64,000 nt of DNA from Desulfobacterales bacterium. GTDB lineage: Bacteria; Desulfobacterota; Desulfobacteria; Desulfobacterales; UBA5852. The stretch spans positions 1,888,001 through 1,952,000 of the forward strand of contig CAXXVS010000002.1 of NCBI GenBank assembly GCA_963674755.2. Reading direction: 5' to 3'. Shown one piece after another: positions 1 to 64,000 of the stretch (positions within the stretch are counted from its first letter, which is position 1; each line of letters starts with the position of its first letter). The position numbers were made by a program, and so were the translations under genes. Below the pieces are notes generated by a model, which saw only the letters and a program-made list of their open reading frames with translations, ran no database searches and had not been told where the DNA came from.

Positions 1-1092
1 CTCATCGAAAGGGCTGAACAACTGATGGTGGCCCATTCCTGCCGGAAGGTCGCCTTCGGACTGGAGCCCACCGGCAATTACCACAAGCCTTTGGCCAACT
101 GGCTTTTGGAACAGGATCAACTTCTGGTACTGGTCTCCAACAAAGCCATTGCCGACAACCGCGAGAGTCTCGACGGGCGCTGGGATAAGAACGACACCAA
201 AGACAGCGCCAATGTGGCTGACCTGATGGCGCAGGGCAAATGCCAGTTCTTTGAAAAGCCTTCGGCGGAGCTTACCGCGTTGCGCAGCTTGCTTTCACTT
301 CGCAAGCGGCTCAAACGCGATGAACACAGTTTGCGCATGCAGATCCGCAATGGGCTTTTGGTTCGCCACTTCCCCGAGATGGATCGCCTGTGGGGTAGCT
401 GTCTTAAAGAGAATCTAGCCATCGTGCGCAGCTGCCTTGACCCGCGTACCATCAGCGCCATGCCCTTTAACGAGTTCCTCCGGCGGGTGACCGATCGTGA
501 TAGAGGCTTGCGCCAGGTCAAGCGTTTGCAGCGCATCCACGAGGTCGCCGGCACCTCCATCGGCTGCCCCGTGGATGAAGCTGCCCAGTTCGAGGCTCTC
601 CAACTGGTGGATCGCTTAAATGATCTGCGCGACCGTATTAGTCACACCGAAAAACAGATTGCGGATATCTGTCAGGGCTTTTCAGCTTACCGGCGATTGT
701 TGACGATCCCCGGCTTTGGCCCTTACGTGGCTTCTCAGGTGATCGCGCGCATCGGAGACCCGCATCGCTTCGCCGGTCGCAAACAGCTCATCCGCCTAGC
801 GGGCTACGACCTGAACGCCAAGCGTAGCGGCAAGACCAGTGATAAGGCCGTGCCGGTGATCTCCAAGCGCGGCAATGGCGACCTCCGCTACGCCCTGTAT
901 CAAGCGGCCCAGATCGCCTCTTATCACGACAATGGATTCCGCGCTTTGTTTACCCGTTATCTTCAAGGCCGGGAACGCGAGCGTGGCATCAAGACCAAGA
1001 TGCGAGTGAAACTGGCCGTCAAAATGCTGGTCATTGCCTGGTGCATGATGCGCGATGAGACGGATTACGATCCTGCGCTGCTAAAGGTGTAA
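1..1092 (+). CDS. IS110-family (DEDD) transposase/recombinase, 5'-truncated by window edge
   Basis: LEPTGNYH and KNDTKDS RuvC-like DEDD motifs, LTIPGFG HhH motif, SGK catalytic-Ser region, ISKRGNGDLRYALY; frame open from base 1. Confidence 0.93.
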   Translation, partial: LIERAEQLMVAHSCRKVAFGLEPTGNYHKPLANWLLEQDQLLVLVSNKAIADNRESLDGRWDKNDTKDSANVADLMAQGKCQFFEKPSAELTALRSLLSLRKRLKRDEHSLRMQIRNGLLVRHFPEMDRLWGSCLKENLAIVRSCLDPRTISAMPFNEFLRRVTDRDRGLRQVKRLQRIHEVAGTSIGCPVDEAAQFEALQLVDRLNDLRDRISHTEKQIADICQGFSAYRRLLTIPGFGPYVASQVIARIGDPHRFAGRKQLIRLAGYDLNAKRSGKTSDKAVPVISKRGNGDLRYALYQAAQIASYHDNGFRALFTRYLQGRERERGIKTKMRVKLAVKMLVIAWCMMRDETDYDPALLKV

Positions 1093-1409
1093 GCGGTCCT
1101 CTGGACCGCCGTGTTCATCACAATCGAAGTCGTTTGTTCGGCGAGAGAGCCCTTTTATAGACGTTGAGGTCATAACCTCGGTGGGGACAATACCCGGGCC
1201 TCTCTCTGAACTCCAAGCCTGGATAAGGAATGATGGGTGCCGCCGTTTCCGGCAGGACACCGGATAACTGTAACGATCAGGCCATGAGTTCGCCGACCGG
1301 AGAGATACTCGCCGATCCACAAAACCGACAGGAGAAGTGTTTCTTGCCTCTGACAACAACCGTAACTATTTGATTATTCAGTTTTATTTATTTTGTTGAC
1401 AAGGGGAAT
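1093..1409 (+). ncRNA. Putative bridge/seekRNA in the 3' non-coding end of the IS110 element
   Basis: Two consecutive stem-loops with large internal loops (about 1143-1206 and 1208-1291); loop sequences TATAGA (1156-1161) and GGGGACA (1183-1189) match the flank TATAGAaTGTCCCC (1409-1422); TTGACA at 1396-1401 near the element end. Confidence 0.7.
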
Positions 1410-1436
1410 ATAGAATGTCCCCTCCTCCTAGCCCGA

Positions 1437-1794
1437 GCACAGTCTTCATCCAGGTGCTCAAGGACCACCAGGTTAAAATCAGCATGGACGGCCGGGGCCG
1501 CTGTCAGGACAACATCTTCATCGAGCGGCTGTGGTGGACCATCAAGTATCGGTATCTTTACCTGCATTCGTTTGATTCCGGTCGCGACTTGCGACGGGGG
1601 CTGACGGAGTGGGTCCGCTACTATAACCAGCAACGTGGGCATTCTTCTCTTGACGATCTAACCCCGGATGAAGTCTATTACGGTCTACCTCATCCTTTTG
1701 CCGAGGCTGCCTGATGCCTTGTTCTCTATACAATCGCTCTCGGCTTATAGCTTATCTATACCATCAGGCTGTCCAACTCTTGGGGTCCACCGCC
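1437..1794 (+). pseudogene. IS3-family transposase C-terminal remnant with right end
   Basis: MDGRGRCQDNIFIERLWWTIKY...YYNQQRGHSSL integrase-core tail (stop 1714) followed by IRR-like ctgtccaactcttggggtccacc. Confidence 0.85.
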
Positions 1795-1961
1795 TTCAAT
1801 GCGATCCCTGATTACGGATATGAAGTCCTCAACGATCACTTATTGGTTCTCTTCAATACATATATTTGTGATGTGTAAATTTGGATCTACGGGGCGGACA
1901 TTGATAGATGTGCATCCGGTGAGAATAATTGCCGCTGATAAGAATAAAAGTATTCTTTCAT
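1795..1961 (-). pseudogene. Small lipoprotein pseudogene (Sbal_3080-like), frameshifted, nonsense, truncated by IS3 remnant
   Basis: GGAGG RBS, ATG at 1961; with one frameshift reads MKRILLFLSAAIILTGCTSINVRPVDPNLHITNICIEENQ*VIVEDFISVIRDRIE (lipobox LTGC); in-frame TAA at 1840-1842; family from recalled resemblance. Confidence 0.6.
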
Positions 1962-1997
1962 AACAACCTCCATAGCTAAAAATCATGCATAAAACAC

Positions 1998-2038
1998 CAA
2001 AAAAACGAAAACCGGCTCACCTAACGGCAAACCGGTCA
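1998..2038 (-). terminator. Intrinsic terminator (riboswitch expression platform)
   Basis: GACCGGTTTGCC/GGTGAGCCGGTT hairpin followed by T-run on minus strand, between aptamer and RBS. Confidence 0.65.
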
Positions 2039-2049
2039 TACCTGCATCT

Positions 2050-2126
2050 GATAGCGGCAACCCGGCTGCCTTCTGGAGGCCCGTGGCTTTCCGTCCCCAG
2101 CTCACGCCGGGTTTGGCTTTGTATAG
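2050..2126 (-). ncRNA. c-di-GMP-I (GEMM-I) riboswitch
   Basis: Minus strand AAAGCCAAACCCGGC-GTGA-GCTGGGGACGGAAAGCCACGGGCCTCCAGAAGGCAGCCGGGTTGCC: GNRA-capped P2, GACGGAAAG junction, GGGTTGCC end. Confidence 0.9.
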
Positions 2127-2132
2127 CTCGTA

Positions 2133-2161
2133 AAGTTACTAAAACGATTCTAAGCTGTCAA
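2133..2161 (-). promoter_or_regulatory. sigma70-type promoter for riboswitch leader
   Basis: TTGACA-N17-TAACTT immediately upstream of aptamer. Confidence 0.6.
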
Positions 2162-2447
2162 TCGCCTCGCCTGTGGCGCTCGATCCGCCCCATGCTTGAA
2201 ACCTGGCTGTGTCTATAAGGTCCAACCAAGACGCTCCAGATGGCTACGTATAGCGCTAAGTTTCTCAAGGTGTGGAGTGAGATCCTCTAAGATAGGTCGT
2301 TCAATTCTGTACTCATCAGCGGCTGTACCCCAAAGCCTCCTAATCACGGCTCCCTTCCCATTTTTCCATTTTGTGTCACTCGAAATTAATCCTCGTCAGA
2401 GTTAACTTCTATCTAATCATAAATTATCAAGAAAGGAGGTGTACCAA

Positions 2448-2600
2448 GTGAGGAGAAAGCGCAGACCGTTGACCTTGGAAGCTGTTCAACGAATCATGAG
2501 AGCCACAGCAAAGAAAAATGGCGGCAAAATCCCCAAGAGGAGCTGGGCAGCAGAGGCGCAGAGAAGGCTTGCACGACAAGCAAGGAAAACCCCTGTCTAA
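2448..2600 (+). CDS. Small basic protein (50 aa), paralog of next ORF
   Basis: AAAGGAGGT RBS, GTG start; MRRKRRPLTLEAVQRIMRATAKKNGGKIPKRSWAAEAQRRLARQARKTPV. Confidence 0.65.
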   Translation: MRRKRRPLTLEAVQRIMRATAKKNGGKIPKRSWAAEAQRRLARQARKTPV

Positions 2601-2629
2601 AACAACAAACCACAATGAAAGGTATTGAA

Positions 2630-2773
2630 ATGGCGGAGAAATCCACCCCAATGACCCAAAAAGATGCATCCAGGATTCAAAGCACCACGGCAAAAAACAA
2701 CGGGGGTGTCGTACCCAAGGACAGCTTTGCCTCAAGAGCCACAAGGGCAGCTGTAAAAAATTCTAAGAAATAG
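2630..2773 (+). CDS. Small hydrophilic protein (47 aa), SMP/LEA-like
   Basis: GAAAGG RBS; MAEKSTPMTQKDASRIQSTTAKNNGGVVPKDSFASRATRAAVKNSKK; MT..DASRIQS...GG...SFA.RA pattern recalled from seed-maturation-protein-like microbial peptides. Confidence 0.7.
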   Translation: MAEKSTPMTQKDASRIQSTTAKNNGGVVPKDSFASRATRAAVKNSKK

Positions 2774-2800
2774 CCGAGCTACGGATGCTTGAGGGTAAGG

Positions 2801-3517
2801 TTATGCCCTGCCCTCAAGCTCACAATTTCCATTGATGTAAGCGCGATATGTTTCTAAGTGATAATCGAACCACATTGAGTACCTTGCTCGTAATTCCGGT
2901 AATTCCTCGAAATTTTTCATTACGTTCCCCTTTCTTCGTAAGGCTAAAAGGAGAATGATAATGCAATGAAAGATACGGACAATGCCGTAGGTAATCCTAC
3001 CCCACGTCATCAGAAATTCAAAATATTCCACCCTGCTTTGATACATGTTTATGGCATTCTCAAGTAGTTTATCGACAGTATCCCACTTAGGTAAATGCCG
3101 CACGATTTTAGCACTTTTCCATCTCATTAGTTCTCTATATGCCGTATCTTCTGACTTTTCTGGAAACAGAGTTGCTGCCAGCTGTCTCAGTGATTTAATT
3201 GGATAGTTGGTATTCAGATGAGTTTTTAAATGATTTACCCACAGATCCATTGGGGTTATTATTTTTGTTTTTTCGATTTGAGGAAGGAATTTTAAGTATT
3301 TGGATCCTTTATTATCGTGGTACTCTTTAATGTAGTTCTCACTTGCCTCCACGTCTAATGCGGCAATTACAAATAAAAGCGAATCGATCCGCATTTGTAT
3401 GAGTCTCGTATTCATTTCATCGGCATCATTAGGTTTTGAGATAGTATGATTAAAGATAGTCGTATGTAAGAATGCTTCAGGCAACCAGGATGAGTAAAGA
3501 CATTTGATAGCATTATT
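2801..3517 (-). pseudogene. C-terminal part of AT-rich hypothetical gene split by IS (N-terminal part 5414-5854)
   Basis: Removing IS and one TSD joins ...KISETNL to NNAIKCLYSSWLPEAF... in frame, giving about 385 aa. Confidence 0.8.
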
Positions 3518-3523
3518 AAGGTT

Positions 3524-5413
3524 GATGGCATCGTAAAAAGTCTATCCGCCTGAATTATTTAACAAAACGCCCAATTTCAGCTTGCCATTTTCTTCTCGTC
3601 ATGCTACAGGAAACCAAACAATTACAGATGGTTATCCTGGAGATCGCATGCTTCGCATCAAAGACCACAAACAGCAACATCTCTTCGACCCGTGGGCCTA
3701 TTTGAGCCCCAAACGGCGCCGGATGCTCGAAGAGGGCTGGCCCGGGTTGTTCCGCCAGCATCTGCTCGGAGAACTTCCCGTCGATCTGTTAAAACCCTTC
3801 TTCACTGAAGCCATAGGGCGGCCCACCAAGGAACTGCATACCCTGCTGGGAGTGATGCTTTTCCAGCAAACCATGGATTTAAACGATGTCGAGGCCGTCG
3901 AGCAGCTGGCCTACAACCTCCAGTGGCATTATGCTCTGGACATCACTGAAGAAAGCGACGAGGCCAAATACGTCAGCGAAAAGACCCTGTGGTCGACCCG
4001 CCAGCTGATGGCCGAAAATGGCATTGACGGGGTCATGTTCGAAAAGCTCACCGACAAATTGGCCAAAGTGTTCGGTGTAGATCCTTCCAACCAGCGCATC
4101 GACTCGGTACACATCCGCTCCAACATGCGCCGGCTGGGCCGTATTGCCATTTTCAGCCGCACGATCGCCAAGTTCCTGGTCAATCTCAAACGCCACCACC
4201 GAGAGCTGTTCGATACGATCGCTTCTGATGTGATTGATCGTTACTGGGGTGAGAAGGCCCTATCCGCCTTTTCTCTGGTTAAACCCACGGAATCGGAAAA
4301 GACGTTAAAACGGGTCAGCAATGATCTGTTCGATCTGATCGAGGGCTTCAAGGACCAAACGGCGGTGGCTTTCATGCACAGCTACAAGCTCATGCAGCGG
4401 GTGCTCGCCGATCAATGCCATGTCGAGACCGATGCCGCCGGTGCCCCCCAAGTAACGATAAAGAAGCCGGCCGAGATCCCCTCCGACTCATTGCAAAACC
4501 CTTCGGACCCGGAGGCCACCTACAGCGGCCACAAGGGCCAGGGCTATCAGGTCCAGATCATGGAGAGCTTCAGCCGCAGTGAAGAGGCCAATGAAAAAGA
4601 GCAGGCGCTTAACCTGATTACCCATGTCGAAGTTCAACCCGCCTGCGAGAGCGATGCGGAGGCCGTGGTGCCGGCCATCGCCGATACCAAGATCCGGGGT
4701 GTGGGGCCCGATCAGTTGGTCGCCGACACTTTGTACGGCAGTGACAGTAACCACCAGACGGCCCAAGTGGCCGATGTCGACCTTGTCGCCCCGACCCAGA
4801 AGGGCAATGAGTCCAAGCCGCTCACGGCGTTTAGCTTTAATGACAAGGGCTATGTCGAGACCTGTCCGGCGGGTCACGTTCCCGAGCAGGTGAAGCACAA
4901 GAAGAAAACCGATTGTTACAGCGCGGCCTTCGATTCCACGCTTTGCCAGGGATGTCCGCATGCGGGTCATTGCCCGGTCAAGCCTGGGAAAAAGAAGAAC
5001 TATCTGCGCTACAGCGGAAAGCAATATCGCCTATCGGTGCGTCGCAAGGCCGAGAAAAGCGAGGCTTTCATTGACACCTATCGCTGGCGGGCCGGTGTGG
5101 AGGCCACCATGAGCGAATATGATCGGCGCACCGGGGTCAAAAAGCTACGGGTTCGGGGCATGCCGGCGGTGCGCTTCTGTGCCAAAATGAAGGCCACCGG
5201 GCTCAATCTGCTACGGGCGGCCCGGGTTCGCAGGGCCAGAATGAAGGCCGCAGAGGGTAATCCGGGCCTTGATCACCGTATTACGACTGCTGTTTATCGT
5301 GTCAAAGAACGTTTACAGGCCGCTCTGGTGGAATTTGCCTTCGCTTGGACAAATTCGTCGGGAAGATATCCAGAAAGCTACAAATTGGCCGCCTGATTTT
5401 TTACGCGGCCATC
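3524..5413 (+). mobile_element. IS element, IS1182-like (DUF772 + DDE) with 6-bp TSD
   Basis: IRs GATGGCATCGTAAAAAGTC / GATTTTTTACGCGGCCATC; AAGGTT duplicated at 3518-3523 and 5414-5419. Confidence 0.88.
3648..5396 (+). CDS. DDE transposase (582 aa)
   Basis: GGAG RBS; GRP motif, RIDS, SDPEATY, VADTLYGS, CPAG..CQGCP..C, YRWRAGVEATMSE. Confidence 0.9.
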   Translation: MLRIKDHKQQHLFDPWAYLSPKRRRMLEEGWPGLFRQHLLGELPVDLLKPFFTEAIGRPTKELHTLLGVMLFQQTMDLNDVEAVEQLAYNLQWHYALDITEESDEAKYVSEKTLWSTRQLMAENGIDGVMFEKLTDKLAKVFGVDPSNQRIDSVHIRSNMRRLGRIAIFSRTIAKFLVNLKRHHRELFDTIASDVIDRYWGEKALSAFSLVKPTESEKTLKRVSNDLFDLIEGFKDQTAVAFMHSYKLMQRVLADQCHVETDAAGAPQVTIKKPAEIPSDSLQNPSDPEATYSGHKGQGYQVQIMESFSRSEEANEKEQALNLITHVEVQPACESDAEAVVPAIADTKIRGVGPDQLVADTLYGSDSNHQTAQVADVDLVAPTQKGNESKPLTAFSFNDKGYVETCPAGHVPEQVKHKKKTDCYSAAFDSTLCQGCPHAGHCPVKPGKKKNYLRYSGKQYRLSVRRKAEKSEAFIDTYRWRAGVEATMSEYDRRTGVKKLRVRGMPAVRFCAKMKATGLNLLRAARVRRARMKAAEGNPGLDHRITTAVYRVKERLQAALVEFAFAWTNSSGRYPESYKLAA

Positions 5414-5854
5414 AAGGTTAGTCTCACTTATTTTATCACTATCACTGTCATACAAATCTTTCACAAACTCGTTTGAGGTGCGTCGAAGTTTTCCTATCAC
5501 GTTTTGCGTATATGGAAGAACTACTTCACCTCGACTATTGTAAAGAGTTGGCAAATTCTCAACTTCCCAAGACTTTCTACCTGAAAAGGCATCCTTTAAT
5601 ATCGTTTCCAGGTTAGGATCAATGTAGGCATTATGGTTGTTTAGTGCTGTTATAAAGTCAGAGATGAAAATGAAAGTTTTGGAAAGAGTTGGAGTTGTAT
5701 CCCCGCACAACCAATTGTTCAATGTATGATCCGTGACTTTTCCTCCGACCCATTCACTGTTGCTGTCAGTACTGATCACTTCGAGATCTGATAGGATTGA
5801 GGTCAAGTTTAACCCCAGCATATAAAAAATCACTTCCCAAGGCATCATGATCAT
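5414..5854 (-). pseudogene. N-terminal part of IS-disrupted AT-rich hypothetical gene
   Basis: ORF runs into IS right end; in frame with 2801-3517 after IS removal. Confidence 0.75.
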
Positions 5855-6106
5855 TTAGTAGCACCTAAGTAATTTAATATTTTTCTCTGTAATTTGGCGC
5901 GGAGTTGTTCCTTAAACAATGAATACCCAATGATCCACAAACCAAATCCTGATCCACTATCCGAAGCCCTGGAATTGATCCCTATGATCGTAGATCAAGG
6001 ATTAAATGACTCCGCTTGTGGAATAGACTTAGCAAGACGAAAACCCAAAATAATTTTTCGATCGCCGGGCAAAAAGTCAGGTCGTTCAGTCGTCCTGCAG
6101 AACTCA

Positions 6107-6238
6107 TCACTGAACTTCCAACTGCCGCCTCGGAATATCCAATACTTTTGAAGCTCTGCCGGAGCCTCCAAGCTCCTTCAGGACTTCGAGGATTGGTATG
6201 ATGTAATGAAAGTGTTGGGGGATTCGCAGATTTTCCAT
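6107..6238 (-). pseudogene. Mrr restriction protein N-terminal (winged-helix) remnant
   Basis: AAGGGAG RBS; MENLRIPQHFHYIIPILEVLKELGGSGRASKVLD... resembles Mrr_N (P.LEVLKELGGSG) but stops after 43 aa. Confidence 0.55.
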
Positions 6239-6274
6239 TGTATCTCCCTTTCGGATGATCGCAGTATGGTCTAA

Positions 6275-6494
6275 CGGATCCGCCGACCATCAGATCGGCC
6301 CGAAAGCCTTCCTCGAACGCCAGACCCTCGTATTGGATAGGAATGGCCTTCTGGCGCTCCACCGCAAGTCCCGCCTTTTCTATTTCATGCGCCAGCACCG
6401 CTTCATAGACCGACTCTAATAAACCTGGCCCCATACCGCGGTGGGTCTTATAGGCGGCATCCACGATGGCTTTGGCAATGTCGTTTTCGTGCAC
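6275..6494 (-). pseudogene. GxxExxY (PD-(D/E)XK-like) protein, C-terminally truncated
   Basis: GPGLLESVYE...FRADLMV then loss of similarity; expected VELK motif absent. Confidence 0.85.
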
Positions 6495-6502
6495 TTTCTG
6501 TC

Positions 6503-6705
6503 CCTCACGCTAAGAAATGCTTAAACTGATGATATCTCGCGCCAAGAAAGCCTAAAAACATATCCTCACGCAAAGCCGCTAAGGACGCAAAGAACTGCAA
6601 AAAAAATGGGTGTCGGCCGGAGGCCGGAAAAAGCATCTGTTGCTTTTCTTGGCGGTCTTTGCGCCTTGGCGTGAGGCATGGTTTTTTGGGATTGCTTTGC
6701 GTGGG
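6503..6705. repeat. Nested palindromic CACGCAAAG/CTTTGCG repeat cluster
   Basis: cctcacgcaaagccgctaaggacgcaaag (6564-6592) inverted to cttggcggtctttgcgccttggcgtgagg (6648-6676), plus partial copies. Confidence 0.7.
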
Positions 6706-6899
6706 CGCCTATGCCGTTAGGCGAATTGCTCATTCGCTTAAAAATGTCGCACAGATCAATGAAAAAGTCCAATATTTTAAATGGATAGCCGTAAAAGAGG
6801 TTATTGGTTATTCGTTATCGGCAACAGCGGGAAAAGCTCGTAATCTCCCATGTTGCCGGGAAATCCTCCTGTTCTCCCGGCACGATACCCGAACCGGGG

Positions 6900-7415
6900 C
6901 TATTCCGCGAGATAGGCGACCACCTCCGGTTGTGTGAGGATCCTGCGCACGGCATCTGCTATGGCATCGTCGATGGCGTCGTTGTACATGGCGCTCGCCT
7001 GCGAATCCGTGGCGATCCCGATTGTCTTGTCCCCGGCCCCTATCGCCACGTTGATGTCGCAGCGGTATTTTTTGGGGTAGGCCATCTCGACATCGATGAC
7101 GTCGATGCGGATCGTTTTCGAGGCCTCCGGGCTGACCTGGAAGCCGTTCTTGACCAGTTCGCGTCCGAGAGAGGCGACAATCGCTTCCCCGAACTTCGAT
7201 AGGTCGGCTTTATAAGTAAATTGCCCTGTCCTGCTGTTGATAACGGAATCTCGATCGGTAGCATCCTCGATTCGAAGCGGCTCCAATGGGCCCCTCTTGC
7301 CGGAAAACACGTAGGGCGCCGATGGCAGGTCCGACGGTGGCTGGTAGGCGAGGGTGCAACTGGAAAACATGACGGCAAAGCCCAGAAGGAGGACGGCTTT
7401 CAGTATTCTATCCAT
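6900..7415 (-). CDS. Hypothetical lipoprotein (171 aa)
   Basis: AAGGAGG RBS; MDRILKAVLLLGFAVMFSSC signal/lipobox. Confidence 0.8.
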   Translation of the reverse strand: MDRILKAVLLLGFAVMFSSCTLAYQPPSDLPSAPYVFSGKRGPLEPLRIEDATDRDSVINSRTGQFTYKADLSKFGEAIVASLGRELVKNGFQVSPEASKTIRIDVIDVEMAYPKKYRCDINVAIGAGDKTIGIATDSQASAMYNDAIDDAIADAVRRILTQPEVVAYLAE

Positions 7416-7496
7416 GGTCAAACCTCCTTTGTTTTGGGGCTGAGTATCGCCACCAGCGTTTCCTGTGTTAATGGTCACTGCTATAGAGCCATTCCA

Positions 7497-7620
7497 TGAG
7501 CACCCTAATGGGGCCACCCTGTGATCACCCTAATGAGGCCACTTTGTGAGCACCCTAATGGAGCCACTTGATGATCACCCTAATGAGGCCAGTTGGTGAT
7601 CACCGTAATGAGGCCACCTG
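7497..7620 (+). repeat. IS21 left-end multiple repeats (5 copies, ~25-bp period)
   Basis: TGA(G/T)CACC(C/G)TAATGRRGCC repeated; inverted copies at about 10112-10160. Confidence 0.9.
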
Positions 7621-7721
7621 CCGCAGGGAAAAACGCGTATAAAACCAAAAAGCATCTCGGACCTTACATCCACAATCTGGTAAGTCTTTCCGGCAAACCA
7701 CCAGCCGCCGGGAGGAATGCC

Positions 7722-9272
7722 ATGGCCAACAGGAGAATCGAGATGCATCAGTACCGACAAGTCATCCACCGTATGCGCCTTGGACAAAGCGACCGCGCCA
7801 TCGCGAAAAGCCAACTGATCGGACGGACCAAATGCGCCGCCGTGCGGGAGGTCGCTGGGCAAAAGGGCTGGCTCAATAGCGGCCCGCTGCCCGACGACGA
7901 ACAACTCGCCAAGATCTTCGAGGTTAAAAGATCCCCCGGCCAAAACCAAGCCCCGTTGACCCAGCCGCATGCGGATCAGATCAAGCAATGGGTCGCAGAG
8001 GGCATTCAAGCCACGACGATCTATGAGGCCTTGGTCGGGCAGTTCGGATTTTCCGGCAGTTATTCCTCTGTCCGGCGCCAGGTAAGAAAGCTGCGCCACG
8101 CGAGCCCCAAAGCCTCTTGCGTTCTGGACTTTGCCCCAGGCGAAGCAGCCCAGGTTGACTTCGGCAAAGGGCCCACGATCAAGGACGTGTTTACCGGCGC
8201 GGTGATCAAGACCTGGATCTTTGTGATGACGCTGTGCTTCAGCCGCCACATGTATGCCGAGATCGTCACCGACCAGAAAGTTGCAACCTGGCTGGCCTGC
8301 CATCGGCGCGCATTCGCGTTTTTCAATGGCGTGGCGGCCAAAATGATCATCGACAATCCCAAGTGCGCCATCACCCGGGCCTGCTACACCGATCCGGACG
8401 TTCAGCGCTCCTACGGCGAGCTGGCCGAAGGATACGGCTTTCTCATTTCGCCGTGTCCCGTCCGGGACCCGCAGAAAAAGGGCCGGGTCGAGTCCGGTGT
8501 CAAATATGTCAAAAACAACTTCGTGCCGCTTCGTACCTTCCGAACCCTGGCCGACGCCAACGAGCAGCTTGTCCGCTGGCTGCTGGAAAGGGCCGGCAAC
8601 CGCATCCACGGCACAACCCACCGAAGGCCGCTGGAGATGTTTGCGGAGACCGAAAAACACTTTTTAAAGCCGCTGCCAGATGTTCCCGTGGAACTCGCCG
8701 TCTGGACCCGGGTCAAGGTGCACGGCAATTGCCATGTGCAGTTTGAAAAGGCCTACTACTCGGCGCCCTTCCGCTTGGTGCACCAGGAGCTGATGCTAAA
8801 AGCCACCGACACGACCGTAAAACTCTACCAGGACGTGAAGCTCGTGGCCACCCACCCGCGGCTCAAGCGCGCCGGCCAGCGCTCGACGGTCGACGGCCAC
8901 ATGCCGCCGGAAGCCCTGGCCTACAAGATGCAGGACCCACAGTGGTGTCTGAAGCAGGCCGAAGCCGTCGGCCCGGATTGTCATCGGCTCGTCCGCCGGC
9001 TGTTTGCCCACAAAGTGCTCGACAATCTGCGCGCGGCCCAGGGCGTAATCGGCTTGAGCAAAAAGTACGGCACGGCCCGCCTGGAAGCCGCCTGCCGCCG
9101 GGCGCTTCACTTCGACAACGTCAAATACCGTACGGTAAAAAGCATCCTGCATCAGGGCCTTGACCAGGCGCCGCTCTACGAGCAGCCCAACGTGATCCCG
9201 CTAGCTGCGGCGTACACCGGCAACGGCCGTTTTCTTCGCCACCAGGTGTACCGGGAAAGGAGGCCGTCATGA
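7722..9272 (+). CDS. istA: IS21 transposase IstA
   Basis: PGEAAQVDFG, IIDNPK, KGRVESGVKYVK. Confidence 0.95.
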   Translation: MANRRIEMHQYRQVIHRMRLGQSDRAIAKSQLIGRTKCAAVREVAGQKGWLNSGPLPDDEQLAKIFEVKRSPGQNQAPLTQPHADQIKQWVAEGIQATTIYEALVGQFGFSGSYSSVRRQVRKLRHASPKASCVLDFAPGEAAQVDFGKGPTIKDVFTGAVIKTWIFVMTLCFSRHMYAEIVTDQKVATWLACHRRAFAFFNGVAAKMIIDNPKCAITRACYTDPDVQRSYGELAEGYGFLISPCPVRDPQKKGRVESGVKYVKNNFVPLRTFRTLADANEQLVRWLLERAGNRIHGTTHRRPLEMFAETEKHFLKPLPDVPVELAVWTRVKVHGNCHVQFEKAYYSAPFRLVHQELMLKATDTTVKLYQDVKLVATHPRLKRAGQRSTVDGHMPPEALAYKMQDPQWCLKQAEAVGPDCHRLVRRLFAHKVLDNLRAAQGVIGLSKKYGTARLEAACRRALHFDNVKYRTVKSILHQGLDQAPLYEQPNVIPLAAAYTGNGRFLRHQVYRERRPS

Positions 9273-10072
9273 ATCCGATACCCGATCTGACGCCCATGCT
9301 AAAGCAGCTTCGCCTGTCGGGAATCCTGGACTCCATCGAGTCGCGCAACCGGCAGGCCATCGAAAACAAGATGTCCTACATGGACTTTCTGGCCACCATC
9401 ATCACCGACGAAATCGCCCGTCGCAACCAGAAGAAATTAGCCTCCGCCCTGCGGCGGGCCAACTTCCGTAACCAGAAAACCCTGGAAGAGTTTGACTTCG
9501 CCTACAATCCCAACATCAATCGCGCCCTGGTCATGGAGCTGGCCTCGTGCCGGTTCATGGCCGAGCGGGTCTGTGTGTTCATCATCGGCCCGTGCGGAAC
9601 GGGAAAAAGCCATCTGGCGCAGGCCCTCGGCCACAGCGCCATTCGAAACGGGCACAGCGTGCTCTTTACTTCCGCATCCAAGATGCTCTCCCAGCTAAAC
9701 GCCGCCCGGGCAACCAACGGCTACGATCGGCATTTTGCAAAGATCGCCGGCGTCGATCTCCTGATCATTGACGACTTCGGCCTTAAACCCCTCAAACCCG
9801 CTCAGGACGAGGACTTCCACGATGTCATCTCAGAGCGCTACGAGCGCAAAAGCACCATCGTGACCTCGAACCTGGACATCCCGGAATGGACCGACGCCTT
9901 TCCAAACCGGATTTTGGGGGAAGCCACCGTCGACCGGCTGCGCCACGGTGCCTACACCGTCGTGCTGGAGGGCAAGAGCTATCGCTCCCCGCGACCGGTC
10001 TCCAAATCAGCTAAAAACACATGTCAAAAAACGCCCAAAAACGGCGGTTCGAAAGGGGGTGAAAAACAATAG
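9269..10072 (+). CDS. istB: IS21 helper ATPase IstB
   Basis: GPCGTGKSHLA Walker A, LLIIDDFG, TSN, DRLRH; ATGA overlap with istA. Confidence 0.95.
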   Translation: MNPIPDLTPMLKQLRLSGILDSIESRNRQAIENKMSYMDFLATIITDEIARRNQKKLASALRRANFRNQKTLEEFDFAYNPNINRALVMELASCRFMAERVCVFIIGPCGTGKSHLAQALGHSAIRNGHSVLFTSASKMLSQLNAARATNGYDRHFAKIAGVDLLIIDDFGLKPLKPAQDEDFHDVISERYERKSTIVTSNLDIPEWTDAFPNRILGEATVDRLRHGAYTVVLEGKSYRSPRPVSKSAKNTCQKTPKNGGSKGGEKQ

Positions 10073-10163
10073 TTTGAAGCCGGTCCGAAAACCGCTTTTT
10101 GGTCGGTTTGAAATGGCCCCATTAAGGCGATCATAGGTGGCCTCATTAGGGTGATCATTGACA

Positions 10164-10571
10164 TTCCTGAACCATTTCCTCGATCGACTTGCGAACCAAG
10201 CTTGTTCGGACTGACTGCCCCCGGGCGATCAGAACATTATCCGATGCGTCACGGAACTGGATTTTCAGCATCAACAGGTAGTTGGTCATGTCCCACATCC
10301 AGCGGTCTTCGTACATGACGACCACCTCGGTGCCGGCAGGCATGTCGGCTTCCAGACCCGACGATACGCGTTGCAGGCCCATGGCGCGCATTTCATTGGC
10401 GACAGTCAGGTCGATCTGACGTGGATCATTCGCATGACGCACCACATAGTAGCTTTTGTCAGGACCGATTACCGCATTCGGGAGCACCCTTGAGTTGATG
10501 TATTGCGTGTAGCACCCTGTCAGCGCGGCCAAAGATACCGCCAGCAGGACCAAGATTGAAAACCTTCGCAT
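10164..10571 (-). pseudogene. Lipoprotein interrupted near its C-terminus by IS21 (remainder 7418-7459)
   Basis: MRRFSILVLLAVSLAALTGC lipobox; RWMWDMTNYL; IS removal restores ...MVQETLVAILSPKTKEV* abutting the next lipoprotein start. Confidence 0.8.
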
Positions 10572-10668
10572 TCGCTTCCCTCCTGATAACCCTTTTCCAT
10601 GATGATGAAACCGTACCTGCCACGAAGCCGAATCCTTGTTCCATTCCGCGGCATCGTTCGCTTGTCGA

Positions 10669-10704
10669 CAAAAAAACCCGAAAGCCGCCGAAGCTTCCGG
10701 GTTT
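10669..10704 (-). terminator. Intrinsic terminator downstream of riboswitch 2
   Basis: AAACCCGGAAGC-ttcggcg-GCTTTCGGGTTTTTTT on minus strand. Confidence 0.7.
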
Positions 10705-10711
10705 GATATCT

Positions 10712-10790
10712 CATCAGGGCAACCCGGCCACCTCGTTAAGGTCCGTGGCTTTCCGTCCCCGGCTCACACCGGGTTTGGCTTTTCCGGGCG
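10712..10790 (-). ncRNA. c-di-GMP-I (GEMM-I) riboswitch
   Basis: Minus strand AAAAGCCAAACCCGGT-GTGA-GCCGGGGACGGAAAGCCACGGACCTTAACGAGGTGGCCGGGTTGCC. Confidence 0.9.
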
Positions 10791-10860
10791 ACTGTGCAAA
10801 GCGAACATTTTGCGAAGCCGCCGTTATTGATCCTTCAGTAAAATTTTCTACCGCCAGAAC

Positions 10861-10901
10861 CACCCCAAGTCAACCCATGCCAACCCCATGACAACCCCAT
10901 G
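10861..10901. promoter_or_regulatory. Helically phased direct repeats, candidate operator
   Basis: caccccaag / caacccatg / caaccccatg / caaccccatg at 10-11 bp spacing between divergent units. Confidence 0.45.
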
Positions 10902-10994
10902 TTATGATACTATTTTTTCGCTTCCGGATTTGATATTTTCCCAGACGTTTTTATCCTTTGCAGGCACCACGACAATCCATTCAGGGATAAAAAC

Positions 10995-11642
10995 ATGATC
11001 GACTGGAACAAGATCCCCAATGCCAACGCCAACCACAACGCCATCGCCAACCGCACTACCCACGCCATCGTCGTGATCGACATGGACGGCAAAATCTTGA
11101 TGGCCAACGCCAACGCCTGTGATCTGCTCGGCTACGACACCCTGGAGGGCGTCAACGTGCGGGATATCATCCCGCCGCCCTACACCATGCTGTTTCAACC
11201 GGAGTCTATGGAAAAGGGGTTCGGATCGGATATCCGCCAGGTGCTGCACAGGGACGGCCGCCTGATCTGGATGGCCGTCGAGGGGGTGGTCTTGAAGGAC
11301 GAGCAGGGCGCCCCCTGGGGGGTATTTCTCTACATGTACGACACCACCACCGAACGGGAGTTGCAGGCCGAAGTGGATCACTTGAGCGCCCATCTGCGCG
11401 GGGTGGTCTCCTCTCTGCAGCAGGCGCTCAACAAGGGCAGGGCCCTGCCGCCGGAGGTTACCCCGGCCGAACGGGAGATCGCAGCCCTGGTCAAAAAGGG
11501 CATGACCTGCAAAAAAATCGCGGCCATGCGCGGCATGGGCGTCAAGTCCGTGGAAAACGCTCGGGTGGCGCTGAGAAAAAAGCTAGGGGTGGCGCACCGC
11601 GACAACCTGCAGGCGGTGCTGCAGGAATACGGGGATCTCTGA
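10995..11642 (+). CDS. PAS + LuxR-type HTH transcriptional regulator
   Basis: PAS (AIVVIDMDGKILMAN..ACDLLGY) and TPAEREIAALVKKGMTCKKIA...VENARVALRKKLG. Confidence 0.88.
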   Translation: MIDWNKIPNANANHNAIANRTTHAIVVIDMDGKILMANANACDLLGYDTLEGVNVRDIIPPPYTMLFQPESMEKGFGSDIRQVLHRDGRLIWMAVEGVVLKDEQGAPWGVFLYMYDTTTERELQAEVDHLSAHLRGVVSSLQQALNKGRALPPEVTPAEREIAALVKKGMTCKKIAAMRGMGVKSVENARVALRKKLGVAHRDNLQAVLQEYGDL

Positions 11643-11653
11643 AAAGCCTCGAT

Positions 11654-11871
11654 GGGACACGGATCACCGCCGATACACACGGATAAAGCGTTTTCGCACG
11701 CAAAGCCGCGAAGCGCGCAAAGGGGCAAAAAAGCCGATAGCTGTCAGGCTGTTGAGCTGATAAGCGAACACCCAAATAACGAATAACCAATTTTCTATTT
11801 TATCCTGCAGTCCTTTGCGCCTTTGCGTGAGATAAATGGCCTTTCGGCTTTCTTTGCGGCTTTGCGTGAGA
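11654..11871. repeat. Second CACGCAAAG/CTTTGCG palindromic cluster with ACACGGAT repeats
   Basis: cacgcaaagccgcgaagcgcgcaaag followed by two ctttgcg.ctttgcgtgaga; acacggat x2. Confidence 0.65.
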
Positions 11872-12061
11872 CAAGGGGGTTTTCGTGTTGGGAACCGCGT
11901 CGGCAATCGGAAGATAGCGGATAGAAAGGCCGTGCGATTTTCAAGAGGCCAAATTGTCCGCTACCCAGGATTACGCGCGCTCGCGGCATGTTGAACGGAG
12001 ATGGGTTATGCAACCAAAAAAGGAAGCCAGAGCGAGTTCCCTGACTTCCTTTTTTATTAGG

Positions 12062-12106
12062 TGGTACGCCCGGAGGGATTCGAACCCCCGACCTACGGAT
12101 CCGAAG
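12062..12106 (-). repeat. att site: 45-bp duplicate of tRNA-Arg 3' half
   Basis: Identical to 14036-14080; followed on minus strand by its own terminator hairpin (about 12016-12058). Confidence 0.95.
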
Positions 12107-12273
12107 AAAAGAACTTTTGGGCTTCCCAACCCCCTCAAAACGCTATTTCTTGTTAATATTTTTGCTTAATTTCAATTGCTAATTTTTTACAATATTGTCA
12201 TTTTTTGGCTGATTTTGGAAAAATTCTCACACGATTCTCACATCAAAACAGCCTCAAAAAAGGTACTGCCCAA

Positions 12274-12945
12274 TCAAAACTCCAAGAGTTTTTTTGCCAG
12301 GCTGTGCAGTTCGTCATTCGCAAGAGCAACTACCTTCTTTTTGACCGTCCGTGAATAATATTCCTTTTCGGTCTTGGTCAGCGGCAGCCCTTCGAGCTTC
12401 TTCTTGAACAACTCCTTCTGCTTAGGCGAGAACACCTGGGATAAGGCGTACTCCAGGGAGAATTCGGCATGCTTTTCCTGGCGGCGCTTGTCCGTTTCAG
12501 CCTTTTTCTCGAAATAGAGATCGAACAGCCCCTTGACGCGCTCTGAATCGAGGACGGTATTATCCCATCTTATCGTACGATCTCGCGCCAAATCCTTTTT
12601 CCATGCCCGAACCAAAGCCTTCTCCTGTTCAGAAAAGGTTTTTTTAAAAGCTTGCCACCAAGAGAAGGACAAGTGATACAGCGAAAACAAGACACCGGAA
12701 AAGAGCAACAGGCGGCGGAAATGATCTTTCTGCCATTGGTTATCCAAGTGCTGCTCGACCAGATCCGGTGCGAACTGATAGGTTTCCGCAGCATTGGCCA
12801 ACAGCACCGGGAAACCTTCCCAAAGTCGCGTATCGACACTTTTGACGACCTCGGCCAGGGTCTCGTTGACATCCAGTTGTTCGACGGGCTCGAACATCGG
12901 GAAGCCGAGCCTCGACAAGCTGGACAGAAGTTTCTGATCAGCCAT
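12274..12945 (-). CDS. Hypothetical protein, putative partner/antitoxin with C-terminal HTH-like segment
   Basis: Overlaps upstream NTase stop; basic helical tail FSPKQKELFKKKLEGLPLTKTEKEYYSRTVKKK. Confidence 0.7.
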   Translation of the reverse strand: MADQKLLSSLSRLGFPMFEPVEQLDVNETLAEVVKSVDTRLWEGFPVLLANAAETYQFAPDLVEQHLDNQWQKDHFRRLLLFSGVLFSLYHLSFSWWQAFKKTFSEQEKALVRAWKKDLARDRTIRWDNTVLDSERVKGLFDLYFEKKAETDKRRQEKHAEFSLEYALSQVFSPKQKELFKKKLEGLPLTKTEKEYYSRTVKKKVVALANDELHSLAKKLLEF

Positions 12946-13525
12946 AGAGGCCCCTTTCTTTCAACAAATCCAAGAAATGATCGATATTCGGCCGCAAGCG
13001 GTGTTCGGCAACGTCATAGCGGACCAAATCAATAAAGTGACGGACCAATTTTTGGATATCGAGCGTTGCGTAATGGGCCTCGGCTAAACTTACACAGTCG
13101 TCGAAATCGACCCTGGTGCCCCGCATCAGTTTACTGGCGATCAAGTCGTAATCGTTTAACATACCGATATAAAGATACGAAAATTCCATAAGTGCAGAAT
13201 GTCGCCCCTCATCGAGCGGGGAATCCAGCAGTTCCGTCGTGTGAATTCGATTCCCACTGAAGATATCGAAACGGAAATCCTCCCCTGAGCGCATCCAACC
13301 GGCACCGGTCGTCTGCTCGTAGCCCAGCGCTTTCAACCGTTTTATCAGATAATGATACTCGGCTTCCCTGGGCGCCATAAAATCGACATCCTTGGTCGAC
13401 GGTTTTACCCCCAGCAAAGTCATGGCCGTGCCGCCACAGGCGATAAGGTGAACTTTACGCCTGAGGAATCGGTTCCACTCCCCAAGTATGCCAAGAAGCC
13501 TGTTTTTATCTAGCCTGTAGACCAT
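12938..13525 (-). CDS. Nucleotidyltransferase (DUF6036/AbiEii-like)
   Basis: GGTAM...STKDVDF (GG/DxD), later DLIASKL..G...DFDD. Confidence 0.8.
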   Translation of the reverse strand: MVYRLDKNRLLGILGEWNRFLRRKVHLIACGGTAMTLLGVKPSTKDVDFMAPREAEYHYLIKRLKALGYEQTTGAGWMRSGEDFRFDIFSGNRIHTTELLDSPLDEGRHSALMEFSYLYIGMLNDYDLIASKLMRGTRVDFDDCVSLAEAHYATLDIQKLVRHFIDLVRYDVAEHRLRPNIDHFLDLLKERGLYG

Positions 13526-13569
13526 ATAGACCTATATGTACAAGCATTTGTATTTTTAAGAACAATTAT

Positions 13570-13607
13570 TTGTATATATTTATACAATTATAGGTATGGG
13601 TTGTCAA
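13570..13607 (-). promoter_or_regulatory. sigma70 promoter with overlapping palindromic operator
   Basis: TTGACA-N17-TATAAA; inverted repeat TTGTATA-N4-TATACAA (13570-13587) covers the -10. Confidence 0.7.
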
Positions 13608-13619
13608 GCGAACATGCCT

Positions 13620-14022
13620 GCCGCTTTCTACGCCTCAGGATATCCTGAGCAGACGCTACCAGCGGCGGGACAAACGCAAAGCCTGGGTATTCCGGCATTG
13701 CTACCGGGACTGCACCCGGAAAGCGTGGGCGGAAGGCCCCTTCGTGAACCGGAAGCGAATCATGCAGCCCCTGTGCACCAAAGCCGGGGGCAGGTACTTC
13801 CGCTTCCATACCCTGCGCCACTTCGGGGCCTCGATGTTGGATCAGGCCAGCGTTTCCATCGGCTCGATCCAGCGCATTCCGGGACATGAAAACCGGTCGA
13901 CCCCGGAGATATATCTCCACGCGATCGGCAACAGTGAACGTGAGGCCATGGACGTACTGAACGCCATGTCCGAGACTTTTTCTCGTACCATAAAAAAGGG
14001 CGTCACAGCCCTAAGACTGTAA
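13620..14022 (+). pseudogene. Tyrosine integrase C-terminal fragment
   Basis: FHTLRHFGAS...GHEN..TPEIYLH; N-terminal domains missing; points at the tRNA. Confidence 0.85.
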
Positions 14023-14035
14023 CGCCCTTTTTTAT

Positions 14036-14112
14036 TGGTACGCCCGGAGGGATTCGAACCCCCGACCTACGGATCCGAAGTCCGGCGCTCTATCCAGCTG
14101 AGCTACGGGCGC
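14036..14112 (-). tRNA. tRNA-Arg(UCG)
   Basis: GCGCCCGTAGCTCAGCTGGATAGAGCG..CTTCGGA loop..GGTTCGAATCC..ACCA; terminator at about 13992-14033. Confidence 0.95.
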
Positions 14113-14114
14113 AT

Positions 14115-14238
14115 TAGCGATGTCCCAAAAGCGCATCTTCTGCGTTGCCGTTCATTTTTATTCTTGCGACGTACATGGGTACACCGCATTCATAAAAAAC
14201 TCCGGCGCCTTGAATCTGCCTCTATTGGGAAATCGCTA
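14115..14238. repeat. MITE-like element between tRNAs
   Basis: TIR tagcgatgtcccaa / ttgggaaatcgcta; internal cgtac..gtac core and gcgccttga shared with the 20271 array. Confidence 0.6.
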
Positions 14239-14305
14239 ACGAGCTCGTAGAAGCGACAAGACCATTGATAATGCAGACGCTCATCAATGGTCTTTGCTTT
14301 AAAAA

Positions 14306-14382
14306 TGGGGTGAGTGATGGGACTTGAACCCACGACCCTCAGGGCCACAACCTGATGCTCTGCCAACTGAGCTACACCCACC
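14306..14382 (-). tRNA. tRNA-His(GUG)
   Basis: Cloverleaf with TTGTGGC anticodon loop, G-1, CCA end. Confidence 0.95.
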
Positions 14383-14631
14383 GCAATGAACGCGGATATC
14401 TAACAGAAGCGCCCCCCAAAAGCAAGGACAAAATCGTTCTGCAAGGGTTTACGGGAACGGTGTCCACGCCTGCCGGGAAGTCCCTTTCCCGGGGGTGCGG
14501 TACCTGTCTCCGAAGGCCTGTGGCCGTCCGACAGCTTCCCCACCGACCGCCAGGTCAGTGTTGACCCCGGTTCCCAACTGCTATAGGATATCCGTCACAT
14601 TTCAATCCTGGGGAAAGGCCACCATAAGCAC

Positions 14632-14802
14632 ATGTCATTTCAGATATTTATCATCAGGGCCCTGATGGGCCTGGGCATGGCCGTGGTGCTGACCCGGATG
14701 TTTCGGGGCCACAGCGATCCGGTCTACGTCATCGGCCTGGCCACCATCCTGGTGGGGCTGGCCTATGCCATGGAGTACCTGCGCAAGCGCAAGAAGCGCT
14801 AG
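14632..14802 (+). CDS. Small two-helix membrane protein (56 aa) upstream of selB
   Basis: MSFQIFIIRALMGLGMAVVLTRMFRGHSDPVYVIGLATILVGLAYAMEYLRKRKKR; host-like codon bias; TTGACC-N17-TAGGAT at 14561-14589. Confidence 0.75.
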   Translation: MSFQIFIIRALMGLGMAVVLTRMFRGHSDPVYVIGLATILVGLAYAMEYLRKRKKR

Positions 14803-14829
14803 CGCCGGCTGCAGGGGAGTCCAATCAGC

Positions 14830-16740
14830 GTGAAACAGATCATTCTCGGCACGGCCGGCCACATCGATCACGGCAAGACCAGCCTCATCAAAGCGGTCAG
14901 CGGGATCGATACGGACCGCCTGAAGGAAGAGAAGCAGCGCGGCATCACCATCGAGCTGGGCTTCGCCTCCCTGGACCTGCCCGACGGCCAGCACGTGGGC
15001 ATCGTGGACGTGCCCGGCCACGAGAAATTCGTCAAGAACATGGTGGCCGGGGCCACCGGCATCGACATCGTGGCCATGGTGATCGCGGCCGACGAGGGCG
15101 TCATGCCCCAGACCCGGGAGCACATGGAGATCTGCACCCTGCTGGGCGTGCAGCACGGCTTCGTGGTACTCACCAAGATCGATATGGTGGACGAAGAGTG
15201 GCTGGAACTGGCCATGGACGACATCCGGACCTTCAGCCAGGGCACCTTTCTGGAAGACCGCCCCATCGTGCCGGTCTCCTCGGTCACGGGGGCAGGCCTC
15301 CCGCAATTCATCGAAACGCTCCAGGCCATCTGCAAGGAGGTGCCCGAGCGCAAGCAGACCGGCCTTTTCCGTCTGCCGGTGGACCGGGTCTTCACCATGA
15401 AGGGCTTCGGCACCGTGATCACGGGCTCCCTGGTCTCAGGCAAGATTGCCGTGGGGGAGACCATTATGATCTACCCCTCCCTGACCAAGTCCAAGGTGCG
15501 CGGCATCCAGGTGCACAACCAGAGCGTCAACGAGGCCCTGGCAGGCCAGCGCACGGCCATCAACTTTCAGGGCCTGGACATCGCCGCCGTCAACCGGGGG
15601 GATGTGCTGGCCCGTCCCGACACGCTATCCCCCAGCTATATGGCGGATCTGGACTTCCACTACCTGGCCAGCGCGCCCAAACCCATCAAGAACCGCACCC
15701 GCATCCGTTTTCACACCGGCACCAGCGAAATCATGGGCAATCTGATCCTGCTGGACAGCGAAGAGCTGGCCCCCGGCGCCTCAGCCGCCGTCCAGGTGCG
15801 CCTGGACACCCCGGTGGCCATCGTGAAAGAAGACCGCTACGTGATCCGCAGCTATTCGCCGGTACGCACCATCGGCGGCGGCCAGGTGCTCAACCCGATT
15901 CCGTCCAAACACAAGCGTTTCCGCACCGAGATCAGCGATGCCCTGAATGCCCTCGTGGAAATGCCACCGGAGGAGGTGATCGCCTTCCATGCCCGCCAGG
16001 CCGGCTTCCAGGGGGCGGAATACAGCGAACTGCGGCTGGTGACCAACCTCCCGGACAAGAAGCTCGAAGCCGCCCTCGGCACGCTGCTCTCGCACCGGGA
16101 CCTGATCATGGTGGACCGGGAGCGCCGGCTCTACGTCCATGCCGAAACTTATGCCTATCTGCGGCAGCTGGTGCTCGAACAACTCGAAGCCTACCATGCC
16201 AGGAATCCCCTCAAGGCCGGCATGCCCCGGGAAGAGCTGCGCAGCAAATTTCCGCGCCGCATCAATCCCAAGCTGGCCCCTCTGGTGCTCAACCAGATGC
16301 TCAAGAGTGAAGAACTGGCCGCCGAAGACGACCTCATCCGCCTGGCCGGCCATAGAGTCTCCCTGGCGGTGGACCAAAGCCAGCTGCGGGAGAAAATCCT
16401 GCAAGCCTACGTCCGGGGTGGCCTCATGCCCCCCTATTTCACGGAGATCTGCCAGTCCCTGGAGGTCTCGCCGCGGGATGCCCGGGATGTGCTGCAGCTG
16501 CTGGTGGAAGACAAGCAACTGGTCAAGGTCAAGGAAGATCTCTATTTTCAACGGACGGCCATCGAAGACTTGAGAGAACGCCTGGTGGCGTTTCTGCGGG
16601 ACAGGGGCGCCATCACCACGCCCGAGTTCAAGGATATGACTGGTGCATCCCGCAAATATGTGATACCTCTGGCAGAGTATTTCGACACGGCCAATGTCAC
16701 GATTCGTGTCGGCGATACCCGCCAGTTGCGAAAAGGATAG
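14830..16740 (+). CDS. selB: Selenocysteine-specific elongation factor
   Basis: [21 protein letters not shown]-terminal winged helices [13 protein letters not shown]. Confidence 0.98.
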
Positions 16741-16961
16741 AAAGCGTCCCCAAACCTCCGATCGCATTCAAGGGCAAGACGCGGCCTGATCCCAAAGCGG
16801 CGCCGATTCAAAATAATGTGCGTATATCAAAGAAGATCCAACTTGCCATAACCTAAACTATCAGATGCGGCCGGCTGCCCAGGCAGACAACGCCGCCCCG
16901 AGACGTTGGATGGAGGTTGAAACGACTTCGATCCCATCTTCGTCATACTTCAGGAGCCCCA

Positions 16962-18155
16962 ATGGAAAACACACCGAATCCGGATCCTGGTGAAAAACAA
17001 AGCAAAGAATTCAAATGGTTCGCAGCCAAACGCATCATTCTGGGGGGCATCGGCATCGTGCTCGTCCTGTGGCTGGTGAGCTTTAGCCTGAGCTTTTTCG
17101 AAACGCCCGAAACGGAACAAGACGCGCATATGTCTCCAATGGCGGACAAGCAAACCGCCCACGAGACAGCCACTCCCGAGACGGCCGGCGAGGCGGCCGG
17201 ACACAGCCCTGTCGTGGAGGGCGAAACCAGCGGCCACGACACGCTCCCCCCGGCCCATGAAGCCGCCGCGCCGGAAGACCAGGTCCATGCCAATCCCCAG
17301 ACGGCGGCCGAGGGCCCCTCCCCGGAGAGCGGCCATGCCGCCCCGGCCACCGGCGAGGGCGCTGCCCAAGGCACGGCCGGACATGCCGCCTTCAGCACAA
17401 CCGGGGTACGGGGCGTGGCTTTCGTGGATGCCATGATAGCGCCCATGCACTACGAGCTCTATGACCGTTTTTACGGCTGGCGGCCCAACGACATCATCGA
17501 ATGGACCGACAATGTCAACAACTACCAGCTGGGCGTCCTGGAAGTCACCCGGCGCACGGCGGAAGTATTGGCCGAGCGGATTTCCCGCACCGGCAGCACC
17601 CAGTCCTTCGAAAAAGAACTCGAAAAGGCACGCAGCAATTTCAACATCAATGCCGACAAGTACTGGCTGCCCTCGGCGGAAACCAGCTACAAGGAAGCCC
17701 TCAAGCTGCTGGAAAACTACAAGGGCAAGTTGATGAACGGCACCGCCCTGTTTTACAACCGCACCGACAACCTGATCCCGCTGCTGCGGGCCTATGAGAA
17801 CCTTCTGGGCAGCTGCGACGACAATCTGATTAAATCCAAGGAGGATGACGGCACGGACGTCAGCTGGTTCATGGCGGACAATTACTTCTACTACGCCAAA
17901 GGGGTGGCCAGTGCCATGCACTCGATCCTGGGTGCCGTGGCGGTGGATTTTGCCAATACCATCGAAACCCGGCGCGGCACCGAGGTCCTGCACCATGCCA
18001 TCGAGGCCTTGAGCCATGCCACCCACATCGATCCCTGGCTGGTAACCGACGCCGCCCCGGACGGCATCCTGGCCAACCACCGGGCCAACATGGCCGGCCC
18101 CATCAGCCATGCCCGGTTTTATATCGGGTTGCTGGTCGAAACCCTCTCCACCTGA
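16962..18155 (+). CDS. DUF2333-like membrane-anchored protein
   Basis: N-terminal TM, His/Ala-rich linker, DNVNNYQLGVLE and ADNYFYYAKG..ANHRANMA. Confidence 0.7.
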   Translation: MENTPNPDPGEKQSKEFKWFAAKRIILGGIGIVLVLWLVSFSLSFFETPETEQDAHMSPMADKQTAHETATPETAGEAAGHSPVVEGETSGHDTLPPAHEAAAPEDQVHANPQTAAEGPSPESGHAAPATGEGAAQGTAGHAAFSTTGVRGVAFVDAMIAPMHYELYDRFYGWRPNDIIEWTDNVNNYQLGVLEVTRRTAEVLAERISRTGSTQSFEKELEKARSNFNINADKYWLPSAETSYKEALKLLENYKGKLMNGTALFYNRTDNLIPLLRAYENLLGSCDDNLIKSKEDDGTDVSWFMADNYFYYAKGVASAMHSILGAVAVDFANTIETRRGTEVLHHAIEALSHATHIDPWLVTDAAPDGILANHRANMAGPISHARFYIGLLVETLST

Positions 18156-18536
18156 CCCTGACAGGAATCACCGGGCGCTGCGGATTGATCCTGGGGAGAA
18201 AACCGTGCGCCGTATCGATAGGGCCATCTATAAAGGGCATCTTTCAGCTCCGGCCCCACGGCCGGTGGACCGGGTCCCCGAATAGGGATCCATCCACCTT
18301 TGGGGCACAAGCCGGCCTTCGCGCGCTTTGGAAATCCTCGCCGTCGGTTTCCATCCCCAGCGGCGTTAAACCAGACGGGAAGTCCCGCCAAGCGGGACCC
18401 ATCGCTGCGACCTTGGCCGAAACCCCAATTTACCATCTCTGGACGGACAATAGAGAATGCTCTGGCTGGTTTCATGATCCTGGACTGACACATGTAATCC
18501 GATTGTTTCTGCCTCCCGCCACCCGGAGCGTCCCGC

Positions 18537-20153
18537 ATGGCCAACGATCCCACCTACGACGACCTCATGCAACAGATCGCGCAGTTGGAGGCGGACCTGC
18601 ACCGCCAACGCGCCGCCTACGATGAGCAGGCCCAGGTCCAGTCCCTTTTCCTCTCCCTGATCGATTCTTTGCCCCTCAACGTTTTCAGCAAGGACATAGA
18701 GGGCCGTTTCATTCTGGCCAACCGCCAATACTGCCAGACCGTGGGCAAACCTGTGGAAGAAGTTCTCGGGCGCACGGATACCGACTTTCACCCTCCTGAA
18801 ATGGCCTGTAAATACCGGCGCGACGACAGGGCCGTGATGGCCGGCCGGCAGGTCACGTCCATCGAGGAAGAACACCGCACCACCACCGGTACGGTCATGG
18901 ACGTCAACGTCATCAAGGCGCCCCTCTATAACCGCCGGCGCGAGGTTACCGGCATGCTGGGAGTCTTCTGGGACATTTCCCAACGCAAGCAGACCGAACG
19001 CGCCCTGATCGAGAGCGAAAAGCGCTTTCGGGAGCTGGTCGATCTGCTGCCGCAATCCATCTACGAATTCGATGGCCAGGGCGGCATTTTGTTCGCCAAT
19101 CAAAGCGCCCTGAACACCTTTGGCTATACGCCCGAGGATATCGCCCGGGGGTTGACGCTTTGGGATCTGCTCGATGAAAGGGATCATGCCCGCGTCAAAG
19201 CGGATGGGAGCCAGGCCGGCACCCGGCGCATGCGCATGGGCGTCGAATACACGGCCCGGCACCGGGACGGGCACCGCTTTCCCATCGTGGCCTACAGCAG
19301 CCCCATTGAAAAGGGCGGACGCACGGTGGGTATGCGCGGCATTGCCATCGACCTCACGGAAATCCGCAGCCTGGAGGAACGCCTCAATGTGGCGCAAAAA
19401 ATGGAGGCTGTCGGCCAGCTGGCGGGGGGCGTGGCCCAAGATCTGAACAACCTGCTCAGTCCGATCCTGGGCTTCGCGGAAATGCTGTTGGACGGCCTGC
19501 CGCCGGACGATGCCGGCCGTCATGCCCTTGAATCCATCCAGGACGCCGGCCGGAAAGCCCGGGACCTGGTCCGGCAGCTCCTGGCCTTTGCCCGCCAACA
19601 GCCCCTGGATATCACCACCATCGACCTCAATCAGATGGTAGCCGGATTCGAAAGATTACTGCGGCGCTCGATCAGGGAAGACATCACCATCGAAGTGAGG
19701 TTGGCCCAAACACCGGCCCTGATCCAGGCCGATGCCGGCCAGATCGAACAGGTCATCATGAACCTGGCGGTCAATGCCCAGGATTCCATGCCCCGGGGCG
19801 GCCGGCTGACCCTGGAAACGGCGCTCGTCAACCCGGATGAGGACGACACCGCCGGACATCCCGACGTGCAACCCGGGCCGCATGTCGTGCTCTCCTTTAG
19901 CGATACCGGACACGGGATCGTCAACGCCGACCGCGAACGGATCTTCGATCCCTTCTTCACCACGAAAGCCCGCGGCAAGGGCACGGGCCTGGGGCTCTCC
20001 ACGGTCTACGGCATCGTCCGACAGCACCACGGCCATATCCGGCTTTTCAGCGAAGCAAATCAAGGGACGACCTTCAAGATCTACTTCCCTTCGGCTAGCG
20101 GGCCGGCCGCCCTGACCAGCCAGATCCGCAGGATACTGGACAAGCCCTCCTGA
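18537..20153 (+). CDS. PAS-PAS sensor histidine kinase-like protein lacking phospho-His
   Basis: Two PAS, H-box reads AGGVAQDLNN, intact N/G1/F/G2 boxes. Confidence 0.85.
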   Translation: MANDPTYDDLMQQIAQLEADLHRQRAAYDEQAQVQSLFLSLIDSLPLNVFSKDIEGRFILANRQYCQTVGKPVEEVLGRTDTDFHPPEMACKYRRDDRAVMAGRQVTSIEEEHRTTTGTVMDVNVIKAPLYNRRREVTGMLGVFWDISQRKQTERALIESEKRFRELVDLLPQSIYEFDGQGGILFANQSALNTFGYTPEDIARGLTLWDLLDERDHARVKADGSQAGTRRMRMGVEYTARHRDGHRFPIVAYSSPIEKGGRTVGMRGIAIDLTEIRSLEERLNVAQKMEAVGQLAGGVAQDLNNLLSPILGFAEMLLDGLPPDDAGRHALESIQDAGRKARDLVRQLLAFARQQPLDITTIDLNQMVAGFERLLRRSIREDITIEVRLAQTPALIQADAGQIEQVIMNLAVNAQDSMPRGGRLTLETALVNPDEDDTAGHPDVQPGPHVVLSFSDTGHGIVNADRERIFDPFFTTKARGKGTGLGLSTVYGIVRQHHGHIRLFSEANQGTTFKIYFPSASGPAALTSQIRRILDKPS

Positions 20154-20270
20154 GGGGCAACGGGCGCTTCATCAAGAAGAACGCGCACGTCCTATCGTCT
20201 GCACTTCTTCTCTCCTTCTTTATCTTCCGCCTCTCCTGCGTAAACCCTCCCCTGGAAACAGCAACGCCCG

Positions 20271-20817
20271 GACGGCTGGCTAAAATGGTCAAGATCAAGG
20301 CGTGCAAGGGCTCAGGAGTGAGGCGTACACCAGGTACGCCGCAGCGACGAAGCCCGCCGCACAACGCCGATATGGGTCGCTAAGCCCTCTGCTTGAAATT
20401 CTCAGGATAATGACGGCTGGCTAAAATGGTCAAGATCAAGGCGTGCAAATGCTCAGGCGTGAGGTGTACACCAGGTACGCCGCAGCGACGAAGCCCGCCG
20501 CACAACGCCGATATGGGTCGCTAAGCCCTCTGCTTGAAATTCTCAGGATAATGACGGCTGGCTAAGATGGTCAAGATCAAGGCGTGCAAGGGCTCAGGAG
20601 TGAGGCGTACACCAGGTACGCCGCAGTGACGAAGCCCGCCGCACAACGCCGATATGGGTCGCTAAGCCCGCTGCTTGAAATTCTCAGGATAATGACGGCT
20701 GGCTAAAATGGTCAAGATCAAGGCGTGCAAGGGCTGAGGAGAGAGGCGTACACCAGGTACGCCGCAGTGACGAAGCCCGCCGCACAACGCCGATATTGGC
20801 CATTTTAGACAGCCGTC
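20271..20817. repeat. Tandem array of 141-bp MITE-like units (3 full + 1 terminal)
   Basis: Units start 20271, 20412, 20553, 20694; array bounded by 18-bp IR gacggctggctaaaatgg / ccattttagacagccgtc. Confidence 0.92.
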
Positions 20818-21949
20818 AGAAGGTGGCCGCGAGGCGGGCCGCGATACCGTCATGAAACCGCATCCCCTTCACCGTCAAAGCACAGCGTCCCGCAAGATCG
20901 GCCAGGCAGCCCTCCCCGGCCAGTTGCCTGAGCACCGGACCGAAGGTCTCTTCCACCGACACCCCGAAACGCTTCTCAAAGGCCTCGATGGCAAACCCTT
21001 CCTTCAACCGCAGCCCCAGCAAAAGCGCCTCCAGCATCTGCTGCTCGACAGAGAGCGTTTCCTGTCCGCCGGGCGGCCGCCGGCCCTCTGCCGCGTACTG
21101 CAGATAGCGATCGAGATCGGCCCGGTTCCAGGACCGGACACCGTCCCGATAGGAATGGGCCCCCGGCCCGAAGCCCAGATAGGGGGTAAAGTGCCAGTAT
21201 TTCAGGTTGTGACGGGAGCGCAGATCGGGCGTGCGGGCATAGTTGGAAATTTCATAGTGGTCGTAGCCGGCCTTGGTCAGCAAGGCGACCGTGGCCTCGA
21301 ACATGGCCGCCACACGGTCTTCGTCCGGCATTGGCAGGCGGCCGGCCTGCATCCCGCAGGTCATGGGCGTGCCCGGCTCGAAGGTCAGGATGTAGCAGGA
21401 AAGGTGCGCCGGTTCTATGGATAGGGCCTGGGCGAGATCGTTTTGCCAGTGGGCGATGGTCTGCCCGGGCAGCCCGTAGATCAGATCCAGCCCCAGGTTG
21501 TCGAAACCGGCCCCACGGGCCTGGGCGATGGCCGCCAGGGCCTGGTCACGATCGTGGATGCGCCCCAGGAACTGCAGCCCCTCGTCGCGGAAGGACTGGA
21601 CGCCGAGGTTGAGGCGGTTCACGCCGGCCATCCTCAGTTGCTCCAGGGTGTCGGCATCGACGGTGCCGGGATTGGCCTCCAGGGTGACTTCGGCACTTTC
21701 GTGCAGGTCGAAGCAGGTTCCTGCCAGCGCCAGGATCTCCCCCACCGCTTCCGCCGGACAGAGGGAGGGGGTTCCCCCGCCGAAATAGACCGTATCCACG
21801 GCCAGGACAGGATCGGCGCGCCGCGCCAGTTCCCGGCGCAACGCGTCCATAAAGGCCGGCAGGTCCGCCAGGTCGGTTCGGGAGTAGAAATCGCAATAGG
21901 GGCACTTGCGCCGGCAGAAGGGAATATGGAAATAGAGCCCGGCGGGCAT
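20816..21949 (-). CDS. hemW: Radical SAM heme chaperone HemW (HemN-like)
   Basis: LYFHIPFCRRKCPYCDF, YFGGGTPS, YEISNYA..SRHNLKYW. Confidence 0.92.
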   Translation of the reverse strand: MPAGLYFHIPFCRRKCPYCDFYSRTDLADLPAFMDALRRELARRADPVLAVDTVYFGGGTPSLCPAEAVGEILALAGTCFDLHESAEVTLEANPGTVDADTLEQLRMAGVNRLNLGVQSFRDEGLQFLGRIHDRDQALAAIAQARGAGFDNLGLDLIYGLPGQTIAHWQNDLAQALSIEPAHLSCYILTFEPGTPMTCGMQAGRLPMPDEDRVAAMFEATVALLTKAGYDHYEISNYARTPDLRSRHNLKYWHFTPYLGFGPGAHSYRDGVRSWNRADLDRYLQYAAEGRRPPGGQETLSVEQQMLEALLLGLRLKEGFAIEAFEKRFGVSVEETFGPVLRQLAGEGCLADLAGRCALTVKGMRFHDGIAARLAATF

Positions 21950-22032
21950 GGCCTGCCTCCTCCCCCAACTCGGGTAATGTCTCTGCCGGCGGGCGGGGGC
22001 GGCAGACCGTGCGGCAGGGAGCGGCCGGCGGT

Positions 22033-22578
22033 CTAACGTTTGTGGATGGTCCCCATGTCGAGGCCCAGGTCCAGGGCCTTGCGGTTCATGTCGATAAAGC
22101 CGGAGGGAATGCGTTTCTTTAAGACCGCCATGATGGAAGCCGGTTTCACCAGATCGGTCAGGGCCACCACCGCGCCCAGCATGCAGATATTGAACACGAT
22201 GGGTTTGCCGATGTCATCCAGCACCGTCTTGTACATGGGCAGCTCCACCTGCCAGGCATCCACCTTGCGCTCCTGCTTGACGAAACGGCTGTCGGTAAGC
22301 AGCAGCCCCCCGGGCCGGATGATGGTCGCAAAGGCGTTGTAGGCCTCCTGGGTCAGGCACACCAGCATGTTGGGCTGGATCACCTTGGGGTAGTTGATCG
22401 CCTCATCCGAGATGATGATGTCCGAACGGGTCGAGCCCCCCCGCGCGGCGGCCCCATAGGCCTGGGACTGGGTGGCGTTGAGCCCTTCATAGATCACGGC
22501 GGCTTCCGCAAAGATGATGGCGGCCGTAATGACGCCCTGGCCGCCGGAGCCGGTGAAGACCATCCGCATGCGTTCCAT
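22033..22578 (-). CDS. korC: 2-oxoglutarate:ferredoxin oxidoreductase gamma subunit
   Basis: GSGGQGV, YGAAARGG. Confidence 0.88.
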   Translation of the reverse strand: MERMRMVFTGSGGQGVITAAIIFAEAAVIYEGLNATQSQAYGAAARGGSTRSDIIISDEAINYPKVIQPNMLVCLTQEAYNAFATIIRPGGLLLTDSRFVKQERKVDAWQVELPMYKTVLDDIGKPIVFNICMLGAVVALTDLVKPASIMAVLKKRIPSGFIDMNRKALDLGLDMGTIHKR

Positions 22579-22583
22579 GTACC

Positions 22584-23384
22584 CTACCCTTTCATCGCCT
22601 GTTCGATAATCTTGTCGTATTCGGAGCAGTATTCCGGAGCTTCCTTCTGCACGAAAATCCCGCGCTCGATCAAATCCGGATTCTCTTCTTTCTTCTTGGA
22701 GCCCACCGGCACCGTGATCTCCTTGTAGCGCTCCATCATGTCCGCCGCTGTGCCCAGCCGGTTTTTACGGCCGAAGTGGGTCGGGCACTGGGAGAGAATC
22801 TCCACCACGCTGAAGCCCTCATGCAGGATCGCCTTCTTGATCAGCTCGGTGGCCTGCTGGGCATGATAGGTCGTGCTGCGGGCCACAAACGTCGCCCCGG
22901 CCGCCGTGGCCATCTCCACCACGTCGAACTCCCGGTCGATGTTGCGGAAAGGCGCTGTGGTGGCATTGATCCCCACCCCGCTCATGGGGGAGAACTGCCC
23001 GCCGGTCATCCCGTAGATGCGGTTGTTCATCACGATGGCCGTCATGTCGATGTTGCGCCGGCAGGCATGGATAAAGTGGTTGCCGCCGATGGCCAGCGCG
23101 TCGCCGTCCCCCATGGGCACGATCACGTTGAGCTCCGGCTTGGAGAGCTTGACCCCCGTGGCAAAGGCCAGGGCCCGGCCGTGAAGGGTGTGCAGGGTGT
23201 GAAAATCCACATAGCCGGAGATCCGCGAGGAGCAGCCGATGCCCGAGGCCATCACGATCTCGTTTTTGGACAGGCCCAGCTCTTCCACGGCCCGCAGCAG
23301 GCTGTTCAACACCGTGCCGTGGCCGCAGCCCGGGCACCACATATGCGGAAAAAACCGCTGCCGGAGAAAATGATGCACCGCCAT
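22584..23384 (-). CDS. korB: 2-oxoglutarate:ferredoxin oxidoreductase beta subunit
   Basis: WCPGCGHG, GIGCS, GDGD TPP motif, YGMTGGQ. Confidence 0.9.
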   Translation of the reverse strand: MAVHHFLRQRFFPHMWCPGCGHGTVLNSLLRAVEELGLSKNEIVMASGIGCSSRISGYVDFHTLHTLHGRALAFATGVKLSKPELNVIVPMGDGDALAIGGNHFIHACRRNIDMTAIVMNNRIYGMTGGQFSPMSGVGINATTAPFRNIDREFDVVEMATAAGATFVARSTTYHAQQATELIKKAILHEGFSVVEILSQCPTHFGRKNRLGTAADMMERYKEITVPVGSKKKEENPDLIERGIFVQKEAPEYCSEYDKIIEQAMKG

Positions 23385-23385
23385 A

Positions 23386-24534
23386 TCAGACTCCCTTCCC
23401 CTGGATGAGCCGCAGCAGTCTGCGGATGTCCTCCGGTGTGATGAAAACGCCGTCGATGCGGTTGGCCAGGAAGACCCGCTCGGGGTTATCCACCGCCCGT
23501 TTGACTTCCTGCATGACCTGGCCCATGTTGAGCTCCACCACCACCACGGATTGGGCCCGGGCGCATTTCTCCCGCACGATGGCGGCGGGAAACGGCCACA
23601 GGGTCTGCAGCTCCAAAAGCCCCAGGCGCTCGCCCCGGCGGCGGCGGTTCTGGACCACGTGCAGGGCCGAGCGGGCCGCCGAACCATAGGACACCAGCAC
23701 GATCTCGGCATCCTCCAGGTGGTATTCCTTGTAGCGGGCCAGCAGGTTGGCGCGATTCTCGATCTTGTCCACCAGGTGACGGATCAGATCGTGCACCACC
23801 ACCGGATCCGAGGAGGGAAAGCCCCACATGTCGTGGTAGAGCCCGGTCACATTGTAACGGTGCACGCTGCCGAAATCACTCATGGGGAGGCGTCCGTCCT
23901 CCCGGGGCAGATAGGGGTGGTAGTTGACCCCGCCCTGGACCGAGGTCCGCAACCGCTCTACCAGGGGAATCTCGCCGGCCTCAGGTATCTCCAGTCTTTC
24001 GCGCATGTGCCCCACCAGTTCGTCGAAGAGCAGGATCACCGGCGTGCGGTAGGTCTCGGCCATGTTGAAGGCCTCGATGGTCATGGCAAAGACATCCTGG
24101 TGGTTGGAGGCCGTCAGCGCAATGATGGCGTGGTCCCCGTGCGTGCCCCAGCGGGCCTGCATGATATCCCCCTGGCTGCCGTGGGTGGGGATGCCCGTCG
24201 ACGGCCCGCCGCGCTGCACATCCACGATGACGCAGGGAATCTCGGCCATGATGGCGTAGCCCAGGGCCTCCTGCATCAGGGAAAACCCCGGTCCGCTAGT
24301 GGCCGTCATCACCTTGTGGCCGGTCAGAGACGCCCCGATGATAGCGCAGATCGAGGACAGCTCGTCTTCCATCTGGATGAACTTGCCCCCGGCCATGGGC
24401 AGGCGCCGGGACAGCAGTTCCGCAATTTCCGTGGACGGTGTGATGGGATAGCCGGCGAAAAACTGAACGCCGGCATACAGCGCCGCCTCCACACAGGCCT
24501 CGTTGCCTTGAACGAATTTGACCTCAGTGCTCAT
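23386..24534 (-). CDS. korA: 2-oxoglutarate:ferredoxin oxidoreductase alpha subunit
   Basis: YPITPSTE, TSGPGFSLMQE, QRGGPSTG. Confidence 0.9.
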   Translation of the reverse strand: MSTEVKFVQGNEACVEAALYAGVQFFAGYPITPSTEIAELLSRRLPMAGGKFIQMEDELSSICAIIGASLTGHKVMTATSGPGFSLMQEALGYAIMAEIPCVIVDVQRGGPSTGIPTHGSQGDIMQARWGTHGDHAIIALTASNHQDVFAMTIEAFNMAETYRTPVILLFDELVGHMRERLEIPEAGEIPLVERLRTSVQGGVNYHPYLPREDGRLPMSDFGSVHRYNVTGLYHDMWGFPSSDPVVVHDLIRHLVDKIENRANLLARYKEYHLEDAEIVLVSYGSAARSALHVVQNRRRRGERLGLLELQTLWPFPAAIVREKCARAQSVVVVELNMGQVMQEVKRAVDNPERVFLANRIDGVFITPEDIRRLLRLIQGKGV

Positions 24535-24746
24535 GATTCGCCTTTTTCGGTTTCGATTTCAATGGCCAGATCCGGACAGCGGATCTCGCACAGTTTACAG
24601 GCGATACAGTCCTCCGGACGGGCCGCAATCACTTTGTCCGACGCGTCCAGCTCCAGGACATTCTTAGGGCAGAAATGCACACAGATGCCGCACCCCTTGC
24701 ACCACTCCCGGTCGATGTGATGTTGCTTCAACTTTCTCTTTGCCAT
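24531..24746 (-). CDS. korD: 2-oxoglutarate:ferredoxin oxidoreductase delta (2[4Fe-4S])
   Basis: CKGCGICVHFCP and CIACKLCEIRCP. Confidence 0.88.
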   Translation of the reverse strand: MAKRKLKQHHIDREWCKGCGICVHFCPKNVLELDASDKVIAARPEDCIACKLCEIRCPDLAIEIETEKGES

Positions 24747-24923
24747 CCGGCGTTCTCCTCGACCACCGCCCGTTCGGCGCCTGTCAATGGTTCGATGTGT
24801 CAACGGGCTGCCGCCCCAGCCGGCAGTCCAAAGGGCCCCTCTTATGGAGTTCCCTCTTGCTTGTCAAGGAAAACCGACCGATTTTTCCTGCAAAAGACCG
24901 GTTTGCCTCGCTAGGCTCCGCAC

Positions 24924-27668
24924 TCAGTCCGCCATCAGTTTGCGCAGAACGAAAGGCAGGATGCCGCCATGGCGGAAGTAATCGACTTCGACCTCCGAAT
25001 CCAGCCGCGCCAATACCTCGAAGGCGATTTCGCTGCCGTCTTTCTTCTTTGCCTTGACTTGCAGCATCTTGCGGGGCTGGATGTCTTCGATGCCGGTGAT
25101 GGTAATGGTTTCTTCACCGCTAAGCCCCAGCCCGGCGACACTGTCGCCCTCCTTGAACACCAGGGGCAGCACCCCCATGCCCACCAGGTTGCTACGATGG
25201 ATGCGCTCGAAAGACTGGGCGATGACGGCTTTCACGCCCAGCAGATTGGACCCCTTGGCAGCCCAGTCGCGGGAGGAGCCGGCGCCGTATTCCTTGCCGG
25301 CCAGAACCAGCAGCGGCGTGCCCTCTTCTTTATAGGCCATGGCGGCATCGTAGATGAAGCTTTCCTTGCCTGCCGGAAAAGCCTTGGTATAGCTGCCTTC
25401 CTTGCCTTCCACGAGCTGGTTCTTGAGACGGATATTGCCGAAGGTGCCCCGCATCATGACTTCGTGGTTGCCCCGGCGTGAGCCGTAGGAGTTGAACTGG
25501 GCCTTGGCGACCCCCTGGGATACGAGATACCGGCCGGCCGGGTAGTCTTCGGGGATGGCGCCCGCCGGGGAAATGTGGTCGGTGGTCACGGTATCCCCCA
25601 GGACCGCCAGCACCCGGGCGTCCGCGATGTCGGCCGTGGCTTCCGGTTCGCGGCTGAAGCCCTCGAAGTAGGGCGGATTCTTGATATAGGTCGACTGGTC
25701 GTCCCAGGCATAGGTCATGGACTTGACATCGGGCAGATCGGCCCAGAACTCGTCCCCGTCGAAAATGCGGCCGTATTCCACCTCGTAGAACTCCTCCTTG
25801 AGGTGGGCCTTGATCAGCGCTTCGATCTCCTCGTTGCCGGGCCAAATGTCCTCCAGGTAGACGGGCTCCCCGTTGGGATCCATTCCCACCGGCTCTATGG
25901 TCAGGTCCACGTCGATGTGACCGGCCAGGGCAAAGGCCACCACCAGCATGGGGGAGGCCAGGAAGTTGGACTTGATGCGCTGGTGGATGCGGGCTTCGAA
26001 GTTGCGGTTGCCGGAGAGCACCGAGGCCACATTGAGGTCGTTGTCCACCACGCATTTTTCGATAACCGGATCCAGCGGTCCGGAATTCCCGATGCAGGTG
26101 GTGCAGCCGAAGCCGGCCAGATGAAAGCCCAGCGCCTCCAGGTAGGGCATCAATCCGGCGTCCTCCAGGTACTGGATCACCACCTTGGAGCCGGGCGCCA
26201 GGGAGGTCTTCACATGGGTCGGCACCTTCAGGCCCCGGGCCACCGCATTTTTTGCCAAAAGCCCCGCTCCCAGCAGCACGAAGGGATTGGAGGTGTTCGT
26301 ACACGAGGTGATGGCGGCAATCACCACGCTGCCGTTGCGCAGCTGTGCCGGGGTGCCGTGCAGGTCGAGATCACAGCCCCCGTCCTGGATGGGCTTGCAC
26401 CTGGGCAGGCGCGAACTGCGGGTGCCGGATTCCTCGTGGAACTGGGAGATGCGGGCCATATCCGCATCGCGGCTGTATTCGCAGCCCAGGATGTCGGCGA
26501 ACTTGGATTTGAGGTTCGTTAAAACGATCCGATCCTGGGGCCGGGCCGGCCCCGATACACAGGGCTCCACCGAATCCAGATCCAGGGTCAGGACGTCGCT
26601 ATACTCGGCCGTGTCTTCACCGGTATAGAACAGCCCGTTGGCGCGGGTGTAAGCCTCCACCAGGGCGGCCTCCGCGCTGCGGTGGGTGGCGTTGAGATAG
26701 CCGATGGTCTTCTCGTCCACCGGAAAAATGCCCAGGGTGGCGCCGTATTCCGGCGTCATGTTGGAAATGGTGGCCCGATCCGGAATGGAAAGGTTCTTCA
26801 GGCCGGGACCGAAATACTCCACGAATTTTTCCACCACGCCATACTTCCGCAGCATCTCGGTGACCGTCAGCACAAGATCGGTGGCGGTCACCCCGGGGCG
26901 CAGGCGGCCGGTGAACTTGACGCCGATCACCGGGGGGATGGACATGTAGTAGGGTTGGCCCAGCATGACGGCTTCGGCCTCGATACCGCCCACCCCCCAG
27001 CCCATCACCCCTAAAGCGTCGATCATGGTGGTGTGGGAATCCAGCCCCACCAGGGTGTCGGGGAAGGCCAGCCATCCCTCCGAAGTCTCTTCCCCAATGA
27101 CCACGCGTCCCAGGTATTCCAGATTGACCTGGTGGCAGATGCCCGAACGGGGCGGCACCACCTTGAAGCTGTCGAAACTCTGCTGGGCCCACTTCAGGAA
27201 GGCATAGCGCTCGCCGTTGCGCTCGTATTCCTTGGCGACGTTGCGCACCACGGCGTTGTTCGTGCCGAAGTAATCCACCTGGACCGAGTGATCGACGATC
27301 AGCTCCACCGGCACCAAGGGGTTGATCTTGGCCGGGTCACCCCCCTGGGCGGCCATGGCATCGCGCATGGCCGCCAGATCCACCACGGCCGGCACGCCGG
27401 TAAAATCCTGCATGAGGACCCGGGCCGGATGATAGGGAATTTCCACCGGGGCGTCGTATTGCTTCTGCCACCCGGCAATCTGGCGCAGATCCTCCTCGGT
27501 CACCACCCGGCCGTCCATCTTGCGCAGCAGGTTCTCGGTCAGAATACGAATGGAAAAAGGCAGGCGCTCGATAGGGGCGATGCCCTCCGAAGCCAGCCGC
27601 ATAATGTCGTAATAGCGATAGCTGCGGCCGTTGACGTCCAACGTTCCCGTGAAGTCTTCTTTTCTCAT
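24924..27668 (-). CDS. acnA: Aconitate hydratase A
   Basis: RVLMQDFTGVPA, AITSCTNTSN, GCTTCIGNSG, GSSRDWAAKG. Confidence 0.97.
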   Translation of the reverse strand: MRKEDFTGTLDVNGRSYRYYDIMRLASEGIAPIERLPFSIRILTENLLRKMDGRVVTEEDLRQIAGWQKQYDAPVEIPYHPARVLMQDFTGVPAVVDLAAMRDAMAAQGGDPAKINPLVPVELIVDHSVQVDYFGTNNAVVRNVAKEYERNGERYAFLKWAQQSFDSFKVVPPRSGICHQVNLEYLGRVVIGEETSEGWLAFPDTLVGLDSHTTMIDALGVMGWGVGGIEAEAVMLGQPYYMSIPPVIGVKFTGRLRPGVTATDLVLTVTEMLRKYGVVEKFVEYFGPGLKNLSIPDRATISNMTPEYGATLGIFPVDEKTIGYLNATHRSAEAALVEAYTRANGLFYTGEDTAEYSDVLTLDLDSVEPCVSGPARPQDRIVLTNLKSKFADILGCEYSRDADMARISQFHEESGTRSSRLPRCKPIQDGGCDLDLHGTPAQLRNGSVVIAAITSCTNTSNPFVLLGAGLLAKNAVARGLKVPTHVKTSLAPGSKVVIQYLEDAGLMPYLEALGFHLAGFGCTTCIGNSGPLDPVIEKCVVDNDLNVASVLSGNRNFEARIHQRIKSNFLASPMLVVAFALAGHIDVDLTIEPVGMDPNGEPVYLEDIWPGNEEIEALIKAHLKEEFYEVEYGRIFDGDEFWADLPDVKSMTYAWDDQSTYIKNPPYFEGFSREPEATADIADARVLAVLGDTVTTDHISPAGAIPEDYPAGRYLVSQGVAKAQFNSYGSRRGNHEVMMRGTFGNIRLKNQLVEGKEGSYTKAFPAGKESFIYDAAMAYKEEGTPLLVLAGKEYGAGSSRDWAAKGSNLLGVKAVIAQSFERIHRSNLVGMGVLPLVFKEGDSVAGLGLSGEETITITGIEDIQPRKMLQVKAKKKDGSEIAFEVLARLDSEVEVDYFRHGGILPFVLRKLMAD

Positions 27669-27784
27669 GGCTCCCTCGTCCTTGGTTGGTTGCGGTTGCG
27701 TATTTTGATGGAATCGTAAAACGTCGTCCAGCCCTCCCTCCCGCGCAGGCGGCTTGAATACGATTTTTGACGTTTGGTTTTCTG

Positions 27785-27980
27785 GTTCCCCTTTGTCCCG
27801 CGCCGAGCATCGGCGGGGCGGACGAATTAAAGCGCGCGGACTGTCTGAGTCCCGCCGCAGCCAAAGCGAAGGCGGGGCGAGTTTCCGCGTGCTCCGGCCG
27901 CCGCGACGACGCGCAGGGTCAAGCGGGACACGGGCGTTTTCTTTTGCTTCCGTTTTCTTTCACGCGAAAGAAAATGAAGC
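27785..27980. repeat. Structured intergenic MITE/REP-like element
   Basis: Several hairpins, ctgtctgag...gcgagtt core and cttttgcttc.ttttcttt...aaagaaaatgaag end. Confidence 0.45.
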
Positions 27981-28071
27981 AGGCGCTTTTTGAGAAAGCA
28001 CCCCGGATCAGTAAAGGCTTTCCGGATCCTCATCAACCATACGTCCCTCGGCATTGATGGCGGAGAGGAGC

Positions 28072-29301
28072 TTAGTCGTCCATATGGTCGACGGCGATTT
28101 CGGCGAACCGCGAGCAGGCCACCTCGGTGCTGCCCGGCATCTGGCGGGCCAGATCGTAGGTCACCTGTTTGGCCGTGATGGCGCCCATCACGCCTTTGCG
28201 GACAAGGCCCGCAGCCTCCTGCCAGCCCAGGTGCTCCAGCATCATGGCCCCCGAGAGAATCAGGGAGCCGGGATTGATTTTGTCCAGACCGGCATATTTG
28301 GGGGCCGTGCCGTGGGTGGCTTCGAAAACGGCATAGCCGTCGCCGATGTTGGCGCCCGGCGCCATGCCCAGCCCCCCGGCCATGGCCGCCAGGGCGTCGG
28401 AAATGTAGTCGCCGTTCAGGTTGGGCATGGCCAGGACGTCGTACTCGGCCGGCCGCAGCAGGATCTGCTGGAACATGGCGTCGGCAATGCGGTCCTTGAT
28501 CACGATGCGGCCCTCGGGCACCCGTCCGTCATATTGGGACCACAGGGCTTCTTCGGTCACAACCCGGTCGCCGAAGACTTCCTGGGCCACTTCATAGCCC
28601 CAGTTGCGGAAAGCCCCCTCGGTATATTTCATGATATTGCCCTTGTGCACGATAGTCACGCTGGGACGCTGGTGGTCCAGGGCGTATTGCACGGCCATCT
28701 TGACCAGGCGCCGGGTGCCGAAGCGACTCATGGGTTTGATGCCGATCCCGGAGCCCTCCCGAATCTGACGCCCTTCCTCCCGCTCGATGAAGTCGATCAG
28801 CTTCTTGGCCATGGGAGAGCCGGCCTCCCACTCGTAGCCGATATAGACATCTTCCGTGTTCTCCCGGAAGACCACCATATCCACATCTTCCGGCGCTTTC
28901 ATGGGGCTGGGGATCCCTGCGATATAGCGCACCGGCCGCACGCAGGCGTAGAGATCGAGCACCTGGCGCAGCTGCACGTTGACGCTGCGAATGCCGCCGC
29001 CGACGGGCGTGGTGAGGGGGCCTTTGATGGCCACCCGATAGGTGCGGATGGCGTCCAGAGTGTCCTCCGGCAGCCATTCGCCGGTCTCATTGAAGGCCTT
29101 CTCGCCGGCCAGCACTTCCCGCCAGGCAATGCCCCGTCCGCCGCCGTAAGCCTTTTCCACCGCGGCCTCCAGCACCAGACGGGTGGCCCGCCAGATGTCC
29201 GGCCCCGTACCGTCGCCTTCGATGAAAGGAATCGTGGGGTGTTCGGGCACGACGAGCTCGCCCTCCGCGGTCACTGTAATTTTCTGGTCGTTTGACGTCA
29301 T
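28072..29301 (-). CDS. icd: Isocitrate dehydrogenase (dimeric type)
   Basis: [44 protein letters not shown]. Confidence 0.96.
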
Positions 29302-29558
29302 GGTATTCTCCATCCCGTGTTGAGGGTCGATTATCGTCATTCATTCCGCCGGCGCCAATGGGAACCGCCGTTAGCCGTTTTCACAATTAAACAGGAATCG
29401 GCCAAGTCTGCAAGTCGTGTCGCGTCATGCCGGAAGTATCGGGGAAAGATCCTGCGGTTCGAGCGAAGACGACTATATTGGGCTGCCACCGACCATAGGC
29501 TCCGCCTTGGACGGGCTTAGGCAGTGGTCCTGCCCCCCCTGCCCGTTCCATGCCGTCT

Positions 29559-30059
29559 TCATCCCAGGGGCCATGGCAGAACGATCAGGCCCTCGGGCCA
29601 GCTCATGCCCAAAACATGGGAGGCGACGGCCATAAAACCAAGGCCGGCCGCCCCGGCAATAAGGGATGCCAGCCAGCCGGCGCTGGCCATAAAACGATAG
29701 AAAAGGAAGATAAACAGGGTCAACGCCAGCGGATAGCCGATCAGGTAAATGCTGATGTAGACCCCGATAATAATGCCCACATAGACCAGAAAGGCCGCGT
29801 AGACCTCGGCCATGGGCATATCCCAATCCACGCTCAGGTCGGCCCCGCCCGCCGTGCCTGATCCGTCGCCGCTCCTGCGCACGCTGCGCACGATTTCCAT
29901 GACGATATGGACGGCCATCAGAACGAACAGCACGAAGCTGACATAAAACGGGAAGATTTTAGCCAGATAGCCGTAGCCGCGGGCCTCCCAGATCCCGTAG
30001 GCAAACCAGGCCAGGAGAAACAGGGAGAAGAGGTTTTTCATCGTCCACAGGCGTCTCAT
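29559..30059 (-). CDS. tctB: Tripartite tricarboxylate transporter small subunit TctB
   Basis: Small multi-TM protein after tctA. Confidence 0.8.
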   Translation of the reverse strand: MRRLWTMKNLFSLFLLAWFAYGIWEARGYGYLAKIFPFYVSFVLFVLMAVHIVMEIVRSVRRSGDGSGTAGGADLSVDWDMPMAEVYAAFLVYVGIIIGVYISIYLIGYPLALTLFIFLFYRFMASAGWLASLIAGAAGLGFMAVASHVLGMSWPEGLIVLPWPLG

Positions 30060-30069
30060 GATTGTCTCC

Positions 30070-31557
30070 CTATTTTTGGGTCGCAGTGCGTCCGGCCGTC
30101 TTGAGCTTTTTCTGGTAGGCGATCGATGCCCACAGCGAGGCCACGATGATGACCGCCATGACGAGAACGCCGGGACGGGTCAGCCAGTCAAAGCCGTAAC
30201 GCTGCACGGAGATGAACAGGTACTGCTCCAGGTTGCCGGCCAGGACGAAGCCGATCAGGGCCGCCGGCCGCGGCCAACCGAACTGCTTCATGAACCAGCC
30301 CAGAATTCCCACCAGCAGAAGGGCGATCAAGTCACCCCAGCTGTAGCTGGCCTGGTAGGCGGCGAAGGTGATGATCAGGACCATGAAGGGAGCCAGGCGG
30401 CTGAAGGGCACCAGGGTCAGCTTGGTAATCGGTTTGGCCAGGAGCAGGGACAGGCCGGCGCCGAAGATGTTGGCCAAGGCCAGGCTCCAGATGGCGGTAT
30501 AGACGAGATCGAGATCCTCGGTCAGCATGGTGGGGCCCGGCTGAATGCCCAGGATCAGAAGGCCTCCCAGAAAAACCGCCATGGACCCGGAGCCGGGGAT
30601 GCCGAAAAGAAAGGTGGGGATCAGGCCGCCGCCCTCCTTGGCATTGTTGGCGCTTTCAGGGGCGATGACCCCGCGGATGTCCCCCTGGCCGAAACGCTCG
30701 CGGTCCTTGCTGGTCTGGATGACGTGGCCGTAAGCGATCCAATCCACCACCGAGCCCCCCAATCCCGGGATGAAGCCCACGATGACGCCGATGGTGGCAC
30801 AGCGCAGGACAATCCACTTGTGGCGCAGGGTGTCTTTAAGACCGTCGAGCCAGCCCCGGCCGAGTTCGGCCCTCTCCGAGATGGGCCGGCCCTTGATCAG
30901 CAGATCGATGATCTCGGGAAAGGCGAACAGCCCCAGGCCGACGATCACCAGGGAGACGCCGTCCATCAGGTAGTCGAACCCGAAAGTATAGCGGTATTCC
31001 GCAATAGCCGGGGCATCGCCCATGGCGCCCAGCATGAGCCCGATGCCCGCTCCGATGATGCCCTTGATGGGCTGGTTGCCCGAAAGCACCCCCACCATGG
31101 ACATACCCAGAAGGGCCAGCATGAAGAGTTCCGGGGAGCCGAAGGCCAGCACCAGGGGGCGGGCGATGGGAATAATGAGGGTCAGGACGAAGGCGCCGTA
31201 GAGCCCGCCGATTAAAGACGCCGTAAAGGCGGCGCCCAGCGCGCGGGCGGCTTCGCCCTTCCTGGCCAGGGGATAGCCGTCCATGATGGTGGCCTGGGAG
31301 GCCGACGACCCCGGAATGCCCATCATGACGGACGGGAAGGTGTCGGAGGTCGGGATGACCGCCACCATGCCGATCAGCAGGGCAAAAGCGTTGTGGATGT
31401 CCATGCCGTAGATCACCGGCAGGAGAATGGTCATGCCCACGATGCCCCCCAGGCCGGGCAGAATCCCGACGCCGAGCCCCAATACGACGCCTCCGATCAA
31501 ATAGATGAGATGCGCGGGCGTCAGCAATACGGCGAGTGCTTGAAAAAAGGCCTCCAT
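30070..31557 (-). CDS. tctA: Tripartite tricarboxylate transporter TctA
   Basis: GILPGLGG, DGYPLARKG, APESANNA, GIPGS. Confidence 0.93.
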   Translation of the reverse strand: MEAFFQALAVLLTPAHLIYLIGGVVLGLGVGILPGLGGIVGMTILLPVIYGMDIHNAFALLIGMVAVIPTSDTFPSVMMGIPGSSASQATIMDGYPLARKGEAARALGAAFTASLIGGLYGAFVLTLIIPIARPLVLAFGSPELFMLALLGMSMVGVLSGNQPIKGIIGAGIGLMLGAMGDAPAIAEYRYTFGFDYLMDGVSLVIVGLGLFAFPEIIDLLIKGRPISERAELGRGWLDGLKDTLRHKWIVLRCATIGVIVGFIPGLGGSVVDWIAYGHVIQTSKDRERFGQGDIRGVIAPESANNAKEGGGLIPTFLFGIPGSGSMAVFLGGLLILGIQPGPTMLTEDLDLVYTAIWSLALANIFGAGLSLLLAKPITKLTLVPFSRLAPFMVLIITFAAYQASYSWGDLIALLLVGILGWFMKQFGWPRPAALIGFVLAGNLEQYLFISVQRYGFDWLTRPGVLVMAVIIVASLWASIAYQKKLKTAGRTATQK

Positions 31558-31728
31558 GGACGCTCCTCAACTTCACAAATGCCGGCATGACCGGCTTTGA
31601 ATAAGGTTGCTCGGTCCCGGCGAACAGGGTCCGGGGGCAATTTGACGGATGCAACCGGGGGCGCTATCCGGATCCCGCCGGGCCGGGCGAAGGCCGGCCC
31701 GAGACAAAAGGCCGGCCGGATCGACACG

Positions 31729-32811
31729 CTATTTAACCTCGATGTCGTATTTGTCCTTGATCCATTTGACAACCCAGGCTTTATCTTCCTTGGAGACGTT
31801 GAGCACCTGGTCGAAGGCCTTGCGGGCTTTCTCACCGGCCATCTGCTGATAGCCCCCCAGGCTCTTTGCGACCACCGTCTGGAATTCCGGATCGGTCAGG
31901 ATCTTCTTGGCGGCCTCGCGGTAGGCGTCGATTACCTCGGGTTTGGTTTTTTCAGGCAGCCACATGGCCTTCTGGACTGCGAAGCCCGCGATCATGAAGG
32001 CTTTCCAGGCATTCCAGGCTTGACCGGAAGGCTTCTTGCCGTGCACCATTTCGTAAACCTCGGGGAAACAGGGCAGATTCGGTTCGATGGGATCCCGCAC
32101 GATATTGCCGTCATCGTCCAGCACGCCCCAGGTCATCAGGGGCACGGCCAAGCCCTGTTCCACCAAGGGCCGGACGTTTTTGATGTAAGCCGTGGAGGTC
32201 TGATAGTCGATGCCGACCTCCCCCTGCTCAAAGGCCACTCGGCCGGCCCCGCGCCCCTTGTAGCCAAAAACCGCCTTGACGTTCAGCCCCAGCAGGTCAA
32301 AGGCCAGCAGCGGGACGATATCCAGGGAGGTCGCTCCCTGGGAGGCGTAGTTCATCTCCGTGGTAAACCCTTTCAGGTCGGCGGCGGATTTGACGCCCAT
32401 TTTAGGATTGATGTAAACCACCCCGCCGGTGGGCGAGGCGAACACGATGTGGTATTTGGCGAAATCATAGCGGACTTTGCTGTTGCCCAGAAGATAGGGA
32501 AAGCTCGTGGACCCCGAGGAGCCGAATACCACCAGCCCGTCATTGCCCCGCACGCGCTGCGCAAAGTAGTTGCCACCTGTGATGCTGCCCCCGCCGGGCA
32601 TGTTTTTGACAGCCACGATGGGGTTTCCCGGAAGGTATTTCTGAAAGAACGGGGCATACAGCCGCGACCAGACATCGCTGCCGCCCCCGACCCGGAAGGG
32701 AATGATCCATTCGATTTTCTCACCTGAAAAATCAACCTCGGCCTGTGCCGCCGGTGCCGCCAGCACCAGGGCACATACCATCGCCAGAACGACGCTCAAC
32801 CATTTTTTCAT
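31729..32811 (-). CDS. tctC: TctC/Bug substrate-binding protein
   Basis: Signal peptide, IIPFRVGGGSD, NMPGGG. Confidence 0.88.
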   Translation of the reverse strand: MKKWLSVVLAMVCALVLAAPAAQAEVDFSGEKIEWIIPFRVGGGSDVWSRLYAPFFQKYLPGNPIVAVKNMPGGGSITGGNYFAQRVRGNDGLVVFGSSGSTSFPYLLGNSKVRYDFAKYHIVFASPTGGVVYINPKMGVKSAADLKGFTTEMNYASQGATSLDIVPLLAFDLLGLNVKAVFGYKGRGAGRVAFEQGEVGIDYQTSTAYIKNVRPLVEQGLAVPLMTWGVLDDDGNIVRDPIEPNLPCFPEVYEMVHGKKPSGQAWNAWKAFMIAGFAVQKAMWLPEKTKPEVIDAYREAAKKILTDPEFQTVVAKSLGGYQQMAGEKARKAFDQVLNVSKEDKAWVVKWIKDKYDIEVK

Positions 32812-33020
32812 TGGGGAACCTCCTCTCCCAAATAACCCGGTGGATACCATTTCCGGGACCGGTGTCCTGCGGTCCCGCCCTCGACCTCTCCGTCTGAACG
32901 GCCATCGGCAATGACTCCGCTTTCCCCAGGCGTGCGGAACACGTTGCGGACGGAAATGCGGTTCCCGACAAGCCCTCCGGGGGCCATGGGCCGGCGAACG
33001 ACATTTAATCCGACATAAAT

Positions 33021-33036
33021 TTCATAAAGTATGCCA
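33021..33036 (-). promoter_or_regulatory. Candidate sigma54 promoter (-12 variant) for tctC
   Basis: TGGCATACTTTATGAA; divergent from sigma54 activator. Confidence 0.45.
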
Positions 33037-33199
33037 ATTACAAAAATCAAATTAATTTTTAATAACGTCCGTTTATTGGGTAGATGATGGTTCAGTTGCA
33101 CCGTGGTGGGGCGGGGCCTGTTAAAGTCGATTGACAATATGTTTTAATTATGAAACTTATCGTTTCACATTTTTCACATTCTCCCATGGAAAGGCCCCC

Positions 33200-35128
33200 A
33201 TGCCCCATAAAAAAATCCGGATCGGTATTTTCGCTTCCAGCCACTCCCTGATCGAACGGGTCCAGATCCTGGCGGCCCGCCAGCAGGATCAGATCTTTAT
33301 CAATACCCAGGGACTGGACGACGCCATTCCCCTGGCGCGGGACATGGTTCGCAACGGGGTCGAGATCATCATCAGCCGACGGGGCACCGCTCATCTGCTG
33401 CGCGAAAACCTGCGCATCCCGGTGCTGTCCTTTCCCCACCGCTCCCTGGACATCCTGATCAGCCTAAAAAAAGCCGCCGCCCGAAGCCGCAAAATTCTCC
33501 TCCCGGTTTTTCGCCAGGAATGGAGCGGCATCGAAACACTCGAGGATTTGTTCCGTATCGAACTCGTCCAAAAAGTTTACCATGACAAACCCAGTCTCCG
33601 GCAGGCCGTCGCCGCGGCCTGCCGGGAGGGCTGCGACATGGCCGTCGGGGGCAGCGTGACCCAGCACTTCGCCGATGCCATGGAACTGAAATTCACCGAG
33701 ATCCGAACTTCGGACGAAGATGTCGCCGCCACCATCGAAGACGCCAAATCGATCGCCCTCTCGGCACGCAATCAAAAGGCCGCCACCCTGCGCTACCGCG
33801 CCATTATCGATGCCGCCTCGGACGGCATCATCGCCGTGGATGAAAACGGTCACATCACCACCGTCAATGCGGCCGCGGACATCCTGCTCAAAATCGGCCA
33901 GGAGGACGTTTTGGGGCGTCCGATCACCCAAGTGATTCCCGGCTGCCCGATCACCCAGGTCCTGATGACCAAAAAACCCATCAACGACCGTCTGACCCGC
34001 ATCGCAAAGGATCGCTATATCTTCAATTATCAGCCGGTCATGCTGGAGAATGCCGTCATCGGGGCCGTGGCGGCCTTCCGGGATATCGGTCATGTCATGC
34101 GCGCCGAGCAAGTGGTCCGCCGCTCCCTGTCCAAGGGGCTCGTGGCCAAATACGACCTCGACGACCTGATCCATGCCAGCCCGGCCATGCGCGATGTCGT
34201 CAATCTCGGGCGGCAGTATGCCGGCACCGACTCCACCATCCTGGTCGTGGGAGAAACCGGCACCGGCAAGGAAATTTTCGTCCACGGCATCCACAGCCTC
34301 AGCCAGCGTGCCGCGCAACCCTTTGTCTCGGTGAACTGCGCGGCCCTGCCCGAAACGCTGCTGGAAAGCGAATTGTTCGGCTATGAAGAAGGCGCCTTTA
34401 CCGGCTCCAAAAAGGGCGGCAAGGCCGGACGCTTCGAAATTGCCCATCAGGGCACCATTTTTCTGGACGAGATCGACTCCACCCCCGAAACGGTCCAGAT
34501 TCGCCTGTTGCGGGTCCTCCAAGAAAAGGAGGTCATGCGCGTGGGCGGCGACCGCAAGATCCCGGTGGATGTACGCATCATTGCCGCCGCCAGCCGGGAT
34601 TTGAACACCGCCGTCCAGGAAGGCAAATTCCGGGCGGACCTTTTCTTCCGGCTCAATGTGCTGCGGCTGCACATCCCCCCCTTGCGGCAGCGGCTGGAAG
34701 ACATCCCGCTGCTGTTGGATTTCTTCGTCCGCCACTTCTCCGAGCGTCACGGACTGGAGCCCATCGCGCTGCCCGAGGTCTACCTCGAACGGTTGACGGC
34801 CTATGCCTGGCCGGGCAATGTGCGCCAGTTGCGCAACTTCGCCGAACGGCTGGTGATGAACTGCAGCCTGCGCTGCAGTCCGGATACCCTGGAAGTGCTC
34901 TACCGGGAATTGCTGCAATATGGCAGCCCCCAGGTGGTGCCGGAGAAAACCGCCGCGGTGGCCGACACCCTCAAAGACCGCCTCAAAGTCCACACCCTGG
35001 ACAACGAGCGCAGCATCATTCTGGATGCCCTCGAAAAGTGCCGCTTCCATAAAAACAAGGCCGCCGAACGCCTCGGGATCAGCCGCACCACCCTTTGGCG
35101 TAAGATCAAGGAACTCGGGATTGACTGA
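33200..35128 (+). CDS. PrpR-like sigma54-dependent activator (PrpR_N-PAS-AAA-Fis HTH)
   Basis: IIISRRGTA N-domain, GETGTGKE, ESELFGYEEGAFTGS, WPGNVRQL, LGISRTTLWRK. Confidence 0.9.
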   Translation: MPHKKIRIGIFASSHSLIERVQILAARQQDQIFINTQGLDDAIPLARDMVRNGVEIIISRRGTAHLLRENLRIPVLSFPHRSLDILISLKKAAARSRKILLPVFRQEWSGIETLEDLFRIELVQKVYHDKPSLRQAVAAACREGCDMAVGGSVTQHFADAMELKFTEIRTSDEDVAATIEDAKSIALSARNQKAATLRYRAIIDAASDGIIAVDENGHITTVNAAADILLKIGQEDVLGRPITQVIPGCPITQVLMTKKPINDRLTRIAKDRYIFNYQPVMLENAVIGAVAAFRDIGHVMRAEQVVRRSLSKGLVAKYDLDDLIHASPAMRDVVNLGRQYAGTDSTILVVGETGTGKEIFVHGIHSLSQRAAQPFVSVNCAALPETLLESELFGYEEGAFTGSKKGGKAGRFEIAHQGTIFLDEIDSTPETVQIRLLRVLQEKEVMRVGGDRKIPVDVRIIAAASRDLNTAVQEGKFRADLFFRLNVLRLHIPPLRQRLEDIPLLLDFFVRHFSERHGLEPIALPEVYLERLTAYAWPGNVRQLRNFAERLVMNCSLRCSPDTLEVLYRELLQYGSPQVVPEKTAAVADTLKDRLKVHTLDNERSIILDALEKCRFHKNKAAERLGISRTTLWRKIKELGID

Positions 35129-35325
35129 CGCCCCCACGGGGAGGACCGCGCCCGTGGAGATCACTGGCATTTATCTTGCTTAAAACATTCAGGAAGCCAC
35201 GTCTCTGTTCCGGAAACTCCGATGCGGCCAAATGCGGACCCCGCCGGTCTGCCATGCCACCGGCGATCTGAGGCTCCCGCAATCCGCTCGTCACCGCTCA
35301 CAATGCCAGAAGGAGGCCATCGGCC

Positions 35326-36480
35326 ATGCAAAAACGTATTCCCGCAGTCCTGATGCGGGGTGGCACCAGCAAAGCATTGTTCTTCCATGACAACCACCTG
35401 CCCCAGGATCCCGCTATCCGCAGCCGGGTCGTTCTGGCGGCTTTCGGCAGCCCGGATCCTAACCGGCGCCAGATCGACGGATTGGGCGGCGGTGTCAGCA
35501 CCACCAGCAAGATGGCCATCATCAGCCCTTCTCCATCGCCGGATTACGATGTGGTCTACAATTTCGGGCAGGTTTCCATCGACCGGCCCATCGTGGATTA
35601 CAAAAGCAACTGCGGCAATATTTCTTCGGCCGTGGGACCCTTCGCGGTGGATGAAGGTCTGGTCAAGGTGGTGGAACCCGTCACCCGGGTCCGCATCCAC
35701 CAGTTGAACACCAACAAGCTGATCACGGCCGAGGTTCCGGTCAAGGACGGCCGCTTCGACGAAACGGGCGACTACAGCATCGCCGGGGTACCGGGGACCC
35801 ATGCGCGTATCACCCTGCGGTTTGCCGACCCGGGCGGGGCCGTCACCGGCCGGCTTTTCCCCACCGGCCATCGCCGGGATGACATCGAGGTGCCGGGCCA
35901 CGGCCGGGTCACCATCACCATCATCGACGCCGCCAACCCGGTGGTTCTGGTGCGAGCGGAGGCCATCGGGCTGACCGGCACCGAGATCGACGAAATCGAA
36001 GCCACTCCGGACATCAAACGCACCCTGGAAGCCATCCGCTGCCAGGCCGCCGTCATGACCGGGCTGGCCGCCAGCACGGAGGAGGCCACCCAGCGCAGCC
36101 AGGCCGTACCCAAGATCGCCTTCGTGGCGCCCCCCCGGTCGTACACCGACACGGGCGGACGCACGGTGGCCGCCGAGGCCATCGACATCACGGCCCGCAT
36201 CATGTCCATGGGCACCCTGCACCGCTCCTACGCCGTCAGCGGGGGCATCGCCACGGCCGGTGCCGCCATGATTCCCGACACGGTGGCCTACGATCTCCTG
36301 ACGGATGCAGCCCGCCAGCGGGATCTGCTGCGCATCGGACATCCCGGGGGCATCATCGACCTGGGCGCCGCCATCGACCTGGAAGGAAACGACTGCACCT
36401 ACCGCGAGGCGATCGTCGGCCGCACCGCCCGGCGCCTCATGGAAGGCTACGCCCTGGTTCCGGAAGAGCACTTCGGATAG
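35326..36480 (+). CDS. prpF: PrpF-family aconitate/methylaconitate isomerase
   Basis: MRGGTSK, QIDGLGGG..TSK, NCGNISSAVGPFA, RTARRLMEG. Confidence 0.9.
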   Translation: MQKRIPAVLMRGGTSKALFFHDNHLPQDPAIRSRVVLAAFGSPDPNRRQIDGLGGGVSTTSKMAIISPSPSPDYDVVYNFGQVSIDRPIVDYKSNCGNISSAVGPFAVDEGLVKVVEPVTRVRIHQLNTNKLITAEVPVKDGRFDETGDYSIAGVPGTHARITLRFADPGGAVTGRLFPTGHRRDDIEVPGHGRVTITIIDAANPVVLVRAEAIGLTGTEIDEIEATPDIKRTLEAIRCQAAVMTGLAASTEEATQRSQAVPKIAFVAPPRSYTDTGGRTVAAEAIDITARIMSMGTLHRSYAVSGGIATAGAAMIPDTVAYDLLTDAARQRDLLRIGHPGGIIDLGAAIDLEGNDCTYREAIVGRTARRLMEGYALVPEEHFG

Positions 36481-36552
36481 CCCCCAAGCCGGCCCACAGG
36501 CCGCCCGTCCGGATGCCCCGCCTCCGGCAACCGTGCAGGCAAGGAAAACGCA

Positions 36553-37647
36553 ATGACTGCAAGCTATTGGGTCGTCATTCTACCGGGCGACGGCATCGGC
36601 CCCGAAATCGTCGACGCCACCCTGGAAGTACTGGAAACCCTGCAAAATCTGTCGGGCCGTTTCGCCCTGATCTACGAATTTCACCAGGCCGGGGCGGGCT
36701 GCTACCGGGAGACCGGGCAGACCATTACCGACGAAGCCCTGGAGGCGTTTCAACGGGCCAACGCCACCCTCAAAGGGCCGGTGGGGCTGCCGGACGTGCG
36801 ACGTCCGGACGGTACCGAAGCGGGGCTCCTGGGGGGCGAGCTGCGGGTGCGCTTCGATCTTTTCGCCAACGTACGCCCCATCCGCCTCTACCCCAACGTG
36901 GCCTGCCCATTGCGGGACCATGCGCCCGATCATATCGACTACATCATCGTGCGGGAAAACTGCGAAGGGCTGTATCTTTCGCGGGGCTTAGGGCTCACCA
37001 CGCCCCAGGCTGCCACCGACACCCTCCTCCTGACGGCCCAAGGCTGCGAGCGTATTGCCCGGCACGCCTTCCGCCTGGCGCAGACCAAGGAACGGGGCGC
37101 CCCCGGGGACGGCAAACGGCGGGTGACCCTGGTGGACAAGAGCAACGTCCTGCGCTCCTTCGCTTTTTTCCGCAGGATTTTCCTGGAGGTCGCGGCGGAC
37201 TATCCCGATGTGACCGCCGAATGCCTTTACATCGACGCGGCGGCCGCCGCCCTGGTCAACCGCCCCGAGCACTTTCAGATCATCGTGACCGAAAACCTGT
37301 TCGGGGATATCCTAAGCGACCTGGGGGGCGCCACCATCGGCGGACTCGGCATGTGCCCGGGCGCCAATATCGGCACCCGCCTCGCCTATTTCGAGCCCAT
37401 CCACGGTTCGGCGCCGGACATTGCCGGCCGCCGTCTGGCCAACCCCACCTCCCAGATCCTGGCTGCGGCCATGATGCTCCGCCATCTGGGAGAGGAGGAA
37501 GATGCCGCTCTCTTGGAGAGGGCCGTCTGGGAGCTCTACGCGCGCAAGCGCATACCACTGATGCCCACCGGTACGATCGAGGGTGGCCCGACCCTTGTTG
37601 CCAGGGAATTGCAAAACGTTCTCAAATCACTAATCGACCGCGCCTGA
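36553..37647 (+). CDS. Isocitrate/isopropylmalate/tartrate dehydrogenase family protein
   Basis: PGDGIGPE, RENCEGLY, NLFGDILSD, EPIHGSAPDIAG. Confidence 0.9.
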   Translation: MTASYWVVILPGDGIGPEIVDATLEVLETLQNLSGRFALIYEFHQAGAGCYRETGQTITDEALEAFQRANATLKGPVGLPDVRRPDGTEAGLLGGELRVRFDLFANVRPIRLYPNVACPLRDHAPDHIDYIIVRENCEGLYLSRGLGLTTPQAATDTLLLTAQGCERIARHAFRLAQTKERGAPGDGKRRVTLVDKSNVLRSFAFFRRIFLEVAADYPDVTAECLYIDAAAAALVNRPEHFQIIVTENLFGDILSDLGGATIGGLGMCPGANIGTRLAYFEPIHGSAPDIAGRRLANPTSQILAAAMMLRHLGEEEDAALLERAVWELYARKRIPLMPTGTIEGGPTLVARELQNVLKSLIDRA

Positions 37648-37677
37648 TCTCGTGAGCCCGGCCCAAAGGATCGCCCT

Positions 37678-38172
37678 ATGAATCCCAATTTCGGATGGAT
37701 AACCTATATCGTTATCGGTACCCTCGGCGGTATCGCCGGATCCCGTCTCAAAATCCCGGCCGGGAGCCTGATCGTGGCCATGCTGGCGATCATCGTCTTC
37801 AAACTGATTACCCGAACCCACTGGGAAATGCCCCGGGGATTCAATTTCATCCTGCAGATCGCCCTGGGGATCATGGTGGGGGCCTCGTTTCAACCGGCCA
37901 TGCTGCCCGTTCTCCGGCAGATCTTCTTCCCGGTGCTGGCCTCCACCCTGACCCTGGTGGGGGTGGGCATCCTGCTGTCCATCATCTTCACCCGCATGGG
38001 GGTTCTGGACGCCCCTTCGGCCTATCTGGGCACCAGCCCCGGTGCCATGAGCGCCCTGATCGTGCTGGCCTTTGAAAGCGGCTCCAGCGCCACCTTGGTG
38101 GTCTGTTTTCACTTTTTCCGGGTGGTGTTTGTGATTTTGACGGCGCCTCTCCTCCTAAAATTCTTCTCCTGA
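37678..38172 (+). CDS. AbrB-family membrane protein
   Basis: Hydrophobic; AYLGTSPGAMS...HFFRVVFV. Confidence 0.8.
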   Translation: MNPNFGWITYIVIGTLGGIAGSRLKIPAGSLIVAMLAIIVFKLITRTHWEMPRGFNFILQIALGIMVGASFQPAMLPVLRQIFFPVLASTLTLVGVGILLSIIFTRMGVLDAPSAYLGTSPGAMSALIVLAFESGSSATLVVCFHFFRVVFVILTAPLLLKFFS

Positions 38173-38174
38173 GA

Positions 38175-38297
38175 CGGGTGCGTAAGCGGTCCAATATCGG
38201 CGTTGCGCGGCGCTCCTCGTCGCTGCGACGTACCTGGTGTACGTCTCACTCCTCAGATCTTGCGCGCCTTGATCTTGAACCGCTTATCGATCGCCGG
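38175..38297. repeat. Single MITE-like unit, same family as 20271 array, inverted
   Basis: aatatcggcgttg...cgtcgctgcgacgtacctggtgtacgtctcactcct...cgccttgatcttga is near the reverse complement of the array core. Confidence 0.8.
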
Positions 38298-39156
38298 GGA
38301 TGGGGATGCACGACTCGCAGGGCACGCCGGTCTGGCACAGGCCGCAGCCCTTGCCTTCGAAGCCGTAGCGGGATTTGATGGCGGGCATGGTCGTCCCGCG
38401 GATATAGGCTTTGCATTTGACCTTGTCGTGGCCGGCCGCCGTGATGGCGCCGGCCGGGCAGCGCTGCATGCACTTGCCGCAAATGCCCCGGGTGTGGAAG
38501 AGGCAATAGGCGTGGTGGTGGTCGTAGGACCGGGGGGAGGGAGCGATCCGGATCGCGGCCACCACCGATCCCACCCGGATGGCCTTGCCCAGGGGCGTGA
38601 TCAGACCGTCGCTCAACCCGAAGGTTCCCAGTCCGCAGGCATAGGCCGCGTGGCGCTCCGACCAGGTGGAGGCATAGCCGTGCTTCGGGGATTCCCGTTT
38701 TTCCCAAGAGGGGGAGAGCATCGGCGCCACGGCCCGGATGCCGGCCGCTTCCAGCCGATCGACGGCATACTGTCTTACCTTGACGTTGAACAATTCACCG
38801 AACGTCCGCGCCCGGCTCCAGGGCTCGGCCGGAAATTGCTTCTCCCGACTATTGGCGGTCTTGGTGGCCCGGGTCTGGGGCAGGATCCAGCTGATGACGG
38901 TCAGGGCATCCGCCCCGACAGGGGTATCTGGAAAGGACCGCGCAAAGATTTCCTGCGGTGTCCAGTGAAAAGGCCCGACATGGTCCTTGTAAGCCTCGAA
39001 CAGGGGGTCGTCCCCGGCCGCAAATCCCACCAAAGGCGTGTCAAAGGCTCTTGTGCGCCCCGCATCCTGCAGATGGTTTTCCGGCGAGTGCGCCACATAG
39101 TGCCGGATGCCGTCCTGGATCCACCCGGCCGTGCCCGCTTGTCCTTCGCCCGTCAT
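38284..39156 (-). CDS. QueG-like 4Fe-4S protein
   Basis: WSERHAAYACGLGTFG, CGKCMQRCPAGAI, CGLCQTGVPC. Confidence 0.78.
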   Translation of the reverse strand: MTGEGQAGTAGWIQDGIRHYVAHSPENHLQDAGRTRAFDTPLVGFAAGDDPLFEAYKDHVGPFHWTPQEIFARSFPDTPVGADALTVISWILPQTRATKTANSREKQFPAEPWSRARTFGELFNVKVRQYAVDRLEAAGIRAVAPMLSPSWEKRESPKHGYASTWSERHAAYACGLGTFGLSDGLITPLGKAIRVGSVVAAIRIAPSPRSYDHHHAYCLFHTRGICGKCMQRCPAGAITAAGHDKVKCKAYIRGTTMPAIKSRYGFEGKGCGLCQTGVPCESCIPIPGDR

Positions 39157-39275
39157 GAATTCTCCCTCCCGACCTCGCTCCGCAAGACATCATTCCATGC
39201 CGCCCGGCCACAGGGCAGCGCTCTTCATTGATGCTTCGCCCGCACCTTACTGGCCGGACCCGGCGAGCGCTTTCC

Positions 39276-40376
39276 TCACCTTTTCTCGTGGGATTGTTCG
39301 GCCGCATTGCGAACCAGCGCCGCATAGCGGTAAAGTCCGTGCAGGAACTTGCCGTAAGGCATGGTGATGAACAACCCCAGGACAAACCCGAGATGAATGG
39401 CGAGCAGGCCTCCCATGAGCGGCGTCGCCCGGAACACGAGAAGCAGCAAGCCGGTCAGACCCGTCATGAAAAGCACGATGATAAAGGCCATATCCATACC
39501 AAGGGTTTCCGGCGCAGCCGGTTTGCGGTCCATCCGACGCTTGAGATAGAACAGTCCCCCCGTACCGATCACCAGGGCCAGCCCTCCCAGGGTTCCCAGT
39601 AGAACGGGCCAGCTCCAGAAGGGATAGGGCGCCGGTCGGTGCAGCAGGTGGTCATAGAAGAACGCTACCGTAGTAGAAGTCAAGCACAGTAGAAAGCCAT
39701 AGAAGACCGCGTGGTGCAGGCGGCGACGGATCATGCTGAAGCGATCGTCGGGGTAGTTGCAGCCGTGCCCCCCGCCGTCCAGATATTTGAGCCGCAGGAC
39801 ATCCCAGACCGCCTGCCGGTGCGCCGGCCAGCGCTTGAGCTCTTCCGGGGTGCCGCCGAAAACCTGCCATAAACGGACGAACCCCTTGCCAAGGCCCACC
39901 AGCACCCACACGGCCAGCGCCATGAACGGCAATACCATGGCGGCATAGGGGATCACCTGGTAGAAGGCGCCTTCTCCCGTATGGGTGGCGAAGAGCACGC
40001 CACGCCCCTGGAACAAAAGGGTCAGCACAAGCACCAGCGCGACACCGAGGGCGGCGATCAGCCCGACGATCAGGCCGTTGTTCTGGAAAAAGCCCGCCAT
40101 GGCCCTGGGCCAGCTCGCCTCCCGGTAGGTGTCCTGGCGCAGCTCCGCCAGGGTCCGGGGCACGTTGAGCATGAACTCGTGGGGCGGTGCATACTGGCAG
40201 GCATAATAGCAGCCGCGGCAGTTGTGGCAGAGATTGGCCAGATATTTCAGGTCCTGTTCCGAGAACACCCGCCGCAGTTCCATGGCCGGAAAGACGGCGC
40301 AAAACCCTTCGCAGTAGCGGCAGGCATTGCAGATCGTCATCACCCGGTCAGCTTCCTTTAAGATTGTCGATGACAT
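39276..40376 (-). CDS. tcuB: Tricarballylate utilization Fe-S membrane protein TcuB
   Basis: ICNACRYCEGFCAVF, LCHNCRGCYYACQYAPPHEF, PYGKFLH. Confidence 0.95.
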   Translation of the reverse strand: MSSTILKEADRVMTICNACRYCEGFCAVFPAMELRRVFSEQDLKYLANLCHNCRGCYYACQYAPPHEFMLNVPRTLAELRQDTYREASWPRAMAGFFQNNGLIVGLIAALGVALVLVLTLLFQGRGVLFATHTGEGAFYQVIPYAAMVLPFMALAVWVLVGLGKGFVRLWQVFGGTPEELKRWPAHRQAVWDVLRLKYLDGGGHGCNYPDDRFSMIRRRLHHAVFYGFLLCLTSTTVAFFYDHLLHRPAPYPFWSWPVLLGTLGGLALVIGTGGLFYLKRRMDRKPAAPETLGMDMAFIIVLFMTGLTGLLLLVFRATPLMGGLLAIHLGFVLGLFITMPYGKFLHGLYRYAALVRNAAEQSHEKR

Positions 40377-41790
40377 GGTGCACCGCCTCCTTTCCTGCGA
40401 TTCGACCAAAAACCGTACCGATGGTCATCCCGAAGCCGGCCATGTAGCCCTGCCCCAGGATGTTGCCCGCCATGATCTCGCCGGCCGCGAAGATGTTCGG
40501 GGACGGGCGGCCGTCCTGGAGCACCACCTGGGCCCGCTCGTTGACGGTCACCCCGAGATAGGTGAAGGTGATCCCCGGTCGCAGGGGATAGCCGTAAAAG
40601 GGCGGCGTATCCAGGGGCCGGGCCCAGTGGCTTTTGGGCGGTGTCAAACCTTCGGTGGCACAGGCGTCCAGCTCCGCCGGATCGAATGCCGCGGGACGCG
40701 TGGCGGCGTTGAAGGCGGCCACGGTTTCTTCCAGAGCGTCCGGATCCAGGGTCAGCTTATCGGCCATCTCCCGGATCGAGGCCGCCTCGATGGGCGGAAA
40801 CACCGAGGGCATGAAGAGCTCGATGGACTTGGCATCGATGATTGAATAGGCGATCTGCTCGGGCTGCTGGGCCACCAGACGCCCCCAGATGGCATAGCGT
40901 TTGGGCCAGAAATCCTCCCCTTCGTCGTAAAAGCGTTCGGCGTTCCGGTTGACGACGATCCCGAAGGAGACGCAGTCCAGCCGCGTCACGATGCCGCCGT
41001 CGAATTTGGGCGCCCGGGCATCGATGGCCACGGCGTGGCATTGTCGGGGGTCGCCCACGGGCCTGGCGCCCTGATCCAGCAGAAGGCGCAGCAGGCGCCC
41101 CTTGTCATAGGGCGTGCCGCGGATGATGAAGTTGTCGGCGGCCTCCCCCCAGGCTTCTTTCAGCCAGTCGATATTGGCCTGGAACCCGCCGGCCGCCACC
41201 ACCACGGCCCGGGCCGTGACAGTCCGGCGAACGCCGTCCTTTTCGACGGTGGCCGAGGTGAAACAGCCATCTTCAATAACAAGGTCCACCACTTCCGCTT
41301 CGTATAAAATAGCGACCCCCAGCCGCCGGGCGTTGGCATAATAGGCGTTCATCAGAGCCTTGCCGCCGCCCAGGAAAAAAGCATTGGTGCGGGAGAGGTG
41401 CAGGGTGCCGCGCATGGAGGGCTGGAACATGCAGCCGTGCCGGACCATCCAGGCGCCCAGATTGTTTGATTCGCGGATGGCGAAACGCGCCAGGTCCTCG
41501 TTCGTCTTGCCGGCGGTGACGCGCATCAGGTCGTCCCAGAATTCTTCCTCGAGATAGGGGCCGGTCAAATGGCTGTTGGCGCTGGTGTGCAGATAGCGCA
41601 GATTGCGCGTATGCCGGCTGTTGCCCCCCCGGAACTCGAAGGGGGCGCTTTCCAGCAGCAGCACGCTGGCTCCGGCTTCCCGTGCGGTCATGGCGGCACA
41701 CAGGGCCGCGTTGCCGCCGCCCACGACGAGCACGTCGTAGGTACGGGAAAGATCGGCGGTGGTTTGACCGGTCGCGGTCATGGCGGTCAC
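40348..41790 (-). CDS. tcuA: FAD-dependent tricarballylate dehydrogenase TcuA
   Basis: GGGNAALCAA, RGGNSRHTRN, NAFFLGGGKAL, DEGEDFWPKRYAIWG. Confidence 0.95.
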   Translation of the reverse strand: MTAMTATGQTTADLSRTYDVLVVGGGNAALCAAMTAREAGASVLLLESAPFEFRGGNSRHTRNLRYLHTSANSHLTGPYLEEEFWDDLMRVTAGKTNEDLARFAIRESNNLGAWMVRHGCMFQPSMRGTLHLSRTNAFFLGGGKALMNAYYANARRLGVAILYEAEVVDLVIEDGCFTSATVEKDGVRRTVTARAVVVAAGGFQANIDWLKEAWGEAADNFIIRGTPYDKGRLLRLLLDQGARPVGDPRQCHAVAIDARAPKFDGGIVTRLDCVSFGIVVNRNAERFYDEGEDFWPKRYAIWGRLVAQQPEQIAYSIIDAKSIELFMPSVFPPIEAASIREMADKLTLDPDALEETVAAFNAATRPAAFDPAELDACATEGLTPPKSHWARPLDTPPFYGYPLRPGITFTYLGVTVNERAQVVLQDGRPSPNIFAAGEIMAGNILGQGYMAGFGMTIGTVFGRIAGKEAVHHVIDNLKGS

Positions 41791-41896
41791 GTTGGGTTCC
41801 TCCTCCTGGTCTATTGGTTGCGTCTATCGATTGCGTCTATGGGCTGCGGCCCCTCCGGCACAGGGCCGGTGGCCTGCCAAAAAAGCAAAAGGCCTC

Positions 41897-41911
41897 TCAA
41901 AATGCGTACCA
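41897..41911 (-). promoter_or_regulatory. Candidate sigma54 promoter (-12 variant) for tcuAB
   Basis: TGGTACGCATTTTGA. Confidence 0.45.
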
Positions 41912-42069
41912 ATTTTGCGATCGGCGCCATAATTCGGCCCCTGTAAGGACAAGGGCGACCATGGCAAGATTTCCCATCGCTATTATAAAACATAACGTTT
42001 CATTTATTGGACACTTTGTGTCAACATCGTGTTCCTCGTGCGGCCACCTCCTTGCCGACCTAACACATT

Positions 42070-43134
42070 TTATGGCCTCGAAGGAAACGGTACCCCAACC
42101 CGCTCGCCCTCGCGCACCAGGGAAGCCACCACGTCCGGTGTCAGCGGAATCCCGGTCGTCCGGCGCACCTGCTCGTTCAGCGCTTCCGGCTCACCCGGCA
42201 TGCGGATCGCGTCGACCCCCGCCGCCCGGGGTTGGGCCTTCACCCGCGCCACAAGGGTTTCCATGCGGGCCTCGAACTGCGCCCGAGGCATGAAGAGGTC
42301 GGCTTTGAAGGCCAGGAAGAAATGCCCCGTTCCCTGGGGACCGTCCAGTCCGGTAAAGGGGTTGCGGGTCTCGCCGCCAAAGGCGGCCCCCGTGAAAACG
42401 CCGCTCAGCACATCCATCAGCATGGAAAGACCGGCCCCCTTGACGCCGCCCATGGGCAGCACGACGCCCTCGAAGGCTTCCGCCCCGTCGGTGGTGGGCC
42501 GGCCGTGCCGGTCCAGGGCGAGCCCCTCCGGGATGGCATCGCCCCGCTGGGCGGCAAACTTCAATTTGCCCCGGGCCACCACCGAGCAGGCCATGTCCAA
42601 CACGAAGGGCGACGCCTGCCCCGCCGGGGCGCCCGCCGCAAACGGGCTGGTGCCCAGGAAGGGCGCCCGGCCGCCCCACACGGGCAGGGCCGGTGAGGCA
42701 TTCGTGAAGGCCAGTCCCACGCAGCCGCCTTCGACCGCCTGGAGGATGTAAAGGGCGGCCATGCCGTAGTGGCCGCTGCGGTTTACCCCGGCCAGGCCCA
42801 GGCCGCACTCTCCGGCAATGGCAATGGCTTCAGCCATGGCCCGGCGTCCCACCACCAGACCGAGACCGTCGTCACCGTCCACCAGGGCCGCGGCCGGGGC
42901 CACGCGGTTAATTTTGATGTCCGGAGTGGGATTGGCGACTCCCCGCCGCAGGCGTTCGCAATACATGGGCACCCGGGCCACACCATGGGAATCGACTCCC
43001 CGCAGATTGGCTTTCACCAGGGCCCGGGCCGCGGTCCGGGCGTCGTGGGCCGACAGGCTGTAGCCGGCAAAGACCTCGGCCAGCCAGGTTTCCAGTTCTT
43101 GCCAGGCCACATTGATCGACTGATCCGGTTGCAC
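42070..43134 (-). CDS. Ldh_2-family (ComC/AllD-like) 2-hydroxyacid dehydrogenase
   Basis: RGVDSHGV, SGHYG, LDMACS, KGAGL; AGGAGG RBS before GTG. Confidence 0.88.
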   Translation of the reverse strand: MQPDQSINVAWQELETWLAEVFAGYSLSAHDARTAARALVKANLRGVDSHGVARVPMYCERLRRGVANPTPDIKINRVAPAAALVDGDDGLGLVVGRRAMAEAIAIAGECGLGLAGVNRSGHYGMAALYILQAVEGGCVGLAFTNASPALPVWGGRAPFLGTSPFAAGAPAGQASPFVLDMACSVVARGKLKFAAQRGDAIPEGLALDRHGRPTTDGAEAFEGVVLPMGGVKGAGLSMLMDVLSGVFTGAAFGGETRNPFTGLDGPQGTGHFFLAFKADLFMPRAQFEARMETLVARVKAQPRAAGVDAIRMPGEPEALNEQVRRTTGIPLTPDVVASLVREGERVGVPFPSRP

Positions 43135-43244
43135 GAACACCTCCTTCCGGGCGTCTTTGCAGGTCAAACGCCCCTGTTGGGCTGCTTGCGAACGCCTGTA
43201 AAGTCTTTTCGCATCCCCGCCGAATCGACGGGAGCGCCCATCCG

Positions 43245-43736
43245 CTATCCGTCACGCGGCAAAAAAAGGTCGGCGGTCCGGGTGTCGGGATCCTCCCGGG
43301 CCGCGACGCCTTCGGGGGCGACTTCCAGAATAGCCACCACGACCTTGATGCCGCAGATCGTTTCATGGGTCAGGTGCCCTCCCATGGTGGCCACCGTATT
43401 CCCCTCCACGAGAGAGGCGGCAAAGTGGGCGTGAATTTCGGCCCCGCCGGCGGCTTGTGGTGCAATCCATCCGGTCAGGGATACCAGTTCCATGGGACGC
43501 GTGATTTCCAGATAAAGGCGGTCCTCGGGTCTGACCGGAAATTGCCGGGGGAAATGTCTCAGGTTCCGGAAGACAGCCTTTTCCAAGGCGCCCAGTCCGG
43601 AAACGATGACCCCGGCCCGGATCTCCTCGCTTTGAACCGCTTCTTCGATGGCGCCCAGCAGGGGCGCCCCCCGTCGGGCGCGAAACTGCACCACCCGCCC
43701 GACGGCCTGACTGCCGATCTGGTCAATCCTTGTCAT
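43245..43736 (-). CDS. PPC-domain (DUF296) protein
   Basis: ELVSLTG, HAH, GGHL. Confidence 0.85.
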   Translation of the reverse strand: MTRIDQIGSQAVGRVVQFRARRGAPLLGAIEEAVQSEEIRAGVIVSGLGALEKAVFRNLRHFPRQFPVRPEDRLYLEITRPMELVSLTGWIAPQAAGGAEIHAHFAASLVEGNTVATMGGHLTHETICGIKVVVAILEVAPEGVAAREDPDTRTADLFLPRDG

Positions 43737-44461
43737 GACGCGCCTCCTCCTCTTCAACTGGTGATGGTATGCCAATGATCAACCGCACCCGCTGGCATGG
43801 CGCAACCGGCAGGCATGGGCAACCTTGAAACGCAAATGTGGAACCGATTGCCTGCGGTTTGCAATAGACGTGCACAGAATGCGCTTGATCCGCTGTGGTA
43901 AATGGAGAAACCGTGCCGTGGGCAACCTGGCGGTTAGCCCGGCTATTTTATGAAAGTTGGGACGCATGCCATTGGCGGTTTGGATTAAAGCGGCAGAAAA
44001 AGAAGGGCGGCCTTTGGGGGAGATAGAGGAGAAATCGAAGCGCGCCTACGACCATGAAACCGTGTGCCTGAAAACGGTCGGGCCCCACTTGCGCGGCCGG
44101 CGCCAGGCATAAAAGGGACGGATCTCAAAGCAGAAAGACCACTTGATTGAAATAGTGCCCCTCCGGAGGTGGTCGATTTTGGTTTCTGGTCCCGCCGCAC
44201 AGCGCGGGATTTCACGCCTGATCTTAAAAACTGCGGTGTTCAACAAAGCCGCAGACGACTGGCGTCCCGCTGGGCGGGACTTCCCATCTGATTGATTTTT
44301 CAACGGTGGGTGCCCACAGGCGTAGCCGGGCTACGCCGAGGACCGACAGGAGGCGAGAACGCCAGCCTGTCCGCCAAAGGTGGATTTGGTCCACCGGCGG
44401 CGGGCCAGGGGCCAGAAGATGCCATTTATGGATGGGCCCTAAATAGCAAATTGGCAAGATG

Positions 44462-46006
44462 TTAAGCGTTGAAACGGTCCCCCGCCCTTCTGCTCTTGCG
44501 GAAAGCCAGGATCATCTGAGCCACGGGCATCACGAGAAATCCCAGGGTCATCAGGTTAATGACCATGGTGACGGGACGCTGCCACAAAAAGGCAATGGAA
44601 CCGTTGTAAATTTCAAGCGAGCGTCTGAGATTGTCCTCCATCAACCCTCCCAGAATGAATCCCAGCAGTATCGGCGCCATGGGGTAGTTCAAGAGCCTCG
44701 CCACCAGGGCGACGGCAGCAATCGCCACCATCATCTCGATATCGAAAGTATTGAAGGTCACCAGGTAGACGCCGATGATCGAGAAGAAAAAGATGCAGGG
44801 GATGAGGATGTTTTTGGGCACGGCCAGGAGACGCGCAAAATAGGGAATCAACGGCAGGTTGAGAATGAGCAGGAACACATTGCCCAAATACATGGACATG
44901 ATGACGGCCCAGAAGACTTCGGGCCGTTCCACGAACATCCGCGGGCCGGGCTCGATGCCGTAGGCGATCAAGGCCCCCAGCATCACGGCCGTGGTTCCGG
45001 AGCCCGGTATCCCCAGAGTCAAAAGCGGAACGAAAGACCCGGAACTCGCCGCATTGTTGCCCGTTTCCGGTGCCGACAAGCCGATGATGCTCCCCTTGCC
45101 GAACTCTTCCCGGTCTTCTTTGGAGGCCAGGTTGCGCTCCATTCCGTAGGAAAGGAACGAGCCCAGCGTGGCCCCGGCGCCGGGCAGGGCCCCGATGAAA
45201 AACCCCAACAGGGAACAGCGGCCCATGGTGGGCAGGATTTTTTTAAACTCTTTTTTGGTAACCTTGAGATCGCTGATGCTGCCGACGTTTTCCGATTTGA
45301 AGACCCCCGTGGTGTCCAGGCGCTTGAGAATCATCAGCAGGCCTTCGGTGAGGGCGAACGTGGCCATGGCCAGCATCAGAAAACTGATGCCGTCGAGCAG
45401 GTCCAGGCTCCCAAAGGTATAGCGCTGGACGCCCGAGGTCTGATCCGTTCCCACGGTGGACAGCATCAACCCGACCACGACCATCAAAACCGCCTTTAAA
45501 AAGCCCCCCTTGCCTGCGAAGGCGGACACCGCCGTGAGCCCCATGACCATCAGGGCGAAATAATCGGATGACTGGAAGCTTTTGGCAACCGAGGCCATCA
45601 TGGGCGCCGCGATCATCAGCAGGATCACGGCCACGGTACCCCCTGTGAAGGAGGAATACGCGGCGATGGCCAGGGCTTTACCCGGCTTGCCCTTTTGGGC
45701 CATGGGGTAGCCGTCGAAGGCGGTTGCCACGGTGGCGGCTTCGCCCGGCGCATTGATCAGGATCGAACATGTGGATCCGCCGAAGATGGCGCCATAATAT
45801 ACGCCGGCCAGCAGTACCATACCGGTGGCGGGATTCAACCCGTAGGTCACGGGAATCATCAACGCCACGGCGGTAATCGGCCCAAGCCCCGGCAGCATGC
45901 CGATAAAGCTGCCGATAAAGCATCCAAAGAGCACCACCACGATATTGACGGGGATCAACGTGGTCTGGATGCCGATCCACATCCCGTCTAGCATGCCTTC
46001 CCACAT
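44462..46006 (-). CDS. tctA: Tripartite tricarboxylate transporter TctA (second system)
   Basis: GMLPGLGP, DGYPMAQKG, APETGNNA, LTLGIPGS. Confidence 0.93.
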   Translation of the reverse strand: MWEGMLDGMWIGIQTTLIPVNIVVVLFGCFIGSFIGMLPGLGPITAVALMIPVTYGLNPATGMVLLAGVYYGAIFGGSTCSILINAPGEAATVATAFDGYPMAQKGKPGKALAIAAYSSFTGGTVAVILLMIAAPMMASVAKSFQSSDYFALMVMGLTAVSAFAGKGGFLKAVLMVVVGLMLSTVGTDQTSGVQRYTFGSLDLLDGISFLMLAMATFALTEGLLMILKRLDTTGVFKSENVGSISDLKVTKKEFKKILPTMGRCSLLGFFIGALPGAGATLGSFLSYGMERNLASKEDREEFGKGSIIGLSAPETGNNAASSGSFVPLLTLGIPGSGTTAVMLGALIAYGIEPGPRMFVERPEVFWAVIMSMYLGNVFLLILNLPLIPYFARLLAVPKNILIPCIFFFSIIGVYLVTFNTFDIEMMVAIAAVALVARLLNYPMAPILLGFILGGLMEDNLRRSLEIYNGSIAFLWQRPVTMVINLMTLGFLVMPVAQMILAFRKSRRAGDRFNA

Positions 46007-46488
46007 TATTTGATCACTCCTATCATGTAGAAAATCTCACCTGGCGCGATGTACATCCCCAGGATGTAGGACATCAGGAAGAACAGCCCGATGACCAGCG
46101 GTACGGAGGCCAATACCATCACTTTGAGGCTTCGCTCACCGAGAATATAAAAACCGGTATTCAAGAAAAGAATCGAGGAGATGATGAACCCCAGCCATTT
46201 CATGATCAGCCCGTAGATGACGGTGATGCCGAGAAACCAGATGGCCCTTTGCCAGTCCAGCCCGGCGAAAACCTCTTTCAGGCTCCGACGGCCTTCCGCT
46301 TCGATGGTCGGCAGCAGAATAATCAAAAGCGATATCACCACGCCGGCAATGCCCAGGGCAAAGGGCATGGTGCGGGCATTGATGACCTCATCCTGCGATA
46401 GAAAGGTCAGGGGAATCGTGAAGGCGCCCAGTCCGTAGGCCACGGAAAAGAGCAGACACAGGAAAGCCCCGATTTTTTCACTGTTCAT
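46006..46488 (-). CDS. tctB: TctB (second system)
   Basis: Small multi-TM protein between tctC and tctA. Confidence 0.82.
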   Translation of the reverse strand: MNSEKIGAFLCLLFSVAYGLGAFTIPLTFLSQDEVINARTMPFALGIAGVVISLLIILLPTIEAEGRRSLKEVFAGLDWQRAIWFLGITVIYGLIMKWLGFIISSILFLNTGFYILGERSLKVMVLASVPLVIGLFFLMSYILGMYIAPGEIFYMIGVIK

Positions 46489-46589
46489 AGGTGTTGCCCC
46501 CGTTGGGCGGGACCGTCGACGACATATTCATGTGCGGCGTGCGACGATCCCGCGTGGCACTAGCAAAAACGATCCATTCCGGACGGGCA

Positions 46590-47588
46590 TTATTTGATGA
46601 ATCCCATGGTCCGCATCAACCCGCCGATCATCTTTTCCTGCTTTTCCAGAAAGGCGTAGAATTCTTTGCCCGGTTTGTAGAGGTTCTGCCAGCCGTGGCT
46701 TTTCCGGATGGCTTCCCATTCCGGGGTTCCATACATCGCTTTCAACATCTGCTCAAAGGCCAGCGCCCGTTCAGCAGGCAGCCCTGGAGCGCCGAAAAAT
46801 CCGCGCCAATTGGCGAAGGTGGCATCGTAGCCCAATTCCGTGAGGGTCGGGACATCCGGTGTGGCGGCCAATCGCTCCTCGGAGGTGACGGCCAGAATGC
46901 GCACCTCGTCCTGCCTGGCCAAACCCACCGCTTCTGAATAGCCCGTGGACAACACCTGGGTATCTCCGGATAAAAGGCCGGCCATGGCTTTTCCACCGGC
47001 ATCATAGGGAACGTATTTGACTTTCAGCGGATCGCCGCCGGCCGCCTGAAAGGCCATCGCGGCCACGATATGGTCCATCCCCCCCTTGACCGATCCACCG
47101 GCAATGCGAACCGATGTGGGATCCTTTTTGAAATCATCCACAACCTGCGTCCAGGTTTGATATTTGGAGTTGCTGGGCACCACAAAGGCCGCATAGTCGG
47201 CGATCACCGATGCAATGGGTGTCAAGTCCCGGAACGACTGGGGGAACACGCCCGTAAGCGAGCGGATGATGATGGGCGTGGAATTGACCATGAGGGTGTC
47301 CTGCTGGCGTTTGGCCGTTGAGATCATGTAGTTGAGGGCCTTGCCGCCGCCACCGCCGGACATGTTCTCAAACGAGGCGTGTTTGATGATACCGGCATCC
47401 ATCAGGGCCTTGCCCACGCCCCGGGCGGTACCGTCCCATCCGCCGCCGGCGCCGCCGGGAATCAGAAAATGCACTTTCTCAGGCCAATCTCCGGCGCCGA
47501 CCGGAACGGCAAACACCATTGCGGCCATCAGGATCACAGCCACCATCCATTTTCCGTGCAAAAGCCATTTTCGGGGAATCGCTTGCAT
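46590..47588 (-). CDS. tctC: TctC substrate-binding protein (second system)
   Basis: PGGAGGGWDGTAR, NMSGGGG, NWRGFFGAPG. Confidence 0.9.
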   Translation of the reverse strand: MQAIPRKWLLHGKWMVAVILMAAMVFAVPVGAGDWPEKVHFLIPGGAGGGWDGTARGVGKALMDAGIIKHASFENMSGGGGGKALNYMISTAKRQQDTLMVNSTPIIIRSLTGVFPQSFRDLTPIASVIADYAAFVVPSNSKYQTWTQVVDDFKKDPTSVRIAGGSVKGGMDHIVAAMAFQAAGGDPLKVKYVPYDAGGKAMAGLLSGDTQVLSTGYSEAVGLARQDEVRILAVTSEERLAATPDVPTLTELGYDATFANWRGFFGAPGLPAERALAFEQMLKAMYGTPEWEAIRKSHGWQNLYKPGKEFYAFLEKQEKMIGGLMRTMGFIK

Positions 47589-47719
47589 TTCATTCCTCCT
47601 TTCGTCACCGCGTTGTTGGGCCGCTGCCACGCAAAGGCAACGGTGCTATCAAAGGCGGGGGGCCCGGCCTAAAAGAGTTGATGGCCGGCCGTTCCGTGTT
47701 GTTAGGGAGGGATCATGGC

Positions 47720-48913
47720 TTACCGGATTTCGATAATGCCGTTTGCAATTAACCCCTCGATCTCGTCGGTCGTGTACCCGCACCGGCGATAAAAATCCCG
47801 GGAGCCCTCTCCGATGCCCGGCGGATGGGATCGGAGATCGAATCCGGAGCCATCGAGCCGCAACGGGATTTTCGGCAGCTTCACCGTTGCCCCTTCGGGG
47901 ATTTTCGTCGTGACCAGGCCGCCGGATTGGTTCAAGTGCGGGTCTTCAAACAAATCCTGGGGGCGATTAACCGGGGCAAAGGGGATGCCGGCCTGCTCGG
48001 CCAGCGCCATCAGCTGTGCTTTGGGGACCCCCCCCAGCCGACGGCGCAGCTCCGGCAAAAACCACTCCTGAGCCTCGATCCGACCCTGGTTGGATGCCAG
48101 CCGGTCATCGGCCGCCCAGTCGGTGAACTGGAAGGTATCGCACATCCGCTTCCAATGCCGATCCGAGGTAATGCCGATGAATACCTGCTCGCCATCCGCC
48201 GTCTGGAAAAGATCGTAGATCGACCAGGCACGGCCCCGCTCGGGCATGGGGGGCGGCGCCTCACCGCTGACCGCGGCTACGGCCATATGCTGCCCCACCA
48301 GGAAGGCCACCGACTCGAAGAGCGAGGCCTGCACCAGTTGACCCCGGCCCGTAAACTCGCGCTGGTATAACGCTGCCAGGATTCCGATCGCACCATAGCT
48401 GCCGCCCAGGATGTCGGTCACCGAAGCCCCTGCCCGCAGCGGCCGGCCGGCTGGTCCGGTCATGTAGGCCAGCCCGCCCATCATCTGAACCACCTCGTCC
48501 AGGGCCGGACGCTGGGCATAAGGACCGGGCATAAAGCCTTTCAGGGAACAGTAAATCAAGCGGGGATTGCAGCGGGAACAGACGTCGTAACCCACCCCGA
48601 GCCGTTCAACCGTGCCGGGACCGAAGTTTTCAACCAGCACGTCAGCCTGGGCCACCAGCTTCAGCAGAAGCTCCCGTCCCTTGTCGGATTTCAAATCGAT
48701 CGCGAGGCTTTTTTTATTGCGGTTGAAACAGGTAAAAAAACCCGAGCCGAACCCCTTGAGCCACCGCGTGTCGTCACCCATGCCGGTGCGCTCGACCTTA
48801 TAGACATCCGCGCCCATGTCGGCCAGCACGAGGCCGCAGGTCGGGCCCATGACCGTATGTCCTAGTTCCAGGACGGTAATGCCCTCCAGCGGCAGGGACT
48901 GCTGGTTTTGCAT
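47720..48913 (-). CDS. CaiB/BaiF family III CoA-transferase
   Basis: LADMGADVYKVE, NRNKKSL, VENFGPG. Confidence 0.92.
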   Translation of the reverse strand: MQNQQSLPLEGITVLELGHTVMGPTCGLVLADMGADVYKVERTGMGDDTRWLKGFGSGFFTCFNRNKKSLAIDLKSDKGRELLLKLVAQADVLVENFGPGTVERLGVGYDVCSRCNPRLIYCSLKGFMPGPYAQRPALDEVVQMMGGLAYMTGPAGRPLRAGASVTDILGGSYGAIGILAALYQREFTGRGQLVQASLFESVAFLVGQHMAVAAVSGEAPPPMPERGRAWSIYDLFQTADGEQVFIGITSDRHWKRMCDTFQFTDWAADDRLASNQGRIEAQEWFLPELRRRLGGVPKAQLMALAEQAGIPFAPVNRPQDLFEDPHLNQSGGLVTTKIPEGATVKLPKIPLRLDGSGFDLRSHPPGIGEGSRDFYRRCGYTTDEIEGLIANGIIEIR

Positions 48914-48996
48914 GCGCCTTCTCCTGTGTGTCGTTTGGATCGTTATGATTGATCTGAGTCCTCCATCAGCGGTAGAGGGCTCAAAGCGATACGAAT

Positions 48997-49012
48997 TGCA
49001 AAGGGGAGGCCA
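48997..49012 (-). promoter_or_regulatory. sigma54 promoter for CoA-transferase/tct operon
   Basis: TGGCCTCCCCTTTGCA (GG-N10-GC). Confidence 0.7.
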
Positions 49013-49110
49013 AACATGCCAAAAGGTTATAACCGACTGTTTAATCAGATAAATTCTGAAAAACCGCATGACCAACAACACTAGAGTGCGCCGAAAATCT
49101 GAAAAAAACA

Positions 49111-49146
49111 GTCCAAAAAAAATGGAACTGTCTGAAAAAATCAGAC
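49111..49146. promoter_or_regulatory. Candidate enhancer (activator-binding palindromes)
   Basis: GTCTGA-AAAAA-TCAGAC and adjacent degenerate copy ~100-130 bp upstream of the -24 element. Confidence 0.55.
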
Positions 49147-49226
49147 CATTCCATCGCCCCGCATTGACCGTCAACACCCGGGGCGGATACGTTGCTTCGT
49201 ATCAAGGAACCTGATATCAAGCTCCC

Positions 49227-50189
49227 ATGATACGTTTGGTTCTATCGGTCATCTGTCTTTGGTGGACCATCGGGGTTTCACCGGCCTGGGGCTACCGGAT
49301 TGCCATTTTCGATTTCGATGACCGACATCCATTCCCCGATGAACTGGGACGCCATATCGAATCCCGCCTCGAAGCCCTGCTGGATGACGCTGTCGTGGAG
49401 CACTTTTGCGGCCGAGGCGATGAAAAACGCGCCGTTCGAATCCTGGTCGGCATCGAACAGCAGGGTTTCGACCTGGCCATCGTTCGCACCTCGGACGCAC
49501 TCATCGTCGCCCAGCACACCCTCTTCAACACCCCGACGCTCTACACCAATGCCAACAATCCTCTGATTCTGGGGTTTCACACCCTGGGGCCGCCCGGCGG
49601 CAACATATCAGGCGTCTCCTATTACATCCCCATCGAAAAGCGCTTGCGTGTCTACCGGGTTCTCCAGCCGTCACTGCAGCACCCCGGCTTCATCTTCGAT
49701 CTCAACAACCAGTCCTGCCACGCCGAAATACCGGAAACCCAGGAGGCCTGCGCCCGGTTAGGGCTGACCTTTGATGTCGAGTTCGTCGAAACGACCGCCC
49801 AGCTCCCCCAGGCCGCCCGGGCCCTCATCGGGCGAGGTGCCGATGCGGTGGTGGCCGCGACCAGCGGGATGATCTATGAAAACATCGATACCTTCATCGA
49901 TGTTACCGATCAGGCCGGCATCCCGATTTATTCGTTTTACAAGACAGGCGTTCAGCAGGGGGCGGTGGCCGCCATGTCCAGCGATTTTTTTCAGATGGCG
50001 GACGAACTTCTGCTGCCCATGGCGGTAAGGGTGTTGCGGGACAAGGTCAGTCCGGGGGACATGCCGGCCGCCTTCCTGGAAAGAAACAAAGTGTTTATCA
50101 ACATCGGCCAGGCCCGCAAACTCCATCTCACCATTCCGGATCGCATCCGCCTCGATACTTCCGATCTCATTATCGAGAAAATTCCCTGA
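49227..50189 (+). CDS. ABC-type periplasmic substrate-binding protein
   Basis: Signal peptide; GGNISGVS, G..P.DMP, INIGQARKLHLTIP pattern. Confidence 0.8.
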   Translation: MIRLVLSVICLWWTIGVSPAWGYRIAIFDFDDRHPFPDELGRHIESRLEALLDDAVVEHFCGRGDEKRAVRILVGIEQQGFDLAIVRTSDALIVAQHTLFNTPTLYTNANNPLILGFHTLGPPGGNISGVSYYIPIEKRLRVYRVLQPSLQHPGFIFDLNNQSCHAEIPETQEACARLGLTFDVEFVETTAQLPQAARALIGRGADAVVAATSGMIYENIDTFIDVTDQAGIPIYSFYKTGVQQGAVAAMSSDFFQMADELLLPMAVRVLRDKVSPGDMPAAFLERNKVFINIGQARKLHLTIPDRIRLDTSDLIIEKIP

Positions 50190-50250
50190 GGTATCGCCGC
50201 GCTGCGCCAGCCCTCCCGCCGGACGGCAAACAATCGGAGGCCGGGGGCCT

Positions 50251-51702
50251 TCAGGCGCCGGGCTTGCGGATCCCGTATTGTTTCAGCAATTGGTAAAGCC
50301 GGGCGCGTTTTAAACCCGAGACGGCGCAGGCCTTGTCCATATCGGCGCGGCAGTGTTCGACGAGTCGTTCCAGATAATCGCGTTCCACCTTTGCGATGGC
50401 TTCGGCCCGATACTGTTTCAGCGCCGGAAAGGCGGTTTCCCCGGCCCGCAACAACGCCGCCGGATCGGCGTGCGGTCCGTCGCAGGGACTCGTCCGCTGG
50501 CGGATATGCTGGGCCCGGATGTATTCCGGCAGGTGTTTGGGATAGAGCGTCGGGCAGGCCGGCTCCATGACCAGGGCACTCTCCACGGTATTGATCAATT
50601 CACGCACGTTGCCCGGCCAGTGATAGCGCATCAGAACATCCAGGAATTCATGCGAAGGGTCTTTGGCCGGCCCGCCGGACCGTTCGCCAAAAGTTTCCAC
50701 GGTGTGGGCCACGATGTCGCGAATATCCTTTTTGCGGTCGCGCAACGCCGGGAGTTCGATCATAAAGGTCCGCAGCCGGAAGAAAAGATCCCGCCGGAAG
50801 CGCTTCTGCTCGACATCCGATTCCAGGTCGCGATTGGTGGCGGAAATCAGCCGGAAATTGCTGCCCACCTCGGTATTACCCCCCACCGGAAGACAGGTCT
50901 TCTCCTGCAGCACCCGCAGAAACGTTTTCTGCATGGCCAGCGGCAATTCGCCCACCTCGTCCAGAAACAGGGTACCGCCGTCGGCCTTCTTGATCAGCCC
51001 CTGGCGCGCCTTTTGCGCACCCGTGAAGGCGCCCCGCACATGGCCGAAGAGAATACTTTCGGCCAGGGTCTGGGGCAGGGCGGCACAATCCACCACCACA
51101 AAGGCGTGGTCGGCCCGGGCACTGTTTTGATGGATGGCCCGCGCCAGCAGCTCTTTACCGGTGCCGGTCTCGCCGCCGATCAGGACGCTGGCGTCGGTCT
51201 TGGCGGCATGGCTCATGAGAACGAGGCACATGAAAAGCTTCGAGCTATGGCCGATGATGCCGCATCGATCGACCGCCAGCGGTTCCGCGAAGGATGCTTT
51301 CTGCCGGCGATATTGGAGGGCCCTCTTCAGGGATAGCCGCAGGTCGTTGATACGGGCCGGTTTTTCGATATAATCCCACACGCCGCTTTGTAGCGCCACT
51401 TTGGCGCCGCCTTTGTCCCCGTACCCCGTAATGATGATGACCTCCGGCGCACGCGGTATGGCCTGGAGGGCGGGGACACAGCTCAGACCGCTGCCGTCGG
51501 GGAGTCGGACATCGAGGAAAATCACGTCAAACGCTCCCGACAAGGCCAGGGAAAGTCCTTCCGCCACGGTTCCGGCGGTTCGAGCTTCAAACCCCTCCTC
51601 TTGGACCATGCGCGCCAGGGTGTAGCACATCCCCTCATCGTCATCCACGATCAGGATCGCGGTCGCCTGGGGTGCCTCCTCTTCCATTTTATCGTTTTTC
51701 AT
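50251..51702 (-). CDS. sigma54-dependent response regulator (NtrC type)
   Basis: REC (IVDDD, LDVRLPD), GETGTGKE, GAFTGA, HTH. Confidence 0.93.
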   Translation of the reverse strand: MKNDKMEEEAPQATAILIVDDDEGMCYTLARMVQEEGFEARTAGTVAEGLSLALSGAFDVIFLDVRLPDGSGLSCVPALQAIPRAPEVIIITGYGDKGGAKVALQSGVWDYIEKPARINDLRLSLKRALQYRRQKASFAEPLAVDRCGIIGHSSKLFMCLVLMSHAAKTDASVLIGGETGTGKELLARAIHQNSARADHAFVVVDCAALPQTLAESILFGHVRGAFTGAQKARQGLIKKADGGTLFLDEVGELPLAMQKTFLRVLQEKTCLPVGGNTEVGSNFRLISATNRDLESDVEQKRFRRDLFFRLRTFMIELPALRDRKKDIRDIVAHTVETFGERSGGPAKDPSHEFLDVLMRYHWPGNVRELINTVESALVMEPACPTLYPKHLPEYIRAQHIRQRTSPCDGPHADPAALLRAGETAFPALKQYRAEAIAKVERDYLERLVEHCRADMDKACAVSGLKRARLYQLLKQYGIRKPGA

Positions 51703-54241
51703 CCAAAACCCTCCGCACGGCCAGGGACAAATCTGTCCGGCTCAGTGGCTTGTTCAAAAACTTCCAGGTCCCCTCGCGCTGCGCCGCCCGTCCCAGATTT
51801 TCGAGTTTCATCCCCGTGTAAAGAATGACCGGCAGATCGGGACGCAGCGCCTGCAACCGCTGGCCGAGGTCAAGACCGTTCAGGTCCGGCATATTGTAAT
51901 CGAGCAAGGCGAGATCGAAACCGTCCGGATCACGCTGGAAAAAGGCCAGCGCCTGCGGACTGTCGAGGAAAAGACGCACCCGATAGCCCAAACCGGACAG
52001 GATCCTTTTGATAATATCCCCCAGGACCGGCTCGTCATCGACCACCAAAATGGCTTCGGATCCTTCGGGCAGGGGTAAGGCGGTTTCGGTCAGGGCGACG
52101 ATATCCGGATGACTCAGACTCGGCAGCAGGACCTGGAAGGTCGTCCCGTTTCCCACCGCGCTGCTCACATAGACGCCCCCCTCGTGCCCCTGGACGATGC
52201 CATGCACGACGGAGAGTCCCAGGCCCGTCCCCTGCCCGACACCCTTGGTCGTAAAAAAAGGGTCGAAAATGCGGTGGAGCTGTTCCTGCGGAATACCGCA
52301 TCCGGTGTCACTGACCGTGAGCAGGGCGTAGGGTCCGGCTTTCAACTCCGGAAAGGCACCGCCCGCGTCCAGGATCTCTTCTTCGGTCAGGGCGATGCGG
52401 ATGACACCACCGCCCGGCGCCATGGCGTGGGCGGCATTGGTACAGAGGTTCAACAAAACCTGCTGCATCTGGGTCGGGTCGGCCATCACGGTGCCGTCGG
52501 TGGCGTCCAGGCGTGTCTGAATCGTCACCGCGGCCGGCAGCGTGGACGCCAGGAATTTGACCACCTCCTTGATAAAGGGCCTTAGCATCAGAGGCTTCGG
52601 TTCGCTTTCATCCTGCCGGCTGAAGGTCAGGATCTGCCGCACCAGGGCTTTGGCCCGCATGCCGGCGTCGACCACCTTTTCCAGATCGTCGCGGGCGAGA
52701 CTGTTGGCGGGAATTTGATCCATGGCCAGTTCGCTGCATCCGATGATCACGCCCAGCATATTGTTGAAATCGTGGGCGATGCCGCCGGCCAACGTGCCGA
52801 TGGCTTCCATTTTCTGGGTCTGGCGCAGTTGGGCCTCGAAGCGCAGCTTTTCGGTCACGTCCCGACTGACCGCGGCACAGCTGATAAACCGGCCGGAGGC
52901 GCTTTTAATGGGCGAGACCGTCGTTTCCATGATAATTTCGCTGCCGTCCTCCTTGCGGTTGGAAAAGGTCCCGGTCCAGACCCGGCCCTGGGTGGCGGTG
53001 TCAAAAGCCTCACGGTAGCGCATCACGTTGCGCTGATCCGCCCCCAGAAAATCGGGCTGGCGGCCGAGGGCCTCCTCCCTGCGGAAGCCTGTCGTCGTCT
53101 CGAAGGCCGGGTTGACGTAATCGATTTCACCCCGGTCGTTGGTAATGATGATGGTGTCCGCCACTTGAACGACAGCGGCCGATAGCCGGCGCAGTTCGGC
53201 CTCGGCGTTTTTGCGGTGGGTAATATCCTGGACCATGCCTTCGATGTGCCGCAAAGCCCCCTGGGCATCGTAAACCGCCCGGCCGTTGATGAGCACCCAG
53301 ATCCGGCGGCCGTCCCTGCGAACCATCCGGGTTTCGAAGGACTGGAGCGTTTTGCTGTCCAGAATCGAGCGGATCATGCGCTGCCGGTCGGCCGGCTGGG
53401 CCCAGTGCTGGGATGCGATGTCGGTGGTTTGGGCAATCACCTGCTCAGGGGAATCATAGCCCAAAATAGCGGCATAGGCGGGGTTGGCACTCAGGATCCG
53501 CCCTTCGCGCGTGGACTGGTAGATGCCCTCCAGGGCGTTTTCAAAGATACTCCGGTATTTCTTTTCGGCCTTCTGAATCGTGGTGAGTTGCAGCTGAATG
53601 CGCCGCCCCATCTGGTGGAGGGTATCGACCAGCGAACGGAATTCGGCGTGGTGCGCCTCGGGCGGCAGCCCCTCATAATGCCCCGCGGCATAAGCGTTGA
53701 CCACGGCATTGAGCCGATCCAGCGGTCTTTTCAGCAGGGTGCGCAGCATGATGCCGGTCAGCAGAGCCAACGCGGCGATATTGAGAATGATGGTCAGGCC
53801 GAATGATCCGAAGAGCTGACGCGTAAAGCGGCTGATGTACCCATGGGTCAGCACGATCCGCACCCTGCCGATGGGGATACCGAGCCGCGAGAGGGTCACG
53901 CTGCGCTCGAAGGATGAGGAGGCTTCCGGTTTGGCCATGGCGATGTCGAGCAGTCCGCGTTTGTCCTGAACCTGGATGCCCATGATCAGATCGTTCTGGA
54001 GATAGGTCCGGCAGACCGCATTGATGGTTTCGTAATCGTAGTTCCACAAGGGGGTCACGAGGGTATCCTTGAGGAAGGCCACGTATTCGTCCGCTTTGGC
54101 CTGCAGCTCGGACTGGGCCTTGTGCTTGGCCGTGTAGTAGGCTGTGACAAAGGCGATGGAGGAGACCAGCGCCGCAATCAGGATAAGCCCGAGGGTCAAA
54201 TCCTTGGATAGGGAGCGGGGGGATGCTTTCAGGATGCCCAT
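51689..54241 (-). CDS. Hybrid sensor histidine kinase (TM-HAMP-PAS-PAS-HisKA-HATPase-REC)
   Basis: AGGIAHDFNN, FFTTKGVGQGTGLGL, C-terminal REC. Confidence 0.93.
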   Translation of the reverse strand: MGILKASPRSLSKDLTLGLILIAALVSSIAFVTAYYTAKHKAQSELQAKADEYVAFLKDTLVTPLWNYDYETINAVCRTYLQNDLIMGIQVQDKRGLLDIAMAKPEASSSFERSVTLSRLGIPIGRVRIVLTHGYISRFTRQLFGSFGLTIILNIAALALLTGIMLRTLLKRPLDRLNAVVNAYAAGHYEGLPPEAHHAEFRSLVDTLHQMGRRIQLQLTTIQKAEKKYRSIFENALEGIYQSTREGRILSANPAYAAILGYDSPEQVIAQTTDIASQHWAQPADRQRMIRSILDSKTLQSFETRMVRRDGRRIWVLINGRAVYDAQGALRHIEGMVQDITHRKNAEAELRRLSAAVVQVADTIIITNDRGEIDYVNPAFETTTGFRREEALGRQPDFLGADQRNVMRYREAFDTATQGRVWTGTFSNRKEDGSEIIMETTVSPIKSASGRFISCAAVSRDVTEKLRFEAQLRQTQKMEAIGTLAGGIAHDFNNMLGVIIGCSELAMDQIPANSLARDDLEKVVDAGMRAKALVRQILTFSRQDESEPKPLMLRPFIKEVVKFLASTLPAAVTIQTRLDATDGTVMADPTQMQQVLLNLCTNAAHAMAPGGGVIRIALTEEEILDAGGAFPELKAGPYALLTVSDTGCGIPQEQLHRIFDPFFTTKGVGQGTGLGLSVVHGIVQGHEGGVYVSSAVGNGTTFQVLLPSLSHPDIVALTETALPLPEGSEAILVVDDEPVLGDIIKRILSGLGYRVRLFLDSPQALAFFQRDPDGFDLALLDYNMPDLNGLDLGQRLQALRPDLPVILYTGMKLENLGRAAQREGTWKFLNKPLSRTDLSLAVRRVLDEKR

Positions 54242-54304
54242 CGATCAGCCGTCCTTTCATCGATCAGCTTGCTGCCACCGGCGGATCGGGATTCTGCCGT
54301 GCCG

Positions 54305-55471
54305 TCAAATGAAACGTTTCATGAGCTCGTCGATGGCCGCATCCACATTGCCGGCATGGATCCCGTACTGCCGGCAGGCCTGCGCCACCCGGTCCCGTCG
54401 ATCAGGTACCGCCAAGTCCGCCAGGCGGGTGAAAAGCCCCAGGCGGCGGCCCACCTGGTAGAGGACCTGCTCTTCCGGGGGCAAGGCCAGGAAATCCCGG
54501 ATGACCCGGGTCATGGCGGCTTTGTCCGCGGGCAGGCGGCCTTCCACCTCCTGGAAGAGATTGAGAATGTGGTCGCTCTTGATAATGCTGGAAATCCCCT
54601 CCAGATGTTCCAGGAAGAGCAGGGTTTCTTCCGCCATTTCACGGTCCGTCAGTTTGACGAAACGACCGGCCGCGGAATCCTCGTAGAGCGCGGTGTGGTT
54701 GGGAATGGCCAGGGTGCGCAGCCGGATGAAATCCGGATCGATCTGATTGAGGGCCTCGGCGGTCTCCAGGGCGTGCTCCCGGGAGAGATCCCGCCCCCCC
54801 AGGCCCGGCATGACGTATTCGGAGAGTTCCATCCCGGCCTGTTTGATCTTGCGGCCGGCCTTGATGTGAACGGCCTTGCTGACCCCCTTTTGCATGCGGG
54901 CCAGCACCCGGTCCGATCCGGATTCCAGCCCGATATGGATGCGGTTCAGACCGGCATCGGCATAAGCGCGCAAGTCCTCTCCTGCGATGCGGGCCACGGT
55001 GTGGGAACGGGCATAGGAGGTGATGCGTTCCACCGAGGGGAAACAGGCGCGCAAACGGGCCAGGACCTGCTTCAGGTCCTCCGGTTTGATGATCAGGCTG
55101 TTGGCGTCCTGGAGAAAAATGGAACGCATGCCGCCGGAGAACCAGTGCAGGGCCGCCTGGAAAGCGCCGTCGTCGCGCGGGACCACGCTGCTGCCCACCC
55201 GGTGCACATCATCGGGGGTGATGCGCCCTGCCCCGCCGGCTGCCTCCTGCAGGGCCGCGACGTAGCGCTGCACCCGATCGATGTCTTCGATCACATGGGC
55301 AACTGGCCGCAGAGAAAAGCGCCGGCCCTTGTAGACCGGGCAGAAGCGGCAGCGGTTCCAGGGGCAGTTGCGCGTTACACGGATCAGCAGACTGTCAGCT
55401 TCGCTGGGGGGCCGGATGGGACCCTGTTCGAAGCCCTGGTAGCGCTGCTTTTCTTCTCTGCTGGGGATCAT
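54305..55471 (-). CDS. Radical SAM protein
   Basis: GPIRPPSEA, CPWNRCRFC, GLESG. Confidence 0.88.
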   Translation of the reverse strand: MIPSREEKQRYQGFEQGPIRPPSEADSLLIRVTRNCPWNRCRFCPVYKGRRFSLRPVAHVIEDIDRVQRYVAALQEAAGGAGRITPDDVHRVGSSVVPRDDGAFQAALHWFSGGMRSIFLQDANSLIIKPEDLKQVLARLRACFPSVERITSYARSHTVARIAGEDLRAYADAGLNRIHIGLESGSDRVLARMQKGVSKAVHIKAGRKIKQAGMELSEYVMPGLGGRDLSREHALETAEALNQIDPDFIRLRTLAIPNHTALYEDSAAGRFVKLTDREMAEETLLFLEHLEGISSIIKSDHILNLFQEVEGRLPADKAAMTRVIRDFLALPPEEQVLYQVGRRLGLFTRLADLAVPDRRDRVAQACRQYGIHAGNVDAAIDELMKRFI

Positions 55472-55583
55472 GATCGTCGTCTCCGCACGGAAAGCGATTG
55501 ATCCCCTTACATATCTTCAGGGTGGCGAAAAGTAAAGAATGCCGGCCGGTGGGCGCAGAAGCGGTCGGTCTATGCGCGCCGCT

Positions 55584-56912
55584 TCAGGGGCGCGCCGCTT
55601 GGCCAGCCGGGGGAGGCGGGGCGGCCGGGAGGGCCTCCTCGCCGGGCGCCGTCTTCTGCCAGCGGAAGCGGATCTTGGCCCCGCCATAGGGGCACTGGTC
55701 CACGCAGCGCAGGCACATGAGGCACTCGGCCATGGGAATCTTCGGCGATATGCCCTCCCGTAAGGCCTCCCGGTCGATAATGCCGGTGGGGCAGATATCG
55801 GCGCATTGCATACAGGAAAACTTCTTGCACTGCCGGGCGCCGATCACGATCTTGATCAGGCCCATGCGCGCGGCCAGGGCCAGCACCGCGCCCACCGGGC
55901 AGAAATAGCGGCACCAGCTCCGGCGCTGGCCCACTTCAAGGGCGGCCACCGCCGGGAAAATCGCCATCTGGACGCCCGCGAGCAGACCGTTGGGGCCGTA
56001 AGAGCGGCACAGGCTGCCGATGGGACAGACCGTACAAAAGGGTTGAAACCCCAGACCGGCACTGGCGCCCACCGCGCCGGCCAGCACCCCGTATTTGATC
56101 ATGCGGTTTTTAAGAAACCGGGGCAATCCGAACGTGGGGGTCACCTTGCCCACCAGGTCGAGCAAAAACCCGAAGGGGCAGATCCAGCCGCAAAACACGC
56201 GCCCCAGCAGCAGGGTCAGCACCATGAGGATCGCCGCCGACCCCAGACCGGTCAGCCACAGGGTCCGGGAGGAGGCCAGGTTCTGCAGAAAACCGGTGGG
56301 GCAGGCCAGGTTGACCGCCCCGGCTCGGAAATAGCAGAAGGTTCCCACGAACACCATCACCAGCAAAAAGAAGGCCAGGGCCTGAACCGGCCAGCGCAGC
56401 AGCCTGATCCAGCCGAAAGCCTTGCCCCGGGTAAGCTTGAGGGCCTTTTCCGGGCATTGCTTTACACATGCCGGGTCGCCGTTGCACAGATCGCACTTTT
56501 CGACGCGGCCGGTCTCCGGATCTTTCAAGGGCGCCGCTTCCGGACAGGCCAGAGCGCACAGGCCGCAGTCCGTGCAAAGACGCCGCTCGATGCGCACGAT
56601 TCCGTCTTCCCCCTTGGCAATGGCACGGGTGGGACAGACCGCCATGCACAGGGGGTCCCGGCAGTGCTGGCAGTAAATGGCAAAGTTTCGGCCGTCCTTC
56701 TCCGCCGTGAGCACACGGATGGCTGCGACCGCCGGGCCGTCCTCCAGGGAATGCCGGTTGGCGCAGGCGGTCACGCATTCGCCGCAGCCCGTACAGCGCG
56801 CCGGATCGAACAGCATCACCGGCGGCCGGCGGGGCAGCTTGCGCTTCCCGGTCCGGGGCCGCAGCTCTTCCATGGTGATCATCGTTTCGACTCCGTTGGC
56901 TCTATCCAGCAT
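55584..56912 (-). CDS. Fusion: DmsB/CooF-like 4x[4Fe-4S] domain + NapH/MauN-like membrane polyferredoxin
   Basis: CTGCGEC, CQHCRDPLCMAVCP, KCDLC; then TM helices with GRVFCGWICPFG and WCRYFCPVG. Confidence 0.82.
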   Translation of the reverse strand: MLDRANGVETMITMEELRPRTGKRKLPRRPPVMLFDPARCTGCGECVTACANRHSLEDGPAVAAIRVLTAEKDGRNFAIYCQHCRDPLCMAVCPTRAIAKGEDGIVRIERRLCTDCGLCALACPEAAPLKDPETGRVEKCDLCNGDPACVKQCPEKALKLTRGKAFGWIRLLRWPVQALAFFLLVMVFVGTFCYFRAGAVNLACPTGFLQNLASSRTLWLTGLGSAAILMVLTLLLGRVFCGWICPFGFLLDLVGKVTPTFGLPRFLKNRMIKYGVLAGAVGASAGLGFQPFCTVCPIGSLCRSYGPNGLLAGVQMAIFPAVAALEVGQRRSWCRYFCPVGAVLALAARMGLIKIVIGARQCKKFSCMQCADICPTGIIDREALREGISPKIPMAECLMCLRCVDQCPYGGAKIRFRWQKTAPGEEALPAAPPPPAGQAARP

Positions 56913-57414
56913 CGTGTTTCCGCTGCTCTTGTTGTTGGTCTGGCCGCAGGGAGGGAGCCCCAGCGTTGTGCCGGGCATACCGGTGCTGCCGGCATACGGC
57001 ACAGGTGGCCAGGTAATCCCCGGCGGGATGGCCCAGACGCGCCTGGACAAAGGCCTCCACCGGCCGGGGCACAAAGGGCGTGCCACAGATGGCGCAGGGG
57101 CGGATCTGGTCATCCCGGCCCGTTTCGACGGCCAGCCGGCGCAATCCCTGGATCAGGTCCCGGCAACTGACCCCTTCCGGGCAGACATCGGTGCCGGCAT
57201 TGCATCCGGTGCAGCACCAGATGGCCGGATCCTGGAGAAGGTCGTCGTCCGTCAACGCCCTGCGGATGATGCCCCGGGGCGACATCTCCCACCGGAAGTC
57301 AGGGTACATTTCCACCATGGGGCAGGCCGCCACGCACTTGCCGCACTCCACGCAGCCCCGGGCGCCCGTGGCCGTCAGGATGGCGTCCATTTTTGCTTTC
57401 AGGGATTCGGACAT
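56902..57414 (-). CDS. HdrC-like 4Fe-4S protein with C-terminal CxxC pair
   Basis: CVECGKCVAACP, IWCCTGCNAGTDVCP. Confidence 0.78.
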   Translation of the reverse strand: MSESLKAKMDAILTATGARGCVECGKCVAACPMVEMYPDFRWEMSPRGIIRRALTDDDLLQDPAIWCCTGCNAGTDVCPEGVSCRDLIQGLRRLAVETGRDDQIRPCAICGTPFVPRPVEAFVQARLGHPAGDYLATCAVCRQHRYARHNAGAPSLRPDQQQEQRKHDAG

Positions 57415-59447
57415 GTCGCCTCCCTGACGATTTGGGCCGCACAGGCCTTGAATTCAGGCACCTCGGAAACCGGGTCCAGAGCATTGTTGGTCAAGGCGTC
57501 GGCCGGCGCTTCGTTAAAATGAAAGGCGGCAAACACCGTCCCCGCAGCCACCTTCGGCACCACCCGGGCCGTGGTCATTATGGCGCCGCGTCGCGTCTCG
57601 ACCCGGATGCGGTCCCCGTCACAGATCCCCCGGCCTTGTGCATCCTGCGGGTTGACCTCCACAAAGGGTCGGTCCACCTCGCGCTGAAGGGACGGGGACC
57701 GTCGCGTCATGGTGCCGGTGTGGTAATGGCAAAACATCCGGCCGGTGATCAGCACCAGCGGATAGCGCTCGTCCGGCATCTCCCGGGGGGGCTGGTAGTC
57801 CGGTACCACGAACAGGCCCCGCCCCCGGGCGAATTGTTCCTGGTGCAGCACGGCCGTCCCTGGATGATTGGTATCCGGACAAGGCCACTGCAAGCCCCCT
57901 GCGTTCAGCCGCCCGTAGCGGATGCCGCCATAGGAGGGCGTCAGCGATGCGATCTCGTCCATGACCGCGGCGCTGTCGGCATAGCTGAAATCCAGGCCCA
58001 GGGCCTGTCCCACCCGGCACAGGATCGTTAAATCGTCCCGGGCGTCTCCCGGCGGATCCACGGCTTTGCGGAGGCGCTGCACCCGGCGCTCGGTATTGGT
58101 AAAGGTGCCCTCCTTTTCGGCAAAGCAGGCCGCCGGCAGCACCAGGTCGGCCAGGCGCGTGGTGTCGGTAGGAAAGATGTCCTGGACCACCAGGAAATCG
58201 AGCCGCTTTAGAAATTCAATGGTGTGCCGCTGGTCGGGGTCGCTCATCACCGGGTTCTCCCCCATGATATAGGCCGCCCGGATCGGGCTTTCGGCAGCAG
58301 CCATGGCCGCGGTCACGGTCAGGCCGGGTTCCGCCGGCAGCGAACCGCCCCATTGCGCTTCGAAGCGGGCCCGCACGCGGTCATCGTCGACCTTCTGGTA
58401 GCCGGGCAGCACATTCGGCAGCCCCCCCATGTCGCAGGCCCCCTGGACATTGCATTGGCCGCGCAGGGGGCAGATGCCGGCCTGGGGCCTGCCCACCTGG
58501 CCGCACATCAGCGCCAGATTGCACACCGCAAATACATTGGCCGTGCCGCACACATGCTGGGTAATGCCCATGCAAAAAACGATCATGGCCGCGGGCGCCC
58601 GGGCGTAATCCTCGGCCACCTGCCGGATCAGCTCCGGCGCCACGCCGCATACCGTTGCGGCCCGCTCCGGCGCCCAATCGTCCAGGTGGGCAGCAAGGGC
58701 CGCCAACCCCTCGGTGCGCTGATCGATAAAGGTCTGGTCCGCCAGTCCGTTGGCCAGGAGGTGATGCATCATGCCGTTAAAAAGCGGGATGTCGGTGCCG
58801 GGCCGCAGGGTCAGATGGAGATCGGCGTTCCTGGCCATTTCCGTGGTCCGGGGATCGATCACCACCAGCCGGGCCCCTTTTTCCCGGGCCCGGTAGATTT
58901 CCCCCATGGCCACCGGAAAGGTCTCGGCCGCGTTGGATCCGACGGCCAGGATGAAATCGGTATTGGCAAAATCCGCCAGGGAATTGGTCATGGCGCCGCT
59001 GCCCAGGGCCCGGCCCATGGCCGCCACGGTGGGGCCGTGGCAAAGACGGGCGCAGTGGTCCACATTGTTGGAACCGAAGCCCCGACGGATCAGCTTCTGG
59101 AACAGGTAGTTCTCCTCGTTGGTGCAGCGGGCCGAGCAGAGGCCGCCCACCGCGCCGGCACCATGGCGCTCCGCCACCTCACCCAGCCGCCCTACCAGGA
59201 CGTCGATGGCCTCGTCCCAGGAAATGTCAACAAAACGCCCGCCCTTTTTCAGCAGGGGTGTCGTCAGCCGGTCCGGATGGTGGATAAATTCGCCGGCCGA
59301 CCAGCCCTTGATGCACAAGGTGCCCTTGGAGACAGGATGCCCCCGGTCCGGCTGGCAGCCCACCACCCGGCCGTCGCGTACCGTCAGGATGAGGCCGCAG
59401 CCGGTACCGCAATAGGGGCAGATGGTTTTTACGAAATCAGGTCCCAT
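57399..59447 (-). CDS. fdhF: Cytoplasmic formate dehydrogenase alpha subunit (FdhF-like, Cys-type)
   Basis: CPYCGTGCG, DHCARLCH (TGC codon), LRGQCNVQG, GTFTNTERRVQ; no Tat signal. Confidence 0.92.
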   Translation of the reverse strand: MGPDFVKTICPYCGTGCGLILTVRDGRVVGCQPDRGHPVSKGTLCIKGWSAGEFIHHPDRLTTPLLKKGGRFVDISWDEAIDVLVGRLGEVAERHGAGAVGGLCSARCTNEENYLFQKLIRRGFGSNNVDHCARLCHGPTVAAMGRALGSGAMTNSLADFANTDFILAVGSNAAETFPVAMGEIYRAREKGARLVVIDPRTTEMARNADLHLTLRPGTDIPLFNGMMHHLLANGLADQTFIDQRTEGLAALAAHLDDWAPERAATVCGVAPELIRQVAEDYARAPAAMIVFCMGITQHVCGTANVFAVCNLALMCGQVGRPQAGICPLRGQCNVQGACDMGGLPNVLPGYQKVDDDRVRARFEAQWGGSLPAEPGLTVTAAMAAAESPIRAAYIMGENPVMSDPDQRHTIEFLKRLDFLVVQDIFPTDTTRLADLVLPAACFAEKEGTFTNTERRVQRLRKAVDPPGDARDDLTILCRVGQALGLDFSYADSAAVMDEIASLTPSYGGIRYGRLNAGGLQWPCPDTNHPGTAVLHQEQFARGRGLFVVPDYQPPREMPDERYPLVLITGRMFCHYHTGTMTRRSPSLQREVDRPFVEVNPQDAQGRGICDGDRIRVETRRGAIMTTARVVPKVAAGTVFAAFHFNEAPADALTNNALDPVSEVPEFKACAAQIVREATCPNP

Positions 59448-60289
59448 GACGTTTCCTCGATGGAATCGGTCCAATCGGGAAGGGCAATCTCCTGCGCCGG
59501 CGCATCGATATAGTTGGCCAGCAGCGGCGACAACCGCTCCGCTTCCGTCCCAGCGTCGTACTGATAGCTGCGCTGCAGGGCGTTTCGCAGGGGAAGCTGC
59601 AGCAGCATCAGCGGGATGCCCACCGGGCAGGCCTCCTGACAGGCGCCGCAGGCCACGCAGGCATCGGCCACATGCATGGCCCGCACCAAATGGAAGGTGA
59701 GCATGTCCGGCGCGATCTCGCCCGGCGCCGTCCACACACGATCCTCCAGTTTGCAGCTCTCGCAATGGCACACCGGACAGGCATTGCGGCAGCCGTAGCA
59801 CTTGATGCAGCGGGAAAACACCTCCTGCCATTTGGCAAGCCGGACGGCACGCTCCCCGCCCAGGTATTGGCGGACCAGGTCGCTGCGGGACAGATCGGCG
59901 CCGGCCGCCTTTTCACCTGCGTCCACCCGGGACGGCCAAGGACGCCGGCACAGGCAGCGCTGGGCCTGGGCGGCTGAGCAGGCCACCCCGATCATGTGCA
60001 GACGTCCGGGATCGAGGCGGTGGCGTTTGCCCAGTTCCACCAGGGCCCGTTCGTCACAGCCCCGGCACACCACTGCCAGGCGGTAACTCTCCGGGGTCTG
60101 GACCAGCACGGACAGCGCGATTTTGGCCAACACCCATTTGGGCTCCAGCACCAGAGCGGCCAGCGCGTCGGCCTTGTCGAAGACCCGGGGCGCCACGCCG
60201 TCCTCATCCCCGGCAAGCCCCAGGACCCCGTCGGCGGTTTGATGTTCGAGTATGTCCCGGGCCATCCCGCGGACCGTATCAAGCGTCAT
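59429..60289 (-). CDS. FdhB/FlxB-like 4Fe-4S subunit
   Basis: RGCDERAL, CIKCYGCRNACPVCHC, FHLVRAMH, CVACGACQEACP. Confidence 0.8.
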   Translation of the reverse strand: MTLDTVRGMARDILEHQTADGVLGLAGDEDGVAPRVFDKADALAALVLEPKWVLAKIALSVLVQTPESYRLAVVCRGCDERALVELGKRHRLDPGRLHMIGVACSAAQAQRCLCRRPWPSRVDAGEKAAGADLSRSDLVRQYLGGERAVRLAKWQEVFSRCIKCYGCRNACPVCHCESCKLEDRVWTAPGEIAPDMLTFHLVRAMHVADACVACGACQEACPVGIPLMLLQLPLRNALQRSYQYDAGTEAERLSPLLANYIDAPAQEIALPDWTDSIEETSWDLIS

Positions 60290-60773
60290 CGCCCCAACCT
60301 CCAAGGACAGGGTCCGTCTTCGTCACCCGGCACGTCAGGGCGGACAGGGCCGCTATCCGCTGGGAAAAGCGCCGCATCAGGGCCGCGAACTGGTGGCCTT
60401 CATGGGCGGTCCCGAAACTGGTCAACAGCCGGTCCGCGCCGATCCCCACGGTTTCGAGCAGGGTGGTCAGCAGGGCCATGCGTTTGGCCGCGGCATGGTT
60501 GGCCCGGTTGTAGCGGCAGCCGTCCAGGTGACAGCCCAGGACCGCCACCCCCTCCGCCCCGGCGGAAAAAGCCTTGAGGATGACATCCGGATCGACCCCG
60601 GCGGCGCATTCCACCGGCACGCAGCGGAAACCCGCCGGCATGGGCAGCCGTTGCCGCCCGGCCTCGTCCGCGCCGATCCCGGAACACCACCGGCAGGCAA
60701 AGACCAGGATTTTCGGATCGGCCCCATCCTGGGGTCGGTTTGCGATCGTTTTTTCGGTGACGCATGCGGTCAT
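60279..60773 (-). CDS. mvhD: MvhD-like [2Fe-2S] subunit
   Basis: FACRWCS, VECAAGVD, LGCHLDGCRY. Confidence 0.85.
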   Translation of the reverse strand: MTACVTEKTIANRPQDGADPKILVFACRWCSGIGADEAGRQRLPMPAGFRCVPVECAAGVDPDVILKAFSAGAEGVAVLGCHLDGCRYNRANHAAAKRMALLTTLLETVGIGADRLLTSFGTAHEGHQFAALMRRFSQRIAALSALTCRVTKTDPVLGGWGDDA

Positions 60774-62515
60774 TGGTCGGCAACCCTCCCCTGAATAGTG
60801 CGGCAAGGGCGGCCATCCTGCCGGCCGGCAAAGGCATCCGCCACGATACGGACCATCGCACGGAATCCGTTTTCCGGCAGGACGGCGCTCTGATTGGGAC
60901 AGACGGCCGCACAGCTGCCGCACCCCATGCAGCGCACCGGGTCCACCATCGCCCGCCAGCCGGTTGGGGTCTGTTCCAGACGGCAGGCCGTAAACGGACA
61001 GACTGCCACACAATTGCCACAGCCCGTGCAGGTCTCCGGCAACACCTGGGCACAGGCCGCACGGGCCTTCTGAAAACTGATCAACTCGGAGGCCCGGCAG
61101 ACCGGGCGGGACACCAGATGCAGGGCCTTGGCGGCCGCGGCCCGGCCCTGGGTCATGGCCCCTTCGACCATCACCGGCCAGCGCGCGGCGCCGCATACAA
61201 ACAGGCCCGGGGCCGAGGTTTCCACCGTGTGCAGAAAGGGCTGCACCCGGTAGAAGCCGTGGCGCTCCGCCGGGAGCGGGATGGCCCGGTTCTCCCGGGG
61301 CTCCAGCGGAGTGCTGAGCACCACGCGCTGCGCTGCGATCGAGCGCTCCCGGCCGGACAGGGCATCCGCGACCGTTACGCCGGTGACCTTGTCTCGGCCT
61401 TCGATACGGGGCGGCTCCTGCGGATCGAAGCGGATGAACAGTACCCCGGCGGCCGTGGCCCGGCGGTACAGGGCCTCCAGCTGGCGGCCGGGGCTCATGA
61501 TGTCCCGGTGCAGAATGGTCACCGCCATTCCGGGATCGCCCTCCTTCAAGCGGATGGCGTTTTTGAGGGCCGCCGGACAGCAGACCGCCGAACAATAGGA
61601 GCGCTCCTGGTTGCGGACATTCACACACTGGATGAAAACCGTGTCCCCGCCGATGGGTCCACCGTCCCGGAAGGCCTTCTCCATTTCCATGCCGCTGATC
61701 ACCCCGGGCAACTCGCCGTAGCGGTAGATGCCCCGGGAGAGCCGCGGCTTGGCCCCGGTGGCCACGATTACCGCCCCGGCCGTGAGATGCGTCTCCCCGT
61801 TCTTGCCGGACAGACGGGCCTCAAAATTTCCGGCGCTGCCGCTGAGCGCCGCCACCCGGGTGCCGAGATGCACCTGGATATGGGGATCGTTTTGGATCGC
61901 TTCCACCAGCGGCTCCCGCATGGCGTCCGCGCCCTGGTTCGACGGCGTCACCCGTCCGAGGTAGTTCAGCATGCCGCCCAGCCGGCCGGTCGCTTCCACC
62001 AGGGTCACAGCGACCCCGGCGCGCCCCAGGGCCGCTGCCGCGGCCAGGCCGGCCGGCCCGCCGCCCATGACCAGAACGCGTTGGCAGACCGCGATGTCAA
62101 TATCCGGCGGAGCCTCGCGGTAGCGCAGGGCCGTGATGCCCATACGGATCAGGTCCGCGGCCTTGGCCGTGGCCGCCTCTGATTGAGCGGCGTGAATCCA
62201 GGCGCATCCCTCGCGGATATCGGTGACCATCACCCGTGCGGGATCGACGCCGTAAGCTTCGAGGCGGTCGATCAGGTCCTCGCCCCGGGCCAGTGGGGAG
62301 CAGCCCGCGATCAGGAGCCGGGTTCCGTTGTCGGCTTGCATGCGTCGGGCCAGGTTGGCCAGGATATCGCCCAAGCACAGGGCGTCACAACTCTCGACGG
62401 AAGCCACCCGGTCATCACCGGCCAACTGCCGTTGCAACCGGTTAAAACTCACGATATCGCCGATCTCCCCGTGGCAGCGGCATAAGATGCAATTAACGAC
62501 AGGGAAAGCGGTCAT
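60770..62515 (-). CDS. hdrA: HdrA-like flavoprotein (QmoB-like, MvhD separate)
   Basis: CRC N-terminus, IREGCAWIH, GGGPAG, CSAVCC, C-terminal 2[4Fe-4S]. Confidence 0.85.
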   Translation of the reverse strand: MTAFPVVNCILCRCHGEIGDIVSFNRLQRQLAGDDRVASVESCDALCLGDILANLARRMQADNGTRLLIAGCSPLARGEDLIDRLEAYGVDPARVMVTDIREGCAWIHAAQSEAATAKAADLIRMGITALRYREAPPDIDIAVCQRVLVMGGGPAGLAAAAALGRAGVAVTLVEATGRLGGMLNYLGRVTPSNQGADAMREPLVEAIQNDPHIQVHLGTRVAALSGSAGNFEARLSGKNGETHLTAGAVIVATGAKPRLSRGIYRYGELPGVISGMEMEKAFRDGGPIGGDTVFIQCVNVRNQERSYCSAVCCPAALKNAIRLKEGDPGMAVTILHRDIMSPGRQLEALYRRATAAGVLFIRFDPQEPPRIEGRDKVTGVTVADALSGRERSIAAQRVVLSTPLEPRENRAIPLPAERHGFYRVQPFLHTVETSAPGLFVCGAARWPVMVEGAMTQGRAAAAKALHLVSRPVCRASELISFQKARAACAQVLPETCTGCGNCVAVCPFTACRLEQTPTGWRAMVDPVRCMGCGSCAAVCPNQSAVLPENGFRAMVRIVADAFAGRQDGRPCRTIQGRVADQ

Positions 62516-63735
62516 CGAACCACCTCCGTCAGGGTCTCCATGGCCGCCGCCGAACCCTGGACCGCCGCCGTCTCCACATCGGCCGGTGCCTTGCAGAAGC
62601 CGCAGCTTCGAGCCCCGGGAACGTCTTCTGCCACAAAACCGCCCGCGGCAAGGCAGGAGGCCTCCACGGCCTCGGGTACGGCCGGTCGCAGGCCGCCGTT
62701 CAGCACCACCAGATCGAAGCGTTCCATGGCCGGCGTCCGGGTGAGGGTGTTTTCATACTTGACGGCGATCCCGTCGCCGCCGGGCAGGGGGTAGACCAGT
62801 CCCGGCCGGGCACGGACCATTTCGATGCCTTCGGCAAGGGCCGCCTGGCGGAAATAGGTTTCGTAGCCGTGCCCCTCGGTCCGCAAATCCGTATAGAAGA
62901 TTACGCACCGGCCATCGCCCTGGCGGCGCCGCACCCAGCGGGCCTGTTTGAGGGCATGCATGCAACAGACCGCGCTGCAGTGGGACTGCAGCCGCCGGTC
63001 GCGCGCTCCGGCGCACTGGATGAACGCCACCCGGGTGGCCGGCCGGCCGTCGTGACAGCGGATCGCCCCCTGGTTGGGACCGGCCTCGGCGATCCAGGTT
63101 TCAAAGGCCAGGGCATCCATGATGTCCGGGTGGCTGCCGGCACCGAATTCCGGGGCCGGCGCCAAATCGGCCGCCTCAAACCCCGTGGCCCAGATCACGC
63201 CGCCAATCCGGAGCCGCTGCGCCTCGGCCGGACGATGCAGATCCACGGCGCCCGTGGGACAGGCCTCGCTGCAACGGCCGCAGCCGGTGCAGCGTGCCGC
63301 ATCGATCCGGAAGACCGGCGGATAGACGTGCGGCGCCGTCAATGCCACGGCGTTTTCTTCGCATGCCGCCGCACACCGTCCGCAGCAGATGCAGCGCTCA
63401 GGATCGATGGCGTTGGGCGACGTGTGCAGCACCGCGGTCTGAAAGCCCTCGCCGGGCATCAGTTCGGAAACAGTGGTCCAGGTGTGAACGCTGATCCGGG
63501 GATGGCGCCGACAGAGGCGGGCCTCGGACCAGACCGGGCAGAAACCGCAATGATCGGTGGGGTAGAGTTTGTCCAGGTGCGCCGTCCGGCCGCCCAGTTC
63601 GCCGGCGCGCTCCACCAGATGGACGCTTCGGCCGGCCCGGGCCAGGTCGAGGGCCGCGCTGATGCCGGCCACCCCGCCGCCCACCACCAGGACGGGATCG
63701 GCAATGGCATCGGATTGGGCGGGCTGTTCCATCAT
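62512..63735 (-). CDS. hdrA: HdrA-like flavoprotein (QmoA-like size) with inserted ferredoxin
   Basis: GGGVAG, LDKLYPTDHCGFC, FIQCAGARD, CSAVCCMHALKQA. Confidence 0.85.
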   Translation of the reverse strand: MMEQPAQSDAIADPVLVVGGGVAGISAALDLARAGRSVHLVERAGELGGRTAHLDKLYPTDHCGFCPVWSEARLCRRHPRISVHTWTTVSELMPGEGFQTAVLHTSPNAIDPERCICCGRCAAACEENAVALTAPHVYPPVFRIDAARCTGCGRCSEACPTGAVDLHRPAEAQRLRIGGVIWATGFEAADLAPAPEFGAGSHPDIMDALAFETWIAEAGPNQGAIRCHDGRPATRVAFIQCAGARDRRLQSHCSAVCCMHALKQARWVRRRQGDGRCVIFYTDLRTEGHGYETYFRQAALAEGIEMVRARPGLVYPLPGGDGIAVKYENTLTRTPAMERFDLVVLNGGLRPAVPEAVEASCLAAGGFVAEDVPGARSCGFCKAPADVETAAVQGSAAAMETLTEVVR

Positions 63736-64000
63736 TCCGTCCCCTCGGGGTCTTTCAACCCGTGGTTGCGGGCGATTTGTTCCAGACGCTTACCGAACCA
63801 GGTCACGAAATCGTCCTGTTCGAACTCATAGGGCCCGAGCCGGTCTTCGGGACGCATGGCAATTCTCTTTTCCGGCGCCGGGTAGCGTTTGGGATCCTCA
63901 TAGGCCACCCGGATCGCGAGGGGCTGGGTGGGACAACGGCGCACGCAGGCCCCGCAGCCGTTGCAGCGTTCGGCGATCACCACCGGATAGCGGCGCTTTT
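63732..64000 (-). CDS. 4Fe-4S protein C-terminus (possibly NapG/MauM-like), 5' part outside window
   Basis: PVVIAERCNGCGACVRRCP; stop overlaps next start. Confidence 0.6.
   Translation of the reverse strand, partial: KRRYPVVIAERCNGCGACVRRCPTQPLAIRVAYEDPKRYPAPEKRIAMRPEDRLGPYEFEQDDFVTWFGKRLEQIARNHGLKDPEGTE

Follow-up and report, generated by a model that had tools for sequence, protein, structure and literature searches.

We analyzed a 64,000-nucleotide stretch of a Desulfobacterales genome (the window; base 1 is contig position 1,888,001, and positions below are window coordinates unless a contig of this genome, G000, is named). The window opens inside an IS110 recombinase gene (Table 1), which starts 192 bases upstream of it (G000:C2:1887809) and encodes 427 aa. 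The product matched NCBIfam NF033542 with 196 bits (cut-off 140) and could be aligned to the solved IS621 structure (E value 9e-15), which placed D31, E86, D129, D132, and S340 opposite the catalytic residues D11, E60, D102, D105, and S241 of IS621. Like other IS110-family recombinases, it combines a RuvC-like DEDD domain with a Tnp domain carrying the conserved SG serine. The catalytic residues were kept in 56/56 full-length relatives, with Ser in 54 and Thr in 2 at the position of S340; these proteins, kept only if longer than 380 aa, span 420-449 aa, and the records of close relatives are mostly labeled Desulfobacterales or other Deltaproteobacteria. An inverted repeat over the ribosome-binding site of the recombinase gene (G000:C2 about 1887752-1887808) was present in most left ends compared and probably damps translation of the recombinase. 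Downstream of the stop codon, positions 1093-1423 form the right end of an IS110-family element that is intact, and a bridge RNA is most likely encoded there.

Table 1. Coordinates of the element, its predicted RNA, and the related scars
Feature	Position	Strand	Basis
IS110 recombinase gene, 3' 363 codons and stop	1..1092	+	Pfam DEDD_Tnp_IS110 and Transposase_20; NCBIfam
Codons E86, D129, D132, S340	64, 193, 202, 826	+	Alignment to IS621
Predicted bridge RNA, ~178-nt three-way junction	1138..1315	+	Consensus fold of 58 sequences; ends from structure
Closing helix	1138-1143 with 1310-1315	+	58-sequence consensus fold
Target-binding arm (hairpin 1)	1144..1203	+	Alignment, compensatory change, consensus fold
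Left target guide ATAGAC and core GT, ATAGACGT	1157..1164	+	Identical to left flank G000:C2:1887667-1887674; covariation
Right target guide GGGAC, pairing with core GT and CCC; A1189 at handshake position	1184..1189	+	Flank matches; handshake inferred
Donor-binding arm: hairpin 2 and basal helix 1204-1206/1300-1302	1204..1302	+	Pair 1205:1301 covaries
Left donor guide ATA-[AG]-GAATG	1223..1232	+	Matches ATAGAAT and first core base when a two-base loop-out is allowed
Right donor guide, TAAC core, extended ATA-[AC]-TGTAAC; G1275 at handshake position	1264..1275	+	Complementary to core and left-end start
-35 box TTGACA of promoter predicted to form on circularization	1396..1401	+	17 bases to TATATA at left-end start
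6-bp subterminal inverted repeat AATATA	1407..1412	+	Partner TATATT, left-end bases 3-8
Left donor half-site ATAGAAT, last element bases	1410..1416	+	Three genome copies, relatives' ends
Core dinucleotide GT, both junctions	1417..1418	+	Filled and empty sites in genome
Target right half CCCC (host DNA)	1419..1422	+	Follows all three copies; empty sites
38-bp scars	G000:C3 near 1151870-1151913 and near 1231265-1231308	-	GT cores on both sides of 36-base left-end remnant
Metagenome scars (L093, L098, L103, L105, L106, L108, L110, L112, L115, L116, L119, L120, L128, L130, L137)			By eye

The genome carries three copies of the element, namely the window copy, C1:78441-80192 (C1a), and C3:2302772-2298328 (C3a). 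In all three, the left junction reads AC / GT / TATATATTG and the right junction reads TATAGAAT / GT / CCCC, and the flanks of C1a were also found on either side of a single GT at two empty sites (C1:623625 and C2:634822). From the three copies and two empty sites, the core is GT and the last element base is 1416; because the ends are the same in every copy, 1409-1416 is donor DNA and host DNA begins only at 1419. The second GT core lies 327 bases upstream of the window, and the element measures 1,742 bp plus one GT core, with a left end of 134 bases and a right end of 324 bases (medians in relatives, 134 and 313.5, respectively). Our junction parser demanded GT-TAT at the left ends, and that share of their conservation is imposed. 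As is typical of the IS110 family, insertion is site-specific at a short core and occurs without long target duplication or terminal repeats; when the terminal 40-mers were compared, the longest inverted match was 6 bp. An insert of ~2.7 kb, bounded by TG...CA and containing internal repeats, splits C3a at C3 about 2299302-2302002; the RNA and the ends of this copy are intact, and it could therefore still supply guides.

A preliminary description made from the window alone had proposed that a bispecific bridge RNA is encoded downstream of the IS110 recombinase, and the comparison with relatives agrees with this prediction, since the fold is conserved and both loops covary with DNA. The motifs on which that proposal was built are all in place, including the outer strands GAGAGAGCCC (1143-1152) and GGGCCTCTCTC (1196-1206) of hairpin 1 and its inner stem GAGGT-CATA-ACCTC (1166-1179). 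Folding of 1093-1423 was better than chance (z -2.66; 1 of 100 shuffles as good), as was that of 1135-1316 (z -3.19; 1 of 200). In an alignment of 57 sequences, both two-sided internal loops were kept, 20 of the 27 core pairs showed changes on both sides, and 92.7% of cells were paired against 24-52% with the partners slid, a score favored by the tested structure having been taken from the same alignment. The region thus holds two stem-loops with internal loops conserved by compensatory change, as expected of a bridge RNA. Extension of the alignment by 30 bases on the 3' side (58 sequences) added the helices 1138-1143/1310-1315 and 1204-1206/1300-1302, in which the pair 1205:1301 was AT in 30 sequences, TA in 12, GC in 11, and TG in 3 (56/58 in total). 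With these two helices the predicted RNA becomes a three-way junction of about 178 nt; a single-sequence fold closing 1137-1143 with 1290-1296 was dropped, as the alignment prefers 1310-1315.

Searches against Rfam matched the RNA to no family, either across window 900-2600 (E values up to 10) or in seven related loci (E values up to 0.1), and a promoter scan of 950-1460 found none upstream of 1138 for a linear RNA (two sites lay elsewhere). Of 23 listed runs, four were covered, all as contigs; the three metatranscriptomes among them contained 7-10% of the words, from relatives only, and one contig of run X15 belongs to a relative and covers window 703-1293 with 73 differences. The assembled contigs of the four runs, a form of data that drops rare molecules, contained no circle junction. 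Six related loci (L008, L009, L014, L016, L017, and L018) share a structured insert of ~150-250 bases between the stop codon and the bridge RNA, which lengthens their right ends to 450-600 bases and had no Rfam match in L008, L016, and L018. A partial repeat of the right strand of the target loop lies directly after the stop codon in L008-L014.

The two loops divide the work as the preliminary description suggested, loop 1 for the target and loop 2 for the element ends. The left donor guide agreed with the element end in 60/60 loci: at position -3, loop and end were A/A in 30 and G/G in 30, with three changes on the tree in each trait, and at position -6 they were T/T in 55 and C/C in 5, with one change on the tree. 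Because of this single change at -6, the two-base loop-out required by the left donor guide is suggested rather than proven. The match of GGAAT (1227-1231) with the element end (1405-1409) exists in the sequence, but the pairing drawn from it is off register. The right loop of hairpin 2 had been expected to match the left end, and it is indeed complementary to the core and the first left-end bases; no covariation is seen for this pairing, as the left end is almost constant. At both right guides, the next base agrees with the handshake rule as given in the available text of PMC11208158. G1275 faces the target C at -1, and in the RNA sequences of L006 and L007, which have T here, the left target guide ends in A. 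The suggestion that TTGACA serves as the -35 box of a circle-junction promoter is likewise consistent with the ends: once they are joined, TATATA would lie 17 bases on, and the spacer was 17 in 56 and 18 in 4 of the 60 parsed right ends (the parser allowed 16-21). A TTGACA-17-TATATA promoter across the joined ends, another feature of the IS110 family, is therefore predicted.

These guide assignments are compatible with another route, in which the element is RNA-guided but its main species is a short processed target-loop (seek) RNA, and the element spreads through copy-out or a direct transfer of the top strand instead of full two-strand recombination. According to the portions available to us, target-loop-only RNA accounts for 90.4% of the bound RNA of CazIS110-1 and supports the first transfer step (10.1101/2025.10.25.684509), and short seekRNAs dominate in the systems of PMC11187229. 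However, the donor loop and the closing helix that joins both arms in one molecule are conserved and covarying here, and the available text of the CazIS110-1 report (10.1101/2025.10.25.684509) states that circle formation and complete insertion need the full RNA. We consider this route unlikely, though by no means negligible.

The target of the window copy is ATAGAC / GT / CCC, split across both sides of the element. Within the genome, the guide ATAGAC of the window copy is identical to its flank ATAGAC, and the guide TCAACAAC of C3a is identical to its flank TCAACAAC; the C3a loop sequence TCAACAACGT likewise recurs in the C3a flank. The preliminary description had named guide/target covariation among relatives and empty sites as the check to be made. 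From 126 candidate stretches, 92 were confirmed and the best 80 kept, which together with the three genome copies gave 83 loci; 43 of them yielded a parsed guide and seven flank bases (39 after removal of duplicate pairs), the others being lost to contig ends or parser failure. The guide agreed with the left flank at a mean of 5.56 of 7 positions in the 39 unique pairs against 4.23 (sd 0.18) after shuffling, and none of 20,000 shuffles did as well. For the variable positions -7 to -3 (42 loci), the z value reached 7.3 in register, whereas shifts of 1-3 bases gave -0.9 to 1.6. Agreement from -1 to -7 was 39, 33, 30, 29, 32, 37, and 17 of 39, which puts the reading length of the left guide at about six bases. 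On a protein tree limited to this clade (56 proteins, 36 with both guide and flank), independent pairs in which guide and flank moved together numbered 4.3 of 6 at -5, 6.7 of 9 at -4, and 4.1 of 6 at -3, and those in which they moved apart 0.5, 1.0, and 0.04, respectively; position -7 shows nothing. For the right guide, +1, +2, and +3 each matched in 50/51 loci and +4 in only 14/51, and covariation was seen at the single locus L006, where two bases changed together in right guide and right flank, to CTT. Loop 1 thus covaries with the target as in a bridge RNA, with the left guide directed to the bottom strand, the right guide to the top strand, and the core included in both.

The complementarity between GGGGACA (1183-1189) and TGTCCCC (1416-1422) pointed out earlier stands in part: GGGAC pairs with the core and CCC, and the seventh base pair, A1189/T1416, sits at the position of the IS621 handshake guide, which explains why the match extended to seven bases. 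A1189 faces the donor T at -1 (T in 59/60 ends), and we infer that it pairs with the element base T1416 after strand exchange.

Agreement between guide and flank is far from complete. A perfect 7/7 match occurred in only 5 of the 39 pairs, and C1a, L012, and L013 match their own guides at 3/7, 5/7, and 4/7, respectively; either action in trans or loose pairing must therefore be assumed. The flank of C1a fits the guide of C3a at 6/7, closer than its own, which suggests that the RNAs act in trans. Such poorly matched copies, together with the repeated and partly palindromic nature of the targets and the failure of any single guide position to reach p 0.05 on the tree, could also be accommodated if the protein or a host-repeat hairpin shape picked the site, the RNA fold were regulatory, and the likeness of loop and flank reflected shared history. 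We regard this explanation as very improbable, because the likeness is confined to a single register, each guide position has changed 7 to 13 times on the tree and the flank has mostly followed, and sister copies whose proteins are 87-96% identical have diverged in the loop and the flank alike. The register first proposed, with TATAGAATGTCCCC as the programmed target, both guides pairing on the same side of the element end, and a crossover unlike that of IS621, has the 6-nt and 7-nt matches of the window copy in its favor but is refuted by the genome copies, the empty sites, and the relatives' loci and has virtually no chance of being correct, since 1409-1416 is conserved element DNA in all three copies, the empty sites lack the 6-mer, and the 6-mer has 6 forms where the guide has 31, with full 6/6 agreement in one of 56 loci, the window copy itself. 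The 6-mer TATAGA does occur at both 1156-1161 and 1409-1414, but its pairing there is off register and due to chance; a 6-mer such as this is expected about 1,170 times in this genome, so the match alone carried no weight. The split of the target across the element is as described for IS621, and the unusual crossover register that had been suspected is not needed.

The locus is very probably an IS110-family insertion sequence with a predicted bridge RNA downstream of its recombinase gene, for which sequence comparison establishes the ends, the core, the conserved fold, and the covariation of loop 1 with the host flank and of loop 2 with the right end. Its targeting is loose, at about 6 + 2 + 3 bases, with RNAs of sister copies probably acting in trans, and the preferred sites are repeated ends, many of which adjoin Y1-transposase genes. 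The genome has 14 occurrences of the 13-mer that the C3a guide reads, where 0.2 would be expected; six of them lie no more than 500 bases from a Y1-transposase-like gene or a remnant of one, zones that make up 0.4% of the genome. By eye, 6 of the 8 Y1_Tnp matches outside the short 149-179-aa kind have a C / GT / CCC site on the other strand at most 130 bases upstream. The element seems to aim at the ends of Y1_Tnp elements, whose transposases we take to be REP-associated transposases (RAYT). The window's own 11-mer showed a weaker link (1 of 7 sites near a Y1 gene); the window insertion lies 1,426 bases from a Y1 gene, and no such gene is near C1a or C3a. Long Y1_Tnp genes (open frames of 275-354 aa) have empty target-like sites beside them, for example at C1:626306, C2:1645171 and 1644130, C3:765772, and C3:1282374, and one Y1_Tnp gene is flanked on both sides, with the sites in inverted order.

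The system resembles IS621 of E. coli, a member of the IS110 group, as far as the latter is described in the available text of PMC11208160 and PMC11208158. Both have a DEDD and serine recombinase, a target loop followed by a donor loop, a left guide pairing with the bottom strand and a right guide with the top strand, a 2-bp core that takes part in all four pairings, A and G as handshake bases (A81 and G166 in wild-type IS621), a short ATA/TAT repeat around the donor, and a junction promoter (here predicted). The predicted RNA length of ~178 nt is close to 177 nt in IS621 and about 170 nt reported for CazIS110-1 (10.1101/2025.10.25.684509). In contrast to IS621, the RNA lies downstream of the gene instead of upstream, the core is GT instead of CT, the protein has 427 aa instead of 326, the RNA has a helix joining its 5' and 3' ends and no separate 5' stem-loop, and the right target guide pairs with only three bases past the core; a 2-base loop-out is suggested for the left donor guide here and is described for the right donor guide of IS621. 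The element shares a long downstream non-coding region and a promoter (here predicted) restricted to the circle junction with the IS1111-group elements ISEc11, ISKpn4, and ISPa11, as outlined in PMC11187229. However, it does not qualify for the IS1111 group proper, because its subterminal repeat is 6 bp against 7-17 bp in that group (11-13 in PMC11187229), its protein has 427 aa against 330-350 aa (PMC11187229), and its bottom-strand guide precedes the top-strand guide, as in ISEc21 and IS621, whereas the top-strand guide comes first in IS1111-group elements. The IS110 group in the narrow sense also differs, in carrying the RNA upstream of the gene. In its available portions, PMC11187229 treats IS110-type elements with a 3' non-coding region as exceptions within the IS110 group, and our element resembles them by description in protein length (subgroup range, 395-455 aa), short or no subterminal repeat, and downstream non-coding region. 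It is an IS110-type element with a downstream RNA, a kind of exception already described, and belongs to the IS110 family. Relatives without an ISfinder name stand in at least rows 316, 317, and 483 of the tree table of PMC11208160, as far as that table was available.

This RNA-guided kind was described in 2024, so the element itself is no surprise. The locus illustrates that an IS110-type protein can carry its RNA downstream. The clade, which is apparently unnamed, could readily be entered into screens for programmable recombination, since its core is a natural GT, its predicted RNA is compact and in one piece, many natural guide variants exist, and the boundaries are clear. Questions on donor recognition and on how such an element leaves a site arise from the left donor guide's loop-out and from the 36-base scars described below.

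Two further sites in the genome, with different flanks, consist of the target left half, GT, the first 36 left-end bases, GT, and CCC. The same 36-base form was found in another genome, G025 (L087); the full assembled element of G025 has a left end other than that of the scar, so the scar's parent was not found there. A search of 401 genomes for scars matched 12, and a reversed control matched more often; by eye, clear left-end scars were present only in G000 and G025 (L082, L086, and L088 fell outside the clear set). A metagenome scan gave 53 matches, 17 of them with 36 bases, and 15 of these 17 were by eye left ends with target-like flanks, representing about five sequence types with some redundant contigs. 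The metagenome pattern demanded the CC conserved at left-end bases 31-32, which favors a length of 36; without this demand, the three clear cases likewise had 36 bases. The scars thus recur with one length in several lineages. Among 63 full elements, left-end bases 37-38 read GT in 27 and AT in 17, and by eye we found no guide fitting the break point of the scars.

The likeliest origin of the scars on this analysis would be excision in which the right boundary alone was matched. Partial IS110 excision, as described in the available text of 10.64898/2026.08.14.744561 and, for ISPpu9 modules, of PMC12288879, would leave such a scar if one canonical boundary were combined with a recurrent internal endpoint; partial circles with recurrent internal endpoints and one canonical donor boundary are reported in the former (10.64898/2026.08.14.744561). 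Unlike the scars, however, the products in those portions are circles, mostly from expanded elements. In the literature on IS110 elements available to us, including portions of 10.64898/2026.08.14.744561 and PMC12288879, we met no fixed-length scar, and the scars are the only part of the system that might be new in kind. We tentatively propose, while rating it somewhat below an even chance, that the clade has a second stereotyped break point 36 bases inside the left end, set by a conserved non-guide feature or a fixed distance. Excision from there to the right junction would remove the gene and the RNA and leave the 38-bp scar, and since such a break point would be independent of the bridge RNA guides, it could constitute a built-in route of self-removal or target blocking. 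If this is true, the scar would be a by-product of which anyone using these recombinases should be aware.

The element has inserted into a region with other mobile DNA. A 3' fragment of another IS (rve_3; 1434-1798), 98-99% identical to two places in C3, begins 15 bases after the insertion site. An ORF at 1415-1714 was rejected as part of the system, since its start falls within the element end and it represents a piece of another IS (Pfam rve_3). A c-di-GMP-I-GGC riboswitch aptamer (RF03167, 68.6 bits against 59) lies on the minus strand at 2052-2126. Two mutually similar short basic ORFs of about 47-50 aa follow at about 2450-2600 and 2630-2773, the second of which had no match in NCBIfam. 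Transposase genes are also present at 3582-5396 (DUF772 and DDE_Tnp_1_6) and 7593-9272 (rve and Mu-transpos_C_2), and these two additional genes make the region a mobile-element cluster.

Follow-up and report, generated by a model that had tools for sequence, protein, structure and literature searches.

A conserved ten-gene cassette predicted to connect a formate dehydrogenase-HdrA module and a Tat-exported tungsten oxidoreductase via a NapH-type membrane fusion

Introduction

Sulfate reducers and syntrophs commonly contain HdrA modules that lack HdrB, and for most of these no high-potential partner is known. A locus of this type is located at the end of a 64,000-nucleotide stretch of a Desulfobacterales genome (assembly GCA_963674755.2, contig CAXXVS010000002.1, positions 1,888,001 to 1,952,000), here called the window, and raises the question of where the electrons of such a module may go. 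The original prediction, made from the letters of the DNA, described eight overlapping genes running from a ferredoxin gene to a NapH fusion and proposed a Qmo-like complex which bifurcates or confurcates formate electrons between ferredoxin and menaquinone.

Results

Gene content and boundaries

All eight minus-strand genes were present in the claimed order, but the set was incomplete. The "ferredoxin" gene exists but was misnamed: it encodes the C-terminal 88 residues of a NapG/MauM-type protein of 233 aa, the N-terminus of which carries a twin-arginine motif. Reading on upstream for hdrB or napG, as the prediction had suggested, yielded this napG, of which the window holds only the 3' end, and no hdrB. 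The unit starts still further beyond the window with genes for the Tat-type subunit WorS and for WorL (G000:C2:1952525-1955040; C2 is the contig of the window), resulting in ten genes in the order worS-worL-napG-hdrA1-hdrA2-mvhD-fdhB-fdhA-hdrC-like-worS/napH fusion. The features are as follows.

C2:1954324-1955040, upstream of the window: WorS, 238 aa, 4x[4Fe-4S] subunit with a twin-arginine leader
C2:1952525-1954321, upstream of the window: WorL, 598 aa, W/Mo-bis-pterin subunit of the aldehyde-oxidoreductase family
C2:1952478-1952508, upstream beyond the window edge: all-GC hairpin, 13 bp, z -2.88
63732..64000, minus strand: 3' end of the gene for the NapG/MauM-type 4x[4Fe-4S] protein (whole gene G000:C2:1951732-1952433, 233 aa)
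62512..63735, minus strand: HdrA1, 407 aa, FAD domain with inserted 2x[4Fe-4S] ferredoxin
60770..62515, minus strand: HdrA2, 581 aa, second FAD domain, C-terminal 2x[4Fe-4S]
60279..60773, minus strand: MvhD, [2Fe-2S] adaptor, 164 aa (PF02662, E 1.8e-36)
59429..60289, minus strand: FdhB-like Fe-S adaptor, 286 aa (7bkb_E, E 8.4e-33)
57399..59447, minus strand: FdhA, predicted cytoplasmic Cys-type formate dehydrogenase, 682 aa (TIGR01591, 810 bits)
56902..57414, minus strand: HdrC-like protein, 170 aa, HdrC two-cluster domain plus HycF-type four-Cys tail
55584..56882, minus strand: fusion of a WorS/HycB-type 4x[4Fe-4S] domain and a NapH-type membrane domain, 432 aa

The claimed overlaps hold for six of the seven junctions (-4, -4, -4, -11, -19 and -16 bases), but the HdrC-like gene and the fusion are separated by a 19-base gap, counted from the ATG at 56882, a start of the fusion that fits the orthologs of about 430 aa. 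Equal folding of the hairpin was obtained in 3 of 200 shuffles, and a promoter scan was uninformative (1 found vs. 2.1 expected). Two neighbouring candidates were not counted as parts of the unit: none of the related loci contained the downstream radical SAM gene (54305-55471), which was rejected, and the upstream LuxR/histidine-kinase pair, matched in just 2 of 69 loci scanned (L087, L088), was treated as local.

Conservation and distribution

The gene order was near-invariant across 78 related loci, an arrangement far beyond chance. The synteny from the HdrA pair to NapH was borne out, every neighbour pair being kept in 43-62 related loci: adjacency was recorded for worS-worL in 62/62 loci, worL-napG and napG-hdrA1 each in 53/55, hdrA1-hdrA2 in 51/51, hdrA2-mvhD and mvhD-fdhB each in 45/45, fdhB-fdhA in 44/47 and fdhA-hdrC in 43/44. 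The NapH-like gene likewise belongs to the conserved cluster: it directly follows the hdrC-like gene in all 44 loci with room for it, even where fdhA is lost. Three of 47 loci have a cassette without FdhA, and a search at E 1e-60 detected none in two of these possibly incomplete genomes, suggesting that formate is not always the donor. In addition, WorSL-NapG-NapH was seen in loci where the Hdr block has given way to a flavoprotein of the NAD(P)H type, unrelated to it. The predicted periplasmic half (WorS, WorL, NapG) persists through both the loss of FdhA and the exchange of the Hdr block, and is the more constant partner of this NapH.

The cassette is distributed patchily (0 of 60 relatives, 2 of 400 genomes of the phylum) and is therefore accessory, which limits its ecological weight. 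Many hosts are labelled Syntrophales or Syntrophaceae, and several relatives contain tandem copies of worSL. The cultured strain D. autotrophicum HRM2 encodes orthologs of both WorL and the fusion, with a spacing of eight accession numbers between them (ACN14540.1 to ACN14548.1), which makes proteomics and purification possible.

The HdrA pair and the missing HdrB

HdrA1 contains a thioredoxin-reductase-like FAD domain with a CxxC motif (C63/C66), an inserted 2x[4Fe-4S] ferredoxin, a four-Cys cluster, E212 and K263, and all these residues are kept in 35/35 orthologs. HdrA2 contains an N-terminal Cys domain and a FAD domain with E279 (30/32) and K318 (32/32), without the CxxC motif and without the inserted ferredoxin. 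With GxGxxG and the four-Cys cluster invariant in 35/35 HdrA1 and 32/32 HdrA2 sequences, and with the flavin-adjacent Lys and Glu, both copies retain the FAD-binding and bifurcation residues on which the proposal of a bifurcating complex depends. We take this Lys/Glu pair to correspond, also in its roles, to K409/E356 of 5ODC. A role of the flavin Lys is also stated for BamE-type HdrA in the available text of a preprint (bioRxiv 10.64898/2026.04.10.717634), and HdrA1 matches the description of BamE's bifurcating half given there. HdrA1 is thus predicted as the bifurcating half. The two proteins align end to end with fused HdrA dimers of about 1010 aa from the same genome, and we predict that they represent a split BamE-type dimer, i.e. 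a heterodimer of complementary halves. "Qmo-like" is the weaker label, as the pair maps onto these fused dimers and canonical qmoC is located on another contig: within the cassette, the HdrC-like gene alone scored with the qmoC model (28.9 bits), the true match of which (495 bits) is on contig C1.

The claimed lack of HdrB was corroborated for the surroundings of the locus: the genome contains 29 CCG matches, the nearest on contig C2 at a distance of about 0.5 Mb. The related loci leave no room for an hdrB between their mapped genes. Three other HdrA loci of the same genome do have an adjoining CCG domain.

Formate dehydrogenase and MvhD

FdhA scored above the family cut-off (TIGR01591, 810 vs. 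666 bits) and contains the Cys/Sec-His ligand pair, as expected for a family member; the ligand codon specifies Cys in 42 of 46 loci and is TGA (Sec) in the other 4. The FdhB-like protein is shorter (286 aa) than methanogen FdhB (380-414 aa). The five Cys of MvhD are invariant (18/18). In this and most other loci MvhD has an ORF of its own; the exceptions are L102/L103, where MvhD and HdrA2 read as one protein, and L022/L023, where MvhD and FdhB do.

The predicted periplasmic branch

Twin-arginine motifs were present in NapG in 59/59 of the orthologs listed (judged by eye) and in WorS in 50/51, the exception being cut at the locus edge. NapG is 35% identical to E. coli NapG (E 3e-23) and matched the NapG family model with E 1.3e-24 at a score below the cut-off. 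The best solved matches of WorL are aldehyde oxidoreductases (1aor_A, E 1.9e-112), and BamB (4z3w) is the weakest of nine PDB matches. Of the four residues that are typical of aldehyde oxidisers, WorL has three, together with all cluster Cys, but Y427 (P. furiosus numbering) is replaced: among 120 homologs, all four Cys of the cluster are present in 120, as is the equivalent of E313, T243 in 119 and H448 in 117, and the Y427 position is occupied by His in 120/120, with Trp recorded in 3/27. Compared to P. furiosus AOR, WorL lacks a stretch of about 25 residues following the catalytic His. As in class V WORs, WorS carries a Tat signal and a membrane-associated partner is encoded (export is predicted). 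WorL is remote from E. coli YdhV (136 bits; 204 for the family model vs. a cut-off of 868) and stood apart from it in a quick tree with long-branch warnings, in which YdhV was the sole clade-41 member compared.

The NapH fusion and the HdrC-like protein

The NapH-type domain contains two CX3CP motifs and 2x[4Fe-4S]. Its predicted outer loops hold five additional Cys (C183, C194, C283, C286 and C292), which are invariant in 106/106 close homologs and absent from E. coli NapH. Thus, the features of NapGH, described as a quinol dehydrogenase, are present, i.e. both CX3CP motifs, two C-terminal [4Fe-4S] clusters and a NapG partner, at scores under the NapH and NapG family cut-offs. The HdrC-like protein has one cluster-ligand Cys replaced by Gly74 in 32 of 36 sequences, and its tail resembles HycF, the tail of which binds HycB in formate hydrogenlyase.

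Multimer structure prediction, proposed earlier as a check, supported binding of the HdrC-like protein to the fusion with a score of 0.75, the best of three controls reaching 0.00. Among solved pairs, 116 of 157 attain the mark applied to such models, compared with 2 of 215 among mismatched ones, counts that are only roughly valid for our own alignments. At least 94% of the contacts agreed between runs, and the partner pLDDT was at least 81. The HdrC-like protein is therefore predicted to clamp onto the WorS-NapH fusion, in a model that may owe its score to the resemblance of the pair to the solved HycF-HycB. The fold of the whole fusion was set aside (mean pLDDT 43.8). When the NapH part was folded alone (pLDDT 90.0), Foldseek gave no match at E 0.001, and the fold search matched only the ferredoxin part (best Z 7.1 over 60 residues, 2.2 A), which is no proof of a new fold. 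No quinone site was identified, and these searches yielded no solved structure related to the membrane domain of NapH for comparison.

Quinone pool of the hosts

MenG/UbiE and NarI-type cytochromes scored over the cut-off in all five host genomes tested, indicating that a quinone pool is likely. MqnC was over the cut-off in two of five related hosts and MenB in none, and neither was found in the source genome. We rejected this absence as evidence of quinone independence because the genome has QmoC yet lacks both, and because MenG/UbiE occurs in 5/5 hosts. QmoC was not found in four of the five hosts tested.

Discussion

Proposed mechanism

Our preferred reading, held tentatively and at somewhat less than even probability, is that the ten genes encode one membrane-spanning redox complex, in which a bifurcating formate arm and a WorSL-NapG branch share a membrane quinone site. 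The proposed ferredoxin/quinone bifurcating complex thus keeps its arm as the best reading, the three tests which could have spoken against it having come out favourably, but its periplasmic half had not been foreseen. By analogy to Fdh-Hdr and class II benzoyl-CoA reductase, electrons from formate would pass via FdhA, FdhB, the C-terminal clusters of HdrA2 and MvhD to the FAD of HdrA1. As in the same two systems, the low-potential electron would then leave through the inserted ferredoxin domain of HdrA1 to ferredoxin and the high-potential one through the HdrC-like protein, where NapH may take the place of HdrB as the exit. The fusion would act as a two-sided NapH quinone junction, presumably with menaquinone, fed from the other side by the predicted periplasmic WorSL-NapG. 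In the weakest part of the scheme, WorL might oxidise an aldehyde-like external substrate and pass the electrons via WorS and NapG to NapH, reducing menaquinone. The His or Trp at the Y427 position of WorL and the inactivity of a Tat-type clade-41 WOR on 46 aldehydes speak against the scheme.

Alternative readings

Electrons may also flow outward, with those from formate bifurcating to ferredoxin and HdrC, from where they would cross the membrane by way of the fusion and NapG and reach WorSL, here the periplasmic terminal reductase of a fairly high-potential acceptor. This reading, which we regard as unlikely, keeps the usual polarity, with HdrC as output and NapGH leading to a periplasmic reductase, and agrees with the replaced active-site Tyr and the segment missing from WorL as well as with an exchangeable cytoplasmic partner beside a constant WorSL-NapG-NapH. 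However, the aldehyde-oxidiser residues and closest solved structures of WorL argue against it, and the conserved neighbours suggest no acceptor. Inward flow, rather unlikely in our judgement, would have WorSL oxidise an external aldehyde and the electrons enter HdrA through NapG and the fusion, either as quinol or along an Fe-S chain including a cluster on the five outer-loop Cys, to confurcate with reduced ferredoxin and convert CO2 to formate as the electron sink of a syntroph. The many Syntrophales-type hosts, the frequent lack of a QmoC match, the invariance of the extra Cys and the tandem worSL copies are in line with this, but the mean potential of quinol and ferredoxin (about -260 to -290 mV) suffices only at very low formate, and a direct low-potential wire has no need for the retained bifurcation residues.

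A related proposal, to which we likewise assign a low probability, treats WorS-NapH as a quinone-independent Fe-S wire, in which the periplasmic W enzyme is connected with the bifurcating flavin by a cluster on the outer-loop Cys, by the two CX3CP motifs and by six clusters on the inner side; the combination of WorSL-NapG-NapH with an NAD(P)H-type flavoprotein is as compatible with such a through-wire as with a quinone hub. If true, this would be an HdrA complex with its high-potential partner outside the cell and a W enzyme of a new substrate class. Quite improbable, finally, are two co-regulated but separate enzymes, a quinone-linked periplasmic dehydrogenase WorSL-NapGH and a soluble HdrA-MvhD-Fdh with HdrB or DsrC partners from elsewhere. 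The CCG matches elsewhere in the genome provide candidates, and D. autotrophicum loci of the type hdrA/hdrL-mvhD-fdhB(A) have already been described, most without hdrB in the legend. Against this separation stand the insertion of the Hdr-Fdh block between napG and napH, the strict hdrC-napH adjacency even without fdhA, and the placement of the HdrC-like protein on the fusion by the complex model.

Comparison with known systems

Class II benzoyl-CoA reductase, BamBCDEFGHI of Geobacter metallireducens (described in the available text of bioRxiv 10.64898/2026.04.10.717634), has in common with the cassette a W enzyme of the AOR family together with its small Fe-S subunit, a permuted-domain HdrA dimer (HdrA1 plus HdrA2 being the counterpart of BamE in split form), MvhD as adaptor and an exit of the HdrC type. 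In contrast, WorS of the cassette carries a twin-arginine leader, the HdrB domain, BamD and BamGHI are missing, FdhAB serves as input and the NapH membrane fusion as exit. Both flavin domains keep the Lys, whereas the second domain of BamE has Gln according to that text, and the WOR is apparently placed on the HdrC side of the flavin rather than on the low-potential side. The methanogen Fdh-Hdr and Mvh-Hdr complexes (PDB 7BKB, 5ODC) share homologs of FdhA, FdhB, MvhD, HdrA and HdrC, but the cassette lacks HdrB, its HdrA is a predicted heterodimer, its FdhB is shorter, and its HdrC-like protein has the HycF-type tail and is usually one cluster Cys short. QmoABC of sulfate reducers resembles the cassette in its two HdrA homologs, MvhD and HdrC-like domains, membrane subunit and lack of HdrB. 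Unlike there, the anchor is of the NapH rather than the QmoC type and MvhD is separate instead of fused to QmoB; the cassette is not the qmoC locus of the genome, its HdrA pair being 26-31% identical to the two HdrA-type proteins adjoining qmoC, and it also occurs in hosts where QmoC was not found.

NapGH(F) of E. coli and Wolinella shares the twin-arginine NapG and, in NapH, both the CX3CP pair and the two clusters at the C-terminus, but in the cassette six genes lie between napG and napH, napA is missing, and NapH has the fused WorS/HycB domain and the five extra Cys. The class V WORs (YdhYV type, clade 41; PMC13328260) likewise have WorL, a WorS with Tat signal and membrane partners. The cassette differs by its remote 598-aa WorL and by its Hdr, Nap and Fdh partners, of which the available class V text gives none. 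Forty-six aldehydes have been tried with a Tat-type clade-41 WOR without activity, and none of the class V WORs has an assigned activity.

Implications

The operon itself names a candidate for the high-potential partner of an HdrB-less HdrA module, a NapH-type membrane protein. It would thus offer one testable object that bears on the role of Tat-exported WORs, on electron transfer in the NapH family, and on whether a quinone or the periplasm can be the end point of Hdr-type bifurcation.

Locus and gene content

All eight minus-strand genes of the original prediction were found at 55584–64000 in the claimed order; they had been described as overlapping, which holds for six of their seven junctions, the last being a 19-base gap. 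The first gene had been taken for a free ferredoxin, but reading contig C2 past the window identified it as the end of a gene for a 233-aa NapG-type protein. Upstream of napG on C2 lie genes for WorL (a 598-aa subunit of the W/Mo aldehyde-oxidoreductase (AOR) family) and WorS (238 aa, four clusters, twin-arginine leader), adjoined by those for a LuxR regulator and a histidine kinase. No hdrB was found nearby: none of the 29 matches to its CCG domain in the genome is close to the cassette; three other HdrA loci of the same genome have an adjacent CCG gene. FdhA scored over its family cut-off in a profile search, and its metal-ligand codon specifies Cys at 42 of 46 loci and is TGA at the other four. 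A selB gene is present at 14830–16737 of the window, making Sec insertion likely available, though the cassette FdhA uses Cys.

The region at 33131–47630 of the window is likely devoted to tricarballylate/citrate use and also includes genes for a PrpF-like isomerase, an isopropylmalate-dehydrogenase-like protein and a sigma-54 activator:
39279–40409, TcuB, over cut-off
40351–41790, TcuA, over cut-off
44462–47630, apparent TctABC transporter genes, assigned by eye

Conservation and distribution

Related loci (L-numbers) were retrieved with the fusion protein and with WorL. In GTDB genomes the fusion protein recovered 79 loci, and in 23 of these the match began at the fused N-terminal domain; WorL recovered 68 loci from metagenomes. 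After exclusion of distantly related loci (55 with NapH alone, 14 of AOR), 78 were tallied (L003–L026, L086–L139). In 38 of these the full set of nine genes, worL through the fusion, is present, and most of the rest stop at a contig or locus edge.

Conservation of neighbouring gene pairs, counted only at loci with at least 1.5 kb of following sequence
worS–worL: 62/62
worL–napG: 53/55
napG–hdrA1: 53/55
hdrA1–hdrA2: 51/51
hdrA2–mvhD: 45/45
mvhD–fdhB: 45/45
fdhB–fdhA: 44/47
fdhA–hdrC: 43/44
hdrC–napH: 44/44
napH–short AOR-like gene: 20/21

The tallied loci are related to one another, some being almost identical, and cassette genes served as queries to retrieve them, so that these counts demonstrate rigidity, not independent origins. 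L090 ends after napG. A Negativicutes locus (L026:847–10903) has worS-worL-napG-napH and, in place of the Hdr/Fdh genes, genes for an NAD(P)H-type (GltD/NuoF-like) flavoprotein and YeeE-like proteins, together with one cysteine-desulfurase-like and two tatC-like genes (desulfurase and TatC labels assigned by eye). Three Desulfovibrionaceae loci have no fdhA in place, and searching two of these genomes for FdhA gave no match at E 1e-60. The set is rare: it occurs in 2 of 400 genomes of the phylum and was absent from all 60 relatives, 12 of which belong to the same genus.

The short AOR-like ORF after the fusion (~430 aa; L006:5133–6425) matches the N-terminal AOR domain only and is possibly a cap for the WorS domain of the fusion. 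This eleventh gene has no ortholog in the source genome, nor was one seen in L088, the closest relative, in the first 1 kb following the fusion. Tandem worS-worL duplicates or a second worL precede napG at L016, L101, L124, L125, L126, L128, L131, L133 and L141, which suggests several WOR heads per membrane anchor. In several relatives, worS is immediately preceded by a cytochrome P460-family gene, and/or a small, divergent HTH gene of LysR/ModE-like type is present (an ORF of this group is L092:8008–9069, with similar ones at L106, L107, L113, L118, L121 and L135). Also recurring beside the cassette (flanks of L109, L112, L010 and L024) are a gene of the ThiF family and one for an unannotated membrane protein of ~220 aa, possibly serving WOR maturation.

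The HdrA pair

HdrA1 aligns with residues 143–560 of methanogen HdrA (5odc_A), including the CxxC motif and the inserted ferredoxin, and lacks the N- and C-terminal domains; HdrA2 carries these two domains and lacks the ferredoxin insert and the CxxC. The same genome encodes two fused HdrA dimers (1007 and 1011 aa), onto which the two proteins together map end to end. We take K409 and E356 of 5odc_A to be the relevant flavin-side positions, their mapping onto HdrA1 being counted from the 5odc_A alignment. All 35 HdrA1 sequences aligned (of 54 available) retain the Lys and Glu beside the flavin as well as the cluster Cys; in HdrA2 (32 of 44 aligned), Lys and cluster Cys are kept in 32 of 32 and Glu in 30. 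According to the accessible part of a preprint on class II benzoyl-CoA reductase (bioRxiv 10.64898/2026.04.10.717634), BamE is a fused HdrA dimer of this kind, with its bifurcating FAD and a conserved Lys in the N-terminal thioredoxin-reductase domain, a participating Cys59–Cys62 pair, and an exit of the high-potential electron to the HdrBC-like BamD.

The canonical qmoC of the source genome lies on contig C1. A second Qmo-like locus (G000:C1:648410–653742), separate from the canonical one, combines mvhD with an HdrA pair split into proteins of 438 and 616 aa; its QmoC-like subunit scores 198.6 bits, below cut-off.

The predicted membrane junction

In the fusion (55584–56882, minus strand), the N-terminal domain most resembles the small subunits of WORs and HycB-type proteins (8c0z_C, E 1.1e-25); the C-terminal part aligns with NapH from E. 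coli (30%, E 2e-22) and folds confidently in structure prediction (pLDDT 90.0). Judging from the loop charges (K+R = 4, 2, 6, 1, 5), both Fe-S domains would face the inside, with loops 1 and 3 on the outer side. Five Cys in these predicted outer loops have no counterpart in E. coli NapH. None of the five is substituted in any of 106 close homologs, and 20 of 78 distant homologs possess all of them.

The HdrC-like protein consists of an HdrC domain and a tail with four Cys (invariant, 36/36). For this tail a weak alignment (E 0.004) was obtained with the one by which E. coli HycF is described to bind HycB in formate hydrogenlyase. In a complex model, the tail sits on the N-terminal domain of the fusion (score 0.75; best of three controls, 0.00), with contact agreement of at least 94% between runs, partner pLDDT of at least 81, and further confident contacts in which HdrC residues 30–36 and 69–74 and the NapH ferredoxin domain take part. 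Among solved pairs, 116 of 157 attain the mark applied, as do 2 of 215 mismatched ones. The model supports binding of the HdrC-like protein to the fusion, and likeness to HycF–HycB may explain the pass.

The predicted periplasmic half

Twin-arginine leaders were recognised by eye in 50 of 51 WorS and 59 of 59 NapG orthologs; WorL has none and would be exported by carriage with WorS. WorL retains its cluster Cys and three of the four residues given for aldehyde oxidisers in the accessible text of the 2026 WOR classification (PMC13328260), but all 120 homologs compared have His in place of Tyr427. A quick tree unites the cassette WorLs in a single clade (support 100), with the Negativicutes protein as its sister (94), and places E. 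coli YdhV apart. The cassette WOR fits class V as defined in that classification, yet its WorL, distant from YdhV, may fall outside clade 41.

Proposed electron flow

One wired complex is very probable, and within it we tentatively prefer a two-sided quinone junction. Formate electrons would bifurcate at HdrA1, one branch going to ferredoxin (reported at about −450 mV) and the other via the HdrC-like protein and the fusion to menaquinone (−74 mV), with WorSL-NapG supplying the same NapH from outside. The retention of the bifurcation residues speaks for a high-potential partner at the HdrC port. The quinone markers MenG/UbiE and NarI-type cytochromes were found in all five hosts tested; searches for MqnC and MenB mostly gave no match. 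In G000 (the source genome) and the genomes of L004, L005 and L018, MenG/UbiE and NarI-type proteins are present and neither MqnC nor MenB exceeds the cut-off, hinting at an unrecognised menaquinone route.

It seems rather unlikely that WorSL acts as a terminal reductase. We likewise consider inward electron flow with confurcation to formate unlikely. That the cassette encodes two separate enzymes appears improbable.

Relation to known systems

Desulfobacterium autotrophicum HRM2 has orthologs of WorL (Aor4, ACN14540.1) and the fusion (ACN14548.1), with accession numbers spaced in a way that fits the cassette. Loci of the order hdrA-mvhD-fdhB-fdhA are shown in its genome paper (PMC2702500), which gives an Aor protein as a neighbour; in its accessible text no NapGH link or mechanism for these loci was found. 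The accessible text of PMC13328260 names neither Hdr nor Nap nor Fdh proteins as partners of class V; its Fig. S4 and Dataset 1 may show the cassette context. Other Hdr or NapGH systems are treated in the available parts of PMC5947623, PMC5109826, PMC5928378 and PMC12780646. Our literature search by title and abstract start, with most subscription papers outside its coverage, found neither a description nor a prior characterisation of this module arrangement. The operon is real, rigidly conserved and accessory and is built from known modules; it represents a variant of the HdrA-MvhD-Fdh complexes in which the exit is of NapH type and a WOR, predicted to be periplasmic, is included.
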